Shown one piece after another: positions 1 through 64,000 of a DNA stretch of 64,000 bases. A program made the translations under genes and the position numbers. The notes under the pieces were generated by a model. The model had not been told where the DNA came from. It ran no database searches and saw nothing but the letters and a program-made list of their open reading frames with translations. The stretch comes from Alphaproteobacteria bacterium. GTDB lineage: Bacteria; Pseudomonadota; Alphaproteobacteria; JABAAW01. The stretch lies in the NCBI GenBank assembly GCA_965216605.1, contig CBDCGG010000002.1, positions 519,871 to 583,870 on the forward strand. The letters are read 5' to 3'. Numbering within the stretch: position 1 is the stretch's first letter; each line of letters opens with the position of its first letter.

Positions 1-2
1 TC

Positions 3-827
3 TTTGCTTGCGCGCAAGATCGCATTTTGGAAAAATCCTTTTTCGCCAAATGCTCTGTTCCCAGCGTGGCGTGGCAAGCTGTCTCCAACCTCGTTGAGCT
101 GACACGCGCGGTAGAAAAAATCTCGCTGCCCGTCCTGTTGAAACGCGCACGCGGCGGCTACGACGGCAAAGGACAAATCGAGATCGTCGAACAACGGCAA
201 CTCGCAGAGGCTTGGCAGGAAATAGCGTCGGGGAAAAACGAAGTGCGCGCCATCGTCGAGCAAAAAGCAGACCTAGCATCCGAATTTTCGCTGATCGCAG
301 CGCGCAACATCCGTGGCGAGTGCGTCCTTTTTCCCGCAACCGAGAATCGGCACGAAGACGGCATCCTGCACGAGAGCCGCGTTCCCGCAACGCTGGATGC
401 GGCAAGGGATGCAACAACCCTGGCACGCGCGCAAGATTGGACGCGCATCCTAGCGGAGCGATTGGGCGTTGTGGGATTGCTTACGGTCGAGTTTTTCCTG
501 ACGAGCAATGGCGAAGTTTTGGCAAACGAGATGGCACCGCGACCACATAATTCGGGACACTGGACGCTGGACGCAGCCCCCGTAAGCCAGTTCGAGCAGC
601 TACTACGCGCCATTTTGGACTGGCCCTTGGCAAGCACAGAGCCTTTCTTGCCCGCGCGCATGGTGAATCTGCTGGGCGATTCGTGGCGCGACTACCACCG
701 CTTTCTTGCCGATCCTGACGCTGCGCTGCATCTCTATGCCAAACGCGAGACGCGCAAGGGGCGAAAGATGGGGCATGTGACCTTTCGCTCGCTTGCGCAC
801 AAAAACTCAAACGCGGGAGAGACCTAA
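3..827 (+). CDS. purK: N5-carboxyaminoimidazole ribonucleotide synthase PurK, C-terminal part (gene starts upstream of window)
   Basis: The reading frame is open from the window edge. It has the ATP-grasp motif 'LLKRARGGYDGKGQ' and the 'EMAPRPHNSGHWT' motif typical of PurK/PurT. Confidence 0.8.
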   Translation, partial: FACAQDRILEKSFFAKCSVPSVAWQAVSNLVELTRAVEKISLPVLLKRARGGYDGKGQIEIVEQRQLAEAWQEIASGKNEVRAIVEQKADLASEFSLIAARNIRGECVLFPATENRHEDGILHESRVPATLDAARDATTLARAQDWTRILAERLGVVGLLTVEFFLTSNGEVLANEMAPRPHNSGHWTLDAAPVSQFEQLLRAILDWPLASTEPFLPARMVNLLGDSWRDYHRFLADPDAALHLYAKRETRKGRKMGHVTFRSLAHKNSNAGET

Positions 828-850
828 GCGAGGCACAATGAGAATCGTCC

Positions 851-1681
851 ATGAGAATAGCTAAGCGCATCGCCGATAGCGGCATCGCCTCAAGACGCGA
901 GGCGGAGGCGATGATTTTAAGCGGGCGCGTTACCGTCGATGGCAAGCCGCTCGCCTCGCCTGCGTACAATGTTGAGGAGGGGGCTATGATCACGCTGGAT
1001 GGAGATCCTCTGCCGTGTTCCAAGCCGCTCCAACTCTACCTATTCTACAAGCCGCGCGAGGTTTTGACGGCACGCATCGACGATCGAGGGCGAAGCATCC
1101 ATCCGACCTACTCGGACGCTTATCCGCAAACTCACTCCTACACCCACACGCGCACCTGCTTACCCGATTTGCTGCCTCCTGCGCTCGCGCGTTTAAAGCC
1201 TGTAGGAAGGCTCGACTTTTTGTCCGAGGGGCTGCTGCTGCTCACGACATCGGGCAGGCTTGCGCGACATTTTGAGCTGCCGCAGAACGCATGGCAACGA
1301 CGCTATCGCCTACGCTTGCACGGAATTCAAGATGAACAGACGAGTGAGAAGATGGGCGAGCAGTCACTTTTGCGATTCGAAAACCTCAAACGCGGCATCG
1401 AGATCGAGGGCGTGCATTACCGCGCTGTCTCGGTCGTCGTGCAAAAATCTCAACAGAAACGCGCCACTGAACGAGCGAACTTTTGGGTAGAGGCGACCTT
1501 GAGCGAGGGCAAAAACCGCGAGCTCAGAAAAATCATGCGGGAGCTCGGCTACAATGTTTCGCGCCTGATCAGAACGCACTACGGACCCTTCGCCCTGGAG
1601 GGATTGGCGCAAGGCGCGCACAAGCGTGTTGAGGAAAAAGAGTTGCGCACGCTGTTGGGGGAAAAGTGGCAGACTTTTTAG
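851..1681 (+). CDS. rRNA pseudouridine synthase (RsuA/RluB family; S4 domain plus catalytic domain)
   Basis: It has an N-terminal S4-like segment ('ASRREAEAMILSGRVTVDG') and the catalytic motif 'VGRLDFLSEGLLLLTT'. Confidence 0.8.
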   Translation: MRIAKRIADSGIASRREAEAMILSGRVTVDGKPLASPAYNVEEGAMITLDGDPLPCSKPLQLYLFYKPREVLTARIDDRGRSIHPTYSDAYPQTHSYTHTRTCLPDLLPPALARLKPVGRLDFLSEGLLLLTTSGRLARHFELPQNAWQRRYRLRLHGIQDEQTSEKMGEQSLLRFENLKRGIEIEGVHYRAVSVVVQKSQQKRATERANFWVEATLSEGKNRELRKIMRELGYNVSRLIRTHYGPFALEGLAQGAHKRVEEKELRTLLGEKWQTF

Positions 1682-1692
1682 AGCTGCTACAC

Positions 1693-2418
1693 ATGCGACA
1701 CAAACAACTAGCCTCCGCATCTCGAACGATCCACAAAGCCCCGCGCTTGTTGGGCGGCGAGCGACGCGGCTTCGCGTTGCAAACAAGCGCAAAAGAAGGA
1801 AAAGGAGAGGGCAAAGGGGAAGGGAAAGCAATGCGTCCGACGGCGGTGCGGGCGCGCAAGGCATTGTTTGACGCGCTGACGCATCGCGCTTCTTTGCGTG
1901 TGAATTTCACGGCAGAAGAAAATTCTTGCGGAGAAAATTCTTTTTGGCTGTTGGATGCTTTTGCCGGGAGCGGTGCTTTGGGCTTGGAGGCACTCAGCCG
2001 ATGGCAAAGATCTAACAAAGGGGATAACGAAGGATGCGGTATTTTTTTCGAGGGCGACGCTGCCACGGCGCGAGTGTTGCGCGACAATATCGAGCGTAGC
2101 GGTTTGGGGGGGCGTGTTGTTTGTCGTGATGCAAGTGCGCCTGGCGAAGCAAGAGAACAGGGAGCGATTCGACTGGCTTTCTTTGATCCTCCTTACGCGA
2201 TGTCTGATGAGGAGGTTGCGCGCGCTCCTGCGGCATTTGCGAAAGGGGGATGGTTTGGCGAGGGTGCGCTCGTTGTTTTTCAGCGTGCGGCGGGGGGGGA
2301 GTCTTCGTTGTCGTTAGGGGAGGAGTTTGTTTTGCAGGGCGATTTGCTGTCTTCTTCTGCGCGCTTTTTCTTCTTTCGCTACAGGGGGCGAGGGGGCAGA
2401 GTAAGTGACAGGCTTTGA
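1693..2418 (+). CDS. rsmD: 16S rRNA (guanine966-N2)-methyltransferase RsmD, with a low-complexity KEGKGEGKGEGK insertion
   Basis: Motifs 'RPTxxRxRxALF', 'LDAFAGSGALGLEALSRW' and 'FFDPPY' are present. The start is uncertain; the ORF track begins at 1666, and 1693 (in-frame Met) is chosen here. Confidence 0.7.
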   Translation: MRHKQLASASRTIHKAPRLLGGERRGFALQTSAKEGKGEGKGEGKAMRPTAVRARKALFDALTHRASLRVNFTAEENSCGENSFWLLDAFAGSGALGLEALSRWQRSNKGDNEGCGIFFEGDAATARVLRDNIERSGLGGRVVCRDASAPGEAREQGAIRLAFFDPPYAMSDEEVARAPAAFAKGGWFGEGALVVFQRAAGGESSLSLGEEFVLQGDLLSSSARFFFFRYRGRGGRVSDRL

Positions 2419-2457
2419 GTGACAAAAAGGCAGATTGCAAGGTTGCGAGTCAGCTTG

Positions 2458-2600
2458 CGCACGACAAGTCGTGCGCTTTTGAATAAGAGGCTACGCGCGT
2501 AACCCTTCGGGTTGCGCGCGTAGAAAGCGCTTACGCGCTCGCTGACGCGGGGTCTTTTGTGGGGGGGCAAAGCCCCCCCACACCCCCACGCGCGCAAGCG
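2458..2600. repeat. Copy A of a ~140-bp dispersed intergenic repeat family (reverse orientation relative to copies B and C)
   Basis: The reverse complement aligns with 11835-11985 and 50640-50775. The shared core is AAAGACCCCGCGTCAGCG..GCGCGTAAGCGCGC..TAGCCTCTTATTCAAAAGCGCACGACTTGTCGT, plus a G7-loop-C7 hairpin. It lies between the convergent rsmD and purN. Confidence 0.8.
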
Positions 2601-2681
2601 CGCGTTCGTTTGCTCGTCAAAGCGCGAGTCCAGTTTTTTGGGTCTACACCGCTACCTGTTAAAATTAAGAAACAAAACCCG

Positions 2682-3266
2682 TCACGCGTTCGCACGCCCG
2701 CGCACATACTCCGCAAGCACACGCGGATAAAGCCGATGCTCCAACATAAGCACACGCGCCGCCAAACTCTCAGGCGAATCGCTTTCGTTAATATCCAACC
2801 GCTCCTGTCCCAAAACCTCCCCCCCGTCCAACTCCTCCGTCACAACATGGACGCTACACCCATGCTGGCGATGCCCCCCCTCAAGCGCACGGCGATGCGT
2901 CGCAAGCCCGCGCAACCTCGGCAATAACGAAGGATGAATGTTGAGAACACGATCACGCCAACGCGCCACAAACCATTTTGAGAGTAATCGCATAAACCCC
3001 GCCAAGCAGACGATCTCCACATCACGCTCCCCCAACATACGATCGATCACTTGCTCAGCTTGCTCTTTTCCCAGCGCGTCGTAGTCGACAACCTCGCTAG
3101 GAATACCTGCCTTTTTGGCGATCAGACAACCCTCTGCCGCGCGATCGGCAAGAACCAACACGATAGAGCAAGGAAACTTCGGCTTTTGAGCCGCCCGTAT
3201 CAAAGCCTCAAGGTTCGATCCTCGCCCCGAAATCAACACGGCGACACGACACTTCAAGGCAGACAA
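2682..3266 (-). CDS. purN: Phosphoribosylglycinamide formyltransferase PurN
   Basis: Motifs 'VAVLISGRGSNLEAL' and 'VCLAGFMRLL...VLNIHPSLLP' match PurN. It sits directly downstream of purM. Confidence 0.85.
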   Translation of the reverse strand: MSALKCRVAVLISGRGSNLEALIRAAQKPKFPCSIVLVLADRAAEGCLIAKKAGIPSEVVDYDALGKEQAEQVIDRMLGERDVEIVCLAGFMRLLSKWFVARWRDRVLNIHPSLLPRLRGLATHRRALEGGHRQHGCSVHVVTEELDGGEVLGQERLDINESDSPESLAARVLMLEHRLYPRVLAEYVRGRANA

Positions 3267-3277
3267 GTCGTTAGTCG

Positions 3278-4369
3278 TTATCCGTCCTGAAACTTGACGA
3301 CAGGCTTGGCGTTGGAATCGGAGTCGTCTGCCACCTCGACAACCCCAACCTCGACGACCTTCTCTCCTGCCGCCGTCGCCGCCGTAAGAAAATCCTCGCG
3401 CTTGGCAGGAGGAACAGCGACGATAAGCCCTGCTCCGCAGTTGAAGACGCGACGCATCTCACCCTCAGCAATGTTGCCCGCTTGTTGCAAGCGCACAAAA
3501 ACTTCAGGACGCACCACCGCCCGCATATCGACCAGCGCACGCTGTCCGTCTTGCAAGATACGCGGCAGATTGTCCTCGATCCCCCCACCCGTGATGTGCG
3601 CGATCCCCGAAACCAACCCTTTTTCAATCCACGGCGCACAAACCTTGTTATAGATACGCGTCGGCTCTAACAAAGCTCGGAGAAAATCTTTGTCTTTTTT
3701 AAGCGCGGGGCTTGATTCCAACACGGCACGCACGAGCGAAAAGCCGTTGGCATGCACACCACTGGAGGGTACGACAAAAAGCTTGTCGCCTACCTCTACG
3801 CGCGTCTTGCAAAAGGGAGCGTCGCGCTCGAACGCTCCGAGCACAAATCCTGCGAGGTCGAAATCTCCTTTACGATAGAAGCTCGGCATCTGCGCGGTCT
3901 CGCCGCCGACGAGCGCACAACCAGCCTGCGCGCATCCCGCGGCGATGGATTCCATCACTTGTTTTTGCAAGGTTGGCGAAATAGAGGCGTAGGCGAAATA
4001 ATCAAGAAACGCCAATGGCTGCGCGCCGTCTTTGAGCAGGTCGTTTGTGCACATGGCGACCAAGTCGATGCCTAGGTCGATAGTGATGTCTTCGCAAGAT
4101 TGCGCCTCGATAGCGAGACGCAACTTCGTGCCGACCCCGTCGCACGCCATCACGATGATAGGGTCGCGAAACCCCGCTGCTTTCAGGTCGAAAGGTGCGC
4201 CAAAGCCTCCAAGGGCGGAGACAGCGTGCGCAGGAAACGACGCGCCCTCGCTTGTCTGACGAGCCAGCGGTGCGAGCGTCTCCTCGACAAAGCGATTGCC
4301 TTCCTCGACATCGACCCCCCCATCGTCGCGGTAGTTTAAGCTTGAAGAGGGCTCGTATCTGTCTTCCAT
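3278..4369 (-). CDS. purM: Phosphoribosylformylglycinamidine cyclo-ligase (AIR synthetase) PurM
   Basis: It contains 'SLNYRDDGGVDVEEGN' (compare E. coli 'LSYKDAGVDIDAGN') and 'GGETAQMP'. The start is set at the internal Met corresponding to the conserved N-terminus; the ORF extends to 4435. Confidence 0.85.
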   Translation of the reverse strand: MEDRYEPSSSLNYRDDGGVDVEEGNRFVEETLAPLARQTSEGASFPAHAVSALGGFGAPFDLKAAGFRDPIIVMACDGVGTKLRLAIEAQSCEDITIDLGIDLVAMCTNDLLKDGAQPLAFLDYFAYASISPTLQKQVMESIAAGCAQAGCALVGGETAQMPSFYRKGDFDLAGFVLGAFERDAPFCKTRVEVGDKLFVVPSSGVHANGFSLVRAVLESSPALKKDKDFLRALLEPTRIYNKVCAPWIEKGLVSGIAHITGGGIEDNLPRILQDGQRALVDMRAVVRPEVFVRLQQAGNIAEGEMRRVFNCGAGLIVAVPPAKREDFLTAATAAGEKVVEVGVVEVADDSDSNAKPVVKFQDG

Positions 4370-4611
4370 ATCGTCTCTCTTGATTGACTCCCTTGATTGA
4401 CTCCCTTGCATGCGATTCGTTATGACATGCAACAAGCTCGTCCTATTCTAAAACCCAAAACTTCGTTGCGAAAGCCCAGCTTTTTCTGAAAAACAGAAAA
4501 AACGAGTCTTTACGATTCATTTTTGCATTTTAGCTGCTTGAAGTTATCCCCATCTTTTTTAGAAGCCTATTGTATTATAGTAGGCTCGCCCTCTCAATGG
4601 GAGATTTCTTC

Positions 4612-5883
4612 ATGCAGACAAATTTTCTTCGTTCTCTTTTTTTCTTCCTCTCGCTGTCGCTGCTGCCCGCAAACGCGCAAGCACAGCAGAACAGGCTGGA
4701 AGAAGCGTTGCTGGTCTCCCTGCCCGTCAGCGTCGAGGCTAGCGTCGAGCAGGAAGGCAAAAAGAAAGCCGCAAGCCTCGCGCTACGCACAACCTTCGCA
4801 GAAGTGCTGCACCGATTCGTCGTCGACGAGAATCGCGCGCGTGCGCTAGCACAAAGCTTGTCGGAAAAACACATCCGCGCGCTCAGCGAAACGCTGATCG
4901 TGGAAACTACAAGCTTCGACGGCAAGCTTTTCACAGGGCAAGCCAGCGTCCGTTTCATCTTGGAGAAACTTTTCGCGCGCCTGCATAAAGAAGGGCTGCA
5001 AGTCTCCTTTACCATAGCTCCTTCGTTCGTGCTGATTCCCGTCTTCGTGCGAGCAGAGAAAACAGAATTGTGGCCGCCGCAAAATCCATGGCTGAGCGCG
5101 TGGAAGACAGAAAGCACCGACAAGAGCTGGCTCGTTCCCATCACGCCGATCGAGGCGAACGCCGCCGAAAGGCTTGCTGTGCTTGATGCCGTCAAGGACT
5201 TGCAATCGATGCAGGCAGCCCTGCTCGCCAAGCAGTATCACGCGCAAGGAATCGCCAAGCTTGTGGCGACGCTCCACATCGATGCGGAAGATCCCTCTGC
5301 GCTCATGCTGAGCGTAAGCGGTCAGCTGAACCAAGCGGGGTTTCCTTCTGAGCTGCCTCCTTTTTCTGTCGTATCGAACAGCGCGAGCAAAAGCCAAAAC
5401 AAACAGCAGGGCGAGCAAGAGGAGAAACCGCAGGGCGAACAGCAGGGCGAGCAAGAGGAAAAACCGCAGGGCGAGCAAGAGGGCGAACAGCAGGGCGAGC
5501 AAGAGGACAAACAGGAGGACGAGAGCGTGCGCCTCCTTGCCACCCTGCTCTCGCAAGCGCGCACCGAGACGCTGTACCGTCTGAATCGTCTTTGGAAAGA
5601 GCAAACGGCGCACGAGGCAAAACGTCGCAGGTTGAGCCTCATCGCCGAGCTGCGCTCGCGCGAGGAGTGGACGGCTATCGAACGAGTGCTTTCTGCAACG
5701 CCGGAGCTCGTCGAATACGGCTTGCGTAGCCTCTCTGCGCGACAGGCGCATGTTGTCGCCTATCACTACGGCTCGCCAAGCCTATTGCGAGCAGCCTTGA
5801 CACGACGAGGGCTCATCGTCGGCAAGACGAAGGATGGCGATCTTATTGTAAACCTTGCCGCAAAGCTTTCTGTTGTGCCATGA
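4612..5883 (+). CDS. Secreted hypothetical protein with signal peptide and Q/E-rich tandem repeats (QGEQEEKPQGEQQGEQEE...)
   Basis: The signal peptide 'LSLSLLPANAQAQQ' is present and a GGGAGA RBS lies 8 nt upstream. A nucleotide-level tandem repeat spans 5395-5525. No family was recognised. Confidence 0.5.
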   Translation: MQTNFLRSLFFFLSLSLLPANAQAQQNRLEEALLVSLPVSVEASVEQEGKKKAASLALRTTFAEVLHRFVVDENRARALAQSLSEKHIRALSETLIVETTSFDGKLFTGQASVRFILEKLFARLHKEGLQVSFTIAPSFVLIPVFVRAEKTELWPPQNPWLSAWKTESTDKSWLVPITPIEANAAERLAVLDAVKDLQSMQAALLAKQYHAQGIAKLVATLHIDAEDPSALMLSVSGQLNQAGFPSELPPFSVVSNSASKSQNKQQGEQEEKPQGEQQGEQEEKPQGEQEGEQQGEQEDKQEDESVRLLATLLSQARTETLYRLNRLWKEQTAHEAKRRRLSLIAELRSREEWTAIERVLSATPELVEYGLRSLSARQAHVVAYHYGSPSLLRAALTRRGLIVGKTKDGDLIVNLAAKLSVVP

Positions 5884-7043
5884 CCGCCAAAGCTGAGCGA
5901 AGACGCTCTCCCGCAACCGAGTCTCACACACCGCGCTGGACGCGCGTCTTGTGGTGGGGCGCGTGGTGCGCAAGCCTGAGCTTGCTCTTCTTATTGCTAG
6001 GCAGCATTCTTGCGCCCTTCGTCTTCGCCTTCGTGCTGGCGTGGATGCTGAACCCCCTCTGTACGCGGATCGCAAAACATTTGGCAAGGATTGCAGTGCC
6101 TCTTCCCTTCTGTCGTGCGCTGGCAGCTTTGCTGTTAACGCTCGTGTTGCTAGGCTTGCTTGTCTTGTTGCTTTTAGCAACGCTGCCAGCCCTTCTGCGC
6201 GAGACGCTGCAGCTGGTCGCAGCCCTGCCGAGCATGACGACAACCCTGCAGGACAAAGCGCAACGACTAGCAGATACAATTCCTTGGGTAAACCAATGGC
6301 AGCAACTGCTGCTGCCCGCATGGGAGAGCGCGCGCGACCTCAATTCCAACGCTTTGCCGAATCTGTCGCCGAATCTGTCACAATGGCACGACCTTTCACA
6401 ACAAGCTTTGCGCTTGATCTCGCAAGCACTACAGACGCTGGGGCAACAGACCTCGTCGATCGTGGCGGTGTTGTCGTGGTTTGCGCTCGTGCCGTTTGCA
6501 ACCTTCTACATGCTGAAGGATTGGACGCAAGCGATGCAGGCTTGTCGCAAACGCATTCCTCGCGCCGAGCAACACTTGCTCGCGCTTTTTCGACGCATCG
6601 ACGAGACGCTTTCCGCACTGATTCGCGGGCAAGCTGCGGTGCTAGGCACGATGGCGCTCTTCTATGCAACCTTGCTCTCGATTGTGGGACTGCCTTACGG
6701 ATTTGCCATCGGCATCGCGGCGGGATTGCTGATGGTGTTGCCCTATGTCGGCACGCTGTTGGGGGCAAGCACCGCGCTTATCGTTGCCTATGCGCACGGC
6801 GGCTTCGATTTGCTTTTCTTGCTGACTGCGCTCGTCTTTGTTGTCGGACAATTACTCGAAAGCTATTTTCTCACGCCGCGCTGGGTAGGAAAGCGCGTTG
6901 GCTTGCATCCTCTGTGGGTTGTCTTCTTTGTGCTTGCGGGCGGCGAGATTGCCGGCTTTACGGGAATCCTGCTCGCTTTGCCGATGGGGGCTACGCTACG
7001 CGCTATCCTCGCGCACATCGACGCACAGGCTCGCAGCTCTTGA
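5880..7043 (+). CDS. AI-2E family transporter (PerM/YdiK-like)
   Basis: It is a polytopic membrane protein with the conserved C-terminal half 'LPYVGTLLGAS...GQLLESYFLTPRWVGKRVGLHPLWVVF..GG..AGFTG' characteristic of the AI-2E/UPF0118 family. Confidence 0.75.
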   Translation: MTAKAERRRSPATESHTPRWTRVLWWGAWCASLSLLFLLLGSILAPFVFAFVLAWMLNPLCTRIAKHLARIAVPLPFCRALAALLLTLVLLGLLVLLLLATLPALLRETLQLVAALPSMTTTLQDKAQRLADTIPWVNQWQQLLLPAWESARDLNSNALPNLSPNLSQWHDLSQQALRLISQALQTLGQQTSSIVAVLSWFALVPFATFYMLKDWTQAMQACRKRIPRAEQHLLALFRRIDETLSALIRGQAAVLGTMALFYATLLSIVGLPYGFAIGIAAGLLMVLPYVGTLLGASTALIVAYAHGGFDLLFLLTALVFVVGQLLESYFLTPRWVGKRVGLHPLWVVFFVLAGGEIAGFTGILLALPMGATLRAILAHIDAQARSS

Positions 7044-7071
7044 GTTGGATAACGCTTGATCTGCGCGACGC

Positions 7072-7848
7072 TTGATTGACGCAGATTTTGAAGGATCGGC
7101 GATGGCACAAGGTGCGCAACACAATCTTCCTCTGCCTGATACGCGCGGCGAGGGATTTGAGGAGAAACATTTCTTGCGCTTGCAAGCCAACAGCGAGGCG
7201 TTGGATGCGTTGCTAGCTTGGCAAGCTCTCAGTCAAACTCTCAGTCAACCTTGCAAACAAACTTCGAGCGTGCCGAGTGCTCCTCGTATCGAGGCTTTGT
7301 GTGGGGCTGCGAAGTGCGGCAAGTCGCACTTGGGAGAAATATGGTGTGCGCGCAATGGGGGACGTGCGGTCACGCCGTCTTTGTTGTTGCAGGGGTTAGG
7401 GGAGGTATCTGATAGGGCTTTGTGGCTTGATTTTTCTGCGGGCGAGGATCCTGCCGAGGTGGGCATGACGCAGGATTTGGAGCGTGCGTTGTACGCGCTT
7501 TACAACGAGGTGATGCATAGTGCTGGGGGTTCTTTGTTGATCACGGCGCGGAGCGAGCCTAGTCGATGGAGATTTTTGTTAGCTGATTTACGCTCGCGCA
7601 TGCGTGCGGTTGTTGTGCGGCGTATTGGGGATCCGAGCGATGAGGACAGCGCGCGATTGTTGGAGAGGATTTTCCGCACGCGGCAATTGGAGGTTGATCC
7701 GCGTGTTTATGCTTATGTGCATCGTCGAATTGAGCGGAGTTTTCGGGCGCATCATGCGATTGCGGAGGAGTTGGATACTTTGAGTTTGCTGCATAAGCGG
7801 AAGATCACGCTGCCTTTTGTGGCGCGTTATTTCGAGCGGGCGCACTAG
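7072..7848 (+). CDS. hdaA: DnaA-related regulatory inactivator HdaA-like protein
   Basis: A degenerate P-loop 'GAAKCGKSHL' and a DnaA domain III/IV-like C-terminus are present. It is about 250 aa, typical of alphaproteobacterial HdaA. Confidence 0.55.
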   Translation: MIDADFEGSAMAQGAQHNLPLPDTRGEGFEEKHFLRLQANSEALDALLAWQALSQTLSQPCKQTSSVPSAPRIEALCGAAKCGKSHLGEIWCARNGGRAVTPSLLLQGLGEVSDRALWLDFSAGEDPAEVGMTQDLERALYALYNEVMHSAGGSLLITARSEPSRWRFLLADLRSRMRAVVVRRIGDPSDEDSARLLERIFRTRQLEVDPRVYAYVHRRIERSFRAHHAIAEELDTLSLLHKRKITLPFVARYFERAH

Positions 7849-7978
7849 CGCAAGTGTTTTTTGCGGGGGATTACTCCCTCGCGCTCCCCGCGTGCTACGC
7901 GCGCGATGTTTTGCATCCGTAAAAACTACGCGCACTCGTAAAGGTTATCCACGCCCGTAAAAACTACGCGCGCCCGTT

Positions 7979-10900
7979 CTAACTACAGCCCGTCGTCTGT
8001 CCACAAGTCGTGCAAGCATAACAAGAACCACTGCGCACAAGCGTGATATGCCCACAAAAATCACAAGAATCCCCAATCCCCTCATCCATCGTCTGTGTCT
8101 GTGTCTGTGAAGACAACTCTTCTGCCTCGATCACGCTCTCGCCCGCAAGCGCAGTGTGACTCACACCGCTCCCGCCATTTCCATTCTTATTTTTATTGCC
8201 GTTGCCGTTTCCGTTACGTTTCACACTGAGCTCGCGGCGCACATAGCCGCTGCTGGTGAGTTTCGTCATGTGTTTTTTTAGGTGGTCGATAGCCGCCAAA
8301 GCCTCCTCGCTCAAACGCCCCTCGTCCTTACCCTTGCCAAGCCCCGTGAAGTCAGCCTCAGGCAACTCGATGTGTCCCAAGTCGTCGCGTCCCAAGTAGC
8401 TTATGGCAAGCTCGCGGAAGATGTAATCAAGAATAGAAGTGGCGTTGCGAATCGAAGCGTTCTCACGCACGATGCCGCTCGGCTCGAAGCGCGTGAAGGT
8501 GAAAGCATCGGCGAACTCTCTGAGCGGTACGCCGTATTGCAAGCCGATGGAAACAGCGATGGCAAAGTTGTTCATCATAGAACGAAAAGCCGCCCCCTCC
8601 TTATGCATGTCGATGAAGATTTCTCCCAACGATCCGTCCTCGTATTCACCCGTATGCAGATAAACCTTATGCCCCCCAACAACGGCTTTTTGCGTGTAGC
8701 TCTTGCGACGCGCGGGCAAACGGTCGCGCTCGCCTCGTATGCTCGGCTGTACTTGTGTCGAGGTTTTCTTCTCCTCTGCCGCAAGCGTCTGCTTGTACTG
8801 CTCGAACAGATCGCGCGCGATTTTCTCGGCGAGTTTGTGAATGTGCGCCTGCGTCTCTGCTACGGGCGATTCCTCCTTTTCGCCGCGTGAGGATGTCAGA
8901 GGCTGCGAGAGCTTCGAGCCATCGCGGTAAAGCGCGTTGGCTTTTAGTCCCAACTTCCAAGATTCCTCAAAGGCTTGTTGGCAATCTTCGATCGTGGCGT
9001 GATGCGGCATGTTGACAGTCTTCGATATAGCACCCGATATGAAAGGCTGAGCGGCTGCCATCATGCGAATATGACTTTCAAACGAAAGGCTGCGTTTTCC
9101 CTCGATCCCGCAGGAGGTTGCGCAGTCGAAAACAGCGAGGTGTTTCTCTTGCAACAAAGGCACTCCCTCGACGGTGAGCCTTCCGCAAATCTCCGCATTG
9201 GCATCCGCAATCTCTTGCGCAGAAAATCCCAACGCCGCCAGCACATCGCCATTGCGTACAACAAGACGCTGAAACGCCTTCGCGCCCAGCGTGTGCGGCG
9301 TGAAGGCGTTGCGAATGTGGAAGGCACTTTTCAAGGCACGCTCGATGGCTTGGACAGATTTGCTCGTTATTCCTTCGCGCTCCAAGCGTGCGCGCGACAA
9401 GCCCTTGTCGTTCGACGAAAGCTTGCCGCTACCCACGACGGCTTGCTCGATAGCAAGCGCGCTTTCCTCGATGTATCCCAGCGATCGCAAGGCTGCGGAG
9501 AGGGTGGGATTGACGATCTTGAGCATGCCTCCGCCGGCGAGTTTCTTCATCTTGACGAGCGCGAAATCGGGCTCGATGCCCATCGTCGCGCAATCCATGA
9601 CGATGCCGATCGTGCCTGTCGGAGCGATCACGCTAACTTGGGCGTTACGAAAGCCGTGCTGCTCGCCCTTCTCGATGACACGATCCCAAACCTCTCGCGC
9701 CGCCGCGGCGAGAGCCTTGTCGCTGCACTCTGAACTTTCAAACGCTACAGGAGGACGGCTCAACCCTTCGTAGTCGCCGTCCTTGCCTTGAGATTTGCCA
9801 TAAAAATTACCCTGAGATTTACTTTGATCTTTTCCTTGTGCGGCACGGCGATGGTTGCGCATGACGCGCAGCATAGGTTCTTTGTTTTCTGGAAAGCGTG
9901 CGAAAGCGCCGAGTTCGGCAGCCATCTCTGCGCTTGTCTCGTAGGCTGTTCCGCTCATCAGCGAGCTTATGGCGGCGCAAAAGCTTCTGCCCTCGCTGCT
10001 ATCGTAGGGGACGCCGAAACTCATGAGCGTGCCGCCCAAGTTGGCGAACCCAAGTCCCAGCGTGCGAAAGTCGTAGGAGTTGCGGGCGATGGCTTGCGAG
10101 GGAAACTGCGCCATGGCGACCGATATTTCCAAGGCGCAAGTCCACAAGCGCGTTGCGTGCGTGAAGGCTTCGGTGAGAAATCCTTCGTCGCTGCAGAATT
10201 GCAAGAGGTTGAAGGAGGCGAGGTTGCAAGCCGTATCGTCGAGAAACATGTATTCCGAGCAAGGATTCGATGCGTTGATGCGTCCCGAGTTCGGGCAGGT
10301 GTGCCATTCGTTGATGGTGGTATCAAACTGAATGCCGGGGTCGGCGCTTGCCCATGCGGCGTCGGCGATTTTTGTCCACAGCGTTCGAGCGGCGAGAGTT
10401 TTGTGCGTTTTTTCGTCAGTGCGGCGGGTGAGATGCCAGGGCTCATCGCGCTCGACGGCTTGGAGAAATCGCTCGCTGACGCGCACGCTGTTGTTGGCAT
10501 TTTGTCCCGATACGGTGAGGTAGGCGTTGCCCTGCCAGTCTGTATCGAAGGTCGAGAAGGGAATGCGTCGTTCGCCTTGCCGTGCTTTCAGCAGGGCTTT
10601 GACGAGAATCGATTCAGGGATACGCTCGCTGCGCGCTGCCTTGAGGGCGGAGGCGAGCAGGGGATTGGTAAGCTCATCGTAGCGTTGTTCTTTGGGGATG
10701 TCGTCGCTGTGCGCGGCGTCCAAGACATTGTCGAGGTGTTGTTGGCAACGTTGTGCGCCGACGACCAACGATGCGACTTTTTGTTCTTCAAGCACTTTCC
10801 AATCGATGAACTCTTCTACATCGGGGTGATCGATATCGACGACGACCATTTTGGCGGCTCGGCGGGTTGTGCCGCCCGACTTGATGGCACCGGCGGCACG

Positions 10901-11686
10901 GTCGCCGATCTTGAGAAACGACATGAGCCCCGACGAGTATCCTCCGCCAGACAGGGGTTCGTTTTCGCCGCGCAGTTGTGAGAAGTTGCTCCCTGTTCCT
11001 GAACCAAATTTGAACAGGCGAGCTTCGCGCACCCACAGATCCATGATGCCGCCTTCGCCGACTAGGTCGTCCTTGACCGATTGGATGAAGCAGGCGTGGG
11101 GTTGCGGGCGTTCGTATGCTGAGTTCGCCAGCGCGAGGTTATCGGTTTTCTCGTCTACATACCAGTGTCCTTGTGGCGGACCTTCGATACCGTAGGCCCA
11201 GTGCATCCCTGTGTTGAACCATTGGGGAGAGTTGGGCGAGGCGATTTGTTTAGCGAGCATGTAGCGCATTTCGTCGAAGAAGGCTTGTGCGTCTTCTTCG
11301 CTATCGAAGTAGCCGTTTTTTGCTCCCCAGTATGTCCAGGTGCCTGTGATTCGGGCGAAGACTTGTTTGGCGCTTACTTCGCCTGTTGTTTGCTCTTCTT
11401 TGGGGAGGGCGTTGAGTTTTTGTGTATTGGGGATGGATCGTTCGATGAAGGTTGGGATGCCTTCTTCTGGGACGGGTTGGAGGTATTTGGGGATACCTCG
11501 ACGGCGGAAGTATTTTTGCGCGAGGATATCGGTTGCGGTTGAGGACCAGGACTTGGGGACTTCCACATTTTTTTGTTGGAAGACGATATTGCCTGAGGCG
11601 TCTTGGAGAGAGGCAGAGACGCGGTGAAAGGGGATGGAGGCGTAGGGGCTTGCGCCGGCGCGTGTGTAGTGGCGGGGGATCTTCAA
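7979..11686 (-). CDS. nrdJ: Class II adenosylcobalamin-dependent ribonucleoside-diphosphate reductase NrdJ (1235 aa)
   Basis: Its length and motifs are typical of alphaproteobacterial NrdJ, with a C-terminal Cys cluster '[27 protein letters not shown]' and the internal RNR barrel motif '[18 protein letters not shown]'. Confidence 0.85.
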
Positions 11687-11834
11687 GGGAGCAGTAGGGG
11701 TTAGGGGGGGTCAATAGTAAGTAGCCGAAGGCAGTATAGCCTCTGATGGACGATGGTGGGCTACGATGGGCTATTCACCTAGATACTTATTGAAATGCTT
11801 TTTGGGTTGTCCACAAGTTTTTTTTTGTCTAACG

Positions 11835-11985
11835 ACGCGCACGTAGTGCGCGGGGGGGTGTGGGGGGATAAATTCCCCCCACGAAGACCCCGCGTCAGCG
11901 GAGCGCGCGTAAGCGCGCTTTAACTACGCGTGAGCGAAGCGAAACGCGCAGCCTCTTATTCAAAAGCGCACGACTTGTCGTCAAT
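11835..11985. repeat. Copy B of the ~140-bp dispersed intergenic repeat family
   Basis: It lies in the 700-bp divergent intergenic region upstream of nrdJ. It shares the core AAGACCCCGCGTCAGCG / GCGCGTAAGCGCGC / GCCTCTTATTCAAAAGCGCACGACTTGTCGTC with copies A and C, and contains the GGGGGGATAAATTCCCCCC hairpin. Confidence 0.8.
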
Positions 11986-12029
11986 ACGAAAAGCGCGTTA
12001 TTTTCCAAAAGCTCTGCTACACTCCCCCC

Positions 12030-12371
12030 ATGCCCACCGCCATCACCCTCCTCCAAACCCTCCTCCACGGTCGTCTCGTCGGACGCGACTCCCTCCATAA
12101 CCGATACTACCAAGACAAAAATCCCAAAAAAAACCGCCGATGGGTCATCTATAACAAAAAACCCGAAGACGCATCCCTCATTACCCCCGCCTGGCACGCC
12201 TGGATGCACCACACTACCAATATCCCCCCCTCCCAATCCCCTACCCCGCGACTCCAACACGCCTGGCAAAAACCCCATCAACCCAATCTCACCGGAACAG
12301 CCAAATCTCGACGCTCGACAAAAAAACAACCCCCCAAATCCTACGAAGCCTGGACACCTCCCGCCCGCTAA
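12030..12371 (+). CDS. NDUFA12 (complex I B17.2 subunit)-like protein
   Basis: Motifs 'GRLVGRDSLHNRYYQD', 'RRWVIY' and 'PAWHAWMHHTT' match the NDUFA12 family signature (xLVGxDxxGNxYYE ... RWV.Y ... PEWHxWLH). Confidence 0.55.
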   Translation: MPTAITLLQTLLHGRLVGRDSLHNRYYQDKNPKKNRRWVIYNKKPEDASLITPAWHAWMHHTTNIPPSQSPTPRLQHAWQKPHQPNLTGTAKSRRSTKKQPPKSYEAWTPPAR

Positions 12372-12399
12372 TCCCCAATCCCCAATCTGAAGCTCCGCC

Positions 12400-12942
12400 T
12401 TGACAACCCCAAAACCCTCGCCAATCTCCACCGCGAAAATGCTCGCACGGCGACAACGCATCCAACACCGACTCTACGGAGCCATCACGATCCTCTTCTT
12501 CTCCCTGTTGCTCGCTCATTCCTACCGCGCCGATAGAAGCAACGCCGCCAACCAAGCCATTACCCTCTTCGCCGACTTCCTCAAAGTTCAGGGGCTGCGC
12601 GTAGGAAATTCTGTCACACTGGGAGGCGTTACCATCGGAAAAGTAACGAAAGTCTCGCTGCAAAAGCCCTCGCTGAACGTGCGCGTGCAAATCGCCATAG
12701 GCAACACCCTCGCTATCCCCGCCGACAGCGCCGCGATCATCCGAGCCCAAGACCTGTCAGGAACCATGAACCTCGTAGTCGAGCCAGGCGGCGAAGAAGA
12801 ATCCCTGCAAGAAGGAGATTTCTTCACCTTCACGCGCGAACCCATCGAACTGCCCCAACTGATCACAACGATCGTCGAACGCGCCGAACGCAATGTCGCG
12901 CGTCCCGACGACACGCAACAAAACCACAGGAGCTCCCAATGA
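12400..12942 (+). CDS. MlaD/MCE-family protein (paralog 1)
   Basis: An N-terminal TM helix is followed by an MCE-domain-like segment 'NSVTLGGVTIGKVTKVSL'. The start may be the internal Met at 12439. Confidence 0.55.
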   Translation: MTTPKPSPISTAKMLARRQRIQHRLYGAITILFFSLLLAHSYRADRSNAANQAITLFADFLKVQGLRVGNSVTLGGVTIGKVTKVSLQKPSLNVRVQIAIGNTLAIPADSAAIIRAQDLSGTMNLVVEPGGEEESLQEGDFFTFTREPIELPQLITTIVERAERNVARPDDTQQNHRSSQ

Positions 12943-13385
12943 AACACAGCTGGTTTGAACTGATCGCAGGATTTGCCGCGCTCGCCTGCGCCGTCGTATT
13001 CTTCCTGTATGCAACGGCAGAAGAAACGGAAGAAGGCGAACAAACCTTTACCGCACACTTTACCTCCAGCCGCGGCGTCGTGCGCGGTAGCGAAGTGCGC
13101 CTTAACGGCGTGGTGATCGGCAAGGTCACGCGCGTCCATATCGACCAAGACGTCTTCGATGCCGTGATGACGCTCACCATCCAAGATTCTCTGCGCCTGC
13201 CCTTCGATAGCATGCTGGTAGCACAAAGCCCCCTGCTACTGGGCGAAGCCTACCTCAATGTAATCCCAGGTAAAGAAACTACCGCCCTGCAAAGCGGCGA
13301 TCGCATCGTCTCGACACGAAGCGAACCCACCTTCGAGGAAATTCTAGAACGCGCCGTCTTCGTTGTCGGAGAGCAAGCGCGATGA
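12939..13385 (+). CDS. MlaD/MCE-family protein (paralog 2)
   Basis: An N-terminal TM helix is followed by 'VRLNGVVIGKVTRVHI', an MCE-like motif. It overlaps the upstream paralog by 4 nt (ATGA). Confidence 0.55.
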   Translation: MKHSWFELIAGFAALACAVVFFLYATAEETEEGEQTFTAHFTSSRGVVRGSEVRLNGVVIGKVTRVHIDQDVFDAVMTLTIQDSLRLPFDSMLVAQSPLLLGEAYLNVIPGKETTALQSGDRIVSTRSEPTFEEILERAVFVVGEQAR

Positions 13386-13867
13386 CACCTCGCCCTGCGC
13401 AACCTTGCCCGCACAACCCCAACATCGCTGCTGTTGCGATGACTATGTCCATGATCATGGCCATGGCGATGGCGATGGTGATTGCGATTGTTTTCTCGCC
13501 TCCCCTAGCTTTCGGGCAAGATGTGCTCGACGACGAGGATGCTTCCTCTGCCGAGCCTTTCGCTTCCTCGCAAAGTCTGAAAGGAGGGTCGAGCGCATCG
13601 CTGATCGGCTTGAACAAACGCTCGGGACAGGCGCGTAAGCTGCGCGCTCCCGTCGGACAAAGCTTGCGCTTCGAAACGCTTACGATCAACCTGGTTTCTT
13701 GCACGCGCATCCTCTATCCGCGCTTTGAAGATTCGGCAGCCTTGCTGTCGATCTCGGAGCGGAAAGAAGGAGTCTTGTTTAAAGGCTGGATGTACGCACA
13801 ATATCCCTCGTTGAGCGCGATGGATCACCCGATTTACGATGTGTGGGTCGAACGCTGTCTGCCTTGA
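13382..13867 (+). CDS. Hypothetical secreted protein (contains an (ATGGCG)n-encoded MAMAMAM stretch)
   Basis: It has signal-peptide-like hydrophobic N-terminus and overlaps the upstream gene by 4 nt, as in an operon with the MlaD-like genes. It may be a DUF2155-type periplasmic protein; this is unverified. Confidence 0.35.
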   Translation: MTPRPAQPCPHNPNIAAVAMTMSMIMAMAMAMVIAIVFSPPLAFGQDVLDDEDASSAEPFASSQSLKGGSSASLIGLNKRSGQARKLRAPVGQSLRFETLTINLVSCTRILYPRFEDSAALLSISERKEGVLFKGWMYAQYPSLSAMDHPIYDVWVERCLP

Positions 13868-13957
13868 CAAGTCCACGACAAGGACATGACAAGGACATGA
13901 CACAAAGGTTGGGACACGATGGGTGCAACACGCGACACGCACAAAGTTCTCGTTCTC

Positions 13958-14031
13958 GGCGGAGTAGCTCAGTTGGTTAGAGCAACGGAATCATAATCCG
14001 TGTGTCGGGGGTTCAAGTCCCTCCTCCGCTA
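13958..14031 (+). tRNA. tRNA with CAU anticodon (tRNA-Met, or tRNA-Ile2/lysidine)
   Basis: A manual cloverleaf fits: acceptor GGCGGAG/CTCCGCT, D-stem GCTC/GAGC, anticodon stem ACGGA/TCCGT, loop ATCATAA (CAT anticodon) and T-arm GGGGG-TTCAAGT-CCCTC. A T-run follows. Confidence 0.8.
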
Positions 14032-14991
14032 TTTTTTGCGCTTTTTAGACCGCCCCCCTCCCTGAAAGACGGCGCGCACCACCCTGCCGTCGATGAGCGC
14101 AAGCCCAAAAGCAACGAGGGCAAAGCCCGCCCAAACCTGCAAGGTGAGAACCTCGTCCAAAAAAATAGCCCCCAAGGTGATGGCGATCGGCGCAATGATC
14201 AAGGTGCATAGCAGAAGGTTGGCAACGCCCGCCGCGCGTAGAAGGCTGTAGTAAAACAGATAGGCAACCGCTGTCGACACAACGCCCAGCCACAAAATCG
14301 CCGCCATCGAACGAATGTCGGCTGCCAAAAAGACTTGCAAGCCGTCGGGCTTTATCCCTATGAAGGGCACAAGAAACAGCGCGCCGCAAGTGGTCATGCC
14401 CGCCGCGTGGACGACGGGAGAACCCTCCCGTATCAGCATCTTGCCGCTCGCGCCGCCAAAAGCATAGCTTACAGCCGCCGCCAGCACGGCGTATTGCGCA
14501 AGGCTGGAAACATTGATCTGTTGCAAACTTTCAATCCCGATAACGACGACAACGCCGCAAAAGCCCGCGGCAACGCCGAGTGCTTTCGTCGTCGTCAACC
14601 TTTCGTCCTTGAAGAGAATCGCTGCCAGCAAGGTTCCGAAGATGGCGGTTGTCGCGTTGAGAACGGCGGCAAGCCCTGAATCGATTTGCTGCTGCCCCCA
14701 AGCGATGAGCGTGAAGGGTAGAGAGGTGATCAAAACGCCTCCCGCCGCCAAGCCACAAAGAAGACGAAGGCTTTTCGGCACGGCAAGCCCGCGAACAACA
14801 ACGATCGCCCAAAGAAGCACTGCGCCGATACTGATACGCAAAAAGGCGATCGCAGCGGGAGAAAAATTCTCCAGCGCAACATCGATCATAAGAAACGAGC
14901 TACCCCAACAGCAGCTTAACCCCAACAACAACAGCCAGCTACGCAAACTCATCACGATCCTTTTAAAAAAATTTGTCCCCCTTGTCCTCAT
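14029..14991 (-). CDS. EamA/DMT-family transporter
   Basis: It is a 10-TM protein with two EamA-like halves, glycine-rich helices, and a C-terminal basic tail. Confidence 0.7.
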   Translation of the reverse strand: MRTRGTNFFKRIVMSLRSWLLLLGLSCCWGSSFLMIDVALENFSPAAIAFLRISIGAVLLWAIVVVRGLAVPKSLRLLCGLAAGGVLITSLPFTLIAWGQQQIDSGLAAVLNATTAIFGTLLAAILFKDERLTTTKALGVAAGFCGVVVVIGIESLQQINVSSLAQYAVLAAAVSYAFGGASGKMLIREGSPVVHAAGMTTCGALFLVPFIGIKPDGLQVFLAADIRSMAAILWLGVVSTAVAYLFYYSLLRAAGVANLLLCTLIIAPIAITLGAIFLDEVLTLQVWAGFALVAFGLALIDGRVVRAVFQGGGRSKKRKK

Positions 14992-15050
14992 GCTAGCATG
15001 GGCGTAGGTTTTATCGACAACAAAGAGACTCTAACTAACCCACCAACCCC

Positions 15051-15818
15051 ATGCTTTACATAGCTTTCCTACGCTTCGTCTACAACCGCATTGTTTTAAA
15101 GTCTGGCGGCGTGATAAATTTCTTGTGGATTTGGAGCAAAAAGTCCTCTTCGTCAAAGGCATCCTCTGCTAGAAAAGGCGTTTTGTTTTGGCTTTTCTTG
15201 CCGTTGCGCTCCATCGTCAGCGTCGTGAGCGATTTCTTCTCTCGTGCGTTCGACAAACACTCGGAAGCAATCGCGCACGGGCGGTTGGCTACTCACTTAG
15301 GCGGACACTTCGGCTTTACGAATACCGACAAGGGAGCGTTAGTTTTTCTGAAAGAAACATTAGGCGTTGAATCGATGCTCGATGTGGGTTGCGGTCCCGG
15401 CAAGCAGGTGCGCCTTGCTCGTCGGCTCGGCATCGAGGCTTTCGGCGTCGACGGCGACTATACGCTGAAGTTTTCCGAACCCTATTTTTTCTTGCAAGAC
15501 TTCTCTAAGGGAAAGTTCTCTTGCGACAGAACATTCGATCTCGTTTGGTCGGTCGAATTTCTAGAGCATGTCGAAGAGCAATACCAGCCCTTTTACATGG
15601 CTACCTTTCGCTTGGCAAAAGCGGTTGTTTGCACAGCCGCTCTGCCAGGGCAGTTGGGCTTCCACCATGTCAACTGCCGCAAGCAAGCTTACTGGATCGG
15701 CGTGTTCAAAAAATACGGCTTTGTCTTCGACAAGACCAACACACAGAAGCTACGAGAACACAGCTCGATGGGACGCGACTTCATGCGCGATACGGGCATG
15801 CTTTTTATACGCAAATAA
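15051..15818 (+). CDS. Class I SAM-dependent methyltransferase (paralog 1; lower GC than surroundings)
   Basis: Motif I 'LDVGCGPG' and 'FGVDGD' are present, and it shares 'WSVEFLEHVEEQYQPFYM...VVCTAA.PG..G.HHVNC' with the 16899-17726 paralog. It is embedded in the cta cluster on the opposite strand. Confidence 0.55.
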   Translation: MLYIAFLRFVYNRIVLKSGGVINFLWIWSKKSSSSKASSARKGVLFWLFLPLRSIVSVVSDFFSRAFDKHSEAIAHGRLATHLGGHFGFTNTDKGALVFLKETLGVESMLDVGCGPGKQVRLARRLGIEAFGVDGDYTLKFSEPYFFLQDFSKGKFSCDRTFDLVWSVEFLEHVEEQYQPFYMATFRLAKAVVCTAALPGQLGFHHVNCRKQAYWIGVFKKYGFVFDKTNTQKLREHSSMGRDFMRDTGMLFIRK

Positions 15819-15942
15819 GCAAGAGAGCAGGCTAAGTAGCAGGCAATCGAGCGAGAAAGCGCTAGTCAGCCGCTCTGCTCTGTATTTTTTCCTGCTTTCT
15901 CTGCCTGCGGGCTACTGGCTGCTTTGTCAGTTGACCTAGGAG

Positions 15943-16770
15943 CTACGCGCCCCACCAATAGATGCATACGAAAAGGAATAGCCACACGGCATCGACGAAC
16001 TGCCAGTACCACGCGGCGGCTTCGAATCCGAAATGCTGTTGTGGAGTGAAATCCCCTTGCAAGGCGCGGTAGAGACATACGATCAGAAAGATCGTGCCGA
16101 TGATGACATGGAAGCCATGGAAGCCCGTTGCCATGTAGAAGGTCGAGCCGTAGATACCGTCTTTCAAAGCGAATGCGGCGTGCGTGTATTCGTACGCCTG
16201 CAAGGCGGTGAAGAGGATGCCCAAAGCGATCGTTATCGACAAGCCTTTGATGAGCCCTGCTCGATCACCCTCGATGAGCGCGCGATGCGCCCAAGTAGCG
16301 GTCGTTCCAGACAGCAACAAGACGACCGTGTTGGTGAATGGCAGTCCGAAAGCATCGAAGGGACGGATGCCTTCAGGCGGCCAGACGCCTCCGATCTGCT
16401 CGCTCGGAAAGAGCGACGCATTGAAGAATGCCCAAAAGAAGGCGAAGAAGAACATGACTTCGGAAAAGATGAAGAGCACCATGCCATAGCGCAACCCCAG
16501 CTGGACGACGGGTTTGTGGTCTCCCTTGTGCGCCTCGGCGATGACATCGCGCCACCAAAGCGCCACCGTCAGCAGAAGCAGAAAACTGCCGGGCAGTAGC
16601 AACCATCCTCCCCACGCCTCCAGCATCGAGGTGGGCGACTCTCCCAACAGGGAGGGATGCAGGTAGAGGATAAAACCCCCCATAAACATAAAGCCGGCAA
16701 GCGCGCCCAACGCAGGCCAAGGGCTAGGGTCGACCAAATGATAATCGTGCGAAGGTGTAGATGCAGACAT
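15943..16770 (-). CDS. ctaE: Cytochrome c oxidase subunit III
   Basis: It is a 7-TM protein with the conserved COX3 signatures 'FHGFHVIIGT' and 'WYWHFVDVVWLFLF'-like 'AAWYWQFVDAVWLFLFV'. Confidence 0.9.
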   Translation of the reverse strand: MSASTPSHDYHLVDPSPWPALGALAGFMFMGGFILYLHPSLLGESPTSMLEAWGGWLLLPGSFLLLLTVALWWRDVIAEAHKGDHKPVVQLGLRYGMVLFIFSEVMFFFAFFWAFFNASLFPSEQIGGVWPPEGIRPFDAFGLPFTNTVVLLLSGTTATWAHRALIEGDRAGLIKGLSITIALGILFTALQAYEYTHAAFALKDGIYGSTFYMATGFHGFHVIIGTIFLIVCLYRALQGDFTPQQHFGFEAAAWYWQFVDAVWLFLFVCIYWWGA

Positions 16771-16898
16771 GACATCCTCAAAACAAGTCTCGTGAAGTGT
16801 TGGATACCCCCCAACATCTCTATTGCGATTATAGACGACATGTCGGGCTAATGGTCAAAAATTTGTTTTCCTTTCCCTCCTCATGCTAGGATCACTCC

Positions 16899-17726
16899 AT
16901 GTTGTATTCCTTGAAAAAGTTCATCAAACACCTTTTGCGGCGGTTCCTACAATCTTTTTTGTATGTTGCTCTTAAAATAGGATTTTTGTCTTTTCTGTTC
17001 CATTCCCGAATACTAGGAAAACTTCACGATTGGGCGCAATTGCAAGAAAACAGAAAAAACCAAAAGAACGATGATGCTTCAAGGAAACCCTTAAGCGCTC
17101 TTCTGTCTTTGTTCCGCCTGTCGGCAACAAGAGCCATTCTCCATGCAAACAAGTTTTGCATGGGGCACTACGATGCTCTCAAAAAAACTGACTTGCCCTA
17201 TTACATGGGCGGTCACGGAGGAGTGACACACTCGGATGTCGGAGCCCTCGTTTTCCTGAAAAAAGAATTCTCTATACAATCGATGATCGATATCGGTTGC
17301 GGACCAGGAGGGCAAGTCGACGCAGCACGAAAAAACGGAATCGAATCTTTTGGTGTCGACGGCGACAAGAGCCTGAAATTCAACAAACCCTGGTTCTTTA
17401 TACACGATTTCACGAAGGGACACTTTGCTTGCAAACGACACTTCGATCTTGCCTGGTCGGTCGAGTTTCTTGAGCATGTCGAAGAAAAGTATCAACCCTT
17501 CTACATGTCTCTTTTTCAGCGTGCCAAAGTTGTCGTTTGCACGGCGGCACCTCCGGGCAAACCCGGATATCACCATGTCAATTGCCGTGAAATAGCCTAT
17601 TGGATCAAGGTTTTTAAAAAATACGGATTCGCCTTCGATACAAACGGCACCGAACAACTGAAAAAACACTCAAGCATGCAACGCGAGTTTATGCACGAGA
17701 CGGGCATGCTGTTCGTCAAAGCATAG
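16899..17726 (+). CDS. Class I SAM-dependent methyltransferase (paralog 2; markedly AT-rich 5' half)
   Basis: Motifs 'IDIGCGPGGQV', 'FGVDGD' and 'WSVEFLEHVEEKYQPFYM...VVCTAAPPGKPGYHHVNC' are present. It is paralogous to 15051-15818. Confidence 0.55.
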   Translation: MLYSLKKFIKHLLRRFLQSFLYVALKIGFLSFLFHSRILGKLHDWAQLQENRKNQKNDDASRKPLSALLSLFRLSATRAILHANKFCMGHYDALKKTDLPYYMGGHGGVTHSDVGALVFLKKEFSIQSMIDIGCGPGGQVDAARKNGIESFGVDGDKSLKFNKPWFFIHDFTKGHFACKRHFDLAWSVEFLEHVEEKYQPFYMSLFQRAKVVVCTAAPPGKPGYHHVNCREIAYWIKVFKKYGFAFDTNGTEQLKKHSSMQREFMHETGMLFVKA

Positions 17727-17756
17727 CACCCGACAAACCGCGCGTTTGGACGACTC

Positions 17757-18398
17757 TTATTGTTTCTCGTCGCCCAAAGCTTGCGGAAAAAAACTGTACG
17801 AAAGCGTCACCGTATCGAAAGTGTCCCATTCCTCGTGATCGCGCAGCGCGGGGTCGAGAAAAAATACTACCTTCATCGCAACCTTTTCTTTGCCCCGCAG
17901 CGTTTGTTCGACAAAGCAAAAACACTCGATCTTGTGAAAATAGGCGCCCGCCTTAGCAGGCGTCACATTGTAGGTGGCGACCCCCGCAAGCGCATGCGAA
18001 GACAAATTCTCCGCCGTGTAGAAGGTCTCGTAGATCTCGCCAAGGGCAACCTCCATCTCGACCTGCGAGGGACCAAACCCCCAGTCTAGACCGTTCACAT
18101 TGCCATCGAAACGCACCCTTATCGTCTGCGCATCGCCTCGCTTCGTCAAGCCGAGCAGCTCCCGCAAATTGCTTCGTTGTGTCGTACCGCCGAAACCCGT
18201 CGTGCGGCAAAAAAGATCGTACAGCGGAACAGAGGCGAAACTCAATCCCAGCATGAGGCTGCCGAAAAAAAAGATCCTCAACGCAAGACGACGGTTGCGA
18301 ACACTCAATTCTTCCCCTCTCCCTCTCCCCCTTCCTTTCTCTTTCCGCTCACCTCTCACCACTTGCTTGGTTGCTTGCTTGTTGAATGTTCTCGTCAT
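17757..18398 (-). CDS. ctaG: Cytochrome c oxidase assembly protein CtaG/Cox11
   Basis: It has an N-terminal TM helix and the Cox11 copper-binding motif 'CFCF' in 'HKIECFCFVEQTL'. Confidence 0.85.
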   Translation of the reverse strand: MTRTFNKQATKQVVRGERKEKGRGRGRGEELSVRNRRLALRIFFFGSLMLGLSFASVPLYDLFCRTTGFGGTTQRSNLRELLGLTKRGDAQTIRVRFDGNVNGLDWGFGPSQVEMEVALGEIYETFYTAENLSSHALAGVATYNVTPAKAGAYFHKIECFCFVEQTLRGKEKVAMKVVFFLDPALRDHEEWDTFDTVTLSYSFFPQALGDEKQ

Positions 18399-18568
18399 GA
18401 ATACTTGACGACCGACAAGGCATAGAGTGCTACGACGAGCAACAACATTAAAACTAACAAGGCTCTGTTCTTACGCCGCCTGCTCGAAGCCCAAATTTCA
18501 TCTTTGCGCTCCTCCTTGCGCTCGCCCTTGCGTTCAAAGTTTTTTTTGCCTGATGGCTTGTGTTTCAT
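18395..18568 (-). CDS. Small hypothetical membrane protein between ctaB and ctaG
   Basis: The 57-aa ORF (from the internal Met) has a basic N-terminal half and a C-terminal TM helix. Its stop overlaps the ctaG start by 4 nt. This is a weak call. Confidence 0.3.
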   Translation of the reverse strand: MKHKPSGKKNFERKGERKEERKDEIWASSRRRKNRALLVLMLLLVVALYALSVVKYS

Positions 18569-18587
18569 CGCATCGACTCCTTGTTTG

Positions 18588-19559
18588 TCAGATTGCAAGC
18601 CACTGCCAATTCTGCTGCTCCGCCACATGATCGACGATGCGCAAGGAGAACATCAGAATCATATAGACGATGGAAAACCCGAACAAGGCTCCTGCGGCGC
18701 GCAAGGAGGTTTCCTTTTTTCGGTTCAGCCAGAGCGCGTAGAAAATGAAGCGCAACGAAAGCACAAATGCGATGCCGCCGTAGATCCAGCTCGTGCCGCC
18801 GAGCCACGCGAAGGCGAGCGCAAGCGGCAAGAGCGTCAAGGAATAGAGGAGAATTTTCTGTTTTGTCTTTTTTTCTCCACACACGACAGGTAGCACAGGC
18901 ACCCCCGCGCGCTTGTAGTCGTCGCGACGCAAGAGTGCCAAAGCCCACGAATGCGGCGGCGTCCACAAGAAGATCAGCGCGCAGAGCAAGAGAGGCTCCA
19001 GAAAATTTGCCTGCGACGAAGGATTGGCGGCAAGCCACCCGATGAAAGGAGGAGCTGCGCCCGCCGCACCTCCGATGACGGTGTTGTAGACGGTGCGCCG
19101 TTTCAGAAACATGGTGTAGAAGACGGAATAGAAAAGAATCGTGCAAGCCAACAACGCCGCCGCCGCCCATCCCCCCGCAAGCCCCAACAGGGCGAAGGCA
19201 AACAACGAGAGGGTCATGGCGAACACAAACGCATCGGAAGGAGCAATCGTTCCACAAGCCACCGGTCTTGTGCGCGTGCGTAGCATGAGTCGGTCGATGT
19301 CGCGGTCGTACCACATGTTGAAGGCGGCAGCGCCACCTGCGCCCATGGCAACGCCGAGCAAAGCGATGATGTTCAAGACGATGTGGTTGTTGCCGTCCGC
19401 CAACACCATGCCGCAAAGGGCGGTGAAGGTTGTCAGCAGGAGAATTCGCGGCTTGGTGAGCGCGAGAAAATCTCCGACCTCGGAAGGTCTAGCGGCGACG
19501 CGAAACTCTGCGGTTGCGGTTGCGTGCGCCTGCAAGGAAGAACCGCGCGCCAAAGCCAT
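18588..19559 (-). CDS. ctaB: Protoheme IX farnesyltransferase (heme O synthase)
   Basis: It has the UbiA-family fold, the Asp-rich motif 'NMWYDRDID', and is located within the cta operon. Confidence 0.9.
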   Translation of the reverse strand: MALARGSSLQAHATATAEFRVAARPSEVGDFLALTKPRILLLTTFTALCGMVLADGNNHIVLNIIALLGVAMGAGGAAAFNMWYDRDIDRLMLRTRTRPVACGTIAPSDAFVFAMTLSLFAFALLGLAGGWAAAALLACTILFYSVFYTMFLKRRTVYNTVIGGAAGAAPPFIGWLAANPSSQANFLEPLLLCALIFLWTPPHSWALALLRRDDYKRAGVPVLPVVCGEKKTKQKILLYSLTLLPLALAFAWLGGTSWIYGGIAFVLSLRFIFYALWLNRKKETSLRAAGALFGFSIVYMILMFSLRIVDHVAEQQNWQWLAI

Positions 19560-19564
19560 TCAGG

Positions 19565-21226
19565 TCAGCGCGAGATGCGCGGCGGCGTCGAGAAGCTGTG
19601 GAAAGGCGGTGGTGTCGAGACCGTCCACTCCAAAGTGGTCGCGCCCGCACCCCAGTAGTTGTCGGCAACCTTCTGCTTGCCGCGACCGCGCACCAAAACG
19701 ACGACAACCGTAGCGACGAAGAACAAAGTGGAGGCGAAAGAAAGATAGCTGCCGTAGGAAGAGACCGCGTTCCAACCCGCGTAAGCTTCGTTGTAGTCGA
19801 TATAACGGCGCGGCATGCCTGCCAATCCCAAGAAATGCTGCGGGAAGAAGACGATGTTCACGCCGATAAAGGTTGTCCAAAAATGAAGTTTGCCTGCCCA
19901 GTCAGGGATGACGCAACCGCTCATCTTGGTAAACCAATAATAGAAGCCTCCGAAGATGGCGAACACCGCGCCGAGACTGAGCACATAGTGGAAATGTCCG
20001 ACGACATAGTAGGTGTCGTGCAGTTGCACATCGACACCTCCAAGCGCGAGGACGACCCCCGTCACGCCTCCGATGGTGAAGAGCCCGATGAAGCCGATCG
20101 CCCACAGCATAGGCACAGCAAATCTAATCGAGCCGCCCCACATGGTAGCGAGCCAGCTGAAGATCTTGATGCCCGTCGGCACAGCGATGATCATAGTACC
20201 AACGCTGAAGTAGAGTTTGAGCATAAAGCCCATACCGACGGTAAACATATGGTGCGCCCAAACGACGCTTCCCAAGAAACCGATGGCGATCATGGCAGAG
20301 ACCATGCCTAGGTAGCCGAAAATGGGCTTGCGCGAGAAGGTCGAGACGATGTGACTGATGATGCCGAAGGCGGGTAGAATCATGACATAAACTTCGGGGT
20401 GTCCGAAGAACCAAAATAGATGCTGAAACAAGAGCGGATCTCCTCCCCCCTCAGGCACGAAGAAGGATGTGGCAAAGTTGCGGTCGGCGAGCAGCATCGT
20501 GATGGCACCGCCGAAGACGGGCATGGTCATGACAAGCAGGAAGGCTGTGATCAACATCGACCAGGCGAACAGAGGCATGATGCGAAGTGTCATGCCTGGT
20601 GCGCGCATATTGAAGATGGTGACGATGAAGTTGATCGCACCCAGAACGGAGGAAGCACCTGCCAAATGCATGGCGACGATAGCGAGATCAACCGAAGCGT
20701 TCGCGTGTCCGAGCGTCCCAGACAAGGGCGGATAGAGCGTCCATCCCGTGCCTGCACCGCCAACAAAGAGGGAAAGCACCAAAAGCAAAAGGGAGGGAGG
20801 GAGAAGCCAAAAACTGATGTTGTTCATGCGCGGAAAAGCCATGTCGGGCGCGCCGATCATGAGGGGGACAAACCAATTGCCGAACCCTCCGATCAAGGCG
20901 GGCATGACGGTGAAAAAGACCATGATCAAGCCGTGCGCGGTGATGAAGACATTCCATATGTGTCCATCGGGAGCGCCCGCGTTGAGAAAATACTGCACGC
21001 CCGGTTCTTGCAACTCCAGGCGCATAAGAAAAGAAATGCCACCACCAACCAGTCCTCCCACAATGGCGAAGACCAAGTACATCGTTCCGATGTCCTTGTG
21101 GTTCGTCGAAAAAAGCCAGCGTCCGATACCGTAGGGACGATGCTCTGCGTGAGAGGGAGATTTCCTTGAAGCAGCCTTTGCTTTTTTCTTTCCGTTCATG
21201 GTGATGCTTGCCATGGGGTTTTTCAC
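19565..21226 (-). CDS. ctaD: Cytochrome c oxidase subunit I
   Basis: The 553-aa protein carries canonical COX1 motifs ('[14 protein letters not shown]', 'WAHHMFTVG', '[13 protein letters not shown]'). Confidence 0.95.
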
Positions 21227-22203
21227 TCCTGTGCGTTGTGCGTTTGTGTGGCGAGAAGGTCGCCTTGCCGATTATTGTCTATATTCGCGGCGAATTGTTT
21301 TTTGGCTTTTCTGAGCCATATGACGAACTCGGCTTTGGAGACGACACGCACTTCGACGGGCATATAGGCGTGTCCCGCTCCGCAGAGCTCCGTGCAGAAT
21401 CCGTAATAGACGCCTTTCTTTTCGGCGGTGAGCCAAGTTTCGTTCACGCGCCCTGGCACGCCATCGATCTTGACGGCGAAGCTCGGCACAGACCACGAGT
21501 GCAACACATCGGCGGCGGTGACGAGCACGCGCACCTTAACGCCGACGGGCAGGACGAGCGCGTTGTCGGTCTGCAGCAGGCGTTTGGATTTGTCTTTGAG
21601 ATCGTCTCCTTGGAGCAGGTTGGAGTCGAAGGTGAGTCCGTCGTGGTCGGGATATTCGTAAGACCAATACCACTGATGTCCCGTAGCTTTGACGGTGAGG
21701 GAGGCTTCTGACACATCTTCGATGGCGCGCATGAGGTTGAAGGAAGGCACGAAGAGCACAACGAGAATAGCGACAGGGATGAGCGTCCAAATAACTTCCA
21801 GACGAACGTTGTGCGTCCTTTTCGAGGGCTTGGGGTTTCGTTTCTCGGAAAAGCGCCAACAGATGAACCCTCCCAGCACAAAGACAAGGAGGCAGATGGC
21901 AGTGAGGACGGGCATCAGAAGGTTGTCGTGAAAGTCGAAGGCTTGACGAGCGAGCGACGAGGCAGGCTCTTGAAACCCAGTCTGCCAATTGTGCGAGGCG
22001 CCCACCGCCTCACCCTCTTGAGCAAGCGCTTGAGAAAACCCTTGAGAAAACGATTGGAAGAGCAGAAAAACGACAGCAATCACAAACGCTTTGGTAAACG
22101 TTTTTGCAAAAACTTGCGCAAGAACCCGCGCCTTTACGATACGGACAAGATAAACAAAACTCATGCCCCTATCATAGATACAACGACACGGTCTTTTCAA
22201 CAA
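21223..22203 (-). CDS. ctaC: Cytochrome c oxidase subunit II
   Basis: It has two TM helices plus a cupredoxin CuA centre '[12 protein letters not shown]' and 'HSWSVPSF'. Confidence 0.9.
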
Positions 22204-22236
22204 AAATTTCTGACCTGCTCGGCTTTAAGTTTTTTG

Positions 22237-23907
22237 CTAGGGTTTGCATAACATGAGTCCATAGAAGGGTTTTAGTTTCTCTGCTTTTTCAGGACATTGG
22301 GAGAGGGTAGGCAAGCGCACGCCACTCAAACCGCTGTCGTAATAATTGAAAAAGATCGGTATCGCCCAGTCTACTAGGCTCGTATCAGGCACGACAAACC
22401 ACCCCCCATGCTTCTCCGCCTGTCGCACATCGTATGAGCGCAAGAATGCATACTTGCCATCCTTTCTCATCCTTTGGACGGAGATATAAAGCAGGCAGGC
22501 AACAACAATAAACACGACGATTCTTTGAACGCGCGAAAAAGGAGGTTGCTTCTCGTCGGGCGCGAGCAGGAAAACAAGAAAGAGCACAGGTAGCCACCAG
22601 TTCTGCGGCGCATGGCGAAAAGAAAAACCCACATTGAACGAAAGTATCGAGACGGCGACCCCTGCCAAGACGAGCAACCCTCCTCGGTGTCGCACAAAAA
22701 ACACCAGTGTCAAACACAGAAGCAAGGCGCCGCTAAACAAAGAAGAAAAACCATGCAGAAACGATTGCAAGTTCAGAGAAGAAAACGGCGGTAAAGGAAC
22801 GGGAGTCCAATTGGAAGTTTCTGCCGTTTTTGAAAACAGCGCAATCCACCATTTCTCGTACTGCGACTTTCCTGAAAAGACGGGGCTTGATTCCTCCAAA
22901 AAAACTATCTCTTGTTTCTCTTCGCCGAACACGATAGCGGGATAAAAAGGATGGACAGGGTTTCCATGCAGGTAAGCGTTTGTCGAGTAAGGGAAGAAGC
23001 CGAATAAGACGACCCCCAAAATCGTAGCCGCACTCCCCAGCCCCGCCAGTTGCAAAAGCGTCTTTCGGCTTGCGCCTCGCCGTGCGCCGTAGGCAAGAGC
23101 CGTCATCCCCAAAACACCCCCAAAAACAAGCCCTGTGAACTTGATGTTGACAAGCAGCACGAGAAGACACGCGACATAAACAGCTGTCCTTAGTCGTATC
23201 GTTCGGCTTTGTGCTTTGCCCTCCGAGACAAAACAAAGCATGAGCAAGAAAGCGCTCAGCAGCGTCGAGACAAGCAAGCCGTCGTTGAGGTGGGAGAAAA
23301 AACACATGGCAACAATGGGGTTTGCCGCAAGCAGAGCAGCCAAAACATTGCGCCAAGAACGAGACAAGCGCGGCAGGGTTTCGAAGAAACGTCTTGCGCA
23401 CAGAAACGCTGCCAGAGCGGATAGAACCGAAAAGGCAAAGCTCGCCTCGAATGTTTGCGTCCATACAATCAGCGAGGCAGAAAGCAGCCAGTGCGCTGCG
23501 GGGTAAACATGAGTGACCCAACTGCTGGGTTGCCAGTAAGGATTGACATCCTCCAACAAATCAAGAATTGCTTGAGCATGGTAGCCGCGAGAATCCCATT
23601 CTCTGTCCAAGGTGAAACTCAAAGCCCATGCCGCGAGCGCAAAGACTGCCAAAAGCAGCAACAAGGTTGCAGCCAATCTCTGCCATTTTTCTTCTCGATG
23701 CAGTGCGACGACCGCTCCTCCCCACAGCAACAGCCCTGTCGGAAAGACCCAACGACCCCTCTCTATATCGATGCCTATATCGGCAAGCAGAGCAAATGCC
23801 GCCGTCATGTACAGAACGGGCAGAAACAACACCGCTGCTGTCAGCAACAGCTCTTCCACGAAAAAACTCCGTATTTTTCTGACCTGCTCGGCTTTCAGTT
23901 TTTTCAT
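22237..23907 (-). CDS. Paralog 1 of a 5-member tandem family of ~560-aa polytopic membrane proteins (putative GT-C-type glycosyl/arabinosyltransferase; function inferred from context only)
   Basis: It has about 13-14 predicted TM helices and a C-terminal soluble domain ending 'GGWFVVPD...NYYDSGLSGVRLPTLSQCPEKAEK'. Its start codon overlaps the stop of paralog 2 (TCAT). Family motifs are 'SFFVEELLL..VLFLP.LYMTAAFALL.DIGID.ERGRWVFPTGLLLWG', 'HWLLSASL.VWT' and 'NIKFTGLVFGG.LG.TALAYGARRGASRKT'. Confidence 0.75.
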   Translation of the reverse strand: MKKLKAEQVRKIRSFFVEELLLTAAVLFLPVLYMTAAFALLADIGIDIERGRWVFPTGLLLWGGAVVALHREEKWQRLAATLLLLLAVFALAAWALSFTLDREWDSRGYHAQAILDLLEDVNPYWQPSSWVTHVYPAAHWLLSASLIVWTQTFEASFAFSVLSALAAFLCARRFFETLPRLSRSWRNVLAALLAANPIVAMCFFSHLNDGLLVSTLLSAFLLMLCFVSEGKAQSRTIRLRTAVYVACLLVLLVNIKFTGLVFGGVLGMTALAYGARRGASRKTLLQLAGLGSAATILGVVLFGFFPYSTNAYLHGNPVHPFYPAIVFGEEKQEIVFLEESSPVFSGKSQYEKWWIALFSKTAETSNWTPVPLPPFSSLNLQSFLHGFSSLFSGALLLCLTLVFFVRHRGGLLVLAGVAVSILSFNVGFSFRHAPQNWWLPVLFLVFLLAPDEKQPPFSRVQRIVVFIVVACLLYISVQRMRKDGKYAFLRSYDVRQAEKHGGWFVVPDTSLVDWAIPIFFNYYDSGLSGVRLPTLSQCPEKAEKLKPFYGLMLCKP

Positions 23908-25586
23908 TGAGGTTTGCACAATGTCAGTCCACTGTAGAGTTCGCGCTTCGGAGCATTGTACGGACATTGGGACATCGTAGGCAAGCGCACGCCGCTCAAA
24001 CCGCTATCGTAGTAATTGAAAAAGATCGGTATATGCCAATCTACCAGCATATTTGTGTCGGGAACGACAAACCACCCTCCCTCTTGTTCCGCTTGTTGCA
24101 CAACCTGTGCAAGCCATAGTGCCTCCCTGTGACGGAACCTCAGCCTTTGGACGGAGAGATAAAGCAGGCAGGCAACAACAACGAACACCACGATTCTTTG
24201 GGCTCTTTGTGCGCGCAAAAAAGAAGATTGCTTCTCGTCGGGCGCGAGCAGAAAGACAAGCAAGAGCACAGGCAACCACCAGTTCTGCGGCGTGAGGCGA
24301 AACGCGAAGCTCACACGCGTCGAGATAACGGATACCATAACCCCTGCCAAGACGAACCACGCTCCTCGGTGTCGCACAAAAAACACCAGCGTCAGACACA
24401 GAAGTAGCGAGCCGCTAAACAAAGTGCCGAAGCCGCCATAAAAAGCCTCGTATTGACGCAAAGAAAACGGCGGCAAAGGAGCAGGAGTCCAATAATCTTT
24501 CCCTCTTTCCGAGAACAGCGAAATCCACCATTTCTCGTACGAAGACTTGGCGTAGAATTCTTTGTCAAAAAGCCTGCCGACGATGTCCTTTGTTTTATCT
24601 TTCTCGGCAAAGGAGATCGCAGGGTAGAAGGGGTTTTTATGCAGCGCCATGTTCGTCGCGTAAGGGAAGAAGCCAAATAGGGCGACCCCCAAGATCGCCG
24701 CACCGCTGCCAAGCCCCGCAAGATGTACAAGCGTCTTTCTACTTGCTCCGCGTCGCGCGCCGTAAGCCAGTGCCGTCAGCCCCAGTATGCCGCCGTAGAC
24801 GAGCCCCGTGAACTTGATGTTGACGAGGAAGATTAATAAAGACGCAATACAAAAGGCGGCTCGAAAGCGTATCGTTCGACTTTGTGCTTTACCCTCAGAG
24901 ACAAAGCACAACATGAGCATGGATACACTCAATAACGTCGAGACAAGCAAGCCATCGTTATAGTGGACGAAGAAACACCATGTTGCGACGGGGTTGGCAG
25001 CGAGCAGGAATGCCAAAACATTGCGCCAAACACCAGACAAGTGCGATAGGGTTGGCGTTGCCAAAAAACGCCTTGCGCACAGAAACGCCGCCACGACAGC
25101 AACGCCTGTCAAGGCAAAGCTTGCCTCGAAACTTTGCGTCCATACAATCAGCGAGGCAGAAAGTAGCCAATGCGCTGTGGGATAAGTGTAGGTGATCCAG
25201 CTTCTAGGCTCCCAGTAGGGATTGACTCCCTCCAACAAGCCAAGAATTGCAAGAGCATGGTAGAAGCGTGAGTCTTGTCCCCTATCCAAATAAAGACTCG
25301 TCGCCCACGCCGTGAGCGCGAATACCGCCAAGAACAACAGCAGCGTTGCCACCAACTTCTGCCACTTTTCTTCTCGATGCAGTGCCACGATCGCTATGCC
25401 CCACAGCAACAGCCCTGTCGGAAAGACCCAACGACCCCTCTCCATATCGATGCCTATATCGGCAAGCAGAGCAAATGCCGCCGTCATGTACAAGATCGGC
25501 AGAAACAACACCGCTGCTGTCAGCAACAGCTCTTCCACGAAAAAACTCCGTATTCTTCTGACCTGCTCGACCTTCAGTTTTTTCAT
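23904..25586 (-). CDS. Paralog 2 of the tandem polytopic membrane-protein family
   Basis: It has the same architecture. Its N-terminal ~60 aa are nearly identical to paralog 1 ('MKKLK.EQVRRIRSFFVEELLLTAAVLFLP'). Its stop overlaps the paralog 1 start, and its start overlaps the paralog 3 stop. Confidence 0.75.
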   Translation of the reverse strand: MKKLKVEQVRRIRSFFVEELLLTAAVLFLPILYMTAAFALLADIGIDMERGRWVFPTGLLLWGIAIVALHREEKWQKLVATLLLFLAVFALTAWATSLYLDRGQDSRFYHALAILGLLEGVNPYWEPRSWITYTYPTAHWLLSASLIVWTQSFEASFALTGVAVVAAFLCARRFLATPTLSHLSGVWRNVLAFLLAANPVATWCFFVHYNDGLLVSTLLSVSMLMLCFVSEGKAQSRTIRFRAAFCIASLLIFLVNIKFTGLVYGGILGLTALAYGARRGASRKTLVHLAGLGSGAAILGVALFGFFPYATNMALHKNPFYPAISFAEKDKTKDIVGRLFDKEFYAKSSYEKWWISLFSERGKDYWTPAPLPPFSLRQYEAFYGGFGTLFSGSLLLCLTLVFFVRHRGAWFVLAGVMVSVISTRVSFAFRLTPQNWWLPVLLLVFLLAPDEKQSSFLRAQRAQRIVVFVVVACLLYLSVQRLRFRHREALWLAQVVQQAEQEGGWFVVPDTNMLVDWHIPIFFNYYDSGLSGVRLPTMSQCPYNAPKRELYSGLTLCKPQ

Positions 25587-27292
25587 TGAGGTTTGCACAA
25601 TGCCAGCCCATCGAGGGGTCTCATTTTCTCTGCTTTGTCTGGGCATTGAAGCATCGTGGGCAAGCGCACGCCGCTCAAACCGCTGTTGTAGTAACGGAAA
25701 AAGGCTTCTGTGTGGTGTTTCATCTGCAGATCGGGCACGACAAACCACCCTCCTTGCCGCTCCGCCTGTCGCACAACTTGCGACAAGGCGACTGCCAGAT
25801 TGCCATGATACATCAGCCTTGCGACGGAGATATAAAGCATGCAGGCAACAACGACAAACACGATAGCTCTTTGCGCACGCGACAAAGAGCGCGACAAAGG
25901 AGATGACTTCTCGTCAGGCGCGAGCAGAAAGACGAGAAAGAGCATCGGCAGCCACCAGTTCTGTGGCGCGTGGCGAGAAGAAAGACCCACCCCGAACGAA
26001 AGAATCGAGACGCCAACCCCTGCCAAAACAAGCAACCCTCCTCGATGACGCACAAAAAACACCAGCGTCAGACACAGAAGTAGCGAGCCGCTAAACAAAG
26101 AGCCGAACCCGTCCAAAAAAGATATAGGGCTCAGCGAAGAAAACGGCGGCAAAGGAGCAGGAACTCTCCAATCTCCTTGCGTTTGTGAAAACAGCCCAAT
26201 CCACCATTCCTCGTATTGCAACCTTTCTAAAAAAACGGGGTTTGCTTCCTCCAAAAAAGCTATCTCTTGTTTCCCTTCGCCGAACACGATAGCAGGATAA
26301 AAAGGATGGACAGGGTTTCCATGCAGGTAAGCGTTCGTCGAGTAAGGGAAGAAGCCGAACAGAGCGACCCCCAAGAGAGCCGCACCACTGCCCAGTCCTG
26401 CAAGGCGGACAAGCGTCTTTCGGCTTGCGCCGCGCCTGACCCCGTAAGCCAGCGCCGTCAGTCCCAAAGCACCCCCGAAGACGAGCCCCGTGAACTTGAT
26501 ATTGATGAGAAATACAAGAAGACACACGATACAAAAGGCTGTCCGTCGCAAGCGTCGTTTGTTTTCCCTTTGAGAGCCTTCTTCGCAGACAAAGCAGAGC
26601 ATCAGCATAAAAACGCTCAAAAGCACGGATACCAAAAAGCCGTCGTTGTAGTTCATAAAAAAACAAGAGAACGCGATGGGGTTGCCAGCAAGTAACGCGG
26701 CGAGAAGATTGCGCTTCGAACGAGATGAAGCACGAGACAAGTGTGGCAGCGTTGCCAAGAAACGCCTTGCGCACAGAAACGCCGCCACGACAGCAATGAC
26801 GGTGAAGACAACGCTAGTCGTAAGGAGTTGTGTCCACACAACAAGCGAGGCAGAAAGCAGCCAGTGCGCTGTGGGATAAGTGTAGGTGATCCAGCTTCTA
26901 GGCTCCCAGTAGGGATTTCTTCCCTCCAACAAGCCAAGGATTGCACGAGCATGGTAGTGGCGAGAATCCCATTCAATATCCGCGAGGAAACTCGCCGCCC
27001 ACACCGCGAGCGCGAATATTGCCAAAACCAGCAATAGGGTTGCGAGCCGTCTCTGCCATTTTTCCTCTCGATGCAGTGCCGCGACCGCTATACCCCACAG
27101 CAGTAGCCCTGTCGGAAAAACCCAACGACCCCTCTCCATATCGATGCCGATGTCCGCAAGCAGAGCAAACGCCGCCGTCATGTACACAATGGGCAGAAAC
27201 AACACCGCCGCTGTCAGCAACAGCTCTTCCACGAAAAAACTCCGTATTCTTCTGACCTGCTCGGCTTTCAGTTTTTTTACTAGGGTTTGCAC
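25583..27292 (-). CDS. Paralog 3 of the tandem polytopic membrane-protein family
   Basis: It has the same architecture. The canonical ATG of paralogs 1 and 2 is replaced by GTA (Val), so a GTG 4 codons upstream is used as the start. Confidence 0.7.
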   Translation of the reverse strand: MQTLVKKLKAEQVRRIRSFFVEELLLTAAVLFLPIVYMTAAFALLADIGIDMERGRWVFPTGLLLWGIAVAALHREEKWQRRLATLLLVLAIFALAVWAASFLADIEWDSRHYHARAILGLLEGRNPYWEPRSWITYTYPTAHWLLSASLVVWTQLLTTSVVFTVIAVVAAFLCARRFLATLPHLSRASSRSKRNLLAALLAGNPIAFSCFFMNYNDGFLVSVLLSVFMLMLCFVCEEGSQRENKRRLRRTAFCIVCLLVFLINIKFTGLVFGGALGLTALAYGVRRGASRKTLVRLAGLGSGAALLGVALFGFFPYSTNAYLHGNPVHPFYPAIVFGEGKQEIAFLEEANPVFLERLQYEEWWIGLFSQTQGDWRVPAPLPPFSSLSPISFLDGFGSLFSGSLLLCLTLVFFVRHRGGLLVLAGVGVSILSFGVGLSSRHAPQNWWLPMLFLVFLLAPDEKSSPLSRSLSRAQRAIVFVVVACMLYISVARLMYHGNLAVALSQVVRQAERQGGWFVVPDLQMKHHTEAFFRYYNSGLSGVRLPTMLQCPDKAEKMRPLDGLALCKPQ

Positions 27293-28956
27293 AATGCCAG
27301 CCCATGGATGGGTATCATTTTCTCTGCCTTTTCAGGGCATTGGGAGAGGGTAGGCAAGCGCACGCCACTAAAGCCGCTGTCGTAGTAACGGAAAAAGGCT
27401 AAAGCCTTCCGTTTCATCAGCAGATCGGGGACAAGGAACCATCCTCCCTGCTGTTCCGCTTGTTTCACAACCCGCATTGTCTTGATTGCTGCCACGCCAT
27501 AAAAATTTGCGCTTTGGAAAGAGTCGTAGCACAAGCAAGCGACAACAGCGAACACCGCGATTCTTTGGGCTCTTTGCGCGCGCGACAAAAGATTTTTCTT
27601 CTCGTCGGGCGCGAGCAAGAAAACAAGAAAAAGTATAGGCATCCACCAGTTTTGCGGCGTGAGGCGGAAATGGAAACTGGCAGATGTCGAGAGAATGGAT
27701 ACCATGATACCTGCCAAAACGAACCACGCTCCTCTGTGTCGCACAAAAAACACCAAGCTCATACACAGAAGCCACGAGCCACCAAAAAGAGGTCCTAGGC
27801 TTGAGATGAAGGATGTGGGACGCAAAGAAGAAAAAGGCGGTAGAGGAGCGAGACGCCACTCGCCGTTCACCGGTTTGGAGAACAGCGAAAGCCACCATTT
27901 CTCGTAATGCGACCTTTTATAAAATTCTGGGGACACAAGGGGACGGGTTATGTCGCTTGTTTTCTTTCCCTTGTCAAAGAAGATTGCGGGGTAGAAGGGA
28001 TTTTTATGTAGCGCAGTGTTCGTCGCGTAAGGGTAGAAGCCGAATAGGGCGACCCCCAAAATAGCAGCCGCACTCCCCAACCCCGCCAGTCGCAAGAGCG
28101 TTGCGCGGCTTGCGCCACGCCGTGCGCCGTAAGCCAGCGCTGTCAGCCCTAAGATGCCGCCGAAGACGAGCCCCGTGAACTTGATATTGACGAGCAACAC
28201 GAGAAGACACACGATATAAACGGCGGCTCGAAGCTGTGTCGTTCGACTTTGCCTCTTGCCTTCCGAGACAAAGCAAAGCATGAGCAAGAAAACACTCAAC
28301 AGCGTCGAGACAAAAAAGCCATCGACACTGTGGACGAAGTAGCACCATATTGCGATGGGGTTGGCAGCGAGCAGGAACGCCAAAACATGACGCCAGAAAC
28401 GGGACAAGTGCTGTAGCGTTGCCAAATAACGCCTTGCGCACAGGAAGGCTGTCAGAACGGACAGAGCCGTGAAAGCAAAGCTCGCGGTGAAAAGTTTTGT
28501 CCATACAATCAGCGAGGAAGAAAGCAGCCAGTGAGCAGCGGGGTAGGTGTAGTAGACATAACGCGTGCCCCAAGTGTTGGGATGACGATAGGGATTTCCT
28601 CCATCCAACAACGCCAAAATAGATTGTGCATGGTAGGTGCGACCATCCCACCCTCTGTCCAAAAAGAAACTCGTAGCCCACGCCGCGAGCGCAAAGCCTG
28701 CCAATAACAGCAACAGCGTTGCCGCTTGTTTGTGCCACCTTTCCTCTCGATGCAGTGCCGCGACCGCAACTCCCCACAGCAGCAACCCCGTAGGAAAAAC
28801 CCAACGACCCCTCTCCATATCGATGCCTATGTCGGAAAGCAGAGCAAATGCCGCCGTCATGTACAAGACAGGCAGAAACAACACCGATGCCGAAAGCAAC
28901 AGCTCTTCCGAGAAAAAACGCCTTGCTCTTCCGATGGAAGCACCTATGGCTTGCAT
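27280..28956 (-). CDS. Paralog 4 of the tandem polytopic membrane-protein family
   Basis: It has the same architecture. A ~230-nt stretch of its 5' end (about 28680-28915) is near-identical to paralog 5 (about 30355-30595). It overlaps both neighbours by 13 nt. Confidence 0.75.
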   Translation of the reverse strand: MQAIGASIGRARRFFSEELLLSASVLFLPVLYMTAAFALLSDIGIDMERGRWVFPTGLLLWGVAVAALHREERWHKQAATLLLLLAGFALAAWATSFFLDRGWDGRTYHAQSILALLDGGNPYRHPNTWGTRYVYYTYPAAHWLLSSSLIVWTKLFTASFAFTALSVLTAFLCARRYLATLQHLSRFWRHVLAFLLAANPIAIWCYFVHSVDGFFVSTLLSVFLLMLCFVSEGKRQSRTTQLRAAVYIVCLLVLLVNIKFTGLVFGGILGLTALAYGARRGASRATLLRLAGLGSAAAILGVALFGFYPYATNTALHKNPFYPAIFFDKGKKTSDITRPLVSPEFYKRSHYEKWWLSLFSKPVNGEWRLAPLPPFSSLRPTSFISSLGPLFGGSWLLCMSLVFFVRHRGAWFVLAGIMVSILSTSASFHFRLTPQNWWMPILFLVFLLAPDEKKNLLSRAQRAQRIAVFAVVACLCYDSFQSANFYGVAAIKTMRVVKQAEQQGGWFLVPDLLMKRKALAFFRYYDSGFSGVRLPTLSQCPEKAEKMIPIHGLALCKP

Positions 28957-30701
28957 AGCACCAACCCATAGACGAGTCTGCGTGTCTCTGCTTTTTCAGG
29001 ACATTGGGGCATAGTAGGCAAGCGCACGCCACTCAAGCCGCTGTCGTAGTAATCGAAAAAGATTTGACTTTCGCTATTTTTAATCTGCGGATCAGGAACA
29101 ATGAACCACCCTCCCTGCCGCTCCACCTTTCGCACAACCCGCGCCGTCTCGATCGATGCCCCACCATAAAATTTGACGCTTTGGATTGAGGCATATAACA
29201 AGCAGGCGACAACGACTAAGATCACGATTCTTTGGGCTCTTTGCGCGCGCGACAAAAGGTTTTTCTTCTCGTCGGGCGCGAGCAGAAAGACGAGAAATAG
29301 CACAGGCAACCACCAGTTCTGCGGCGCGTGGCGAAAAGAAAAACCCACCTCGAACAAAAATATTGAGGCGGCAACCCCTGCCAAAACGAGCCAAGCTCCT
29401 CGGTGTCGCACAAAAAACACCAAGGTCAGACATAAAAGCAAGGCGCCGCTAAACAAAGAGCCGAACCCATAAAGAAAATCTCCGGGTCTAAGTGAAGAAA
29501 AAGGCGGCAAAGGAACGGGATCCCAACCACTTGCTGACCCACTTTTGGAAAACAATGAAATCCACCATTTTTCGTACTGCGATCTTCCTGAAAAGACAGG
29601 GCTTGAATCCTCCCAAAAAACTATCTCTTGTTTCTCTTCGCCGTACACGATAGCAGGATAGAAAGGATGGACAGGGTTGCCATGCAGGTAGGCGTTCGTC
29701 GCGTACGGGTAGAAGCCAAACAGCGCGACCCCCAAGATCGTAGCCGCACTGCCCAGCCCTGCAAGTTGTACAAGCGTCTTTCGACTTGCGCCGCGTCGTG
29801 CGCCGTAAGCAAGCGCTGTCAGCCCTAAGATGCCGCCGAAGACGAGCCCCGTGAACTTGATATTGATGAGAAACACGAGAAGACACGCGATACAAAAGGC
29901 GGCTCTAAGCCGTGTTGTTCGACTTTGCCTCTTGCCTTCCGAGACAAAGCACAACATGAGCAAGAAGACACTCAGTAGCGTGGATACAAGCAAACCATCG
30001 GTATGGTTGGTAAAGAAGCACCATGTTGCGATGGGGTTGGCAGCGAGCAGGAACGCCAAAACATTACGCCAGAAACGAGACAAGTGCTGTAGCGTTGCCA
30101 AATAACGCCTTGCGCAGAAAAACGCCGACAGAGTGGCTACGACCGTAAAGACAAAGCTTACCTCAAACATGTGCGTCCATACGATCAACGAGGCAGAAAG
30201 CAACCAGTGAGCCACAGGGTAGGTCAAAATGACCCACAACTTGAGCCAACTGTTAGGGTGCCGGTAGGGATTGACTCCCTCCAACAAGTCAAGGATTGCC
30301 TGAGAATGGTAGTCGCGAGAATCGTAGTTGTTGTCCAAAAGGAAACTCGTAGCCCACGCCGCGAGCGCAAAGCCTGCCAATAACAGCAACAGCGTTGCCG
30401 CTTGTTTGTGCCACCTTTCCTCTCGATGCAGTGCCACGACCGCAACTCCCCACAGCAGCAACCCCGTAGGAAAAACCCAACGACCCCTCTCCATATCGAT
30501 GCCTATGTCGGAAAGCAGAGCAAATGCCGCCGTCATGTACAAGACAGGCAGAAACAACACCGATGCCGAAAGCAACAGCTCTTCCGAGAAAAATCGCTCG
30601 CCACAAGACGACACGCTCCCTTCCCACGCCTTGACACGGCGTTGTAAAGACGACGAAAGGCGACAGCACGCATCGGCGATTGTTGGCAAAAGATGTTTCA
30701 T
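28944..30701 (-). CDS. Paralog 5 (first in transcription order) of the tandem polytopic membrane-protein family
   Basis: It has the same architecture and a longer N-terminal extension. It starts 48 nt from tRNA-Ser on the opposite strand. Confidence 0.75.
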   Translation of the reverse strand: MKHLLPTIADACCRLSSSLQRRVKAWEGSVSSCGERFFSEELLLSASVLFLPVLYMTAAFALLSDIGIDMERGRWVFPTGLLLWGVAVVALHREERWHKQAATLLLLLAGFALAAWATSFLLDNNYDSRDYHSQAILDLLEGVNPYRHPNSWLKLWVILTYPVAHWLLSASLIVWTHMFEVSFVFTVVATLSAFFCARRYLATLQHLSRFWRNVLAFLLAANPIATWCFFTNHTDGLLVSTLLSVFLLMLCFVSEGKRQSRTTRLRAAFCIACLLVFLINIKFTGLVFGGILGLTALAYGARRGASRKTLVQLAGLGSAATILGVALFGFYPYATNAYLHGNPVHPFYPAIVYGEEKQEIVFWEDSSPVFSGRSQYEKWWISLFSKSGSASGWDPVPLPPFSSLRPGDFLYGFGSLFSGALLLCLTLVFFVRHRGAWLVLAGVAASIFLFEVGFSFRHAPQNWWLPVLFLVFLLAPDEKKNLLSRAQRAQRIVILVVVACLLYASIQSVKFYGGASIETARVVRKVERQGGWFIVPDPQIKNSESQIFFDYYDSGLSGVRLPTMPQCPEKAETRRLVYGLVLCKP

Positions 30702-30749
30702 CGCTCGTCTATGCTAGGGTGGCGTGTGGCTGAAAGGCGAGGGGCTTGC

Positions 30750-30836
30750 GGAGAGGTGCCGGAGCGGTCGAACGGGACGGTCTCGAAAACCGTTGTGCGC
30801 GCAAGCGCACCGAGGGTTCGAATCCCTCCCTCTCCG
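30750..30836 (+). tRNA. tRNA-Ser (CGA anticodon), class II with long variable arm
   Basis: The fold fits manually: acceptor GGAGAGG/CCTCTCC, anticodon stem ACGGT/ACCGT with loop CTCGAAA (CGA anticodon), a variable-arm hairpin GTGCGCGCAAGCGCAC, and T-arm GAGGG-TTCGAAT-CCCTC. Confidence 0.8.
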
Positions 30837-30898
30837 TATCAACTCTCGCCTCAACCCTAGCACAAGAACCAGAGAAGCAAGAATCAGAGAGATAAGCG

Positions 30899-31684
30899 TC
30901 AAAGAGGCAAACGTTTGAAAATTTTCTCTGGAATATTGCGGATGATCGCCATGATCCCGACCCACAGCCACGGCACATAGAGCTGCTCGCGCTTTCGCTC
31001 GATGGCGCGCAAGATAACACGAGCGACATGCTCAGGACTGCTCCACAAAGCACCCTTGCGGAACGAGGCGGTCATCTTCGTAGCCACGAATCCTGGCTTG
31101 ATCGTCTGAATACACAAAGGCGAGCCTGCGCGCGCCAAACGATGACGCAACCCCTGCAAAAAGAGCGCGACCGCACCCTTGCCCGATCCATAGATATAGT
31201 TTGACGCGCGACCGCGATCGCCCGCGACCGAACCAAAAACAGAGATCACACCCCCCCTCTTCTCCATGCGTGCGCTCGCAGCATGAGCCAGCGAGGCAAC
31301 GCTGAGAAAGTTCGTCTCCCAGGCGATGCGCGCCTGTTCAAAGTTTTTCTCGGCGATTTTTTGGTTCGGCAAAACTCCTTGCGCAAGCACAACAACCCCC
31401 AATCCTCCCAAGGCTTTGTGCGCGTGAGCGAGCAAACCGTCGTGCGAGGCGAAGTTGCGCGCCTCGAAACCTTCGATCGCTACAAAACTAGCACCGCGCA
31501 GCGTCAAGTCCTTGGCAAGCCTTGCTAGTCCCTTCTTGTCGCGCGAAAAAAGGCAGAGGCGCGCGCCGCGCACAGCCCACAGGCGCGCCATCGCGCGTGC
31601 TATGTCGGCGTTCGCCCCGAAGATCGCTATATGTTCAGGGCTTTGGTGGTCGGATTTATGGCGCTTAAGATTCTTCGTTGTCAT
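30899..31684 (-). CDS. dprE2: Decaprenylphospho-2'-keto-ribose reductase DprE2-like short-chain dehydrogenase
   Basis: The 261-aa SDR has a Rossmann 'IAIFGANADIARAMA', the catalytic 'YGSGKGAV', and a C-terminus 'IMAIIRNIPEKIFKRLPL' that closely matches Mtb Rv3791 'VMMVLRHIPRSIFRKLPI'. An AAGGAG RBS is present. The track ORF (668 aa) is Arg-rich read-through of another frame; the true start is the internal Met at 31684. Confidence 0.85.
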   Translation of the reverse strand: MTTKNLKRHKSDHQSPEHIAIFGANADIARAMARLWAVRGARLCLFSRDKKGLARLAKDLTLRGASFVAIEGFEARNFASHDGLLAHAHKALGGLGVVVLAQGVLPNQKIAEKNFEQARIAWETNFLSVASLAHAASARMEKRGGVISVFGSVAGDRGRASNYIYGSGKGAVALFLQGLRHRLARAGSPLCIQTIKPGFVATKMTASFRKGALWSSPEHVARVILRAIERKREQLYVPWLWVGIMAIIRNIPEKIFKRLPL

Positions 31685-31719
31685 CGTTTTGCTCCTTTTA
31701 TGTTTGGATTGTCTTTCTG

Positions 31720-33036
31720 TTAAAGCCCGAGTCGCTGCGATTGCCGCGAGGCAAAAAGGGTGTCCGCTTCGACCTTGCGCCGTACGGCACAAAACTCTTT
31801 CCAGCGAGGATAGCCTTTGCGAAAGTTCTTTTTCGAGAGGCGTGCGTCTTTCGTCAGATAGACGCGCCCTCCGACAGCATGCACGAGCGCGTCCAAATTT
31901 TCCAGCAGCTCGAAGACGCGCGCGTTGTTTTGAAAGTCGAGCGCGAGCGTATATCCCTCCTGAGGAAAGGACAGAGGCGACAGCGCGATACCGCGCCCCA
32001 TCGTCTTCAACACGGCGAGAAAAGACCCTTGTCGAGACGCGACGACACGTTGCAAAATCTCTTCGAGCACATAGCACCCGTCTTTTTTTGGCACGACGCA
32101 CTGGTATTGCAAAAACCCGCGCTTGCCGTAAAGACGGTTCCAGTGTCGAATGCCGTCGAGCGGATAGAAGAACTTGTCGTATGCAACGATTCGCTCGATG
32201 GGCTTTGGGGCGCGACACCCGTAGTATAAGGCGTTGAAGGCGCGCACGGAGAGGGGGTTGAGCAGGAAGGAGGGAGCGTTGCAGGGAACAGAGACCAGTC
32301 CTTTTTCTTCGATGCGCCATCCCGCGCGCTCGGCGTGTTCGGCGAGGAAGAGAACACCGCGTCCCATATTTTTGCCTCGTGCGAGACAATCGAGCCACGC
32401 AACCGAGTAGGTTGTCTCGGCATGGTGTTCCAACAACTCGACGAGTTCCTGAAGGTTGCGCGCGCGTTGGCTTGTCTCCAGCATGTATGCGCTCGGCACG
32501 CGCTTCATGCGTAAGGTGAGGTCGATAACAACCCCGACAAGTCCCATCCCGCCGCAGACGGCGTGAAACAGCTCGGCATTCTTGCGCCGCGAGCAGGATA
32601 CGATCGTACCATCCGCGATCATCACGCGCATGTCTTGTATGTGATGAGCAAAGCTTCCTTCTTTGTGATGGTTTTTGCCGTGCACATCGCTGGCGACAGC
32701 TCCTCCCAGCGTCACATGCCTTGTGCCGGGCGAGACGGGCACCGCCCACCCTACAGGCAGGAAGACGCGCAACAGATCGTCGAGCGCAACGCCCGCCAGA
32801 CATCGAAGGTATCCTGTGCGCTCGTCGAAGGCGCTGAGCGTGTCGAAGGCGCGCATGTCGAGGCTGACGGGCGCGAGCGCACAATCGCCGTAGCCGCGTC
32901 CGCAACCCCGTGCGATCAAACGCTCACCGCGTGCACGCGCAGAGCGCAAAACCTCTCGCAAACCTTCCTCCGATGCGGGCGAGACAACCCGTGCCTCCAT
33001 CGAGGGATATCGCCCCCAACCTGCTATGCTCGTCAT
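31720..33036 (-). CDS. dprE1: Decaprenylphosphoryl-ribose 2'-oxidase DprE1-like FAD-dependent oxidoreductase
   Basis: Motifs 'GWGRYP', 'RGCGRGYGD' and 'SPGTRHVTLGGAVASDVHGKNHH' match the DprE1 signatures ('GWGR', 'RGLGRSYGD', '[23 protein letters not shown]'). It is 438 aa. An AAGGAG RBS precedes downstream dprE2 and the two are co-oriented. Confidence 0.9.
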   Translation of the reverse strand: MTSIAGWGRYPSMEARVVSPASEEGLREVLRSARARGERLIARGCGRGYGDCALAPVSLDMRAFDTLSAFDERTGYLRCLAGVALDDLLRVFLPVGWAVPVSPGTRHVTLGGAVASDVHGKNHHKEGSFAHHIQDMRVMIADGTIVSCSRRKNAELFHAVCGGMGLVGVVIDLTLRMKRVPSAYMLETSQRARNLQELVELLEHHAETTYSVAWLDCLARGKNMGRGVLFLAEHAERAGWRIEEKGLVSVPCNAPSFLLNPLSVRAFNALYYGCRAPKPIERIVAYDKFFYPLDGIRHWNRLYGKRGFLQYQCVVPKKDGCYVLEEILQRVVASRQGSFLAVLKTMGRGIALSPLSFPQEGYTLALDFQNNARVFELLENLDALVHAVGGRVYLTKDARLSKKNFRKGYPRWKEFCAVRRKVEADTLFASRQSQRLGL

Positions 33037-33053
33037 AACTTCCTCGCCATCTT

Positions 33054-33155
33054 GGGGATAAATTCCCCTTGGGGATAGATTCCCCTTGGGGATAAATTCC
33101 CCTTGGGGATAAATTCCCCTTGGGGATAGATTCCCCTTGGGGATAAGTTCTCTTT
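33054..33155. repeat. Six tandem copies of a 17-bp unit TTGGGGATA(A/G)ATTCCCC in the dprE1 / UbiA-like divergent intergenic region
   Basis: GGGGATA recurs at 33054, 33071, 33088, 33105, 33122 and 33139 with an exact 17-bp period. Each unit contains the palindrome CCCCTTGGGG and the hairpin GGGGATAAATTCCCC. Confidence 0.85.
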
Positions 33156-33226
33156 ACGCTCGTGCGTTGTCGCGCAACGCTTTTGCGCTTACTATAGGCA
33201 AAAGATAGAGGCAGGGTAGCCTGTTC

Positions 33227-34144
33227 GTGGAGGATGGAGAAAACGCGATGCCAACAACTTTAAAACCGCTGCAAGACAAAAAGACGCGATCCTTATCGCT
33301 CTCTGTGCTTGCGCTGTTGCGCCCTTTGGAATGGAGCAAAGGCGTTTTTGTACTTTTTCCTGCCTTGTTTTATGATATCTCGCTCGTTGTGTGGAAGCCT
33401 GCCTTGTGGGGAGCGGTGCTTGCAAGCTTTGTGCTGTTTTGCCTTGCTGCCTCCGGCGTCTATGTCTTCAACGATCTGTTGGATATTGAACAAGATCGCA
33501 AGCATCCGATCAAGAAACATACGCGACCTCTCGCTTCAGGAGAGATCTCGAAGTCTTGGGCGTGGGGCATTTTTGTTGCGCTGTCGTCTGCCTGCTTTCT
33601 GTTGTCGGCAGCATTTGTGCCTGCGGTGTTTCCCTTTCTTCTCATCTATTGGCTTTTGATGCTTGCGTACAGCGCGAAGTTGAAGCATTGGGCGATCATC
33701 GATCTTTTTGTAATCGCGTTCGGCTTCTGCCTTCGCGTCGAGGCGGGTGCGGCGGCACTCGACGCTCCTGTTTCGCTGTGGATGCTGGCGACGACCTTGT
33801 GTCTTGCGTTGTTCCTTGCTGCCTCCAAGCGAAGGCAAGAGACACTTGCCAACAAGGCGCGCGCGCGGCGGGTGTTGAGCGTCTATTCCGTTCCTTTGAT
33901 CGAACGTTATATGATGATCGCGGCGGTTTGCACGCTGATGTTTTACAGCTTTTTTGCAACCGACATTCGTCCGAAGCTGGGTTATACGATTCCCTTCGTG
34001 CTGTTCGGCTTCTTCCGCTACTTGCTGCTGATCGAGCGTAGCTCTGACAAGGATTCTCCTACTGATCTGTTGTTTTCGGACAAATCTCTTTTGGCGTGCG
34101 TCGTCGTATGGGCGATGTTGTCGATGGTGTTGTTGTGGCACTAG
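33227..34144 (+). CDS. UbiA-family decaprenyl-phosphate 5-phosphoribosyltransferase (Rv3806c/DPPR synthase-like)
   Basis: The 305-aa protein has 'FCLAASGVYVFNDLLDIEQDRKHPIKKHTRPLASG', paralleling Rv3806c 'FSLAASAVYLVNDVRDVEADREHPTKRFRPIAAG'. Further similarity occurs at 'LKHWAIIDLFVI' and 'SKRRQETL'. It is divergent from dprE1-dprE2. Confidence 0.85.
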   Translation: MEDGENAMPTTLKPLQDKKTRSLSLSVLALLRPLEWSKGVFVLFPALFYDISLVVWKPALWGAVLASFVLFCLAASGVYVFNDLLDIEQDRKHPIKKHTRPLASGEISKSWAWGIFVALSSACFLLSAAFVPAVFPFLLIYWLLMLAYSAKLKHWAIIDLFVIAFGFCLRVEAGAAALDAPVSLWMLATTLCLALFLAASKRRQETLANKARARRVLSVYSVPLIERYMMIAAVCTLMFYSFFATDIRPKLGYTIPFVLFGFFRYLLLIERSSDKDSPTDLLFSDKSLLACVVVWAMLSMVLLWH

Positions 34145-34785
34145 AGGAGGGCTGTGAAGCTGTCGCTGCAGAAGTTGCCGAAGAAGTTGCTGTAGCTTTG
34201 GACGAGATTAAAGGCGGCAGGATGATCGTCGTCTCCGACGATGCGCACAGGGAGAACGAGGGCGACTTGATTATGGCAGCGCAATACGCGACCGAGCAAC
34301 AACTCGCCTTTTTCGTGCGTTACACCAGCGGCATCGTCGCCGTGGCGATCTCTGCTGCGCGAGCCGCCTTGTTGCGCTGTCCGCCGATGGTACCTCTCAA
34401 CGAGGCGCCCTTAGCGACAGCCTTCACCGTCTCGCTCGACGGGCGCGAGGGACTGACGACAGGCATTTCTGCCGAAGAGCGTGCAAGAACGATTCGCACG
34501 CTCGCCTGCCCTAGTGCGAAGGCGGAAGATTTCGTCCGCCCAGGGCATGTCTTCCCTCTCATTGCGAAGGAGGGGGGCGTGATCGAGCGCGCGGGACACA
34601 CCGAAGCGGCTTACGACTTGGCGCGACTGGCGGGGGCAGAGCCCGTGGGCGTGCTTGCCGAGATCGTCTGCGACGACGGCAGCGTCGCCAAGGGGCAGGT
34701 GTTGGTAGACTTTGCCCTTGCGCATGGGTTAAAAAAACTTTCGATCGAAAATCTCATTCGCTGGCGGAGGCTCAATCAACGATGA
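34096..34785 (+). CDS. ribB: 3,4-dihydroxy-2-butanone-4-phosphate synthase RibB
   Basis: Motifs '[21 protein letters not shown]', 'RPGHVFPL' and '[14 protein letters not shown]' match RibB. The start is uncertain: the track ORF overlaps the upstream gene by 49 nt, and the true start is probably 34108 or later. Confidence 0.8.
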
Positions 34786-35849
34786 CGCACCCCTTAAAAT
34801 TTCTCATCCTCGCTACAACCCTTCTGTTCCTCTCATCGCCATTTCTAAACGCTAAAGCCAAATCCAAATCCGCACCCCTCAAAATCGTCTCAACCGCAGC
34901 CCCTATACACGCGCTGCTCGTACATCTGACGCACGGCGCACAAAAGCCGCATCTGCTCCTGCCGCCAACCATCATGCCGCACGGCGCAAGACTCACGCCG
35001 TCGCAAGCACGCATTCTGCACAACGCCAACCTGCTCGTGCTTATCGGAGAATCCTTCGCCGCGCTCGAAAGCAACATCAAGCCAAGCGCAACCCGCCACA
35101 TCGTCCGCCTCACAAAGCTGAAAGGAATCACAATCCTGCCCATCGTACCAAAACATGACGAAGAAGAGCATGGTGAAGAGGAGCACGAAGCAGAGGAGCA
35201 TGGAGAAGAGGAGCATGGAGAAGAGGAGCACGGAGCAGAGGAGCACGGAGCAGAGGAGCACGGAGCAGAGGAGCACGAGGCAGAAGAACATGAAGCAGGA
35301 GAGCATCTTCATGAGGGCAGCGTCGATCCGCATGTGTGGCTCGATGTGGAGAACGCTCGTGTGATCGTCAAGCGTCTTGCCGAGATTTTGGCAAAACGCG
35401 ACCCCTCCAACGCCGCGCTGTATCGCAAGAACGCACGCTTGCAAGAGCTCTCTCTGCGTGCGCTCGATCAAGAGGTGCGCGCGCTCGTGCGCGGGATTTC
35501 GACAAGTTCTGTTGCGGCAAAATTTCTCGTGCTTCACGATTCCACCGCCTACTTTACAGCGCGCTATGGCATTCGCGGCAAAGAGCGTCTCTACGCTGCG
35601 CGTCACAACGCCACGCGCGATGGTCTGCGACATACTTTGAATGTGCGCAAAAAGCTGCGTAGCGGAGACTATCGTTGTGTCATCGTGCAACCACAACTGC
35701 CGCGCGAGGTGCGTACACGGCTTTTAGGCTCTGATACGCGGGTTGTTGTCATCGATCCCTTGGGGGCAAAGTTGCCGCAGGACAAGAATTTTTACGCTAG
35801 CTTGTTGATGTCTGTTGCCGAGGGCTTCCGGGAATGCCTTGCTGGCTAG
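34782..35849 (+). CDS. znuA: Zinc ABC transporter substrate-binding protein ZnuA with an unusually long acidic/His-rich loop
   Basis: It has a signal peptide and the cluster A-I SBP fold. The loop 'HDEEEHGEEEHEAEEHGEEEHGEEEHGAEEHGAEEHGAEEHEAEEHEAGEH' is encoded by tandem 18-nt repeats. znuC and znuB follow. Confidence 0.8.
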   Translation: MTHPLKFLILATTLLFLSSPFLNAKAKSKSAPLKIVSTAAPIHALLVHLTHGAQKPHLLLPPTIMPHGARLTPSQARILHNANLLVLIGESFAALESNIKPSATRHIVRLTKLKGITILPIVPKHDEEEHGEEEHEAEEHGEEEHGEEEHGAEEHGAEEHGAEEHEAEEHEAGEHLHEGSVDPHVWLDVENARVIVKRLAEILAKRDPSNAALYRKNARLQELSLRALDQEVRALVRGISTSSVAAKFLVLHDSTAYFTARYGIRGKERLYAARHNATRDGLRHTLNVRKKLRSGDYRCVIVQPQLPREVRTRLLGSDTRVVVIDPLGAKLPQDKNFYASLLMSVAEGFRECLAG

Positions 35850-35871
35850 AATAAATCTGTAAAATGAAACG

Positions 35872-36615
35872 ATGATTCCACCCACAAACAAGCCGCGCAA
35901 AAAACCATCAGAAGTCCTGCTCTGCGCGGACAAGCTCTCTGTCTCGCGCGGCGGCAAACAACTGCTGGAAGAAGTATCCATCACGCTAAAACGCGAAGAG
36001 ATCGTAACGCTCCTAGGTCCAAACGGCGGCGGCAAAACAACCCTTCTACAAAGCCTACTAGGACTCTATCGCGCCTCGCACGGCAAGGTCTCACGCGCTA
36101 AAGGAATTCGTATCGGCTATGTTCCGCAAAAGCTGAACCCTAGCCCGCTCATGCCGCTCAGCCTTCGTCGTTTTGCGCATCTCGGCAACGATGCATCCGT
36201 CGATCGCGTCGAACAAAGTTTTTCAGAGCTGGGATTGTCTGCCCTAGCCTCGCATCCGTTGTACACGCTGTCAGGCGGCGAGTTGCAAAAAGCCTTGCTG
36301 GCACGCGCAACGGCAAAACAACCCGATTGTCTAGTGCTGGACGAACCCCTCTCCGGCGTCGACGAGGCGGGACGCATCCGTCTCTACGGCTGGCTGGAGA
36401 GTTACAGCCGTAAAAATCGCTGCGCCATCTTGATGGCATCGCACGATCTACACCTCGTGATGGCAGCGACCGATCGTGTCCTGTGCCTTGAGCGTCGTAT
36501 CTGTTGCGAGGGCAAGCCGCAAACCGTCTCGCAAAGCAAAGCCTTCATACAGCTTTTCGGTAGCAATCGCTACGCGCTGTATGCGCACAAACACAAGACG
36601 AACGAGCGGCAGTAG
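35872..36615 (+). CDS. znuC: Zinc ABC transporter ATP-binding protein ZnuC
   Basis: It has Walker A 'GPNGGGKTT', the signature 'LSGGELQKALLARA', and Walker B 'LVLDEP'. Confidence 0.85.
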   Translation: MIPPTNKPRKKPSEVLLCADKLSVSRGGKQLLEEVSITLKREEIVTLLGPNGGGKTTLLQSLLGLYRASHGKVSRAKGIRIGYVPQKLNPSPLMPLSLRRFAHLGNDASVDRVEQSFSELGLSALASHPLYTLSGGELQKALLARATAKQPDCLVLDEPLSGVDEAGRIRLYGWLESYSRKNRCAILMASHDLHLVMAATDRVLCLERRICCEGKPQTVSQSKAFIQLFGSNRYALYAHKHKTNERQ

Positions 36616-36637
36616 CCTTCACCCCCTTGTCCTTGCC

Positions 36638-37447
36638 ATGTTTTCTCTGTTGTCCGATCCCTTCCTTTGGAACGCGCTGAGCGCGGCGGTTTTGTTGGCG
36701 TGCATGTCCGGTCCTCTTGGCTGCATCACCGTTTGGAAGGGCATGGCGCGCTTCGGAGAAACCTTCGCGCATGTCGCACTCTTCGGCGCGGTGATCGCCG
36801 TCTTGGGCGGCTTGCTGCCAAGCGTCGGCATGGTGGCGGTCGCACTAGTGCTGTCGCTGCTCTTGCCGTTGCTCGCCGAGCGCACGCGGCTACCCATCGA
36901 CAGCCTCTTAGGAATATTAGCGCCTAGCAGCGTCGCGCTCGCGCTCGTCTTGGCGCAAGGGACAAACCTCTCCATAGACTTCGAGGCACTGCTGTTCGGA
37001 GAACTGCTAACAACGACAAAAGGCGACCTGACAACAATCTTCATCGGACTCGCAACGACAAGCATCCTGCTGGCTTGCGTGTGGCGCGCCGTACTGCTGG
37101 ACGTGCTCAGCCGAGACCTCGCGCTGAGCGAAGGATTGCCCGTGCGGCTCTACGATATTCTGACAACCGCCGCGTTGGGGATATTCATCGCCTTAGGCGT
37201 TCGGGTAGCAGGGTTGCTGTTGATCAACGCCTTTCTTGTTATTCCCGCATCCTGCCTCGTGATGCTTTCGCGCCGTAGCGTATTCTTGCAAAATCCCGAA
37301 CGCATGGCTTTGGGCGCGGTTGTCGTCAACATCGTCTGCGTGCTGGCAGGCTTTGCGCTGGCACTGGCAGCCGATCTGCCCGCAGGAGCGAGCATCTGTG
37401 CCGTGTTGTTCTTCGTCTTTTGCTTGATGTCGGTCTTAGCGCGCTGA
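36638..37447 (+). CDS. znuB: Zinc ABC transporter permease ZnuB
   Basis: It is a 7-8 TM protein of the ABC-3 family. The start is at the internal Met (MFSLLSDPF) just after the znuC stop; the track ORF starts at 36476 inside znuC. Confidence 0.8.
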   Translation: MFSLLSDPFLWNALSAAVLLACMSGPLGCITVWKGMARFGETFAHVALFGAVIAVLGGLLPSVGMVAVALVLSLLLPLLAERTRLPIDSLLGILAPSSVALALVLAQGTNLSIDFEALLFGELLTTTKGDLTTIFIGLATTSILLACVWRAVLLDVLSRDLALSEGLPVRLYDILTTAALGIFIALGVRVAGLLLINAFLVIPASCLVMLSRRSVFLQNPERMALGAVVVNIVCVLAGFALALAADLPAGASICAVLFFVFCLMSVLAR

Positions 37448-37549
37448 TAAAACGCGCGGGCAAAACGCGTTGGCGTTGCGCTCAAGCACGCTTGTTGGCT
37501 AGAGTAGAGAGAAAGCACGCGCGAGAAAATAACGAGAGAGAGAAACAAT

Positions 37550-38434
37550 GTGACCGTATCTGCAAACCCCGATCACAATAGAAGGCAAGACGGAACAAAG
37601 GACGAGCCTCCTGATTTCTCTCCCTATTCTACTTCGACCTTCGAGGTCTCCCTCGCTGCAAACGAGGAGGATATCGCCGCGGCGCAGGACTTGCGCTATC
37701 GCGTCTTCTACGAGGAGATGTCCGCCGAACCCACGGCGGAAGCGGCGCGCTGTCGGCGCGAGGTGGATCCCTACGACACGCAAGCCGAGCATCTGCTTAT
37801 CCGCGAGCGCAAACACGGCGCGCTGATCGCCTGCTATCGCCTTATGCGCCGCGCACGTCTGCCGGCAGGCACGCCCTTCTACAGCGAAAGCGAGTTCGAC
37901 CTTTCGCACATGCTGTCGCATCCTTTGGCAGCCGATTCGCTGGAACTTTCGCGCGCCTGCGTTGCCAAGAGTTTCCGCACGATGCGCGTGCCTGCGTTGC
38001 TTCTCAGCGCGATCGGCTACTATATCAAATATCACAACATTCGTATGCTTTTCGGTTGCGGCTCGCTTCAAGGCATCGACCCCGATGCCTTGGCGATGCC
38101 TTTGTCGTGGATGTGGCACCACCACCTTGCCCCTGAGCCCTTGCGCGGCAAAGCGTTGGAGCATCTGTTTGAGCCGATGAACCGCATTAAAAAAGACGAC
38201 CTGACCGCAAAGAAAGCCTTGCACATCATGCCGCCGCTCATCAAGGGCTACCTGCGCATGGGATGCTTCGTCGGCGACGGCGCCGTCATCGACCATCGCT
38301 TCAAGACAACCGACATCCTGCTGGTCTTGCCGATCAGCGACGACTTGATCGATCGCCGCTACTACCGCCGTTATGTTTTAAAGGATGCCGCGCGCAACGC
38401 AACTGCTCGCAACGCCATTCCTACGCAAACCTGA
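37550..38434 (+). CDS. olsB: Ornithine-acyl[ACP] N-acyltransferase OlsB-like (GNAT-like, hemolysin-like family)
   Basis: A 'LRYRVFYEEM' motif and OlsB-like length are present. It is immediately followed by a PlsC-family acyltransferase, the olsB-olsA arrangement known from rhizobia. Confidence 0.6.
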   Translation: MTVSANPDHNRRQDGTKDEPPDFSPYSTSTFEVSLAANEEDIAAAQDLRYRVFYEEMSAEPTAEAARCRREVDPYDTQAEHLLIRERKHGALIACYRLMRRARLPAGTPFYSESEFDLSHMLSHPLAADSLELSRACVAKSFRTMRVPALLLSAIGYYIKYHNIRMLFGCGSLQGIDPDALAMPLSWMWHHHLAPEPLRGKALEHLFEPMNRIKKDDLTAKKALHIMPPLIKGYLRMGCFVGDGAVIDHRFKTTDILLVLPISDDLIDRRYYRRYVLKDAARNATARNAIPTQT

Positions 38435-38460
38435 CCCCTTTTCAAAGGACAGGAGACCTA

Positions 38461-39357
38461 GTGTTCTGCGAAGCCGATCAGCGAACTCTGTCCTCTCTGT
38501 ACAGCAACGCGCGTTTTCGTGTCTCTTGGGGGAGAATCGTCGTCAAATTGACCTGCATCCTGCTGTTGCTTGTCGCGAACACGATCGTTTTTCTGCCCTT
38601 TGCTTTGTTACGCCGTCTGCCACCTATCGGCTTGCGATCGCTCTTTTATAAAATGTATACGCACATTTTAGGCATCTCGTTGCGCACGCACGGCGCGGTG
38701 GCGGATACATCGCATGTGCTTTATGTTTCGAATCACATTTCTTACATCGACATCGCGGCTCTGATGTCCTTGACGGGCGCACGATTCGTCTCGCGCGGCG
38801 ACATAGCGAGGCTTCCCTTCTTCGGCTGGCTGATGAAACATTACGGCACCGTATTCATCCATCGCACCCGCGTCGATGTTCGAGGACAAATCACCCTGCT
38901 GCATCGTCTTTTGGGCGAGGGCAGCCCTCTGTTGTTGTTCGGAGAAGGCACGACTAGCGACGGCAGAAGTGTCCTGCCCGTCAAGTCCAGCCTTTTTGCC
39001 GCCTTCGAATCGCTCCCCGCGAACAACCTCGCCCTACAGCCCATCAGCCTGCGCTACAGCCTGCTCGACGGAGTGCCGATGAGCACACACTGGGAACCCT
39101 TGTGCGCATGGCACGGCGAAATGTCCTTCTTGCCGCATCTCCGAGAGGTCTTGAGCCTGCATCGCATCACGATCGATGTCTATGTACATCCGTCCACGCC
39201 CATAGCGACAATCCCGACCACACAAAAAAACTTCAAACGAAAAAAAATGGGAAGAAAGGATATGGCACATTTCTGCCAAGAGGAAATTCAAAAGGGATGC
39301 GCGCTGTTGCGCTACTTTGGGCAGGAAGACGCGTCCCCCTTGCTGCCCAAGAAATAG
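38461..39357 (+). CDS. olsA: Lyso-ornithine lipid O-acyltransferase OlsA-like (PlsC/LPLAT family)
   Basis: It has an HX4D motif 'NHISYID' and 'FGEGTTSDG'. It starts at GTG 38461 with an AGGAG RBS 7 nt upstream, in frame with the track ORF 38263. Confidence 0.6.
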   Translation: MFCEADQRTLSSLYSNARFRVSWGRIVVKLTCILLLLVANTIVFLPFALLRRLPPIGLRSLFYKMYTHILGISLRTHGAVADTSHVLYVSNHISYIDIAALMSLTGARFVSRGDIARLPFFGWLMKHYGTVFIHRTRVDVRGQITLLHRLLGEGSPLLLFGEGTTSDGRSVLPVKSSLFAAFESLPANNLALQPISLRYSLLDGVPMSTHWEPLCAWHGEMSFLPHLREVLSLHRITIDVYVHPSTPIATIPTTQKNFKRKKMGRKDMAHFCQEEIQKGCALLRYFGQEDASPLLPKK

Positions 39358-40934
39358 CGCGCGTCGTAGAGTTTGAACCTCTCCCTTACTTTGCCCGCCG
39401 CCCGTCGCTGAATTTTATCCAACAAAACGACGCTGCAAAAGAGATTTTTCACATTTTTTTTGCGCACATAGGCGTGCATCAGCAGCAGGAAATTTTTTCC
39501 TTCCCACTTCTCCAACGAGGGGTAGGCGTAGTGGAACTGGTTAGGCTTGTCGTGCGTGATTTCAGGTGTCGGGTTGCAATCTCCTTGGACGCACGCGCTG
39601 TGCGCCAGCTTCGATACAAGCTGGTATGAGCGACCTGCGATCTCGTGTTGCGGAAAGGAAGCGCGTTGGATATCTACAACTTTTTGATAGACCTCGTCCC
39701 ACCCGTAGACTTGATCGAAGCTGCCCTTCGGCATCCACTTAGCCGATAGCAGCGAGGCTACGAACAGCACGACCAAAAGGCTGCTCGGCAACAAGGCGAG
39801 AAGAACGAGGGGCTTGCGAAAGGTTTTTCTCCATCCCGCGCTGCCCAAAGCGACACACCCCACAGCGAACAGCATGATCGGAAAGATGGCCCAATTGACA
39901 TAGACTCCTTTTTTCCACGCGGTGACCGAGAAGAAAGCCAACACGCACGCGCTGACGAAAAAAACATAGCGTTGTTGGATGGGCAAGCTGCTCCACCCCC
40001 GCTTGCCGCCCCAAACGGAGCGAACAAAGACGAAGCAGAGGGGAATACTCACTGCTATCACGATGGACGCGGCGTATTCCAGCAGGTGTAGCATCCTCTC
40101 TAGAATCGACAGGTTGGAGGTGTTGAGGTGTCGATAGGAAACAAATTGGAAGCTTACCCAGTCGTTGAGGAAGTTCCACGCCACGATGGGTAACAGAGCC
40201 GTGCAAGCGATGAGCAAAGCTCCCCAAGGTGCGAAGTGTCGCAGGCTTCTCCGCGCCTCTGCGTCGAAGAGAACGAAGAGGGCGGAGGCGGCGATCCACA
40301 GCCCTGCCGTGTATTTTCCCAGCAACGAGAGCGCCAAGCCCACTCCTGCGAGTAGCCACCAGCGTGTCTGTTCGTCTTTTTTGCCGTCTTTTTTGTTTGA
40401 AGCTTTTTCGTTTGAATCTTTCAGTGCTCTGACCGCCATCCAAACGGCGAAGAAGGCAAAGGCGGTGCAGCCAACATCGTGCGTCCAAAACGCGAACAAG
40501 GCCCAAAAAGGGAGCGTGCCAAGCAGAAAGACGCTGAAGAGTCCCAGCACTTCGTTCTCGGCTTCGTTTCCCGCCTGTTGAGAAAAAGGCTTGCCGCGTT
40601 CGGAGTGGAGGTCGCAGACGAGGCGCGCTGCGCAATAGGTTGCAAAGAGCCCGAACAATCCGGCTGCCAGTCGCATAACCCACGCCTCGTCGCCGAGCAG
40701 CCACAGAAAAGGAGCCAGAAACCATCCTGTGCCAGGCGCGTTCTCGTAGTAGGAGAGCCGCAACTCCCGTCCCCAAAACCAGTAGTAGGTTTCGTCGTGC
40801 AACAAGCCGCGCGGTAGCAGCAGCGCAAAACGAGCCATCGCCTGCGAAAGCATCACGCTCCAAAACCACAAGGGCAACGAGAGCCAACGTCGCTGTAGAA
40901 CGCTTGAAAAACTCCGCCGTGCAAAAATCGTCAT
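39312..40934 (-). CDS. ArnT/PMT-family (GT39/GT83-like) polyprenyl-phosphate-sugar glycosyltransferase
   Basis: It is a polytopic membrane protein with the first-loop motif 'DETYYWFWG...SYYENAPG' characteristic of ArnT/PMT_2. The start is set at the internal Met (MTIFARR) at 40934. Confidence 0.7.
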   Translation of the reverse strand: MTIFARRSFSSVLQRRWLSLPLWFWSVMLSQAMARFALLLPRGLLHDETYYWFWGRELRLSYYENAPGTGWFLAPFLWLLGDEAWVMRLAAGLFGLFATYCAARLVCDLHSERGKPFSQQAGNEAENEVLGLFSVFLLGTLPFWALFAFWTHDVGCTAFAFFAVWMAVRALKDSNEKASNKKDGKKDEQTRWWLLAGVGLALSLLGKYTAGLWIAASALFVLFDAEARRSLRHFAPWGALLIACTALLPIVAWNFLNDWVSFQFVSYRHLNTSNLSILERMLHLLEYAASIVIAVSIPLCFVFVRSVWGGKRGWSSLPIQQRYVFFVSACVLAFFSVTAWKKGVYVNWAIFPIMLFAVGCVALGSAGWRKTFRKPLVLLALLPSSLLVVLFVASLLSAKWMPKGSFDQVYGWDEVYQKVVDIQRASFPQHEIAGRSYQLVSKLAHSACVQGDCNPTPEITHDKPNQFHYAYPSLEKWEGKNFLLLMHAYVRKKNVKNLFCSVVLLDKIQRRAAGKVRERFKLYDARYFLGSKGDASSCPK

Positions 40935-40959
40935 GCTTGTCCTATGCAAGAGATAGTCT

Positions 40960-41610
40960 TTACCTCCCCTTTGCCTCCCCTTGCGTCCAAGGGGGGGTTG
41001 CCGCCAAAACACGCGCATAGACAGGGCAGGCGCGCGCGTGCGCGTCGGGAAGGTAGCCTGTGCCTGTAAGAAACTCGCCTACGATCTCAACGCCGACAAA
41101 GCGGAAGGTTTGACGAAAAAGCTTGACCCACGCCTCGCGTTCTAAGGGATGATGCTCGTCGAGCCACGCCTTGAACGAGCCGTGTGTCGAGGCAAGCTCG
41201 CTTATTCGCTGGGCGTTGAAAATGGCAGCCTCGATCTTGAGGCGATGGCGAATAATGCTCGCATCCTGCAGAAGACGAGCGATGTCTTGAGCGGCAAACC
41301 GCGCTACGCGCGCGACAGAAAAGTCGGCGTAGGCTTTTTTCAACGCCGCGCGTTTCTTCATAACCGTCAGCCACGAAAGCCCCGCTTGGTTGATTTCCAA
41401 AAGAAGATATTCGAACAGGCGATCGTCGCTCACCACAGGAAAGCCGTGTTCAAAGTCGTGGTGCTGCTGCAACAAAGGATGCGCACGCGCGGCAAGGCAG
41501 TAAGCAGACACAAGAGAAAATAGCCTTGTTAAATCAAGCGCGCGAGCGCAACCCACAACAAAGTCGTCAGCAGGATTGCCAACAACGAGACAACAAGTGC
41601 CTTGCGCCAC
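40960..41610 (-). CDS. tag: DNA-3-methyladenine glycosylase I (Tag)
   Basis: The motif 'DDRLFEYLLLEINQAGLSWLTVMKKR' matches the Tag core (DxxLFExLxLEGFQAGLSW). The N-terminus is atypical and the start is uncertain. Confidence 0.65.
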   Translation of the reverse strand: MAQGTCCLVVGNPADDFVVGCARALDLTRLFSLVSAYCLAARAHPLLQQHHDFEHGFPVVSDDRLFEYLLLEINQAGLSWLTVMKKRAALKKAYADFSVARVARFAAQDIARLLQDASIIRHRLKIEAAIFNAQRISELASTHGSFKAWLDEHHPLEREAWVKLFRQTFRFVGVEIVGEFLTGTGYLPDAHARACPVYARVLAATPPWTQGEAKGR

Positions 41611-41789
41611 AGCACCCTCGCGCTGTCGTAGCCTGCCTCGCCGTCGACATTTTTTTTTGTGACATTTTTTTTTGCGCCTTTCGCACGGGAGGGCTTCTCA
41701 AAGCCTGCGCGTAGCGGCAGGACGAGAAACCACAGCAATCCCCACACGAAAGCGTAGCTGAAAAGCCACAGGGAGAGAGATTGTGTCAT
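41529..41789 (-). CDS. Small two-TM membrane protein (DUF1467-like, commonly found next to methylmalonyl-CoA epimerase in alphaproteobacteria)
   Basis: It has two hydrophobic helices flanking a basic loop and overlaps the upstream gene by 4 nt. Confidence 0.35.
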   Translation of the reverse strand: MTQSLSLWLFSYAFVWGLLWFLVLPLRAGFEKPSRAKGAKKNVTKKNVDGEAGYDSARVLWRKALVVSLLAILLTTLLWVALARLI

Positions 41790-42274
41790 GCTTGCTCGGA
41801 GGAGGAGTCGATCCCCTCAAACTCGACGAGCGCACCGTCGAGCGCTTTAGGATGTAAGAAAAAGACGGGATTGTCGTGCGCACCACGCGCGATGCGCGCG
41901 TCGTTGGCGAACAGCACATTTTTCTGTTGCAGCCTTGCGTGCAGGGTCTCAAAGTTTTGCGTCTCGAAACAGATATGATGAATACCGCCGCGCGGATTTT
42001 TAGCAAGGAAGGAGGCAAGGGGCGAGCGATCCCCGAAGGGCTCCAATAGCTCAAGGCGGGTATTGTCGAGATCGAAGAAAACGACGCGCACGCCATGCTC
42101 TTCCAGCGTTTGGCAGGGCGACGGGGGGCGTTGCAGAACCGCTTGCCAACGCTGCAAGGCTGCCGCTAACGAGGGAACGACGATAGCCACATGCCCCAAC
42201 CTCAGCGCATCACAAGGGGGGGGCGGAGGGGGGTACGAAGGGCTTGCTGTCTGTTGCGCTTTTTTCATGGTCAT
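41786..42274 (-). CDS. Methylmalonyl-CoA epimerase (VOC/glyoxalase family)
   Basis: Motifs 'GHVAIVVPSL', 'EHGVRVVFF', 'LELLEP', 'GGIHHICFE' and 'VFFLHPKALDGALVEFE' parallel the MCEE signatures. There is a Pro-rich N-terminal extension. Confidence 0.7.
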   Translation of the reverse strand: MTMKKAQQTASPSYPPPPPPCDALRLGHVAIVVPSLAAALQRWQAVLQRPPSPCQTLEEHGVRVVFFDLDNTRLELLEPFGDRSPLASFLAKNPRGGIHHICFETQNFETLHARLQQKNVLFANDARIARGAHDNPVFFLHPKALDGALVEFEGIDSSSEQA

Positions 42275-42315
42275 GCTTTGCTAGTCGCCTCGACTTGTCG
42301 AAGGCTGTCTTGGAT

Positions 42316-42385
42316 TGCTATATTAGATTCTTGACTTGGATTCTTGGCTTGGATTCTTGGCTTGAATTTCTTGGCTTGAATTTTT
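42316..42385. repeat. Five tandem copies of a 13-14-bp unit (GATTCTTGGCTTG) upstream of a small ORF
   Basis: The directly readable sequence is gattcttgacttg gattcttggcttg gattcttggcttg aatttcttggcttg aatttttggcatc. Confidence 0.7.
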
Positions 42386-42458
42386 GGCATCATCCGTGTT
42401 ATACACGCGCGAGCGGCAAACGGGGATGCCTTTTATGCTTTTTTGGGAGAGTTCGTTC

Positions 42459-42842
42459 ATGACAAAAATTTTGTTTTCTTTTCTGCTTTGTTTTTTTAGC
42501 CTTGTGCTGCTGTCGACGGATGCCTCTGCGCATCATGTCTATGGCATCGAGGTCTCGCCTACCTTAGAGCTTGTTCATGGCTTGGCAGAACCTTTCCTCT
42601 TCGCCTTGAGCGGAGCATGCCTTGCCGCTTTCCTATCGCGGCGCGCACCCCTCAAACTGCTTCTCGCGTTGCTCGTCTTCAGCTTTGTCTTCGGCTTTGT
42701 TGGACTCGCCTTGGCGATCGCCTCTGTGATCGAGGAAGGGGTAGGCTTGTTCCTGCTGTGGGACGCGCTGGCAGGCGCGGGGTTTTTCGCGCTCGTGGGA
42801 CGCAGACGAGTGGGCGTGAAGCGTAACGCCAAGATTTTTTAA
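42459..42842 (+). CDS. Hypothetical small membrane protein with signal peptide
   Basis: 'MTKILFSFLLCFFSLVLLSTDASAHH' is followed by 2-3 TM helices. A GGGAGA RBS is present. It is flanked on both sides by tandem repeat arrays. Confidence 0.4.
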   Translation: MTKILFSFLLCFFSLVLLSTDASAHHVYGIEVSPTLELVHGLAEPFLFALSGACLAAFLSRRAPLKLLLALLVFSFVFGFVGLALAIASVIEEGVGLFLLWDALAGAGFFALVGRRRVGVKRNAKIF

Positions 42843-42905
42843 TCAAGATTTTTTGACCAAAATTTTTTGACCAAGATTTTTTGACCAAGCTTTTTTGACA
42901 AGGAG
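42843..42905. repeat. Four tandem copies of a 14-bp unit (A)AGATTTTTTGACC directly upstream of ppa
   Basis: The sequence is tcaagattttttgacc aaaattttttgacc aagattttttgacc aagcttttttgaca aggag. Each unit carries a TTGAC (-35-like) hexamer core. The array ends at the ppa RBS. Confidence 0.7.
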
Positions 42906-42915
42906 TTTCTGACGC

Positions 42916-43440
42916 ATGGATCTTTCCAAGGTTTCCTCTGGTAAAAATCCTCCCGAAGACGTTTATGTCGTCGTCGAGGTGCCGATGAACGCAGCACCCG
43001 TCAAGTATGAGATGGACAAAGATTCGGGCGCGCTCTTCGTCGATCGCTTCCTTTCGACCGCCATGTTTTATCCCGCCAACTACGGGTTCATTCCCCACAC
43101 CCTGTCTGGCGACGGCGACCCCTGCGATGCGTTGGTGTTGGGACAGATTCCTGTCTTGCCAGGCTCCGTCTTGCGCGCGCGTCCGATCGGCGCGCTCTCC
43201 ATGGAGGACGAAGGCGGCGAGGACGAAAAAATTCTCTGCGTGCCGCACGACAAGCTGCACAGCTACTACGAGGACTGTAAGAGCGTTGATGACTTGCCTT
43301 CGATCGTGCGCGAGCAGATCGTGCATTTCTTCGAGCGTTACAAGGATTTGGAAAAGAACAAGTGGGTCAAGATACGCGGCTGGGAATCCACTGAACGAGC
43401 GCGCGAACTGATCGTCGAGGCACTGAAGCGCGCCGCCTGA
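42916..43440 (+). CDS. ppa: Inorganic pyrophosphatase
   Basis: It is a 174-aa family I PPase with motifs 'DVYVVVEVP', 'NYGFIP' and 'DGDPCDALVL'. Confidence 0.9.
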   Translation: MDLSKVSSGKNPPEDVYVVVEVPMNAAPVKYEMDKDSGALFVDRFLSTAMFYPANYGFIPHTLSGDGDPCDALVLGQIPVLPGSVLRARPIGALSMEDEGGEDEKILCVPHDKLHSYYEDCKSVDDLPSIVREQIVHFFERYKDLEKNKWVKIRGWESTERARELIVEALKRAA

Positions 43441-43495
43441 CCCCGTTTTCCCGCCAAGGCGTCAGCTAGGAATCAAAGACCGAGAATCAAAGATA

Positions 43496-44257
43496 ATGGC
43501 AGGACATTCCAAGTTCAAAAACATCATGTTTCGCAAGGGCGCGCAGGACAAGAAGCGCGCTCGACGATTTGCCAAGCTATCGCGCGAGATCTCGGTCGCC
43601 GTGAAGATGGGCGGTAGCGATGCGGGCAGCAACCCACGCTTGCGAACCGCTATGCTCAGCGCACGCGGCGAGAACATGCCGAACGACAACATCACGCGCG
43701 CCATCGCCAAAGCCGCCGGGGAGGGGGCGGAGGTTTTGTACGAAGAGATTCGCTACGAAGGCTACGCGCTAGGAGGGGTTGCCGTGATGGTCGAGGTGCT
43801 TACCGACAATCGCAACCGAGCGAGCGCGCAGGTGCGCTCGTTGTTTTCCAAGTTCGGCGGCTCTTTGGGCGAGCCCGGAACGGTCGCGTTTCTCTTCAAA
43901 CGCTGCGGCGAGATTCGCTTAAAGCGCGAAAAGGCGAGCGAAGAAGCCCTATTCGAGGCGGCGTTGGAGGTGGGCGCGGAAGAGGTCGTCTCCGAGACGG
44001 AGGAACACAGCGTCATGTGCGACGCGAACGACTTGCACAAGATTACCTCGCATCTGCAACAGACTTTCGGCGAGATAACAGCAGCCCAGCTGATTTGGCA
44101 GCCTCAATCGACGACGCTGGTCGAAGACAAACACGCCGATACCTTGACAAAAATGCTCGAAGCCTTAGAAGAATGCGAAGATGTGCAACAGGTCTGGGCA
44201 AACTTCGACATGACAGAAGAAACCCTAACGCGCCTCTCTTTACAAGAAGAGGGGTGA
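43496..44257 (+). CDS. YebC/PmpR-family transcriptional regulator
   Basis: The N-terminus 'MAGHSKFKNIMFRKGAQDKKRA' is diagnostic of the YebC family. It lies upstream of ruvC, the conserved arrangement. Confidence 0.85.
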   Translation: MAGHSKFKNIMFRKGAQDKKRARRFAKLSREISVAVKMGGSDAGSNPRLRTAMLSARGENMPNDNITRAIAKAAGEGAEVLYEEIRYEGYALGGVAVMVEVLTDNRNRASAQVRSLFSKFGGSLGEPGTVAFLFKRCGEIRLKREKASEEALFEAALEVGAEEVVSETEEHSVMCDANDLHKITSHLQQTFGEITAAQLIWQPQSTTLVEDKHADTLTKMLEALEECEDVQQVWANFDMTEETLTRLSLQEEG

Positions 44258-44270
44258 GAGCTCGCGTCGT

Positions 44271-44825
44271 ATGCGCATTCTCGGCATCGACCCCGGTCTG
44301 ACGGCAACAGGATGGGGCGTGATCGAGCGCAACGGTAGCAACTTGCGCTATCGAGATTGCGGCACCGTAAAAGTGCCACAAACGCTCGCTCTCTCAGCTC
44401 GCCTTGCGCATCTTTTGGAATACCTATCTAGCGTCGTCTCGCTATGCTGTCCTGACGAGGTGGCGTTAGAAGCCGTTTTCTTGGGAAAAAATCCTCGCGC
44501 CGCCTTCGCGCTCGGACAAGCGCGCGCCATAGCCCTGTTGGCAAGCGTCGGTCGTCCTTGCGTCGAGTATGCACCGCGCACGGTGAAACGCGCCGTAAGC
44601 GCATCAGGAGCGAGCGACAAGCAGCAGGTGCGATTCATGATGACACGCCTCTTTGCCGAAAGACGTGCATCACTCGACGAAGCTTCCGAGCACGCAATCG
44701 ACGCGCTGGCAGTCGCAACATGCCATGCCTTGCAACCCGCAAGCAAAAATCTCGTCGAAAACACGGGCGAGAACATGAGCGAGAACATGAGCGAGAACAT
44801 GGGCGAAAAACGCGGTGTAGCATGA
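44271..44825 (+). CDS. ruvC: Holliday junction resolvase RuvC with a C-terminal ENMSENMSENMGEK repeat tail
   Basis: Motifs 'MRILGIDPGLTATGWGVIE' and the catalytic acidic residues are present. The tail is encoded by a 3x 12-nt tandem repeat at about 44768-44806 and overlaps the ruvA start. Confidence 0.85.
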   Translation: MRILGIDPGLTATGWGVIERNGSNLRYRDCGTVKVPQTLALSARLAHLLEYLSSVVSLCCPDEVALEAVFLGKNPRAAFALGQARAIALLASVGRPCVEYAPRTVKRAVSASGASDKQQVRFMMTRLFAERRASLDEASEHAIDALAVATCHALQPASKNLVENTGENMSENMSENMGEKRGVA

Positions 44826-45460
44826 TCGCCTTCTTGGAGGGACGCATAGAGACCCTCGACGATGGCGGCGTGGTGCTGCTGTGCGGCGGGGTCGGAATTG
44901 GCTTCCGCTTGCTATGCTCCGCACACACGCGCACGCGCTTGACGCAAGGCGAGGAGGCAAGACTTTTCGTCGTGTTGCAAGCGCGCGACGGCGACCTCAA
45001 ACTCTACGGCTTTTTTGAGGCTGCCGAACGCGACGCCTTTCAACTGCTGTTGAGCGTTCAAGGCATCGGCGGCAAACTCGCGCTCACAGTGCTCTCGCAC
45101 TTGGAGCGCACTGCCCTCGCACGCGCGATCACCGCGCACGACAAAGCATCGCTGCAAGCCGTTCCAGGCTTGGGCGCGCGCACGGCGCAGCGTCTGATTA
45201 CCGAGCTCGAAGGGAAAATGGGCGCGCTGCACGATGCCCTTGCCGCTAGCGCCAATACGCGCTTGGCGAACACGCCCCAACCCTCTGACGACGAGCGACT
45301 TTGGCTCGATCTCGCCGATGCACTAGAATCGCTGGGCTTCGATCGCACCGAGATAGGGCGAACCCTCCAAGCCTTGCGCCGCGAAGAAAAACCCGAAAGC
45401 CTGAACGAAGCCTTGCGAAAAGCCTTGAAAAGGCTGCGTCCATCCCCGCGAACACAATGA
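44822..45460 (+). CDS. ruvA: Holliday junction branch migration protein RuvA
   Basis: 'MIAFLEGRIE' is the typical RuvA N-terminus and HhH motifs are present. It overlaps both ruvC (ATGA) and ruvB (ATGA). Confidence 0.85.
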   Translation: MIAFLEGRIETLDDGGVVLLCGGVGIGFRLLCSAHTRTRLTQGEEARLFVVLQARDGDLKLYGFFEAAERDAFQLLLSVQGIGGKLALTVLSHLERTALARAITAHDKASLQAVPGLGARTAQRLITELEGKMGALHDALAASANTRLANTPQPSDDERLWLDLADALESLGFDRTEIGRTLQALRREEKPESLNEALRKALKRLRPSPRTQ

Positions 45461-46599
45461 CGGAAAAAAAACCAACCTCACGAATCGTCTCGCCCAAATC
45501 TATCGAGCAGCAGGAGTCGTCTCAAAAATCGTCGCAAGAAATGACGCAAGAGATAACACAAGAGTCTTCGCAAGGATCACGATCACATAGACCGACACAT
45601 TTTTCGGATTTTATCGGTCAGAAATCGCTCTGCCGCAACCTTTCGGTGTTTTTAGAATCGGCACGCTTGCGCGGAGAGCCATTAGATCATCTGTTGCTGT
45701 GCGGTCCTCCGGGCTTGGGGAAGACGACCTTGGCGCGCATCGTCGCCGCCGAGATGAACGCGCCCTTTCGTGCCACCTCAGGGCCTGTTGTGACGAAGGC
45801 GGGCGATCTCGCGGCGTTGCTGACGGATTGCGAGGCGGGAGAGGTGTTCTTTATCGACGAGATTCATCGCTTGCCGAGCGCGGTCGAAGAGCTACTTTAC
45901 GGAGCGATGGAAGATCGCAGCTTGGATATCGTGATCGGCGCAGGGGCTAGCGCGCGCTCGGTGCGTCTTTCGCTTGCCCCCTTCACGCTGGTGGGGGCGA
46001 CGACGCGCCCTGGCTTGATCGCGCGTCCGCTGCGCGAGCGATTCGGCATCCCGTTGGATTTTGTGTTTTACGAGACGCAGGAACTCGCAGAGATTTTGCG
46101 CCGTGCAGCCGTGCGTAGCGCGCTTCCCGTCCCGCTGAGCGAGGAGGGCGCTTTGACGATCGCAGCCCGCAGCCGTGCGACACCGCGCATAGCGTTGCGT
46201 TTGTTGCGCCGCATCGCCGACTTTGCCATCGTTGCGCGCACGCAAGAGATCGATCAACGCTGTGCTGAGCAGGCCTTGCAGCAATTGGGCGTAGACGAGG
46301 GCGGCTTGGATAGGCTGGATCGCGACTACCTCTCCCTGTTGGCGACGCGCTTCGGGGGAGGCCCTGCAGGTGTCGAGACGCTGGCAGCCGCCCTCTCGCA
46401 GGAAAAAGATGTGTTAGAGGAGGTCGTCGAGCCTTTCTTGTTGCAGCAGGGATTGCTGGAAAAAACAGCGCGAGGACGACAATTAAGCACCGCAGGGTGG
46501 ACGCGCTGCGGAATCAAACGCACGCGCAAAGATCAACGCTGTCATCAGCATGAGCCGCAAGAAGATATCTTCTCCGAAAACTCGCCTGAAAAATTGTAG
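45457..46599 (+). CDS. ruvB: Holliday junction ATPase RuvB with a Q/S/E-rich N-terminal insertion and a C-terminal extension
   Basis: It has Walker A 'GPPGLGKTTLA' and Walker B 'FIDEIHRL'. The inserted 'QQESSQKSSQEMTQEITQESSQ' lies before the conserved 'FSDFIGQ'. Confidence 0.9.
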   Translation: MTEKKPTSRIVSPKSIEQQESSQKSSQEMTQEITQESSQGSRSHRPTHFSDFIGQKSLCRNLSVFLESARLRGEPLDHLLLCGPPGLGKTTLARIVAAEMNAPFRATSGPVVTKAGDLAALLTDCEAGEVFFIDEIHRLPSAVEELLYGAMEDRSLDIVIGAGASARSVRLSLAPFTLVGATTRPGLIARPLRERFGIPLDFVFYETQELAEILRRAAVRSALPVPLSEEGALTIAARSRATPRIALRLLRRIADFAIVARTQEIDQRCAEQALQQLGVDEGGLDRLDRDYLSLLATRFGGGPAGVETLAAALSQEKDVLEEVVEPFLLQQGLLEKTARGRQLSTAGWTRCGIKRTRKDQRCHQHEPQEDIFSENSPEKL

Positions 46600-46606
46600 A
46601 GGCACG

Positions 46607-47062
46607 ATGACGCTACTCGATCAAAAAAATACTGCCACGAACGACAAAGTTTGGCGATATTCGTTGCGAGTCTATTACGAGGACACGGACGCAGGGGGTG
46701 TAGTTTATTACGCGAACTATCTCAAGTTTGCCGAGCGCGCGCGCAGTACGTTGTTGCGCGAGGCGGGCATGGCGGTTTCGCACATGGCAGCGACGCGCGG
46801 TATCCTTTTCGTTGTTCAGTATTGCAGCTGCCGCTATGCGCGTGTGGCGCGTCTCGACGATCTGCTAGTTGTCGAGACGCTTTGTCTCCAAGCGCGCGGC
46901 GCACGCTTAGAGCTGCTACAGAATGTTCTGTTGGAGAAAGACGCTACGCTGGTAGCTGAGCTCAAGGTCACGCTCGCGCTGGTCGATGCGCAAACGCACA
47001 AACCCTGCCGCATACCCTCCGATGTGGCAACCTTGTTTGGCGGGCATTGCGAAAGGAAATAA
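46607..47062 (+). CDS. ybgC: Tol-Pal-associated acyl-CoA thioesterase YbgC (4HBT family)
   Basis: It has 'YEDTDAGGVVYYANYLKFAERAR'. It lies immediately upstream of tolQ. Confidence 0.75.
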   Translation: MTLLDQKNTATNDKVWRYSLRVYYEDTDAGGVVYYANYLKFAERARSTLLREAGMAVSHMAATRGILFVVQYCSCRYARVARLDDLLVVETLCLQARGARLELLQNVLLEKDATLVAELKVTLALVDAQTHKPCRIPSDVATLFGGHCERK

Positions 47063-47142
47063 TTTGCTACACTATTTTTGTTGCGATGTTGCGACTTAAG
47101 ATTTTACTTTAACTTACACCCTCTACCTTTCACTCCCTGCTT

Positions 47143-47832
47143 ATGTCTCAAGAATCGTTCGGTTTTACCTCGCTATTGTTGTCTGCGCACTGGGTCGTGC
47201 AGCTTGTTCTCGCTTTGCTGGCGTTTGCTTCGGTTTTGAGCTGGGCAATCGCGCTGAAAAAGTACGCCGAGATGAAAACGACCGTTTTTCTGAATCACCG
47301 CTTTTGGCTGCGCTTTCATCACGAGAGCTCGATTCTGAAACTCTCGCAAGAGCTGCGCGAGGGCGATCGTTGTCCCTTGGTGCGCCTGTTTCTTTCGGCG
47401 ATGGAGGAATGGAAGATGTCTACCAAACACCGCCACGCGCAAAGGCAAACTTTGGAAGAGCGTATCGCGCGTATCTTGAGTTTACGCCTGCTGGAGGAAA
47501 ACGCACGAAGCGAACGTCTTTTGCCGCTCCTCGCTACGATAGGCTCGACTGCACCCTTCGTGGGGCTATTCGGCACGGTGTGGGGCATTATGAACAGCTT
47601 CCGCTCGATCGCGGCGACCCAACAATCTAGCCTCGCCGTCGTCGCGCCGGGCATCGCCGAGGCACTTTTTGCAACCGCGCTTGGGTTGCTCGCCGCCATT
47701 CCGGCGACGATCTTCTACAACCTGCTGCTGGTGCGCGCCAATCGTATTCACTTGGATTTGGAAGCCTTCGTCGAGCAACTGACGATAAAATTCTCGCGGC
47801 AGTTCGACGATATGGCAACTGCTAATCGTTAA
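47143..47832 (+). CDS. tolQ: Tol-Pal system protein TolQ
   Basis: It is a MotA/TolQ/ExbB 3-TM protein with 'LATIGSTAPFVGLFGTVWGIMNSF'. Confidence 0.85.
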   Translation: MSQESFGFTSLLLSAHWVVQLVLALLAFASVLSWAIALKKYAEMKTTVFLNHRFWLRFHHESSILKLSQELREGDRCPLVRLFLSAMEEWKMSTKHRHAQRQTLEERIARILSLRLLEENARSERLLPLLATIGSTAPFVGLFGTVWGIMNSFRSIAATQQSSLAVVAPGIAEALFATALGLLAAIPATIFYNLLLVRANRIHLDLEAFVEQLTIKFSRQFDDMATANR

Positions 47833-47867
47833 TCTCTGCTCGTCGATCGCCACACGCGACTTTTTTT

Positions 47868-48296
47868 ATGCCTGCCCCTCTTCCCTCCGTTCGTGCGCTT
47901 CGCTTTCGTCAGAGGACGCTGATCGATGCCATCAATGTCACCCCCTTCATCGATGTGATGCTGGTACTGCTCGTCATCTTTATGGTCACCGCACCCCTGT
48001 TGAGCGTCGGGTTGGAGGTCGAACTGCCGCAGAGCGACGCGAAACCCCTGCAAGCGAAAGAACAACCCCTCGTCGTCTCGATTCGCAAGGACGGCTCCGT
48101 CTTTCTGCAAGAAACGCGCGTGACAGAAAAAACGCTCGTCAAACACTTGACGGCACTCGCGGCGGGCAACAGCAATATCGCCATCTACATCCGCGGCGAC
48201 CGCAGGCTGCGCTACGCACAAGTCTTGCGGGTGATGGGACGCGTCAATCGCGCAGGATTCGAGCGCGTCTCGCTCGTCACCGACCAACTGCGATAA
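47868..48296 (+). CDS. tolR: Tol-Pal system protein TolR (ExbD family)
   Basis: It has a single TM 'INVTPFIDVMLVLLVIFMV' plus a periplasmic domain. Confidence 0.8.
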   Translation: MPAPLPSVRALRFRQRTLIDAINVTPFIDVMLVLLVIFMVTAPLLSVGLEVELPQSDAKPLQAKEQPLVVSIRKDGSVFLQETRVTEKTLVKHLTALAAGNSNIAIYIRGDRRLRYAQVLRVMGRVNRAGFERVSLVTDQLR

Positions 48297-48321
48297 GCTA
48301 ACCGCGTCTCTATCCTTCGCC

Positions 48322-49189
48322 TTGTCGTTTTCTCTTGCCATGAAAGGCTTCCTGCTACGCCCCTTCGACGAGCGTAGCATGTCGGAAACGCTAGCTTTCT
48401 CCGCGCTCGTGCACGCCATGCTGTTCTTTTCTGGCACGCTGCTCGCATGGCTTTTGCCGCGCTATATCGAGCCCTTCCCCTCGACGCGCGTCGAGATCAT
48501 CTCGGAAGCAGAACTGCAACAACGGCTAAAAACCTACCGCACCGAAGCGAAAACAACCCCTCGTGAAACTCTGCCGCAAGAGCAACCCGCAACCGAGCAA
48601 CCCACGACTGAACAGCAAAAAGCAGAGCAGCCCACGGCTAAACAGCCCACGGAACAGAGCGCGGCTGTTAAAAAGCCTCCTAAGGAGCGGGTTGGCGAAG
48701 CAACAACGCAAGAAAAGCCTAAAGATACGATCGATGGTCTGCTCACGGCTTTGGAGGAGACTTCGAACGAGGAAGCAAGTTTGGAGGAATCGTTGGGAAT
48801 CGTTGGACGCAGCACTGGCAGAATCGGAGATCGAGACATCTTTTCTGACCTCCGAGTCCGTCGAGTCCGTTCTAACGCAACGCGAGCTTGCCACCTTCCG
48901 CCGTCATATCACGCAATGCTGGAGTCCGCCTGTCGGCGCGCCTGCGTTGGAGAATCTTGTTGTGGATCTGCTGCTAACTATCGACGGCAATGCCTATGTC
49001 GTGGATGCGCTGGTGATGGATCGAGCGCGCATGACGAGCGATCCTTTTTTCCGTAGCGCGGCAGAGGCAGCTCTACGCACGCTTTCGGACGCAGCCTGCT
49101 CGCCGTTGCGCTTACCTTTGGAAAAACATGCCTTGTGGAAAAAAACGGTTCTGCGCTTTGACCCGCGCAGTCTGTTCGGAGGAAACTAG
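48322..49189 (+). pseudogene. tolA: tolA interrupted by a +1 frameshift caused by a 10-bp tandem duplication (GAATCGTTGG x2 at 48787-48806)
   Basis: The N-terminal TM plus Q/E/K/P-rich domain II reads in frame 1 (48322...), and the conserved C-terminal domain ('ATFRRHITQCWSPPVG...') reads in frame 2 to the stop at 49189. Deleting one copy of the duplicated decamer restores one continuous ORF ('...EASLEESLDAALAESEIETSF...'). Confidence 0.6.
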
Positions 49190-49196
49190 AGGAGGC

Positions 49197-50528
49197 ATGG
49201 CACGTCTTGTCTTCCTGTTGTTCGCAAACCTGCTGTGGCTGGGTATTGTTTCGAATCCTGCCTCGGCGCAGTTGCGCATCGACATTCAGGACGGGATTTT
49301 CCGTCCGATAAAACTTGCGATCACCGACATCGTGCGCGAGCGTGCGGGACGCAAGACGGCGAGTGTTGTGCGTAGCGTTTTAGAATCGGATCTGACGCGC
49401 GCGGGCTTGATCGAGATTGTCGAGCGCGATGCGCTCATTCAAACAGCCCTTGCTTTGAGCGAGACGCCTCCTTTTGCTGTCTTTCGTATTGCGGGTGCGG
49501 ACGCGCTCGCCACGATTTCGCTCAACAAGAGGGGCAGGGTTCTGACGGCTACCTTGCAGATTTGGGATGTCAACCTGGAGCGTCCGCTTGCACGCGAGAC
49601 GCTGAGCGCGCGTTCTGAGCGTGTGCTTGCGCATAAAATTGCGGATGCCATTTACAGCCGTCTGACTGGAGAGAAGGGATATTTCAACAGCCGTATTTTG
49701 TATGTCTCGGAGATCGTGCGCAAGAAGCGGCGTTGGAAGAGGCTGGAGGTCATGGATGCGGACGGCGCGAACGTACGCTATCTAACACGCGGACGGCGTA
49801 CTTTGGTGTTGAACCCCCGTTTTTCGCCTGACGGCAGCAAGGCGATTTATACGGCACTCACGCACAAGAGGAGTTCGATCCGTCTGATCGATCTGACGCG
49901 CAAGAGCCGCGAGCAGATTCTGCCTTTGGGGAAGGGACTTGTTTATGCGGCGCGTTTTGCGCCTAACAACCGCGGCATTGTTTATGCGCAGTCTTTGTCG
50001 GGCAACAGCGAGATCTTCACTTACGACCTTAGGACGCAGCGTCGTCGTCGTCTGACGGTGCATCCTTCGATCGACACTTCTCCTAGTTTTTCGCCGGACG
50101 GGGGTTATGTTGCTTTTGTTTCGGATCGCAGCGGCTCGCCGCAGATTTATGTGATGACGCGGCGCGGCACGCATGTTCAACGAGTGAGTTTTGACAAGGG
50201 ATCGTTTTCCACGCCGATATGGTCGCCGCGCGGCGATCGGATTGCTTTCACGCGGCAGCTTTACGGCAGGTTTGGGGTGGGTGTGATGCGTACGGACGGC
50301 AGTGATTTGCGTATTCTTGCTGAGGGATTTCGGGTGGAGGGACCCAGTTGGTCGCCGAACGGCAGGGTATTAGTTTTCTTTAACAAGCAGCGGACGCCTA
50401 AGGGGGCACGTGCGGGGCGGTCTCGATTGATGACGGTGGATGTAACAGGGCGGTTTTTACGGGAATTGCCGACGAGGCATAACGCTTATGACCCTAGTTG
50501 GTCGCACGCGCGCGAGGAGACGGAGTGA
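49197..50528 (+). CDS. tolB: Tol-Pal system beta-propeller protein TolB
   Basis: It has a signal peptide, an N-terminal domain and a WD-like propeller with repeated 'SP.FSPDG' and 'P.WSP.G' motifs. A GGAGG RBS is present. The start is at the internal Met 49197, just after the tolA stop. Confidence 0.9.
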   Translation: MARLVFLLFANLLWLGIVSNPASAQLRIDIQDGIFRPIKLAITDIVRERAGRKTASVVRSVLESDLTRAGLIEIVERDALIQTALALSETPPFAVFRIAGADALATISLNKRGRVLTATLQIWDVNLERPLARETLSARSERVLAHKIADAIYSRLTGEKGYFNSRILYVSEIVRKKRRWKRLEVMDADGANVRYLTRGRRTLVLNPRFSPDGSKAIYTALTHKRSSIRLIDLTRKSREQILPLGKGLVYAARFAPNNRGIVYAQSLSGNSEIFTYDLRTQRRRRLTVHPSIDTSPSFSPDGGYVAFVSDRSGSPQIYVMTRRGTHVQRVSFDKGSFSTPIWSPRGDRIAFTRQLYGRFGVGVMRTDGSDLRILAEGFRVEGPSWSPNGRVLVFFNKQRTPKGARAGRSRLMTVDVTGRFLRELPTRHNAYDPSWSHAREETE

Positions 50529-50639
50529 TTTTTACGGGCGCAAAACATCGTGCTCACGCGAAAGATACGGGCTTTGTTCAATTGGGGAATGCACGCAAGA
50601 CGAGCGAGCCTTAAAATTATTTTTGGGCGAAGTGAGTTT

Positions 50640-50775
50640 TGCGCACAGGGGGCGTGGGGAGTTTCCAACCCCCCGCAAAAGACCCCGCGTCAGCGGGGCG
50701 CGTAAGCGCGCTTTTCTAGCGCGTAGCCTCTTATTCAAAAGCGCGAGGGGGGATAAATTCCCCTCGCAGAAACGC
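50640..50775. repeat. Copy C of the ~140-bp dispersed intergenic repeat family
   Basis: It lies between tolB and a convergent downstream gene, where pal would be expected. It shares AAAGACCCCGCGTCAGCG / GCGCGTAAGCGCGC / TAGCCTCTTATTCAAAAGCGC and a GAGGGGGGATAAATTCCCCTCGC hairpin. Confidence 0.8.
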
Positions 50776-50905
50776 GCAAGCTGACTCGTAACGCGGTAGA
50801 GCGTCTTTAATTTTGCCTAGAAGATAGAGAGGAAAAGAATCGCATGTAGCGCGTCTCTTGCCATGCCGCGTTAGATAGAGGGTGTGGAGTGAAAACTGCC
50901 CTAGC

Positions 50906-51301
50906 CTACCCTGCGCCCTGCCCCAACAACAAAGTGGCAAGCCCAATCATTGTCGCCATGAGTGTCGCCATCACAGAAAACCCTATAACCATCATTTGTC
51001 GCAAACCCCTCATCTGCTCCTGCATCGCCTGATTCTCCGCCCTCAATGCCTGATTCTCCGCCTTTGTCTCTGTCCTCAACGCCCGAATCTCCGCCTTCAC
51101 CTCTTTAATGTCCGCCTTCAGCTCTATCTTTACCGCCTGAGTCTCCGCCTTCGTCGCAACAGCTCGCATAATCTCGCGCAAAACATCGCAAAGCGCACGA
51201 GCTTGCCCCTCGTCCCATCCCCCTTCTCGCAATCGGTCGACAACCCTTTGCGTGTCAAAATTCACCGTTCCATTCGACACTCTTTCCGTTTCCTCCAACA
51301 T
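50906..51301 (-). CDS. Coiled-coil protein with C-terminal TM anchor (DUF1640-like)
   Basis: It has heptad-like 'KIELKADIKEVKAEIRALRTETKAENQALRAENQAMQEQMRGLRQM' followed by the hydrophobic 'VIGFSVMATLMATMIGLATLLL'. Confidence 0.4.
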   Translation of the reverse strand: MLEETERVSNGTVNFDTQRVVDRLREGGWDEGQARALCDVLREIMRAVATKAETQAVKIELKADIKEVKAEIRALRTETKAENQALRAENQAMQEQMRGLRQMMVIGFSVMATLMATMIGLATLLLGQGAG

Positions 51302-51609
51302 AACGACAATCGCCCTTTTCCAAAGCCCCTAAAACAAATCTCCTGATTCGAACGATACCTACTACCCGTCCGAAAGTCAAGCCCGCACAGACGCACTTGT
51401 GCGTAGAAGGCGCACCAAATATCATGGACGCACACGGCAAGCCGTGCGCTATGGCACCTCGCTGACGCGGGATCTTTTGCGAGGGATTACTCCCGCGCGC
51501 TCCCGCGCACGCTTCGCGTGCGCATGTTTTGCGCCCGTCATCATACAAAGCAAGCCTGTTGCGCGAGCGCATGCCTTCAAAACAAACAAAAGAACCGGCG
51601 CGTAGCACA

Positions 51610-53055
51610 CTACTTGCCAATGCAAAAGTCGGCAAAAATCCTATCCAATAACGCCTCAATATCACGACCCCCCACAAGCCTCGCCATCGCCCCCTGCGCA
51701 TCCCGCAATCCCTCGCCAACAAGTCCCCAATCCGTCTGCTCCCTCGTCTCCTCCTCCAAAACCCCCCGCAACCCAACGATCGCCTCAAGCAATCCCTCCC
51801 TGTGACGCGCCCGCGTCGGAGCAACAGCCGAAAGCATCGATACTCTCTCCCCCAAAGCACATCCCAAAGCCTCAAGAAAAATTCCCATACCCTCCCCCGT
51901 CCGCGCCGACACAAGAAAAACCCCCGCAGGCAGAGAAAACCCACGCCGATTCGATCTAATCCTAACTTCCTCGTCAAGCAGATCGCTCTTGTTAAAAAGA
52001 AGTATGTCTGGCTTAAACCCCTCTTCCTCGCCATCATCAATGGTCTCTTTTTTCGCCCCGCTCGACAATCCCTCAAGCGTCTTCCTGCTTGCCAACTCCT
52101 CAAGCGTCTTCTCGCACGCCTCCTCGACGCGAACGACAAGATCTGCCTCCTTCGCACTCGCTTGCGCACGACGGATGCCCTCGGCTTCGACCGCATCCTC
52201 AGCACGCCGCAACCCCGCCGTGTCGAGAAGATCTACAGGCAACGACGCTATCTCCGTGCGCACACGCAACACATCGCGCGTCGTGCCAGGGGTCTCGGCA
52301 ACGATGGCGACCTCGCTCAAGGCAATGCTGTTCAACAACGACGACTTCCCCACATTCGGCGCACCCGTAAAAGCAACCGAAAGTCCTGTCCGCACACGCT
52401 CTGCACTCTCTCCAAGCGCGAGATGAGTCTCGATCTGCTCGACAAGATTTCGCAACTCTGCGCTTCGCAACTCCGCATCTTGTTGCGACGAAGGGAGGTC
52501 TTCATCGGCAAAATCGATGTGCGCCTCGCATTGGCAGAGCAAGGCAAAGATGCGCGCTTCCCACCCCCCGTAGAGCGTAGCGAGCACACCCTCGCTTTGC
52601 GCGAAAGCCTGCCTGCGCTGCGCCTGCGTCTCGGCGGCGACAAGGTCCAGCAACCCCTCGGCTTGCGTGAGCGAGATCTTTCCTGCTACAAGCGCGCGAC
52701 GAGTGAACTCGCCGCGTTTCGCTTGTCGCAAAGCCAGCTGCGGATGGCTGCGCCAAGCGTCCAGCACAGCTTCGACAGCAGCACGCGAGCCGTGACAATG
52801 GATTTCCACCATGTCCTCGCCGCTGTAGCTTTTGGGCGCGCAAAAGCGCACGGTCATCGCGCGATCGATCGGCTCGAAGGTGGAGGGATGCTTCAGCAGA
52901 CGCGGTAGCAACTGCGCGTGGGCTTGCAAGCGTCCCTGCAGACATTCGAGCGCGAGGAAAGCCTGCTCGCCCGATACACGCAACACAGAAATAGCAACGC
53001 GACCTGTGCCGCTTGCCAGCGCGTAGATGGTGTCGGCGTTATCGGTTGCGGACAT
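51610..53055 (-). CDS. mnmE: tRNA modification GTPase MnmE (TrmE)
   Basis: It has the N-terminus 'TIYALASGTGRVAISVLRVSG', a G-domain 'GAPNVGKSSLLN', and the C-terminus '...FADFCIGK'. The track ORF extends further upstream into Arg-rich read-through; the start is at the internal Met 53055. Confidence 0.85.
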   Translation of the reverse strand: MSATDNADTIYALASGTGRVAISVLRVSGEQAFLALECLQGRLQAHAQLLPRLLKHPSTFEPIDRAMTVRFCAPKSYSGEDMVEIHCHGSRAAVEAVLDAWRSHPQLALRQAKRGEFTRRALVAGKISLTQAEGLLDLVAAETQAQRRQAFAQSEGVLATLYGGWEARIFALLCQCEAHIDFADEDLPSSQQDAELRSAELRNLVEQIETHLALGESAERVRTGLSVAFTGAPNVGKSSLLNSIALSEVAIVAETPGTTRDVLRVRTEIASLPVDLLDTAGLRRAEDAVEAEGIRRAQASAKEADLVVRVEEACEKTLEELASRKTLEGLSSGAKKETIDDGEEEGFKPDILLFNKSDLLDEEVRIRSNRRGFSLPAGVFLVSARTGEGMGIFLEALGCALGERVSMLSAVAPTRARHREGLLEAIVGLRGVLEEETREQTDWGLVGEGLRDAQGAMARLVGGRDIEALLDRIFADFCIGK

Positions 53056-53063
53056 CGCGTGGT

Positions 53064-53654
53064 TCAACCGATTTTTTGTCGTGCTTCGATTGCCGTAGAC
53101 AGCGTTCCTTCGTCCATATAGTCGAGCTCGCCTCCCACCGGCACGCCGCGCGCTAGCCGAGAGGTTTTGACACCCAAGCGCGCCAAGCGTGCGGCGATGT
53201 AGTGGGCGGTCGTTTGTCCTTCTAGCGTGAGATTTGTTGCAAGGATAACCTCGCGCACCTCGAATTCTCTGACGCGCTGTTCGAGAGTTTTGAGCCTGAG
53301 ATCGTCGGGACCGATGCCGTTGAGCGCGGACAGAACGCCGCCTAGAACATGGTATTGCCCTCGGTAGCAATCGCTGCGCTCCAACGCCCACAGGTCGGCG
53401 ATTTGCTCGACGACGCAGAGCAGGCTACGGTCGCGCTTGCTATCCAGACAGAGGTGGCAGGGCGAGCGTTCGTCCCAATTGCCGCAAACGCTACACACCG
53501 CGAGAGTATCGGCAAGCTGCCGCAAGTCTTGAGCAAGTGGCAACAAAAGGGTTTCGCGCCGCGCTAAAAGATGTTGCACAACGCGCCGTGCCGAGCGCGG
53601 ACCCAACCCCGGCAGACGCGCGAGCAGACGGGTTAAATTTTCTACCTGCTTCAC
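53064..53654 (-). CDS. recR: Recombination protein RecR
   Basis: It has an HhH 'LPGLGPRSARRVVQHLL', a C4 zinc finger 'CSVCGNWDERSPCHLC', and a Toprim domain. Confidence 0.85.
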   Translation of the reverse strand: MKQVENLTRLLARLPGLGPRSARRVVQHLLARRETLLLPLAQDLRQLADTLAVCSVCGNWDERSPCHLCLDSKRDRSLLCVVEQIADLWALERSDCYRGQYHVLGGVLSALNGIGPDDLRLKTLEQRVREFEVREVILATNLTLEGQTTAHYIAARLARLGVKTSRLARGVPVGGELDYMDEGTLSTAIEARQKIG

Positions 53655-54496
53655 GGCGATGCCTCTGCCAGCAGCTCTTCTACGAGCTTGGGTATTTCAA
53701 GCGACGCCTTGCCGTAGCGATGCTCTTCGAACAGGGGAGAGATTTCGGTGGCTTCGATATTGACCTCCAGCGTCCGAGCAGCCTGCGCGTGCGAGACGAA
53801 TCCCGCCGCGGGATAAACCGCGCCCGCCGTTCCCACCGCGATGAACAGGCGGCATTGTTCCAACAACTTATAGACGAGCGGCAGCTTGTAAGGCACTTCG
53901 CCGAACCACACGACATCAGGACGCATCCCCCCCGCAGCCCTGCAGGCTTGACAGACGCTAGTAGCAGAGAGGTCTTCTTCGCAACGCGCCCGCGCATCGC
54001 AAAGCGAACAGAGCGAGCGCAAAGTCTCGCCGTGAATATGGACGATATTGCTATCATCTCGCCCTACCGCCTTCGTTGCTTTCGCTGCTTTCTTTGTCTT
54101 GTCGCCGAGAATTTTTTGTACTGCGCGTTCGTGGAGGTCGTCGATGTTTTGTGTCACAATAATGCAGGAGGCTTGCCAGCCTTGTTGCAATTTTGCCAGC
54201 GCGAGGTGGGCGGCATTCGGTTGAATATTGTCGTTTAACAGCTCCGCGCGTCGTTTATTGTAGAACTCTTGGACGAGGGCGGGATTTTTGCGCCAGCCCT
54301 CGATGCTTGCCACTTTTTGCGGATCGTAGCGATCCCAAATGCCGCCCTTGTCGCGAAAGGTATCCAGCCCCGATTCGCGCGAGATCCCTGCGCCCGTGAG
54401 AATAACGATGGGGCAAGAAGACCTGCAAGTAGCGCTCATCAAACGCTCATCGTTGGAAGAAGGGGTGTTCCGCTCGGTCGCCCGTGGCGAGCTCAA
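53651..54496 (-). CDS. cobB: Sir2-family NAD-dependent protein deacylase (CobB-like) with an internal Lys/Ala-rich insertion
   Basis: It has 'ILTGAGISRESGLDTFRDKGGIW', 'QNIDDLHERA' and a zinc-ribbon Cys pair. The insertion is 'GDKTKKAAKATKAVGRDDS'. Confidence 0.75.
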   Translation of the reverse strand: MSSPRATERNTPSSNDERLMSATCRSSCPIVILTGAGISRESGLDTFRDKGGIWDRYDPQKVASIEGWRKNPALVQEFYNKRRAELLNDNIQPNAAHLALAKLQQGWQASCIIVTQNIDDLHERAVQKILGDKTKKAAKATKAVGRDDSNIVHIHGETLRSLCSLCDARARCEEDLSATSVCQACRAAGGMRPDVVWFGEVPYKLPLVYKLLEQCRLFIAVGTAGAVYPAAGFVSHAQAARTLEVNIEATEISPLFEEHRYGKASLEIPKLVEELLAEASP

Positions 54497-55088
54497 AGCG
54501 CGAGACGCTGTTGGCGGAAAGTTCCAACACGGCGGAGATAGCTTGCGTTGATCTTATCCGTGTAAGCGACAGGGGAGTCGTCCTTTCGACGATTTGCACG
54601 ACCTTGCCCTCACGGTCGAGGAACAGCATGTCCAGCGGAAGGTAGGTATTCTTCATCCACATGACAACTCGCTGCGGTGGAGAGTGCAGGAAGAGCATGC
54701 CGTGCTTGGCGGCAAGCCTCGTGCGAAACATGAGCCCGCGGCTTTGCTCGGCGGGCGAGACGGCAAGCTCCACGCTGAACTTGTGGAGAGTGCCTGCGCG
54801 CGTGCGAAGAAGCAGCGTCTCCGAGCTTTGCTCCGATTCCGTCTCCGAGCTTTTTGTATCGCCTTGTGTTTGCGCGGAGGCGGCAGAAACAACAGAAACA
54901 ACAGAAACAGCTTGGACGACGAGAAAACTCGCCAAAAGCACGGGGAGGCTTGTTCGCAGGCAACGCGGCAGCGCAGCAAGGGCGGGGGGGCGGGGGGGCG
55001 GACAGGCGAACGAACAGAGAGGCGACGAAGGGGCGGGCGACGAAGGAGTGGGCGACGAAGGGGGGCTATGGTGCTCTTGGTCGGTCAT
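54447..55088 (-). CDS. DUF192-domain periplasmic protein
   Basis: The C-terminal 'GLMFR...GMLFL...PLDMLFLD..G.VV.I...T.P' pattern matches DUF192/COG1430. The N-terminus is S/P-rich low complexity and the start is uncertain (it overlaps cobB). Confidence 0.5.
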   Translation of the reverse strand: MTDQEHHSPPSSPTPSSPAPSSPLCSFACPPPRPPALAALPRCLRTSLPVLLASFLVVQAVSVVSVVSAASAQTQGDTKSSETESEQSSETLLLRTRAGTLHKFSVELAVSPAEQSRGLMFRTRLAAKHGMLFLHSPPQRVVMWMKNTYLPLDMLFLDREGKVVQIVERTTPLSLTRIRSTQAISAVLELSANSVSRFELATGDRAEHPFFQR

Positions 55089-55261
55089 GGCGCAAGCAGT
55101 ATAGCCTTGTTTTCTCGCTTTGTTTTCTTGACTTGTTTTATTGGGGCAGAGGCGGTTGTTAAAACACCTACTACTAGTGGTAGAAGTTAATTTTCATCTC
55201 TATTGCAAGGATTCTCTTTTTTGGCAAAATTCAATCCTATCCAAAAAAGGGAGGCGCATGT

Positions 55262-57080
55262 TTGGAGGAACACACCATGCAAAAGGATGAAAGGAGTTTG
55301 CGATGGCGATGGCTATGGCGATGGCGATTCAAATGGCGATGCCCGAAAAAATTGTCACGCTACCTGTGCCTAACCTTGTGGTTGGGTTATGGAATCTTGG
55401 GAACCCTAACTTGCACGCCGGCAAAGGCGCAGCAACCCGTTGATAGCGATAGCGCAGAGGAGACAGAAAAACGCTTTCGCTGGACAACTACGGGCAAGGT
55501 CTACCTACGCTACGGCGGCATTCGACCTCCGCAACCGACCAATCTGTTCGGCTTTAAACACGATGACGAAAGTGAGAATTATTTGCTAACGGAAGATGAA
55601 CGCAGAAGTTTTTTTCAATCTTACAACGCGCCTTCGTTAGAGACTGGCGATATTGGCTTGGATCTCTACGAGCTGCTTTTGGGGTTTGAGGCAAGCTCTG
55701 CCAAGGACAAGAAGTGGCAGGGCAAGGCACACGCGACGCTGGATGTTTTTGAACTGGGCGCGCGGCTTTCCGGCAACGACTGGGGTGGCAGGCTTGTTCA
55801 AGCCGACGACTTCGATTCGGTCGGTGTGCGCGAAGCCTTTCTCTCGCTCTCTCGTAAGAAGGTGGGCGAGTTGCGCCTCGGTATCACGGAGGGGGTGGTG
55901 CGAAGGTTGGACGCGGGCGCGAGCGAAATCAATGCGGGCAACGGATTCTTCGGCGATGTTTCACGAACGCCATGGCATATCCAACAGCTGGGTTGGCAGC
56001 TGGGAAGCACCGCGAGCGATAACTTCCCTAAAGTTCAATACCTTACCCCCAAGTTTGGCGGCGTATCCATCGGCGCAGAGTGGTTTTCCAACCTGCGCAC
56101 GCCCGACAACAACCTCAAGTCCTTCTCCCGCGACAGCTCCTCCTTCTGCTTTCCATCCCTCTTCTACGCCAAAGACAAAAAACTCTTTGAACCCAACTAT
56201 CCTTCCCAATTCACCCTGTACGACAATACACAAGCACAGTTTGGTCATGATGGTGATGGTGGATGTTAATTACTATCTACAGACGAATCTCCAGCCTGAT
56301 CTATCGCGTGATTCTAAGCTTGACCCTGGTTGCTGGCAAATCTCGCCTAGCGGCTCTTCTTGGCACGAAGACGCGCGCCCTTCGGTCATGGGCGGCAATG
56401 TCGCCATTGCCTACGAAAAGGATTTCCCTAAAAAAAAGCTGTCGCTGAAACTCGCCGCGCGCTACGGCATCCGTTCTTCCGAAGCCGAGGCTGTAGAATC
56501 CAACGATATTCTAAAAAGACTCTTTGTTTTTGAGAGTAAGGGTATGCATGAGAAAGCATCGCTAGATATTAACCACAAGGCAAGCCTGCTGGAACAGGCT
56601 GTGGGCTTCAGCACGGGGTTGGTTTGGCGCGGTTATAGCTTTTTCGGCGGCGTCACCTATCAATTTCCTAGCTCCATCCGCTTAGAAGAGGCGGGGGGAG
56701 AAACCCTTTCGGAAAAAGGTGCCGAGGCTCTTTTGTGGTCTGTCGGCATCAAGGCGGCGCAATTGATTCCGCACAAAAAAGGCGACGATGGTAAGCGTAA
56801 GAAAAAAGGAACGCTTTCGGTATCCTTCACGCAAGCCCTGACAAAAGACCCGCGCTACAAGGAAGGCGAGCAAGAGACAACCTTTTTACTCAATGTGCAA
56901 AGCCTCTACCCCATCACAAAAAACATCGTCGTCACCACCGACTACTGGTACGGCGAGGCAGCCGTTTCCGTGCCTTTCTTCGTAACTACAAAGATTTATC
57001 CCAGCCAAGGCGTTCTTTTCTTTGAACGAAGGCTTGTGCCAAGCCACGAGGTCGTCGTCGGCTTGAAGATGGTGTTCTGA
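55262..57080 (+). pseudogene. Outer-membrane beta-barrel porin-like gene split by an apparent +1 frameshift near 56255-56268
   Basis: Frame A (55262-56269) carries the signal peptide and the first half, ending 'FGHDGDGGC*'. Frame B continues 'VDVNYYLQTNL...' to the C-terminal '...VGLKMVF' (terminal Phe, typical of OMPs). Removing one G in the GGTGG run restores 'HDGDGDVNYY'. Confidence 0.5.
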
Positions 57081-57094
57081 CAAATGGGGAGGAG

Positions 57095-58216
57095 CTAGGG
57101 AGGCTGCGGAGCAAAAGCCTGCAACACCTTGAACTTTTCTCCCATCGCATCGCTGTCGGTCAAGCGACGCTCGACCTTTTGCGCTCCCCAAGATGGCGAA
57201 CAGCTAGAGACCGCCGCGCTCACCACACCCGCCCCGTGCAAGAAGTCGCGCTGGGTTTGCAACCCACACTCGCCGCCCTCCCCCAAACTTGAGGCAAAGG
57301 TTTTCAACAGCGCGTCGAAATCCACCTCTGCGCTGAGGTCGCACGCGCCAATATGCGTGAGCGGATCTACCGCCTTATGTCGGTAAAAAGCCTGCAGACT
57401 GCCCGCACGAGGAGCAAACTCTTGTGCCGAATAACCGTAATCGCAAACAAAGGCTGCTCCGCCGTTTTCTGCCAAGCTCCCTGCCACCGTCGCCGCCAAA
57501 AACTGCGCACGCGGCGATATCTCTATAATACGCTCCTCATCCGACCTTGACGCAAAAGCTGGCACAGGAGCTGGCACAGGAGCTGGCAGAGGAGCTGGCT
57601 CTCCGCGCACGAATCGCAATGCCGCCCCGCCTCTCTCCTCGTCGAGCGCGATGCGCCGTGTGAATGTTCCTCGCTCGTTTTGCAAGAACTGGCGTATCGG
57701 CAGCGCGTCGAAGAACTCGTTTGCAAAAAACAGCCACCTTCCCTGCGGCACTTCTTCCAGCGTCTCAAAGACTTTCAGCTCCCGTATACCAAAGGACGAG
57801 ATTTTTTGCGCCAAATCCTCCGCCGCACCCTCGCGAATCTCAACCACATGCACCGCCATCCCCTCCAGACTTTCAGGGGCGAGCTTGCGCATCACCCCCA
57901 ATACATCCCCCAAAAGCTCAAACCCCCCCGACCCCGCCTCAACTAGCATGACCTCACGCGGACAGCCCAAACGATGCCAGCACGCAACAAGCCAACTCCC
58001 CACCGCAACCCCCAACGCGCTGCCCAACATCGGTGCGGTGATAAAATCCTCGCCAAGTCGCGCGCGACGATAGTAACCAAATCTTCCCGAAAGACAATGC
58101 GCCATATACTCCTCTAGCGTCAAAGCACCAAAACGGCGCAAACGCGAAAACAACGCGCGCTCGCAACTAGAGGCTAAAGACGCTTGAGGCAAAACTTGAG
58201 CTGATGCTTGAAGCAA
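57095..58216 (-). CDS. MidA/NDUFAF7-family class I SAM-dependent methyltransferase (COG1565)
   Basis: 'RFGYYRRARLGEDFITAPMLGSALGVAVGSW' and 'MLVEAGSGGFEL' match the DUF185/MidA family. It contains an internal 12-nt tandem repeat (PAPVPAPVPA). Confidence 0.6.
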   Translation of the reverse strand: MLQASAQVLPQASLASSCERALFSRLRRFGALTLEEYMAHCLSGRFGYYRRARLGEDFITAPMLGSALGVAVGSWLVACWHRLGCPREVMLVEAGSGGFELLGDVLGVMRKLAPESLEGMAVHVVEIREGAAEDLAQKISSFGIRELKVFETLEEVPQGRWLFFANEFFDALPIRQFLQNERGTFTRRIALDEERGGAALRFVRGEPAPLPAPVPAPVPAFASRSDEERIIEISPRAQFLAATVAGSLAENGGAAFVCDYGYSAQEFAPRAGSLQAFYRHKAVDPLTHIGACDLSAEVDFDALLKTFASSLGEGGECGLQTQRDFLHGAGVVSAAVSSCSPSWGAQKVERRLTDSDAMGEKFKVLQAFAPQPP

Positions 58217-58267
58217 ATTTTAAGACGCTTGAAGCAAAGCTTTAAGCAAAACCCCGCTCCCCTTTGC

Positions 58268-59119
58268 TTACCGATGCAACGCTTGCCGCGCTGCTTTTGC
58301 TCGTAGCGAATAAACTAACAGAGCCACGCCGCACAGGAAAAATACCGTCGAAAGCAACTGCCCCTGCGACACAAACCCGAACAACAAGCCCAAGTGCGCG
58401 TCAGGCTCGCGGAAGAACTCGACCGTAAAACGCATCGATGCATAGCCCGCCGTGCACAAACCCGTCACCGCCCCCGCAAAACGCAACAAGCCGAACACGC
58501 GCGCTGCCAGCAACAACAGCAGAAACAACACAATCCCCTCCAAAAACGCCTCGTAGAGCTGGCTGGGATGGCGCGGCAGAGCGTCAACATGAGGAAAAAT
58601 CACCGCCCACGCCACAGAAGTCGGACGTCCCCAAAGCTCGCCGTTCGCAAAGTTGGCAAGTCTGCCGAAAAAAAGCGCACAAGGTGCTGCCAAGCATATC
58701 AAATCCGAAAAACTCCAAACTAGCAAACCTCTCCGACGACAGTACCACCACAACCCCAAAAACAAACCAATAGCACCGCCGTGAAAGGACATGCCGCCCT
58801 CCCATATCTTAAAAATATCCAGCGGGTTAGCGAAAAAATAAAACGGCTTGTAAAAAACGACATACCCCAACCTGCCCCCTAATAGCACTCCCCAGACGCT
58901 CCAAGAAAACACTTCAAAAAAGTATTCATTCTTGAGCGGCTGCTTCCGCCAGCCGTTGAAAAAACACGCCAGCGAAAGCGTCGCAACAAAACCCAAAATA
59001 TAGGCGAGCGCATACCAGCGTATCGTCAGAGGACCTAGCGAAAACGCGATAGGGTCGATGTTCGGAAAAATATAAGGACCAGAAAAAGGAAAAAATGACA
59101 CGATGCTTCCTCCGCACAA
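58268..59119 (-). CDS. lgt: Prolipoprotein diacylglyceryl transferase Lgt
   Basis: It has 'IDPIAFSLGPLTIRWYALAYILG' and the Lgt signature 'HGGAIGLFLGLWWYCRRRG...FFGRLANFANGELWGRPT'. Confidence 0.85.
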   Translation of the reverse strand: MCGGSIVSFFPFSGPYIFPNIDPIAFSLGPLTIRWYALAYILGFVATLSLACFFNGWRKQPLKNEYFFEVFSWSVWGVLLGGRLGYVVFYKPFYFFANPLDIFKIWEGGMSFHGGAIGLFLGLWWYCRRRGLLVWSFSDLICLAAPCALFFGRLANFANGELWGRPTSVAWAVIFPHVDALPRHPSQLYEAFLEGIVLFLLLLLAARVFGLLRFAGAVTGLCTAGYASMRFTVEFFREPDAHLGLLFGFVSQGQLLSTVFFLCGVALLVYSLRAKAARQALHR

Positions 59120-59222
59120 AAAGGGTTTGTTGTATTAGTTTGTTTGCGAAAGTGTCGCACAAAATCTATACTCTGTCCTGCCTTCGTCTCAGTGTTTATG
59201 ATGTTCTACGCATCCCAGTTCT

Positions 59223-59708
59223 ATGGCGCAAAACTCACAAGAAAACTTGCAACAAGAAGATTTGCCAGAAGCCTCGCTGTCCGAGCGCGCACAACGCTGT
59301 CTGGAAGACTTGGCATCCAGCCTTGTGCGTCCGACGCTGCAACGCCGTGCGATCGTTGCGCACATTTTCCAAAGCGATGCGCGCCACTTCTCCGCCGAGC
59401 GTCTGCACGCCGAGCTGCGGGCGCAGCAATGCTGTATGTCGCTCGCCACCGTCTACAACACGCTCCATTTACTCACGCGCCAGTGCTGGCTGAAAGAGAT
59501 CGTGCTGGAAAAAGGGCTCACCCTTTTCGACAGCAATGTCTCGTTTCACCACCACCTCTACAATGTCGAAACGCAGGAGCTCGAAGATATCGAAGCCGTG
59601 CCGATCGGCACCCTGCCGCCGCTGCCTTATGGACTTAGCGTGGAGCGCGTCGAGGTGGTCGTGCGTGTGCGCTCTTCGAAAAACGCCGAGCGCAAAAATA
59701 ACGCTTGA
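59223..59708 (+). CDS. Fur-family transcriptional regulator, probably Irr-like (HHH motif)
   Basis: It has the winged-helix 'SAERLHAELRAQQCCMSLATVYNTLHLL' and an 'SFHHHLY' triple-His motif resembling the Irr heme-regulatory HxH. It lacks the C-terminal Cys pairs of Fur/Zur. Confidence 0.55.
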   Translation: MAQNSQENLQQEDLPEASLSERAQRCLEDLASSLVRPTLQRRAIVAHIFQSDARHFSAERLHAELRAQQCCMSLATVYNTLHLLTRQCWLKEIVLEKGLTLFDSNVSFHHHLYNVETQELEDIEAVPIGTLPPLPYGLSVERVEVVVRVRSSKNAERKNNA

Positions 59709-60387
59709 AAGGCTCGCGTTCTCTAAGGGCGTAAAGATCCTCGAAAGAGCCGTCGAAACAAATCTGCTCGTTCGACAAAAAAAGCGAGCGATCCGTAAAA
59801 AAAGATGCCTCCTGCGGTGCATGCGTCGTGATGATGGCGCAACGGTTCTGCCGCTCCACAAGAAAGCGCAAGCGCTCAAACATCTCCAGCCGCCGCCCTG
59901 GGTCGAGCGCGCTGAACGGCTCGTCCAACAACAAAACTCGATTGTCCTTCTGTAACCACAGCCGTGCCAAGGCTGCCAGTTGCGCCTGCCCGAAGGAAAC
60001 CTCGTCAGGATAGCGCGCTTGCAAGGCGCTCAGTCCCATCGTCGAGAGCGCCCCTTCAACCTCCCTTTGAGCCTCAAACCTTCGTCCCCTACCCTCGTCG
60101 CAAGCCAGCGCGACATTCTCGTAGAGCGTCAGGTGCGGAAACAACACGCGCTGCTGAAACAAACTCGCCGTCGGACGCTGCTTTGAGGACAACGCGCCTA
60201 CAGAAATGCCATCGATCACAATGTCACCGCCGCAACTAGGATGAAAGCCCGCGATGCTTTGCAAAATCGTCGTCTTGCCGCTACCGCTCTCGCCGATCAG
60301 CTGCGCGATCTCGCCGCGCGCAAGAGAAAAGGAAACGCGCCACACCCGATCGCCATAAACAAAAGACATGTCTCTGACCTCAAGCAT
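59635..60387 (-). CDS. thiQ: Thiamine ABC transporter ATP-binding protein ThiQ-like (degenerate ABC signature motif)
   Basis: It has Walker A 'GESGSGKTT', 'RPTASLFQ' and 'LLLDEPFSALDP', which is identical to E. coli ThiQ. The signature motif reads 'VSFGQAQ' instead of LSGGQ. The start is at the internal Met (MLEVRD) just after the thiP stop; the track ORF begins at 60474 with GTG. Confidence 0.65.
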   Translation of the reverse strand: MLEVRDMSFVYGDRVWRVSFSLARGEIAQLIGESGSGKTTILQSIAGFHPSCGGDIVIDGISVGALSSKQRPTASLFQQRVLFPHLTLYENVALACDEGRGRRFEAQREVEGALSTMGLSALQARYPDEVSFGQAQLAALARLWLQKDNRVLLLDEPFSALDPGRRLEMFERLRFLVERQNRCAIITTHAPQEASFFTDRSLFLSNEQICFDGSFEDLYALREREPFKRYFCARRFSKSAHARPPRRAPR

Positions 60388-62182
60388 TTTGTCCTCGTTG
60401 CCTTGTAACACCTTGAAATTTTTGCGAAAAAAGACGAAAAACCAAAAAGTACAAAAGCACCAAAACAGAAACACAAACGCTCGCTTCCTGCCAGCGATAG
60501 CGACCCATCAGAAGGTAGGCGAGGTAAGGGAGCGTCTTGAGCTCGTCTCTGCCGAAGAGGGCGACGGCAGAAAGATCGCCGAGCGAAAAGCAGAAGGCGC
60601 ACGCCAACCCCGCCTTGAGACTTTTCGCAACGGCAGGTTTGTCAATTCTTCGCCATCGCCGCCACGGTGAAAGCCTCAGATCGTCCCACAGGTGTGCGCT
60701 GTCACGTGCAAGCGCGAAGAAAGCGTCGGCAAAAAAGCGGAGGACGATGGGCAGCGCGAGCATGCCGTTGATCGCAACAAGGCAGAGGAAGACTACAGGC
60801 AAAGGGAAGGCTTGGTAGAGAGCCGTCGTATGCAGGAGCAGGAAGAGGGCTGTGGCGATGACGACGGGGGAGAGGGCGAGCAGCGGATAGGCGGCAAGCG
60901 TGAGTAAAATCTTCGGCAGGACGGCATTTTTTTTGGCAAACATTCCTTCACGCACGCTCCACAGCAGAGGCACGGCGACGAGACAGCAGACGAGCGCAGA
61001 GCAGGCTCCCAACGCGAGGCTTGCCAGCAGAGCATCCAGAAAGACGGCTTCCGTAAGAATCGCAAACCCCTCAAATATATTTTGCTGGGAAACTCCTTGT
61101 TGAGCGATTCCCTGCACGATTCCCCACATAATTCCTTTGCCAACGACGAGCAGCGGCAGGAGCAAAATAGCGAGGGTGGCGAGGTCTCCGAGAAATCTCA
61201 CCGAGCGCGGCAGAAGTTGTTCCGCAAGCTGTGCCATGGGCTGTGCCATGGAGTGCGTCATGGTATGGGGAGTAGGGGGGGAAGATTGCGAGGCAACACG
61301 CGCAGAAGGCAATAGTCTCTGCCACGCGGCGGGGGCGAGCAGAAAGAGGGCTACGAAGGAGAGGAGGACTTGCAGCAAGGAGAGAAAGGCAGCGCGCGCG
61401 GGGTCAAAGTCGACGCGCACCGCCTCGAAGACGGCGAGCGGCAGGGTTGTCGCGCGCGGTCCTCCGCCGAGCATGAGCACGACGGTGAAACTCGTGAGAC
61501 ACAAGATGAAGACGAGTGCCGCCAATCCTCCGAGCGCGGGTTTCAAACAGGGCAATAGGACATGGCGCAAGGTTTGGGGAAAAGAGAATCGCAAGTCGGC
61601 AGCGAGCCGCAAGGGGACGCAACCCACAGCTTGAAGTCGCTGCAAGCATACATAGGCGACCAACGGAGCGTTGTAGAAAACATGGGCTACGACGATTCCT
61701 CCAAGCCCGTAGAGACTTTCGAAAAGGCGGCGTGAAAAAAGCGCGAGCGTGATCTTGTTGAGAACTCCGTTGTAGCCGAACAGATCGACGATGCCGAAAA
61801 CAACGACAAGGGGAGGTAGAACAAAGCAGAGGACGAGCGAATCGAGCAGAAAATCCGAATTTCTTGTCTTGAGCTTTCTTGTCTTGAGGTTTTTTGTTTT
61901 AAGGTTTCTTGTTTTGCCTACCCTACAAAGCAGGCTGAGGGCTATGAGCACTCCTACGACAAGACTTGCGAGGGTGGAGAATGTCGCCTGTTTCAGGGTA
62001 AACAGCGTGACATGCGAGAGGTATGGGTCTGCGTAGAGCTCGCGCAACGACCGCATGCTTGCGGCGGATTCAAGGTTGGGATCAAGGCTTTCGAGGTTGT
62101 ACAGCGTTCCAAAGACGAGGCTTGCCAACACGGCGATCCCCGGCATCGCGGCTGCCAAGCTCCAAAGCCACCATTTGGGCAT
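60380..62182 (-). CDS. thiP: Thiamine/iron(III)-type ABC transporter permease (ThiP-like, duplicated 6-TM domains)
   Basis: It is a 600-aa double-permease fusion with two EAA-like loops, located between the ThiB-like SBP and the ThiQ-like ATPase. Confidence 0.7.
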   Translation of the reverse strand: MPKWWLWSLAAAMPGIAVLASLVFGTLYNLESLDPNLESAASMRSLRELYADPYLSHVTLFTLKQATFSTLASLVVGVLIALSLLCRVGKTRNLKTKNLKTRKLKTRNSDFLLDSLVLCFVLPPLVVVFGIVDLFGYNGVLNKITLALFSRRLFESLYGLGGIVVAHVFYNAPLVAYVCLQRLQAVGCVPLRLAADLRFSFPQTLRHVLLPCLKPALGGLAALVFILCLTSFTVVLMLGGGPRATTLPLAVFEAVRVDFDPARAAFLSLLQVLLSFVALFLLAPAAWQRLLPSARVASQSSPPTPHTMTHSMAQPMAQLAEQLLPRSVRFLGDLATLAILLLPLLVVGKGIMWGIVQGIAQQGVSQQNIFEGFAILTEAVFLDALLASLALGACSALVCCLVAVPLLWSVREGMFAKKNAVLPKILLTLAAYPLLALSPVVIATALFLLLHTTALYQAFPLPVVFLCLVAINGMLALPIVLRFFADAFFALARDSAHLWDDLRLSPWRRWRRIDKPAVAKSLKAGLACAFCFSLGDLSAVALFGRDELKTLPYLAYLLMGRYRWQEASVCVSVLVLLYFLVFRLFSQKFQGVTRQRGQNA

Positions 62183-62230
62183 GCTGTTTGCGCCTAGAGG
62201 GGCAGGATCAGGGTTGGCGGAGGGGTGGGA

Positions 62231-63292
62231 TTAGAAGCCTGCGTTGCGCCATTCTGCAGTCCATGCTCGGCGATTTTGCAACACTGTCCCTGGGGGTATG
62301 GTGAGTGTGGGAATGCTTTTCATGCGCCCCCTGATAATGTCGAAGGCGGGGGGAGAAGGGACGTTTTGATCTTTGCCGAGAATCGGAAACATCCAGTTGC
62401 GCGTTGCCACAAGATTTTGCGCGGCGGGCGAGATGAGAAATCTGAGGAAATCTTTCGCCAAGTCGGGCTGTTGCGTTGTTTTGGCGATGGCGGCGAGTTC
62501 GATTTGCACGAATTGCCCTCTGGAAAAAAGCGCGGCTCGGTAGTTGGTGTTGTTTTCGACGAGCGTGTGATAGGCGGGGGAGGTTACATAGCTGAACACC
62601 ATATCGGCTTCGCCTTGCAAGAAAAGTCCGTAGGCTTCGCTCCAGCCTTTCGTTACGGTGACAACCTTGGGGAGGAGGCGTTGCCACGCTTCGGCGGCTC
62701 TGTTGCCGTAGACCTGCTTGACCCACAACAGCAATCCGAGCCCTGGCGAGCTTGTGCGCGGATCTTGGATGACGAGGCGCAGCGATGACCCCAGCAGCTC
62801 GGAGAACGACTGGGGAGGCAAGGGAACTTTTGTTCGGTCATAGACGAAGGCAAACCATCCGAAATCGAAAGGCACGAAGAACGAATCCGTCCACGGGACG
62901 GGCAGGTCGAAGAGGCGGCTGTAGTCTCTGCCGAGCCCGTGCGGACGAAAGAATTGTTTCGCTTCGGCGCTCATGTTGTTGTCGATACCGACAACAAGAT
63001 CGGCGGTGCTTTGGTTCCTTTCTACTTTCAGGGCGTTGAGAAGAACGCCGACATCTTCGAAAACGCGAAAGTCGATCGAGCAATCGCAACGTTCTTCGTA
63101 GAGCGGACGAAGGGCAGCGCCCAGCCCTCCGTCGGCGGCAAACGAGTCGTAGGTATAGATAGTGAGCGTTCTTTTCTGCGCCTGCGAGGGGTTGACGGTC
63201 AGTATTGTCAGCGCGAAGATTGTTGCAGCGAGGATTGTCGCCTTGAAGCTTCCTTCCCTCAGCGTTTGTGTTCCTGTGAACTTTCTTGTCAT
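62231..63292 (-). CDS. thiB: Thiamine-binding periplasmic protein ThiB (TbpA)-like
   Basis: It has a signal peptide and 'LTIYTYDSFAADGGLGAAL...ERCDCSIDFRVFEDVGVLLNALKVE...ADLVVGIDNN', paralleling E. coli TbpA 'LTVYTYDSFAADWGPGP...CNCELKLVALEDGVSLLNRL...ADVVLGLDNN'. Confidence 0.75.
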   Translation of the reverse strand: MTRKFTGTQTLREGSFKATILAATIFALTILTVNPSQAQKRTLTIYTYDSFAADGGLGAALRPLYEERCDCSIDFRVFEDVGVLLNALKVERNQSTADLVVGIDNNMSAEAKQFFRPHGLGRDYSRLFDLPVPWTDSFFVPFDFGWFAFVYDRTKVPLPPQSFSELLGSSLRLVIQDPRTSSPGLGLLLWVKQVYGNRAAEAWQRLLPKVVTVTKGWSEAYGLFLQGEADMVFSYVTSPAYHTLVENNTNYRAALFSRGQFVQIELAAIAKTTQQPDLAKDFLRFLISPAAQNLVATRNWMFPILGKDQNVPSPPAFDIIRGRMKSIPTLTIPPGTVLQNRRAWTAEWRNAGF

Positions 63293-63666
63293 CCTGACGG
63301 CAATGGAATTGTTTTGGGAACGATGGTGCGGCGGTAGGCTTCAAGGCAGTGTTCTTGGCAGTAGGGTCTTGTTTGGAAAGTGGGCTTTTCGCAAAAACGG
63401 AAATCGGCTTGGTCGGGGTGTCCGAAGGGCCACTGGCATTTTCTGCGAATCGGGGGCTTTTTCTGAGGCAGAATGTCTTTACCTGAAGATTTCGTTTTCG
63501 CGTTATTTCCAAAGACCCCAGACAATCCAAGGCGGTTGGCTTTGCCGATGACCGCGTTGCGGGTGAGGTCGCCGCCAATTTTGTAGGCGATATCGCGCGC
63601 ACTCACACCCTCGCGCCAGAGGGTTGTAAGGCGATGGGTGCGCTCAGGAGTCCATTCATACGGCAT
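63289..63666 (-). CDS. gcrA: Cell-cycle transcriptional regulator GcrA
   Basis: 'MPYEWTPERTHRLTTLWREGVSARDIAYKIGG.LTRNAVIGKANRLGLSG' matches the GcrA N-terminal DNA-binding domain. Its stop overlaps the thiB start. Confidence 0.7.
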   Translation of the reverse strand: MPYEWTPERTHRLTTLWREGVSARDIAYKIGGDLTRNAVIGKANRLGLSGVFGNNAKTKSSGKDILPQKKPPIRRKCQWPFGHPDQADFRFCEKPTFQTRPYCQEHCLEAYRRTIVPKTIPLPSG

Positions 63667-63821
63667 AGAGGGGTTGTAGCACGGGCAGCGCAAGACGACA
63701 AGCAAGACAGACAAGCAAGACCAGACAAGGAGGAGTAACTTAAGAAGGCGCGCCTTGAAGGAGGCGTTAAGCCCTTTGCCATCCGTTGCAATTTTTACCT
63801 CCCTCCCCTACCCTGCAACCC

Positions 63822-64000
63822 ATGAAACACGCTTCTCTGCCCGTCCGCCTTCTGCTTTCAACCGTCTGCCTCCTGCTTGCAACCGCTTGTGCAAACCCTC
63901 GTGCGACTCCTCCGCAAAATCATGCCTGCCCGCAAACCTTCGTCGCCCTTCCTTTCGCGCAACTCACCCTCATCGACGACCTGCTAGACACCCGAAACAT
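63822..64000 (+). CDS. Putative lipoprotein, N-terminal fragment (continues beyond window)
   Basis: It has 'MKHASLPVRLLLSTVCLLLATACANP' with a lipobox-like 'LLATAC', and it is open to the end of the window. Confidence 0.3.
   Translation, partial: MKHASLPVRLLLSTVCLLLATACANPRATPPQNHACPQTFVALPFAQLTLIDDLLDTRN

Follow-up and report, generated by a model that had tools for sequence, protein, structure and literature searches.

A probable new REP/BIME-like family of mosaic palindromic repeats in a clade of uncultured Alphaproteobacteria

Repeat copies in the window

Five copies of a dispersed repeat (A to E) are found between genes of the window, the 64-kb stretch of alphaproteobacterial DNA that was analysed. 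The flanking gene pairs, assigned with Pfam, are rsmD-like(+)/purN(-), hda(+)/nrdJ(-), nrdJ(-)/NDUFA12-like(+), tolB(+)/DUF1640(-) and DUF1640(-)/mnmE(-). An earlier note on this DNA had proposed a dispersed family of intergenic repeats with conserved hairpins, represented by three copies of about 140 bp. The family is real and the three copies are where that note placed them, with the same boxes in the same order and in gene contexts that agree with Pfam (rsmD-like/purN and tolB/DUF1640 convergent, nrdJ/NDUFA12-like divergent). The number and the size were both set too low, as there are five copies and copy C alone occupies approximately 330 bp, not 135, from the tolB stop at 50532 to ~50860.

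The core of the repeat, the 17-mer AAGACCCCGCGTCAGCG, occurs exactly at 2540-2556(-), 11884-11900(+) and 50679-50695(+). With up to three mismatches allowed there are four matches in the window against 0.39 expected, a value reached by none of 100 shuffles, and for the 20-mer AGCCTCTTATTCAAAAGCGC there are three matches where 0.00 are expected. Comparison by blastn of the window with non-syntenic loci of the sister genome OZ244186.1, described below, marks the intervals 2423-2676, 7856-7939, 11831-11981, 50562-50860 and 51416-51583, each with 43 to 68 overlapping matches.

Copy A is a single arm on the minus strand (2423-2676) with up to 68 such matches. Its head (2607-2676) adjoins the purN stop codon (2682) and is followed on the minus strand by hairpin hp1 (2589-2606), the G-run hairpin hp2 (2560-2587), the core (2540-2556), hp3, hp4, a B box (2473-2492), hp5 (2457-2476) and a T box (2441-2458). 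Copy E (7856-7960, minus strand) is partial and lies between hda(+) and the 3' end of nrdJ(-), with its head beside the nrdJ stop (7979). The head is doubled (GCGCGTAGTTTTTACGG occurs twice), hp1 and hp2b are present, and the core is replaced.

Copy B (11826-12000, plus strand) covers the interval of the original observation, 11835-11985, and occupies the divergent spacer between the start of nrdJ (11686) and that of the NDUFA12-like gene (12030). It is made up of hp1 (GCGCAC-GTA-GTGCGC), hp2a with GGGGGGATAAATTCCCCCC at 11862-11880, the core at 11884-11900, hp3 (GCGCGC-GTAA-GCGCGC), hp4, a B box at 11950-11969 and a truncated hp5. This is the sole copy in the window that breaks the rule of a head at the 3' end of a gene.

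Copies C and D flank a DUF1640/CCDC90-like gene of 131 aa (50906-51301, minus strand) and their heads face outward. Copy C (50532-50860, plus strand) is a full arm that begins right after the tolB stop codon; the two head elements H1 and H2 are located at 50532-50548 and 50627-50646, the core at 50679-50695, the B box at 50725-50744, hp5 with a nested 13-bp module, Y, at 50747-50765, the T box at 50776-50793 and a t2 tail at 50803-50842. The sequence GAGGGGGGATAAATTCCCCTCGC, reported earlier as the terminal hairpin of this copy, is indeed present but represents a sub-module nested within the normal hairpin GCGCGTTTCGCAGAAACGCGC. Copy D (51400-51590, minus strand) is a partial arm with a one-mismatch core, AAGATCCCGCGTCAGCG, at 51460-51476. 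Its long head (H1 at 51524-51540) is placed beside the mnmE stop (~51610), hp1 is at 51505-51523 and hp2b at 51479-51498, and a nested X sub-module (~51423-51455) replaces hp3 to hp5.

Away from the five copies, a tandem array of CTTG + GGGATAAATTCCC with a period of 17 is found at 33052-33139 (plus strand). The repeated element is the same 13-bp Y that is present in hp2a and nested in copy C. Seven blastn matches overlap this array, and a similar tandem Y array occurs at one locus (L071) of the sister genome.

Extent of the family

OZ244186.1, a metagenome-assembled genome labelled Alphaproteobacteria bacterium with a single 1.9-Mb chromosome, contributed at least 40 blocks of 8 kb to a scan of one genome per species with the core. 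The collinearity with the window (one block, L014, corresponds to window positions 1-7869 and another, L012, to 60761-64000) and ~90% identity in syntenic genes identify the window genome as a sister of OZ244186.1. The 40 loci, 319 kb in total, hold at least 65 cores, 88 B boxes and 68 T boxes, all of these being lower bounds. The earlier note had suggested a genome-wide count, and the sampled part of the sister genome does contain many more copies.

The family is also present in the MAG bin96p (JABACB01) and on an ENA contig, L109, which encodes a TolB 95% identical to that of the window. The 17-21 kb around tolB of more distant relatives (L110-L113; TolB identity 82%, 71% and 66%) contain no copy, and a relative with 85% TolB identity (L125) has only a simpler, diverged version at another place. 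The next TolB homologues, from Thalassospira and Rhodospirillales, are only 46% identical, which indicates a deep uncultured alphaproteobacterial clade. Only a small group of uncultured Alphaproteobacteria carries the family.

Database comparisons bear out the expectation of the earlier note that this is not an Rfam entry. The window gives two tRNAs only at the gathering threshold, copy B gives noise at E-values up to 10 (15-17 bits against cut-offs of 34-84), and nothing is matched at the motif in eight core-sharing loci of other phyla. There is no blastn match among 72,556 plasmids and 50,697 phage records. A scan of JGI metagenomes with the B box returned just two chance matches, both within coding sequence, and a scan of viral contigs with the core gave nine single matches. 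In the full-text papers searched, substrings of the core match CRISPR I-E repeat variants only. The core hairpin CCCCGCGTCAGCGGGG is itself such a type I-E variant, but a CRISPR assignment was discarded because unique spacers are lacking and the flanking sequence is different. The core is also shared with repeat families of Leptospiraceae, Desulfobacteraceae, Bacteroides, Geminicoccaceae and Palauibacter, which may reflect either convergence on a mini-hairpin or common descent.

Architecture of the repeat

The organisation can be written as the grammar [H1/H2](X)-M-B-T-(t1/t2)-[B-T-t]n. Each arm opens with a head, continues with the invariant core and closes with between one and five body units. 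The head comprises a T-rich start, two hairpins and the G-run hairpin. The short head reads ..GTAGTTTTTACGGRYGCAAAACAT, the long head adds a large hairpin, GTCTGTTGCGC...GCGCAACAGAC, and the alternative head H2 reads TTTTTGATTAGGTAACATACGCAAGACGAGCGAGCC..GAGTTTTGCGCAT. Past the head the order is hp1, the G-run hairpin hp2 in one of several versions, the core, hp3, a linker (TTCTAC or TTTATCTAC) and hp4, so that two further hairpins come after the core, AAAGACCCCGCGTCAGCGG. A body unit is formed by the B box GCCTCTTATTCAAAAGCG, hp5, the T box GCAAGCTGACTCGTAAC and a tail, t1 or t2.

Most arrays (51 of 63) are single arms, in which head and tail are not inverted copies of each other. The remaining 12 contain both orientations, and in every one the arms are joined tail-to-tail with the heads outward (p = 5e-4).

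Other modules can harbour two small nested cassettes, X and Y, placed in either orientation. X is composed of CATGGAC, a hairpin with a CAAG loop and TATGG, and Y is the 13-bp sequence GGGATAAATTCCC. Where Y interrupts a T box it is bordered by a 4-bp direct repeat, GAGTCAG-CTTG-Y-CTTG-CGCG, compared with the uninterrupted GAGTCAGCTTGCGCG. Every combination of the hp2, hp3 and hp5 variants occurs, from which we conclude that the modules recombine.

Position relative to genes

Genes were called with a simple home-made codon-bias caller, which reproduces the Pfam-supported genes of the window and is heuristic in the sister genome. Matches to the core and B box are intergenic in 152 of 153 cases. 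Convergent spacers account for 22 of the 49 classifiable cores and for 31 of 185 spacers (odds ratio 4.0, p = 8e-5). At 48 of the 65 cores the gene that flanks the head is oriented towards it (p = 1.5e-4), although the orientation statistics depend on the home-made caller and the copies are not independent. The heads of copies A, C and E are 0-20 nt from the stop codons of purN, tolB and nrdJ, respectively, and that of copy D is ~20-60 nt from the mnmE stop. Core orientation follows no leading- or lagging-strand pattern, with plus and minus cores intermixed along the 1.9-Mb chromosome. The only promoter-like site in or beside the copies is that of the DUF1640 gene itself.

Hairpins, covariation and strand asymmetry

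The linkers are conserved and the stems are hypervariable, yet approximately 96-98% Watson-Crick paired. There are 27 distinct variants of hp1, 28 of hp3, 76 of hp4 and 24 of hp5, and at these four positions ~96% of pairs are Watson-Crick, the mismatches being 14 G:T, 10 A:C and 17 others. Alignment of 29 copies, the covariance check that the earlier note had called for, confirms that the stems vary with compensation. In this alignment 98.4% of cells are paired, 12 pairs are altered on both sides, none of 500 shuffles reaches the observed covariation score and slid controls collapse; since the copies are related by descent, counts over them overstate independence. Given that G:T mismatches are about as frequent as A:C, the compensation is not evidence of selection on an RNA. 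Template switching at quasi-palindromes renders the two arms identical in one step (PMC7202029, PMC8604942).

One of the two strands is suited to folding, its hairpins being capped by GCGN(N)AGC. The forward-strand loops are GTA (57), GTAA (50), GAA (40), GCA (37) and GTCA (37), and their complements are seen 0 to 4 times. In 12.8 kb of element sequence, GCGNAGC and GCGNNAGC together number 332 on the forward strand and 13 on the reverse; genes carry ~1.4 per kb. The invariant core contains GCG-TC-AGC within CCCCGC/GCGGGG. GCGN(N)AGC is the consensus of mini-hairpin DNA, far more stable as DNA than as RNA, and such motifs are known at single-stranded DNA priming sites and N4 promoters (PMC13037366). 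When folded as RNA the forward strand is the more stable in 32 of 38 copies, and terminator-like sites, a hairpin plus a T-tract, are located on the reverse strand.

The tolB-mnmE site and turnover between genomes

The distance from the tolB stop to the mnmE stop is 36 nt in L125 and 113 nt in L110, compared with 1.08 kb in the window and 1.65 kb in L109. The block formed by arm C, DUF1640 and arm D is missing from the first two genomes and present in the last two. The site being empty in two relatives, the composite of two arms and DUF1640 represents an insertion or deletion polymorphism. In a further relative (L126) the contig breaks off within a palindromic repeat that follows tolB. The earlier note had remarked that copy C sits where pal would be expected. 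However, none of the relatives in the clade has pal after tolB, not even those free of the element, so the element did not displace it and replacement of pal is rejected.

Where the site is occupied it has been rebuilt. At the tolB end the window and L109, with flanks 91% identical, have the T box, tail and downstream flank in common at 88% identity and differ in heads, hp2, hp4 and hp5. At the mnmE end the 190-bp partial arm of the window, counted as one body unit, compares with ~800 bp and five body units in L109. A similar picture emerges at the rsmD/purN site, where the window and OZ244186.1 have different head types and a rare hp5 variant, ACGACTTGTCGT, in common. Orthologous sites in close relatives are thus occupied but rebuilt, and arrays expand, contract and swap modules between genomes in which the flanking genes are ~91% identical.

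DUF1640 genes form the largest paralog family in the sampled part of the sister genome, with seven members. In the window and at three other loci (L109, L102 and L005) a DUF1640 paralog is bracketed on both sides by inward-facing family modules, and at a further locus (L044) an arm is found upstream of one. The gene is missing at the tolB-mnmE site of both L110 and L125. The protein weakly matches phrog_17872, a phage family without an assigned function, and has no match in NCBIfam.

In the window and ~17% of the sister genome, ~384 kb in all, no RAYT, IS200-like or other transposase gene was found. A regular-expression search for RAYT-like open reading frames in the window and 40 sister-genome loci found none, and Pfam searches of ten multi-copy families returned no transposase, only ABC transporter, Sel1, RTX, DNA methylase, solute-binding protein and similar families. 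The target-site duplications that the earlier note had suggested looking for are absent from the head flanks. No direct repeat occurs outside both heads of 13 pairs, and the head flanks share no fixed target motif.

Comparison with known repeats

The closest likeness is to REP sequences and BIMEs, for which the biology is documented in several sources (PMC3733652, PMC2817692, PMC3116915, PMC8266576). Like these, the family consists of short, GC-rich palindromic units in high copy, extragenic and mostly 3' of genes, which form mosaics, dimers and clusters with regular orientation and conserved intervening motifs or spacers. Also alike are the sharp differences in copies and arrangement between close strains and the proposed roles as 3' UTR hairpins or terminators (PMC3733652, PMC2817692, PMC8266576). 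There are marked differences. An arm here is 150-330 bp with five or six distinct hairpins, as opposed to a single palindrome of 20-40 bp; the stems are hypervariable and the linkers invariant; inverted pairs are exclusively tail-to-tail; and the motifs of the E. coli BIMEs are unrelated to those described here. In the GTAG and CGTC super-families of REPs (Di Nocera 2013) the tag is unpaired at one end of the stem-loop, and the CGTC type has stems of 8-9 bp that begin with A/T pairs and a CCA tail (PMC3733652). In the present family GTAG is found only paired, in the outer segment of the hp4 stem (CTAC...GTAG), the core hairpin has CGTC within its loop (CCCCG-CGTC-AGCGGGG) and there is no CCA tail. 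Nor was a gene for RAYT, the Y1 HUH transposase that is flanked by the repeats in a REPtron, found in the ~384 kb examined. In the REP/RAYT model the hairpins are recognised as single-stranded DNA (PMC3733652, PMC2817692, PMC8266576). The REPINs of Pseudomonas, in which two inverted units create a larger hairpin-capable element thought to be the replicating unit, likewise form within-genome sequence populations (PMC3116915). The arms described here are about ten times longer and modular, most are single, and a number of pairs have a protein-coding gene between them.

Small, non-coding, dispersed, structured and lineage-specific repeats occur elsewhere, for example MITEs, the Correia/NEMIS and dRS3 elements of Neisseria, the Rickettsia RPEs and the RIMEs of Rhizobium. 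Single arms differ from MITE-type elements in having neither short terminal inverted repeats nor a target-site duplication at the arm ends; only tail-to-tail pairs constitute inverted repeats, and Y alone shows a direct repeat, the 4-bp CTTG. Unlike RPEs, which occur inside genes, copies of this family do not. With respect to PATEs derived from IS200/IS605 elements, the orientation here is without a tie to the direction of replication and no TnpA or TnpB gene was found in the sampled DNA. Neisseria also has mosaic clusters between genes in which repeat families are nested or interleaved (PMC3733652).

A different kind of likeness is to the mini-hairpin DNAs of the phage G4 origin, ssiA and the N4 virion RNA polymerase promoters, where the loop-closing sequences GCGNAGC / GCGNNAGC are identical to those seen here (PMC13037366). 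The caps are present on nearly every hairpin of the element, including the core (GCGTCAGC), and all on one strand. The known cases are single functional sites on single-stranded DNA replicons, whereas this family has several caps per unit and more than 60 chromosomal copies.

Origin of the family and alternative explanations

The earlier note had offered three readings, namely REP/MITE-like elements, sRNA genes or bidirectional terminators. Of these a REP-like element fits best. The MITE part fails on the lack of terminal inverted repeats in single units and of target-site duplications at the head flanks; sRNA genes are poorly compatible with the missing promoters, variable module content, arrays and absence of a G:U excess; and bidirectional termination is plausible as a side effect at convergent genes, the T-tract hairpins being on the reverse strand. 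We consider it probable, at about 0.65, that this is a new lineage-specific, non-coding family of mosaic palindromic repeats, REP/BIME-like in organisation and behaviour. As the defining REP tags and the MITE features are lacking, the family is described as working like REP/BIME and is not filed as a member of either class.

By analogy with HUH/RAYT-type systems, the units would spread as folded single-stranded DNA through a trans-acting enzyme. The arrays would then be remodelled through slippage, template switching and gene conversion, processes that would keep the stems perfectly paired without selection on an RNA. In transcripts of the upstream gene, where they would form the 3' end, the stable hairpins might protect that end or terminate weakly, and the T-tract hairpins of the reverse strand might stop the convergent transcript; from the sequence we infer both roles, 3' UTR protection and termination. 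Several observations count against the REP/BIME-like explanation. These are the lack of a transposase in ~384 kb, of a target-site duplication or fixed target motif at the heads, of the replichore pattern seen with elements that target the lagging strand, and of the unpaired GTAG/CGTC tags by which REP super-families are defined. In addition, conserved linkers with variable stems resemble a structured RNA.

That resemblance leads to the possibility of a multi-copy structured non-coding RNA, with the forward strand as the RNA, the linkers as functional single-stranded or tertiary-contact regions and the covarying stems as scaffold. The invariant linkers and compensated stems, forward-strand loops of GNRA, GNA or UUCG types, the greater RNA stability of that strand (32/38 copies) and the mostly sense placement downstream of genes would all be accommodated. 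A possible long-range helix between the G-run and CCTCTT in 29/29 aligned copies, partly through G:U pairs, would be too, but it amounts to two haplotypes only and pairs a purine run with a pyrimidine run, so could easily arise by chance. Such an RNA nevertheless appears quite unlikely. There is no Rfam match and no promoter-like site except that of the DUF1640 gene, modules and unit number vary freely with close genomes differing at the same site, and the excess of G:T (14) over A:C (10) expected from RNA-type wobble tolerance is not seen. Moreover the GATA, GTCA and GNA caps are closer to the mini-hairpin consensus of DNA than to the GNRA consensus of RNA (PMC13037366). Dedicated bidirectional intrinsic terminators, selected at gene ends and multiplied by recruitment or duplication of a good cassette, would explain the enrichment in convergent spacers, the heads beside stop codons, the three sites of hairpin plus T-tract per arm on the reverse strand (e.g. 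GCGCACGACAAGTCGTGCGC then TTTTGAATAA) and the TTTATCT or TTCTAC that follows hp3 on the forward strand. The T-tract hairpins are oriented to suit the convergent partner gene only. Between co-directional genes 15/20 cores place the strong T-tract hairpins antisense, as does copy D, and copy B occupies the promoter region between divergent genes. Termination calls for far less than arrays that reach 1 kb and carry five body units along with nested sub-modules, and relatives manage with 36-113 nt and no element at the same gene junction. We therefore regard selection as terminators as an unlikely origin.

The strict tail-to-tail pairing has a different significance if the repeats are non-autonomous derivatives of insertion sequences (MITE or PATE), for example of the IS200/IS605 family, with the heads as ends. 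Pairs with heads outward (12/12) resemble long terminal inverted repeats, some enclose a passenger gene, ssDNA-type hairpins lie close to the ends, lineages differ in whether the tolB-mnmE site is filled or empty, and a missing target-site duplication is what IS200/IS605 elements would leave. We judge this derivation quite unlikely since no transposase or TnpB-like gene was found in the sample, the enclosed DUF1640 is a small coiled-coil membrane protein and not an enzyme, there is no replichore bias, the head boundaries are fuzzy with several head types, and single arms predominate (51/63 arrays). There is a further, rather improbable scenario of self-propagating modules that fold as single-stranded DNA. 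Arms capped by mini-hairpins would be copied, and X and Y cassettes inserted into stems or loops, without an enzyme of the RAYT or IS200 type, either through an uncharacterised protein (the DUF1640 family is the only candidate seen) or purely by replication-coupled template switching.

Implications

The repeats coincide with contig ends and N runs in two short-read assemblies of relatives (L125 and L126). Since they fill the spacers at gene ends, they matter for assembly, binning and the annotation of 3' ends in this symbiont-like clade.

Interspersed repeats of the palindromic type are common, and the CGTC-type REPs are not known to have an enzyme. The family described here is unusually legible, with a clear grammar, strict tail-to-tail pairs, a one-strand bias of the caps, nested cassettes, and filled and empty sites. 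That combination makes it directly testable which strand folds and what enzyme or replication process does the copying. Were the self-propagating scenario to be true, the family would represent a new way to generate and spread palindromes, not another REP family.

Genes adjoining the repeat modules

Among the genes next to the family are those for DUF1640/CCDC90-like proteins (window 50906-51301; loci L044:2371-4461, L102:2170-2571 and L005:3492-3929). Of the paralog families in the sampled sister-genome loci this is the largest; it counts seven genes, four of which form a tandem run at L044. Inward-facing family modules flank a DUF1640 paralog on both sides in the window, in L109 (an ENA contig carrying the family), in L102 and in L005, and at L044 a repeat arm lies upstream of the paralogs. 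A promoter-like TTGACT-N17-TATCGT is common to all of the paralogs. Apart from DUF1640/CCDC90-like, the sole match was a weak one to the phage family phrog_17872, of unknown function.

Directly after tolB, pal is absent in all clade members compared (window 49128-50528; loci L109-L113 and L125). Across these members the next feature is a convergent mnmE, an MFS transporter or the repeat/DUF1640 block. The 113 nt tolB-mnmE spacer of L110 (L110:10585-10697), a relative without the family, includes ACGCAAGACGAGCGAGC, identical to the start of the alternative head type H2 that is frequent across the sister-genome loci; this stretch may be the remnant of an element, or H2 may have been captured from it.

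The sampled sister-genome loci also contain three N6/N4 DNA methylase paralogs (L022:4847-6034, L049:2614-4083 and L101:130-948), at least two of which (L022 and L049) adjoin repeat arrays. Every T box, a component of the body units, carries a GANTC site, either GACTC or GATTC. GANTC is the CcrM-type target in Alphaproteobacteria.

Components of the repeats in other settings

The 13-bp mini-palindrome GGGATAAATTCCC, present as hairpin 2 in copy B and nested within copy C, recurs together with CTTG in a tandem array, (CTTG+GGGATAAATTCCC)n with a period of 17, in a divergent spacer at window 33052-33139. The sister genome has a comparable array at L071.

Several other tandem repeats were observed. 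Five units of about 1.68 kb each, with mutual identity of 63-85%, occupy window 22200-30700; they code for a set of paralogs, each about 560-610 aa long, whose sole match, a weak one, is to DUF2142 (membrane protein). Six copies of the 14-nt repeat CCAAGATTTTTTGA lie at window 42815-42926, and the similar ACAAGATTTTTTACAAGATTTTTT occurs in the spacer upstream of a pyrophosphatase gene at L110:2440-2480. Within predicted genes, coding-like repeats have a 15-nt unit (GAGGAGCAYGGAGMA) at window 35132-35320 and a 12-nt unit (GGCGAGCAAGAG...) at window 5401-5543.

The exact 17-mer core, AAGAYCCCGCGTCAGCG, is also the conserved centre of multi-copy repeats that are unrelated and have completely different flanks, in MAGs of other phyla. 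Such repeats occur in a Leptospiraceae MAG (L008, L029, L033, L034, L037, L038, L070 and L096), Desulfobacteraceae (L024, L073, L077, L080 and L089), a Bacteroides MAG (L026, L056, L072 and L090), Geminicoccaceae (L009, L017, L020, L085 and L106) and Palauibacter (L011, L046, L088 and L103). The Bacteroides variants retain the small core hairpin by compensatory change, CCGC-GTCA-GCGG becoming CTGC-GTTA-GCAG. No Rfam match was obtained at the core motif in eight loci from other phyla. The recurrence could have arisen by convergence towards a mini-hairpin, GCGTCAGC, whose opposite strand carries a TCTT tract, or it could reflect something shared.

Assembly of the clade

Short-read metagenome contigs from relatives have ends or N runs at or near these repeats (L125:1150-1250, L126:1900-1955 and the two contig ends), and this coincidence suggests that the repeat family fragments assemblies of this clade.

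Follow-up and report, generated by a model that had tools for sequence, protein, structure and literature searches.

Paralogous class I methyltransferase genes of a mainly phage-borne family at the cytochrome c oxidase locus of an uncultured alphaproteobacterial lineage

Related enzymes and gene order at the cta locus

The glycan-modification modules of T4-like myoviruses combine TylF-type O-methyltransferases with GT8, Capsule_synth and GDP-mannose dehydratase, and the catalytic core of the family described here is common to such modules and to the locus under study. The Hen1 methyltransferase domain uses a set of metal ligands formed by E-x-x-E-H, which follows beta4, and a His that follows beta5, and this four-ligand site holds the ribose 2',3'-diol (PMC10781085). 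Further points of comparison are the UbiG/Coq3 quinone O-methyltransferases and the generic class I enzymes of Pfam Methyltransf_11 and Methyltransf_23.

The window, a stretch of 64,000 nucleotides, comes from a lineage of uncultured alphaproteobacteria with genomes of about 1.6-1.9 Mb, whose nearest named CtaD relatives are Kiloniellales/Rhodospirillales (73-75% identity). It carries two methyltransferase genes, MT1 and MT2. Unlike the genes of the phage modules, these are chromosomal and vertically inherited and fall into three paralog lineages in the host group; their products are N-terminally extended and encoded beside respiratory genes, and the phage proteins are themselves uncharacterised. 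The features of the locus are the following.

14029..14952, minus strand: EamA-type (DMT superfamily) transporter, divergent from MT1 (Pfam EamA, 1.2e-31)
14967..14999, plus strand: upstream box of MT1 in the EamA/MT1 intergenic region (direct-repeat families D1, D3)
15051..15818, plus strand: MT1 (MTa lineage), SAM-dependent methyltransferase, 255 aa (ORF list, Pfam Methyltransf_11, orthologs)
15943..16770, minus strand: ctaE, cytochrome c oxidase subunit III, between MT1 and MT2 (Pfam COX3, 7.9e-97)
16857..16892, plus strand: second copy of the upstream box, directly 5' of MT2
16899..17726, plus strand: MT2 (MT2 lineage), 275-aa paralog in the ctaG-ctaE gap (ORF list, BLASTP against MT1, orthologs)
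17757..18398, minus strand: ctaG, Cox11 copper chaperone (Pfam CtaG_Cox11, 1.8e-50)
18588..22203, minus strand: remainder of the aa3-type oxidase cluster (ctaB, ctaD and ctaC)
18588..19559, minus strand: ctaB (Pfam UbiA, 5e-57)
19565..21226, minus strand: ctaD (CtaD homologs)
21223..22203, minus strand: probable ctaC, assigned from synteny with COX2-annotated genes of relatives
22237..30701, minus strand: five tandem paralogs upstream of ctaC, polytopic membrane proteins of 558-614 aa (weakly DUF2142 / GT-C-like)
30899..34144: DprE2-like/DprE1-like/UbiA-family gene set, whole span
30902-31663, minus strand: DprE2-like short-chain dehydrogenase (Pfam adh_short, 2.8e-25)
31723-33036, minus strand: DprE1-like FAD oxidase (Pfam FAD_binding_4, 3.7e-24, plus ALO)
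33227-34141, plus strand: UbiA-family prenyl/phosphoribosyl transferase (Pfam UbiA, 1.4e-21)

Both methyltransferase reading frames are intact and have exactly the boundaries given in the original prediction, which also correctly placed them convergent to the cta genes: these are all on the minus strand, MT1 facing ctaE and MT2 facing ctaG. The stop codons of ctaG and MT2 are 30 nt apart, and no significant hairpin was found in this gap. The description of both genes as interrupting the operon from inside the cluster applies to MT2 and has to be withdrawn for MT1, which lies at the outer edge, between ctaE and EamA. The distant relatives L096 and L098 have a single copy on the opposite strand between the cta cluster and EamA, in the order ctaE-SURF1(-), MT(+), EamA(-), so that MT1 occupies the ancestral edge and not a site within the operon.

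The start of EamA was set to MSLRSW from comparison with relatives. Against NCBIfam its product matched generic exporter models only, far under their cut-offs. The box between EamA and MT1, a candidate shared promoter or operator, holds a perfect 12-bp palindrome, CATGCTAGCATG (14989-15000), and gave no match to a sigma-70 consensus. The box is kept in L005, L004 and L006; conservation of the palindrome does not extend to L096 and L098. The copy upstream of MT2 reads AAAAATTTGT...TCCTCATGCTAGGAT, with AGGA 8 nt ahead of the ATG, and the long MT2 genes of L006 and L007 are likewise preceded by a homologous box.

On the other side of the cta genes, the match of the five-paralog array to DUF2142 is weak, and one such gene in L007 is annotated DUF2142. 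Internal repeats of the array were detected by blastn, and its copy number varies among relatives. The adjoining DprE1/DprE2/UbiA-like set resembles one for polyprenyl-phosphate-pentofuranose donor synthesis, the putative pathway being that of the mycobacterial DprE1/DprE2/UbiA system. This set and the five GT-C-like genes were counted toward a link with glycans.

Domains, fold and phage relatives

MT1 and MT2 belong to the class I SAM-dependent methyltransferase superfamily. The predicted paralogy was confirmed by BLASTP (50% identity, 69% positives over 260 columns, E 4e-93), with identity of about 62-64% across the C-terminal catalytic core; the motifs quoted for the pair occur in both proteins, except that MT1 ends in DTGMLFI and not in ETGMLF. 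Both exceed the Methyltransf_11 gathering score of 21.2 bits (MT1 29.8 bits, MT2 21.9 bits) and both are under the cut-off for Methyltransf_23. All NCBIfam equivalogs scored far below their cut-offs, with no curated subfamily match.

In MT1, the catalytic core of about 165-180 aa is preceded by a hydrophobic/helical N-terminal extension of some 90 aa, and the most hydrophobic 19-aa stretch of the protein spans residues 44-62 (Kyte-Doolittle 1.68). With Kyte-Doolittle values of 1.68 and 1.73, the hydrophobic stretches near the N-terminus are borderline transmembrane helices, located differently in MT1 and MT2. Orthologs of the MT2 lineage are 379-442 aa long against 275 aa in the window, and all of them carry an N-terminal domain of about 120-170 aa that the window protein is without. 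Compared with L006 and L007, about 440 bp are absent right after the conserved upstream box, and the window MT2 is, as judged from these alignments, a 5'-shortened allele.

The AF2 model of MT2 (pLDDT 87.8, core >92) has a seven-stranded sheet, with strands at residues 128-132, 149-154, 166-168, 182-187, 209-214, 244-246 and 270-274. At E<=0.001 Foldseek gave 439 PDB matches, and the 50 of them that were listed are without exception methyltransferases, of class I only. The top matches all have E ~1e-6 and TM ~0.5, and neither structure nor profile searches pointed to a specific clade. An alignment of 58 family members contains 26 invariant columns, including DxGCGPG, GxDGD, ExxEH and HH. Motif I is LDVGCGPG in MT1 and IDIGCGPG in MT2 (D131, G133, C134, G135 and G137 invariant in the 58 sequences), and the acidic motif of strand 2, FGVDGD (G152, D154, G155 and D156 invariant), is aligned to the GVDGD of 3e8s, a structure with bound SAH. 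Also invariant are E189, E192 and H193 after strand 4, and H225 and H226 in the loop after strand 5. The DxGCGPG motif, the acidic residue of GVDGD and the predicted seven-stranded fold are shared with generic class I enzymes, whereas an invariant N-terminal GGHxxxTxxD, the ExxEH...HHVNC signature and a YW motif are specific to the family, and the cellular copies have the extra hydrophobic extension of about 90 aa.

The best structural match is the Hen1 methyltransferase domain (PDB 3jwi, 3jwj, 4xcx; E 1e-6, target-normalised TM 0.55). As in Hen1, E-x-x-E-H directly follows strand 4, where VEFLEH aligns with IEVIEH of Hen1; a conserved His, a candidate for the fourth ligand, follows strand 5. 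Unlike in Hen1, the spacing to the distal His is 32 aa instead of 45-60, and the sequence alignment pairs H225/H226 with a Hen1 His other than the fourth ligand. Sequence similarity to Hen1 is not significant (E 0.036-0.9, with 0.036-0.09 for the full protein); the family profile reaches Hen1 at E 0.0014, with ten other methyltransferases ranked ahead of it, and Hen1 is missing from the matches of a profile built on the C-terminal half. The annotated neighbours in the window, the relatives and the phage loci, and the domains fused in 52 multidomain members, included no Pnkp, RNA ligase or RNA-binding domain; the neighbours and fusions of the family are glycan enzymes and not, as for Hen1, RNA repair enzymes. 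UbiG-type enzymes are weakly similar at the profile level, across motifs I to IV, and also have E-x-x-E-H (MEMLEH), so this motif is not diagnostic. UbiG is without the GGH and HHVNC motifs of the family, the UbiG model TIGR01983 scored 16.1 and 12.9 bits where its cut-off is 102.95, and there is no ubiquinone-pathway context. The TylF / Methyltransf_24 profile of TylF/MycF-type sugar O-methyltransferases (PF05711) matched neither MT1 nor MT2; where TylF occurs, it is a distinct protein next to a family member or is fused to one.

The family comprises 164 clusters at 50% identity (E <= 1e-30), has a core of about 180 aa and is found mainly on phage contigs. At least 503 stretches in IMG/VR match, all to residues ~90-275 only. 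The catalytic core of the window proteins is 43-55% identical to proteins of phage glycan-modification modules, and protein AGS81145.1 of Caulobacter phage Cr30, annotated as hypothetical, has 43.5% identity. Phage contexts include RNR, ThyX/ThyA, SegE, endolysin and Tad3. Among the neighbours are GDP-mannose dehydratase (8), GT8 (7), TylF (5), 2OG oxygenases (up to 9) and Capsule_synth; sulfotransferases and sugar-nucleotide enzymes also adjoin phage members or are fused to them. A minority of phage neighbours is annotated, and the commonest single one, a Bax1-I membrane protein (13/59), is uninformative about glycans. The domains fused in the 52 multidomain members are Glycos_transf_2 (4), Capsule_synth (3), sulfotransferases (3), Glyco_transf_7C (2), TylF (2), GT29, GT8 and Gly_transf_sug; the informative fusions are all to glycan enzymes, and no nucleic-acid domain was found among them. 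Phage homologs are not paired with DMT transporters, and no outgroup CtaD-bearing taxon occurs among the methyltransferase matches. To our knowledge no family member has been characterised, and the substrate class is therefore read from neighbourhood and fusion statistics only. The earlier suggestion of sugar O-methylation gains independent support from these phage neighbourhoods and domain fusions.

Distribution, history and base composition

The presence of the genes was surveyed in related genomes with usable locus context (L006 and seven others). Copies occur at the cta locus of L001, L002, L004, L005, L006, L007, L096 and L098, with one to three per genome, and belong to three paralog lineages, MTa (= MT1), MTb and MT2. 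In a tree of 124 family members the alphaproteobacterial copies are monophyletic (bootstrap 100/100), which supports descent of both window genes from one ancestral gene; the bootstrap values of the lineages are 100 (MT2), 91 (MTa) and 100 (MTb). Orthologs of MT1 are present in L005 (95% core identity), L006, L007 and L001, and orthologs of MT2 in L002, L006 and L007. A recent foreign insertion of the pair is largely contradicted by the same genes in the cta clusters of relatives, L006 having both in the same places and orientations as the window. Between the window and L006, dS is 0.56 for MTa, 0.72 for MT2 and 0.46-0.73 for the flanks, the orthologs being comparable to the flanking cta and EamA genes. 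The orthologs are under purifying selection, with dN/dS of 0.13-0.26 overall (MT1 0.17-0.25, MT2 0.22-0.26). No other feature of the locus is as well conserved as the divergent EamA-MT pair, which is kept across the whole lineage, L096 and L098 included, even in genomes that differ in everything beyond EamA.

As an accessory copy, MT2 is present in some near-identical relatives and absent from others. It is missing at the homologous site in L005, L004 and L001, and the sites without it are homologous to one another. L005 and L004 have about 90% nucleotide identity to the window, yet are without MT2; L001 and L007 differ by a ctaE dS of 0.027, yet MT2 is found in L007 only. No mobility genes (integrase, transposase), insertion scars such as target duplications, or flanking repeats were found in the window at 14-18 kb. 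The only scar seen is that of a relative, L004, in which 87 bp of the ctaE 3' end are directly repeated around the MTb copy.

The 56 ORFs of the window have a mean GC of 0.557 (sd 0.027) and a mean GC3 of 0.623 (sd 0.057). The GC of MT1 is 0.501 with a GC3 of 0.621, the window mean; the lowest GC of any gene in the window is that of MT2 (0.452), whose GC3 of 0.511 is about 2 sd below the mean. As described before, the two genes are richer in AT than the sequence on either side, which has about 55-58% GC and not 60%; the 300 nt at 16800-17099, around the 5' end of MT2, have 39.7% GC. Third-position GC is reduced in MT2 only; the deficit of MT1 is confined to codon positions 1 and 2, so that amino-acid composition is the source. 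The same reduction recurs for these genes in every relative. GC3 of MT2 is 0.47-0.56 across all orthologs. In relatives of 43% and 49% GC the GC3 of the genes follows the host and equals the local GC3, and in L096 and L098 methyltransferase GC3 is fully host-like. The phage loci that bear the family have a mean GC of 0.39. Vertical residency alone does not explain the low GC3 of MT2. A GC dip at codon positions 1 and 2 that is constant across relatives is not evidence of recent transfer, and horizontal acquisition, as originally proposed, is retained here in its ancient form only: such an origin is plausible because the closest relatives outside the lineage are overwhelmingly phage-borne, while a recent insertion or island is at odds with dS values like those of the flanks and with the copies carried by relatives.

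Proposed function and alternatives

We put the chances at about even that MT1 and MT2 are old resident paralogs of a phage-family methyltransferase with a role in cell-envelope glycan O-methylation and not in oxidase function. The best guess is a membrane-tethered, possibly metal-dependent, glycan O-methyltransferase. The methyltransferase has been carried at the 3' end of the cta cluster since before the members of the host lineage diverged; the cellular copies added an N-terminal segment of about 90 aa, helical and partly hydrophobic, which may tether the enzyme to the inner membrane face. The layout of ExxEH and HH resembles the four-ligand site of Hen1 on a vicinal diol and suggests metal-assisted O-methylation of a sugar hydroxyl. 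The target would be an envelope glycan or a lipid-linked precursor. MT1 has stayed at the ancestral position, divergent from EamA and behind the shared palindromic box; MT2 is gained or lost via recombination in the conserved flanking genes and, in the window genome, has lost its extra N-terminal domain. The position next to the oxidase genes is taken as a legacy of local duplication and not as a sign of an oxidase function. The linkage of cta, MT and EamA is strict across the lineage and may nevertheless reflect some functional connection with the oxidase or with EamA.

A tie to EamA could take the form of a methylate-and-export pair, in which a small metabolite or toxicant is methylated in the manner of TehB or a thiol methyltransferase and the divergent DMT exporter removes or supplies it. 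The conservation of the EamA-MT pair above all other features of the locus, the palindromic box shared by EamA and MT1, and TehB and small-molecule methyltransferases among the fold matches are consistent with this arrangement. We regard it as rather unlikely, as EamA matches generic exporter models only, far below their cut-offs, the phage homologs have no DMT partner, the TehB matches do not stand out from those to many other class I enzymes, and the palindrome is not kept in L096 and L098.

Methylation of a cytochrome c oxidase subunit, an assembly factor, haem or a respiratory quinone would explain residence among the cta genes. Linkage to ctaE is strict in every lineage genome examined, the hydrophobic N-terminal segment suggests a membrane location, and there are the weak UbiG similarity and the shared E-x-x-E-H; yet hundreds of phage homologs stand outside any respiratory context, beside or fused to glycan enzymes, and no outgroup CtaD-bearing taxon is among the matches. 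The opposite strand in the ancestral layout, the dispensability of MT2 among near-identical strains and a UbiG score of 16 bits against a cut-off of 103 likewise make this reading improbable, and no evidence links the genes to the modification of an oxidase subunit that had been suggested at first.

A Hen1-like RNA 3'-terminal ribose 2'-O-methyltransferase, of phage origin in RNA repair or protection, would account for the bacterial and human Hen1 domains that recur as top Foldseek PDB matches, for the alignment of ExxEH with the Hen1 metal ligands and the invariant HH after strand 5, and for the phage copies that often lie near nucleotide-metabolism and replication genes. The non-significant sequence similarity, the failure of the C-terminal-half profile to find Hen1, the lack of Pnkp, RNA ligase or RNA-binding domains among Pfam-annotated neighbours or fusions, the hydrophobic N-terminus of cellular copies and the informative fusions, all to glycan enzymes, make this very improbable. 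Recent horizontal acquisition, as foreign insertions or as one insertion plus duplication into a canonical cta operon, has equally little in its favour: the GC of both genes below that of the flanks, the MT2 GC3 about 2 sd under the mean, the sites without MT2 in L005, L004 (~90% identity) and L001, and the mainly phage-borne family with its low-GC loci (mean 0.39) are outweighed by orthologs at the same sites (both genes in L006, MT2 also in L007 and L002) with flank-like dS, the single alphaproteobacterial clade (100/100), the normal GC3 of MT1, a GC offset found in every relative and a host-like GC3 in L096 and L098, and a window free of mobility genes and flanking repeats. Recent insertion is largely refuted by ortholog dS and monophyly.

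The locus is a clean natural case of paralog cassettes that vary in number, orientation and domain content from one near-identical genome to another, while the respiratory gene cluster around them is otherwise fixed. The family is large, uncurated and common in environmental T4-like phages; its repeated fusions give a testable function, and Caulobacter phage Cr30 is a cultured system in which that function can be tested. A bolder and doubtful extension, though one not without some probability, is that the locus is a hotspot of surface-glycan diversification, with methyltransferase cassettes on one side of the cta operon and an expanding GT-C-like array on the other, where phage-derived paralogs of a Hen1-style metal-dependent sugar O-methyltransferase would be swapped, inverted, lost and regained via recombination in flanking core genes. 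If so, the substrate might be a furanose diol on the polyprenyl-phosphate-linked pentose from the DprE1/DprE2/UbiA-like genes, and the hotspot would change how envelope glycans are methylated, as part of an arms race with phages bearing the same enzyme.

The two methyltransferase genes and their composition

MT1 and MT2 are methyltransferase genes on the plus strand of the cytochrome c oxidase (cta) locus, with EamA, ctaE, ctaG, ctaB, ctaD and ctaC as minus-strand neighbors.

Methyltransferase genes of the window
15051-15818, plus strand: MT1, 255 aa
16899-17726, plus strand: MT2, 275 aa

Both products score above the Pfam Methyltransf_11 gathering score. They are 50% identical (E 4e-93) in an alignment spanning nearly the full length and ~62-64% identical in the catalytic core; a search of the window found no third copy. 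MT1 converges with ctaE across a gap of 124 nt and MT2 with ctaG across 30 nt. The ORF calls and the identity thus agree with the original prediction of two paralogs convergent with cta genes. Against a baseline of 56 window ORFs (mean GC 0.557 ± 0.027, GC3 0.623 ± 0.057), MT1 has a GC of 0.501 and a GC3 of 0.621, the deficit being confined to codon positions 1 and 2. MT2 (GC 0.452, GC3 0.511; 39.7% GC at the 5' end) is lower in GC than every other window gene. Both are AT-richer than their flanks, as had been predicted, although the flanks contain 55-58% GC and not 60%.

EamA (14029-14952, minus strand, divergent from MT1) is a DMT-superfamily transporter gene; a function as SAM transporter was considered and rejected, only generic exporter models matching it. 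At its stop-codon end, the EamA ORF overlaps by 3 nt with a tRNA-Met (CAT) gene on the plus strand (13958-14031). Apart from this tRNA and a tRNA-Ser, an Rfam scan near MT1 and MT2 was negative, for riboswitches as for other RNAs. Four intergenic spacers were scanned for promoters and terminators and folded as RNA; no sigma-70 site matched and the fold z-scores were ~0, which gives no lead on termination between the convergent gene pairs.

History of the locus in related genomes

A protein search returned 590 relatives, the closest in MAGs named "Alphaproteobacteria bacterium" with chromosomes of ~1.6-1.9 Mb. By CtaD, the lineage is a tight uncultured group (at least 79% identity); matches beyond it, in Kiloniellales/Rhodospirillales such as Pelagibius, are 73-75% identical. 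The locus was recovered in 8 related genomes, 7 of them with usable sequence context to either side of the methyltransferase gene. Three paralog lineages occur there: MTa (including MT1), MTb and MT2.

Layout of the homologous loci, with nucleotide identity to the window
L004, ~91%: a single MTb, the third type, co-directional after ctaE; without MT2
L005, ~90%: MT1 ortholog; without MT2
L002, ~82%: MT2 convergent with ctaG
L006, ~81%: EamA (minus), MT (plus), ctaE (minus), MT2 (plus), ctaG (minus), as in the window
L001, ~80%: ctaE, MTa, MTb, EamA in this order on a single strand
L007, ~80%: MTa and MTb as in L001, plus MT2 on the opposite strand
L096 (43% GC) and L098 (49% GC), more distant: ctaC-D-B-G-E-SURF1 (minus), one MT (plus), EamA (minus)

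The L096 and L098 layouts show that the ancestral methyltransferase gene lay on the opposite strand, divergent from EamA, just outside the cta cluster. MT1 occupies that position and borders the cluster on the outside, contrary to the original description of it as lying within. SURF1 lies 3' of ctaE in L096 (10006-10815) and L098 (9946-10875). In the closer group a search did not find it at this position (window 15819-15942), nor anywhere else in the window; this assembly factor is there either encoded elsewhere in the genome or lost.

In a bootstrapped neighbor-joining tree of 124 family members, the alphaproteobacterial copies form a single clade (bootstrap 100/100), with values of 100 for the MT2 lineage, 91 for MTa and 100 for MTb; the order of duplication among the three is weakly resolved (68). 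Orthologs are under purifying selection (dN/dS 0.13-0.26), with dS similar to that of neighboring genes: between the window and L006 it is 0.56 for MTa, 0.72 for MT2 and 0.46-0.73 for EamA and the cta genes. All relatives show the lowered GC (0.45-0.47 in the MT2 type, 0.49-0.52 in MTa, 0.47-0.50 in MTb), and in L096 and L098 the GC3 of the methyltransferase gene equals the local GC3. Since the loci are shared among relatives and agree in dS and GC, MT1 and MT2 are old, vertically inherited residents, an evolutionary account that is well supported. A recent genomic island, one way to read the horizontal acquisition originally proposed, is contradicted by the layouts in relatives, the single clade, the flank-like dS and the recurring low GC. 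The outcome originally named as refuting acquisition, the same two genes with native GC in the cta clusters of close relatives, is for the most part what is seen: L006 carries both genes. MT2 is missing from L005, L004 and L001. Between the window and L005 (10001-10768), the dS of the MT1 ortholog is 0.087, against 0.23-0.29 for the flanking EamA, ctaE, ctaG and ctaB, a hint that a tract of recent recombination or gene conversion covers MT1.

MT2 is an accessory copy. It is present in the window and absent from L005 and L004, and of the near-identical L001 and L007 (ctaE dS 0.027) only L007 carries it. The three spacers between ctaG and ctaE that lack MT2 (68 nt) share homology among themselves and with the part of the occupied spacer next to ctaE, as would fit an exchange of alleles with and without MT2 through recombination in conserved flanking sequence. 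The allele in the window is moreover a shortened one: elsewhere, the proteins of the MT2 lineage (L002, L006, L007; P0002-P0006) all have 379-442 aa and an extra conserved N-terminal domain of ~120-170 aa (FRVPWSVRFFLRR..., FRVPWSVRFFLRRGDPHVLSAFLKVSRL...), with RRGGQA-type repeats in P0003 and P0005; the domain has no Pfam match and no homolog anywhere in the window. The window MT2 lacks ~440 bp directly 3' of a conserved upstream box and retains 26/26 family-invariant residues.

Upstream elements of MT1 and MT2
14967-14999: upstream box of MT1 (AAAAATTTGT...TCCTCATGCTAG-), including the perfect palindrome CATGCTAGCATG
14989-15000: perfect 12-bp palindrome CATGCTAGCATG, in the divergent EamA/MT1 intergenic region
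16857-16892: the same box upstream of MT2

The palindrome, which may be an operator, is conserved in L005, L004 and L006, half-conserved 5' of MT2, and absent in the AT-rich L096 and L098. Apart from the shared upstream box, no inverted or direct repeats were found as cassette borders in the window. In L004, an 87-bp stretch from the ctaE 3' end stands as a direct repeat on either side of MTb (9846-9932 and 10784-10870, 94% identical), and beside EamA 30 nt remain of an inverted MTa, with its upstream box; this looks like a Campbell-type (single-crossover) cassette replacement. In L006, 8-9 tandem copies of a 12-nt unit (GTGATTCCTTGG) are inserted at 7953-8043 and separate the EamA start from the upstream box of MT1. 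An intergenic repeat of ~100-130 bp that is rich in GC and contains a palindrome (GCGCGCTTACGCGCG ... GGGGGG..AAA..CCCCCC) is present three times in the window, at 2470-2597, 11853-11972 and 50593-50709. It is found in either orientation and in the related loci as well, and resembles a REP or MITE element.

Fold and wider family

Outside the lineage, the family consists of a ~180-aa core without the N-terminal extension and is overwhelmingly viral. IMG/VR holds at least 503 confirmed relatives, every listed match being limited to residues ~90-275, and an exhaustive search (E <= 1e-30) gave 164 clusters at 50% identity. Among GenBank phages, the T4-like Caulobacter phage Cr30 alone has a copy, the hypothetical protein AGS81145.1 (43.5% identity). 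The contigs of the relatives P0108 and P0064 encode ThyX/ThyA, both RNR subunits, SegE homing endonucleases, an M15 endolysin, dCMP deaminase and Tad3. Phage-to-cell transfer into an ancestor of the lineage would be the simplest reading.

Sequence searches of the PDB with MT2, a family profile and a C-terminal-half profile returned generic methyltransferases or nothing. Foldseek against PDB and BFVD gave no specific clade (best viral match 22% identical), NCBIfam, PHROGs and PADLOC no meaningful family, and the defense-system search nothing beyond one 14.5-bit match. Literature searches on the Cr30 protein and on Hen1 residue numbers found nothing on this methyltransferase family. In the AF2 model (pLDDT 87.8), two long helices at the N-terminus precede a canonical core of seven strands, and Hen1 methyltransferase domains narrowly rank first among its structural matches in Foldseek. 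The most hydrophobic 19-aa stretches of the N-termini reach Kyte-Doolittle values of 1.68 and 1.73, which are marginal for a membrane-inserted segment. A family-invariant E189-x-x-E192-H193 after strand 4 aligns with Hen1 IEVIEH, and an invariant H225-H226 follows strand 5, an arrangement reminiscent of the metal ligands in Hen1, where four such ligands hold the ribose 2',3'-diol (PMC10781085). The sequence similarity to Hen1 is not significant, however, the C-terminal profile misses Hen1, and ExxEH is also present in UbiG; the likeness is therefore treated as a resemblance and not as membership.

Glycan context and proposed function

Genomic context is the best functional lead. Annotated phage neighbors are enriched in GDP-mannose 4,6-dehydratase/epimerase (8), GT8 (7), TylF O-methyltransferases (5), Capsule_synth, DegT aminotransferase, UDP-glucose dehydrogenase and mannose-6-P isomerase; 2OG oxygenases (up to 9) and Bax1-I membrane proteins (13) also occur. 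The 52 multidomain members carry as extra domains a second methyltransferase, Glycos_transf_2 (4), Capsule_synth (3), sulfotransferases (3), Glyco_transf_7C (2), TylF (2), GT29, GT8, Gly_transf_sug and TPR, and no nucleic-acid domains.

Glycan-related genes and tRNA-Ser of the window
22237-30701, minus strand: five tandem paralogs of a polytopic membrane protein (558-614 aa; weak DUF2142/TgpA_N, GT-C-like), directly upstream of ctaC
30749-30837: tRNA-Ser, between the GT-C-like array and the DprE/UbiA-like genes
30899-34144: DprE2-like (adh_short), DprE1-like (FAD_binding_4 + ALO) and divergent UbiA-family genes, adjoining the GT-C-like array

The five GT-C-like paralogs share ~70-75% DNA identity; L006 has one copy and L007 at least four. 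In mycobacteria, the DprE1/DprE2/UbiA gene set forms the decaprenyl-phosphate-arabinofuranose donor pathway, which the set in the window resembles.

MT1 and MT2 would be membrane-associated, probably metal-assisted O-methyltransferases acting on envelope-glycan sugars. The phage neighbors, the domain fusions and the host GT-C and DprE genes favor the sugar O-methylation that had been proposed, and the chance that the substrate class is the right one is about even. The most credible rival is a methylate-and-export partnership with EamA, because nothing else in the locus is as well conserved as the divergent EamA-methyltransferase pair; EamA is generic, however, and no partner of this kind accompanies the phage copies. 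The domain fusions make a true RNA methyltransferase of the Hen1 kind unlikely. An oxidase-linked role, originally suggested as modification of an oxidase subunit, has gene linkage as its sole basis and is contradicted by the phage contexts and the dispensability of MT2.

Returning to sugar O-methylation, the locus might, quite speculatively and with little likelihood, be a hotspot at which recombination diversifies glycans by means of a sugar methyltransferase of phage origin and Hen1 style. The history of the locus is informative and not surprising, and MT1 and MT2 belong to a new and uncharacterised subfamily of a very well known kind of enzyme.

Follow-up and report, generated by a model that had tools for sequence, protein, structure and literature searches.

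The embC-embA-embB genes of mycobacteria are tandem GT-C arabinosyltransferase paralogs, and pilE/pilS of Neisseria form a system of cassette-based antigenic variation. Among bacterial paralogs, interlocus gene conversion and concerted evolution have been surveyed (PMC6053082), and long-read evidence for interlocus gene conversion is available for Mycobacterium tuberculosis (PMC12046097). In the HMA4 model, tandem paralogues become mosaic via interlocus gene conversion, with selection keeping parts of them distinct (bioRxiv 10.1101/2025.10.29.685298). In Pseudomonas aeruginosa, TfpW occurs with homologues of DprE1, DprE2, and UbiA (bioRxiv 10.1101/2020.04.19.049825).

The window (the whole 64,000-nt stretch of alphaproteobacterial DNA analyzed here) contains five overlapping tandem paralogs, P1–P5, at positions 22237–30701 of the minus strand, with 70–78% overall identity (Table 1). 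We consider it highly probable that these are old GT-C-like tandem paralogs repeatedly recombining by gene conversion and unequal crossing-over. Along the P1–P5 gene string, neighboring genes overlap by 4 to 13 nt, each start codon falling at the end of the gene before it; the ATG of P1 overlaps the stop codon of P2 (ATGA), and all five ORFs are intact. The loss of the P3 start codon noted in the preliminary description is real: at the position of the ATG used by P1 and P2, P3 reads GTA, and an in-frame GTG at 27292, 12 nt upstream of the mutated ATG, opens its 569-codon ORF. The coxB ORF (first start codon TTG, 22203) starts 33 nt downstream of P1. Promoter-like matches in a scan of the array are no more numerous than the shuffled expectation, and the terminator-like matches reflect T-rich coding sequence.

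Table 1. Coordinates of the array genes, shared tracts, and neighboring genes in the window.
Feature	Coordinates	Strand	Details	Loop class
P1, last copy of the array	22237..23907	-	556 aa	I
P2	23904..25586	-	560 aa; ATG overlaps P3 stop codon (ATGA)	II
P3	25583..27292	-	intact 569-codon ORF from GTG	I
P4	27280..28956	-	558 aa; ATG overlaps P5 end by 13 nt	II
P5, first copy of the array	28944..30701	-	585 codons from first ATG, putative start	I
Older homogenised 5' block of P1	23720..23907	-	versus P2 25399-25586: 188 nt, 8 mismatches	
Older homogenised 5' block of P2	25372..25586	-		
Older homogenised 5' block of P3	27066..27274	-		
P1/P3 tract in class-I loop, P3 side	26246..26359	-	114 nt, 4 mismatches; partner 22891-23004	
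P2/P3 tract, P3 side	26844..26957	-	114 nt, 7 mismatches; partner 25150-25263	
Short 3' P4/P5 tract, P4 side	27558..27617	-	60 nt, 1 mismatch; partner 29225-29284	
Recent conversion tract, P4 copy	28656..28917	-	codons 14-100, TM1-TM3	
Recent conversion tract, P5 copy	30332..30593	-	262 nt, 2 mismatches to P4 copy	
tRNA-Ser(CGA), antisense to the array, at its upstream edge	30749..30837	+		
DprE2-like short-chain dehydrogenase, upstream of the array	30899..31684	-		
DprE1-like FAD oxidase	31720..33036	-		
UbiA-family polyprenyl-phosphate phosphoribosyltransferase-like gene	33227..34144	+	divergent	

The near-identical block reported earlier at the 5' ends of P4 and P5 is borne out and is slightly longer than claimed (262 nt, 2 mismatches, 99.2% identity); the earlier P4 range, 28680–28915, matches P5 30356–30591 at 235 of 236 positions. 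The two copies are offset by 1676 nt. In the same 262 columns the nine other pairs show 82.1–86.6% identity, and P4 and P5 are 77% identical over the whole gene at the nucleotide level; the binomial probability of at most two mismatches in the tract is 2e-12 even with a mismatch rate of 0.12. Four-fold degenerate sites of P4 and P5 are identical at 43 of 44 positions in the tract versus 0.70 in the rest of the genes, and therefore selection at the protein level is no explanation for the tract; in the same codons, four-fold identity of P4 or P5 to the other three copies is 0.74–0.78. The 5' edge of the tract is the point where P4–P5 homology begins, so the 3' edge alone is a true internal breakpoint. 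A single unequal crossover as the sole cause of the tract was ruled out: such an event would leave an upstream copy with the same body as P5, whereas P5 is the first copy.

The array is mosaic throughout. The PHI test on the five copies gives an observed value of 0.395, compared with a mean over permutations of 0.487 (z = -15.3, p <= 5e-4). All ten possible 2/3 splits are supported among the 246 informative sites, with spatial clustering. In a GENECONV-style test of the longest identical runs over polymorphic sites, the runs of P4–P5, P2–P3, and P1–P5 exceed all 5000 permutations. Phylogenetic incongruence along the alignment takes the form of conflicting clades at 94–100% bootstrap: the 5' segment supports (P5,P4) and (P3,P2,P1), both at 100; other segments support (P3,P2) at 97, (P3,P1) at 95, P4 with B1/C1/D3 (copies in related arrays) at 97, and (P2,P1) at 94; and the whole-gene tree pairs P4 and P5 at 98%. 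Mean pS over the ten P1–P5 pairs is 0.16–0.25 at residues 16–69 and 0.40–0.60 in most other windows; residues 251–310, an equally conserved protein stretch (pN 0.07), show a normal pS of ~0.5. Within the 5' block, exact matches of 23 nt or more are present in all pairs. The proposal that the tandem paralogs undergo gene conversion and concerted evolution is upheld by synonymous-site identity, by PHI and incompatible splits, by the conflicting trees, and by the contrast between within-genome and between-clade divergence given below.

The 5' block said to be shared by P1, P2, and P3 is real, but its near-identity was overstated: the longer tracts are 93–96% identical (P1–P2, 188 nt with 8 mismatches; P1–P3, with the P3 side at 27105–27274, 170 nt with 10; P2–P3, 198 nt with 14), and the three 96-nt stretches match, in the best register, at 91, 88, and 86 of 96 positions (90–95% identity). 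Similarly, the start-region motif cagttttttcattgaggtttgcacaatg, thought to be common to all three, is exact only at 23896 (P2/P1 junction) and 25575 (P3/P2 junction), with four mismatches at 27269 (P4/P3 junction). The P2/P3 tract of Table 1 includes 29 consecutive identical polymorphic sites (p = 0.0002), and positions 29559–29690 of P5 are related to 22843–22974 of P1 (132 nt, 10 mismatches).

The inferred topology has the N-terminus inside and 13 TM helices, with the positive-inside rule obeyed at 6 of 6 cytoplasmic loops. Under it the homogenised block would correspond to TM1–TM3, and the variable parts (residues ~323–388, 424–434, and 477–530) to predicted periplasmic loops and the C-terminal domain, so that the description of identical N-terminal TM segments joined to divergent periplasmic and C-terminal parts holds. 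The protein segment encoded by the 5' block is the most conserved one (pN 0.03–0.07; conservation 0.90 across 30 copies). The variable loops form two old classes common to several genomes, I (P1, P3, P5) and II (P2, P4); over the loop-encoding parts of the gene, P4 clusters with P2, A1, and B1/C1/D3, and P5 with P1 and P3. The suggestion that recombination is diversifying the acceptor-facing regions is not borne out, as pN/pS is below 1 in every window and the loops fall into these two old classes. Judging from the sequences, recombination appears to shuffle old loop classes, with no fresh diversification. Positive selection on the variable loops was rejected as an established fact, since windowed pN/pS peaks at 0.6–0.9 and never exceeds 1.

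Four related arrays have 3, 5, 9, and 8 or more copies, with coxB next in all of them, and copy number among relatives ranges from 1 to about 11. The DprE2-like gene precedes the array in the three related arrays with upstream gene calls listed; in the four related loci scanned with ARAGORN, tRNA-Ser(CGA), which is 100% identical in five of five genomes, sits immediately upstream of the array's first copy. A comparison with orthologous arrays had been suggested earlier, and in four arrays it shows lower within-genome synonymous divergence confined to the 5' end: over the first ~55 codons, four-fold differences are 0.53 between clades but 0.18–0.23 among the copies of any one of the four genomes. 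At residues 55–94 four-fold divergence is low even between clades (0.26), and some constraint on synonymous sites may contribute to the homogeneity seen in this part of the block. Outside the ~55-codon 5' end, the paralogs are as old as the clades. Flanking genes have pS of 0.16–0.25 to genome A and 0.36–0.40 to genome B; paralog pS of 0.4–0.6 exceeds these flank values, and therefore the paralogs predate the splits from both genomes. Likewise, P4 and P5 belong to different loop classes, both present in other genomes, so their bodies are older than the species splits.

All five arrays contain near-identical tracts of 107–451 nt between paralogs otherwise 73–89% identical, and the A1–A2 tract (160 nt, 2 mismatches) has the same 5' position as the P4/P5 tract. 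Strains B and C have flanks that are 99.6–100% identical in most windows, yet carry 9 versus 5 copies, the copy-number breakpoints falling within the 5' block and at the far 3' end. They also differ by patches of 0.5–1 kb at 80–90% identity; the best match to these patches in a donor search of all five arrays is 84–87%, and therefore within-array exchange is not the source of all patchwork in the family. For several segments of the window, copies in other genomes are closer than any window paralog. Array genes are 71–76% identical to the closest relative versus 88–94% for the flanks. A contig search for relatives returned one, OZ244186.1 (MAG), and a scan of JGI metagenomes with a protein pattern returned no match.

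We propose that misaligned array copies would undergo repeated homologous recombination, presumably of RecA type. In gene conversion, short non-reciprocal exchanges would replace a portion of one copy by sequence taken from another. The latest event would have copied ~262 nt encoding TM1–TM3 between P4 and P5, in one direction or the other, and older events would have left tracts of 90–96% identity, making each gene a patchwork. The first ~55–100 codons would be the most frequent conversion site; conversion would preserve the exact matches of at least 23 nt, which would supply homology for the next exchange and for unequal crossing-over, by which copy number changes. The periplasmic loops are spared this homogenisation and survive as two old classes, presumably through selection for functionally distinct copies.

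Reads mis-mapped between paralogs during assembly or polishing could also homogenise a block: tandem repeats of ~1.7 kb are prone to error, and an exact search for a 46-nt junction sequence gave no match in another public metagenome assembly. However, a collapse deletes copies and cannot make an internal 262-nt identical tract in two full-length in-frame genes standing exactly one unit apart; polishing would have to change about 40 positions coherently; five of five ORFs are intact; and comparable tracts, one at the same position, are present in the four related arrays, which come from other assemblies (three of the four being separate contigs of one metagenome assembly). Such an artefact is very improbable. 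Even less probable is that purifying selection, on the protein or on an RNA/DNA element at the gene junctions, made the 5' identity. It would fit the block encoding the most conserved protein segment and the low between-clade four-fold divergence of residues 55–94, but not the 43 of 44 four-fold sites shared by P4 and P5 against 0.74–0.78 to other copies in the same codons, nor the normal pS of the equally conserved residues 251–310. A nucleotide constraint would hold across clades, whereas residues 1–54 differ at four-fold sites by 0.53 between clades and 0.18–0.23 within genomes, and purifying selection cannot yield well-supported conflicting segment trees. The least probable reading is that P4 and P5 are very recent duplicates whose sequence outside the 5' block has since diverged at an extreme rate: they are adjacent and paired in the whole-gene tree (98%), but the rest of their sequence differs at 30% of four-fold sites, an age like that of any pair, and the loop segments group them with different copies.

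The patchwork outside the 5' block might instead come largely from the DNA of other strains, imported by homologous recombination as alleles. This we consider possible, if somewhat unlikely. The 0.5–1 kb patches between B and C, at 80–90% identity and with a best array match of 84–87%, are in line with import, as are the window segments closer to copies of other genomes than to window paralogs; in-array donors, however, may have vanished along with deleted copies. Both partners of the P4/P5 tract and of the near-identical tracts in other arrays are found in the same array, and the 5' contrast between within-genome and between-clade divergence requires homogenisation within genomes.

Repeated recombination among old paralogs, which we prefer, involves proteins whose function is predicted. 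A weak fold match to GT-C, with EmbB, AftA, and AftD structures among the fold matches, weakly suggests that the array proteins (13–14 predicted helices each) are GT-C-like glycosyltransferases. Among curated GT-C families the sole match is DUF2142, at 20–21 bits against a cutoff of 30.1; P1, one of four window copies scanned, has no match, DUF2142 included, and 13 of 52 relatives match at E < 0.01. An NCBIfam scan of the array proteins gave zero matches, a PDB sequence search with an array protein gave zero at E <= 10, and Pfam and NCBIfam scans of distant relatives placed them in no family. Among 52 relatives, D100 and D104 are nearly invariant and D212 is invariant; the positive-inside topology alone would place them in the periplasm. 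For the DprE1-, DprE2-, and UbiA-like genes, the best or near-best NCBIfam families are those of the decaprenyl-phospho-arabinose pathway (DprE1, DprE2, UbiA/DPPR synthase), with scores below the curated cutoffs (410 versus 500, 151 versus 250, and 185 versus 234). Solely from these adjoining genes we infer a polyprenyl-phosphate-linked sugar donor. The labels "donor-binding core" and "acceptor-facing" in the preliminary description, resting on the weak GT-C fold match and the gene neighborhood, are not supported as written.

That tandem paralogs in bacteria undergo gene conversion is well known; the array adds a new example of a familiar process, an unusually clean one because a recent tract, older tracts, homogenisation of the 5' end, and cross-species loop classes co-occur. 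The array is the fastest-changing part of an otherwise conserved neighborhood; in practice, its orthology-based annotation and short-read assembly will be unreliable. If the products are pentofuranosyl transferases, little-known small-genome alphaproteobacteria probably vary their envelope glycan at the strain level. A stronger and distinctly unlikely version is that the array is a selected shuffling device for surface-glycan variation, in which the homogenised 5' block and conserved 3' end would act as recombination handles, and co-expressed GT-C-like transferases would have their periplasmic specificity loops, of the two old classes and variants, reassorted, duplicated, and deleted. Close strains would then quickly gain different pentofuranose glycans, e.g., under phage or host pressure, which would be antigenic variation on enzymes, not antigens.

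As in other cases of bacterial concerted evolution, paralogs here resemble each other more within a genome than from one genome to another, short, non-reciprocal tracts are seen, and duplication and deletion affect the same repeats; unlike those cases, homogenisation does not extend beyond about the first tenth of the gene, the remainder being as divergent as the species split, and the family is uncharacterised, with a copy number of 1 to about 11. The array resembles HMA4 in its tandem arrangement and in the alternation of homogenised and divergent segments along the gene; HMA4, however, is a plant system of three recent copies, whereas the array is bacterial, with overlapping reading frames and old paralogs. 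With pilE/pilS it shares variable segments placed between conserved ones and moved via gene conversion, but all its copies are full-length and apparently co-expressed, without silent cassettes or a single expression site, and its products are predicted enzymes, those of pilE/pilS surface antigens. The TfpW system likewise belongs to a Gram-negative bacterium and, as is predicted here, pairs a donor pathway for D-arabinofuranose with an arabinosyltransferase that is a multi-pass membrane protein; the likeness is one of description, and TfpW is a single pilin-linked gene, whereas the array has no nearby pilin gene. Like the emb genes, the array consists of adjacent multi-pass membrane paralogs beside polyprenyl-phospho-pentose donor genes (DprE1-, DprE2-, and UbiA-like), each paralog with a periplasmic C-terminal domain; it differs in having no detectable sequence similarity to them, in size (~560 aa versus ~1100), in its alphaproteobacterial host, in its highly variable copy number, and in an enzyme activity that is here predicted.

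Five paralogous genes for a putatively GT-C-like membrane protein, from P5 (first copy) to P1 (last), lie head-to-tail on the minus strand at 22237–30701 of the window, with a unit of ~1.68 kb. Adjacent genes overlap, by ATGA at P3/P2 and P2/P1 and by 13 nt at P5/P4 and P4/P3, and therefore the array reads as one translationally coupled string. Paralog pairs are 70–78% identical in nucleotide and 65–74% in protein sequence. The core claim of the preliminary description, gene conversion among these paralogs, is correct, its support coming from statistics and from comparison with related genomes. The near-identical 5′ stretch common to P4 and P5 (P4/P5 tract), encoding TM1–TM3, is slightly longer than described (262 nt, 2 mismatches). 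The nine other pairs are 82–87% identical in its columns, and the probability of at most two mismatches in 262 nt is ~2e-12 even with a 12% mismatch rate. The near-identical 5′ block ascribed to P1, P2, and P3 is real, at an identity of only 90–96%; the start motif quoted as identical in these copies is exact at two junctions, but has four mismatches at the P4/P3 junction. The altered ATG of P3 does read GTA; the P3 ORF is intact from an in-frame GTG 12 nt upstream of it, also present in P1 and P2.

Coordinates of the paralogs, neighboring features, and related arrays
Feature	Sequence	Coordinates	Strand	Remarks
P1	window	start 23907, end 22237	minus	
P2	window	start 25586, end 23904	minus	
P3	window	start 27292, end 25583	minus	
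P4	window	start 28956, end 27280	minus	
P5	window	start 30701, end 28944	minus	
P4/P5 tract in P4	window	28656–28917		
P4/P5 tract in P5	window	30332–30593		
tRNA-Ser(CGA)	window	30749–30837	+	antisense, between DprE2-like gene and P5
17-nt tandem repeat	window	33051–33150		5.9 copies
ZnuA-like gene	window	34782–35849	+	
Array A	OZ244186.1			alphaproteobacterial MAG; 3 copies
Array B	ctg28055			9 copies
Array C	ctg28090			5 copies
Array D	ctg28101			8 intact copies, one frameshifted, one remnant, one internally deleted
Frameshifted first copy	D (L006)	1690–3307		
C-terminal remnant	D (L006)	13568–13675		108 nt
Internally deleted copy	D (L006)	17177–18212		~195 codons deleted
Distant array	L009	5050–11869		three copies, 598–622 aa
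Apparently single copy	L010 (GCA_014238315.1)	8750–11839		contig ends soon after

Protein-level selection on the 5′ block disagrees with the synonymous sites: 43 of the 44 four-fold degenerate sites shared in the P4/P5 tract are identical, the value for the rest of P4–P5 being 0.70. Mean pS over the ten pairs is 0.16–0.25 at residues 16–69 and 0.40–0.60 in most other windows. Residues 251–310 serve as an internal control: the protein is equally conserved here (pN 0.07), but pS is normal (~0.5), hence selection on the protein does not explain the low pS of the 5′ block. With P5 as the first copy, one unequal crossover alone cannot have produced the P4/P5 tract, which is most simply explained by short-tract conversion. 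At its 5′ edge the tract begins where homology begins; its one internal breakpoint is thus the 3′ edge.

Among the 246 biallelic informative sites, each of the ten possible 2|3 splits has support, in spatial clusters. Split 45|123 predominates at the 5′ end of the paralog alignment, 24|135 in two loop regions, and 13|245 at approximately columns 630–900; pairings 12, 34, and 45 are all seen near the 3′ end. PHI is 0.395 and averages 0.487 in permutations (z = −15.3); in a GENECONV-style longest-run test, P4–P5, P2–P3, and P1–P5 exceed all 5000 permutations; and segment NJ trees of 30 copies from five genomes are mutually conflicting with high bootstrap.

In the 5′ block, all pairs of window copies share one or more exact matches ≥23 nt long, and ~23 nt is about the minimum length for RecA-dependent recombination. 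The likely mechanism is a self-renewing cycle at this block: misaligned copies would pair there, e.g., between sister chromosomes; resolution without crossover would leave a conversion tract, and with crossover, units would be gained or lost; each conversion would restore the identity enabling the next exchange.

The close-range family is tiny (66 matches in 5.8 billion sequences); the comparison set comprises four related arrays, A–D. Flanking genes of the window are 88–94% identical to A and 82–87% to B, C, and D, and no window paralog exceeds 76% identity to any sequence elsewhere. Flank pS (0.16–0.25 for the window vs. A, 0.36–0.40 vs. B) is below that of the window paralogs (0.4–0.6), thus the paralogs predate these genome splits. 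Within the first ~55 codons, four-fold differences are 0.18–0.23 within each genome, rising to 0.29–0.30 for the window vs. A and to 0.53 across clades; past these codons, the within-genome and between-clade values mostly converge. Such a pattern is the classic mark of concerted evolution, here confined to the 5′ end; the B/D clade shows it at the extreme 3′ end as well. Near-identical tracts of 107–451 nt occur in every array between paralogs otherwise 73–89% identical; the A1–A2 tract (160 nt, 2 mismatches) has the same 5′ position as the P4/P5 tract.

Most flank windows of strains B and C are 99.6–100% identical, yet the arrays differ in copy number (9 vs. 5). C3 keeps 100% identity to B2/B3 for ~84 nt and then tracks B4, as would be expected of a one-unit unequal crossover within the 5′ block; for the three-copy difference at the array end, the breakpoint falls in the last gene, at its extreme 3′ terminus. 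Copies 1, 3, and 5 of B and C also differ by patches of 0.5–1 kb with 80–90% identity inside otherwise identical genes. No donor above 87% was found for these patches in any sampled array, hence import from unsampled strains or since-lost copies probably also contributes. The defective copies in D indicate birth-and-death turnover. D is also the largest of the arrays.

Upstream of the window array are the antisense tRNA-Ser(CGA), a DprE2-like dehydrogenase, a DprE1-like FAD oxidase, and a divergent UbiA-type phosphoribosyltransferase-like gene; downstream are coxB, coxA, and ctaB. The tRNA is 100% identical across all five genomes and is placed by ARAGORN directly upstream of the first copy at the four related loci, so a fixed tRNA boundary marks where the array begins. 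The gene called directly upstream of the array is DprE2-like in B, C, and D; for A, the same is deduced from where the tRNA-Ser lies and from nucleotide matches with flank genes of the window. In all four, coxB follows the array. The window coxB ORF as listed (first start codon TTG, 22203) begins 33 nt past the stop of P1, although the true start may be further downstream; given this short gap, the respiratory coxB–coxA–ctaB genes may share a transcript with the variable array. What stays constant beside the array family is the phosphoribosyltransferase rather than the epimerase pair.

A 17-nt tandem repeat with a partly palindromic unit, CTTGGGGATAAATTCCC, lies in the intergenic region from which the DprE1-like and UbiA-like genes diverge; it is missing at every related locus and may be a length-variable regulatory element. 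In the window, the gene for the ZnuA-like zinc-binding protein, which has a long His/Glu-rich repeat (EEHGEEEH...), shares its strand with the UbiA-like gene; in B, C, and D, the two lie on opposite strands and are separated by a DHBP synthase gene. In a more distant lineage, the three copies directly adjoin the UbiA-like gene without DprE1 or DprE2 between.

Window copies match DUF2142 only below threshold (13 of 52 relatives at E < 0.01). The family profile has no match by sequence to solved structures; among 1.84 billion proteins it retrieves 2811 cluster representatives, and those sampled belong to no curated family. AlphaFold gives a fair-quality model (pLDDT 81, pTM 0.87); its best 14 PDB matches, with weak scores, are without exception GT-C glycosyltransferases, the arabinosyltransferases AftA, EmbB, and AftD among them. 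The predicted topology has an inside N-terminus, 13 TM helices, and an outside C-terminal domain, with the positive-inside rule met at 6/6 cytoplasmic loops. It makes periplasmic the conserved acidic residues, both class-defining loops, residues 323–388 (the most variable stretch), and the Cys-containing C-terminal domain. The DprE1-, DprE2-, and UbiA-like neighbors all score under equivalog cutoffs. Taken together, fold matches, topology, and neighbors give polyprenyl-phospho-pentofuranose transferases as the best guess for the array proteins. The putative functional reading proposed earlier, that recombination conserves the membrane anchor and donor-binding core while diversifying acceptor-facing regions, is plausible.

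Two old, linked periplasmic-loop classes are shared by the window and arrays B, C, and D: an NPVHP insertion with FRHAPQNWW defines class I; class II lacks the insertion and has FRLTPQNWW. A2, from the nearest relative, is a hybrid of classes I and II. The window copies alternate between the classes (P5 I, P4 II, P3 I, P2 II, P1 I), in agreement with the two-unit periodicity of the repeat search (spacings 3355 and 3361 nt).

Gene conversion is well supported by both statistics and related-genome comparison. The process is a known evolutionary one; the gene array in which it is seen is previously undescribed and fast-changing.
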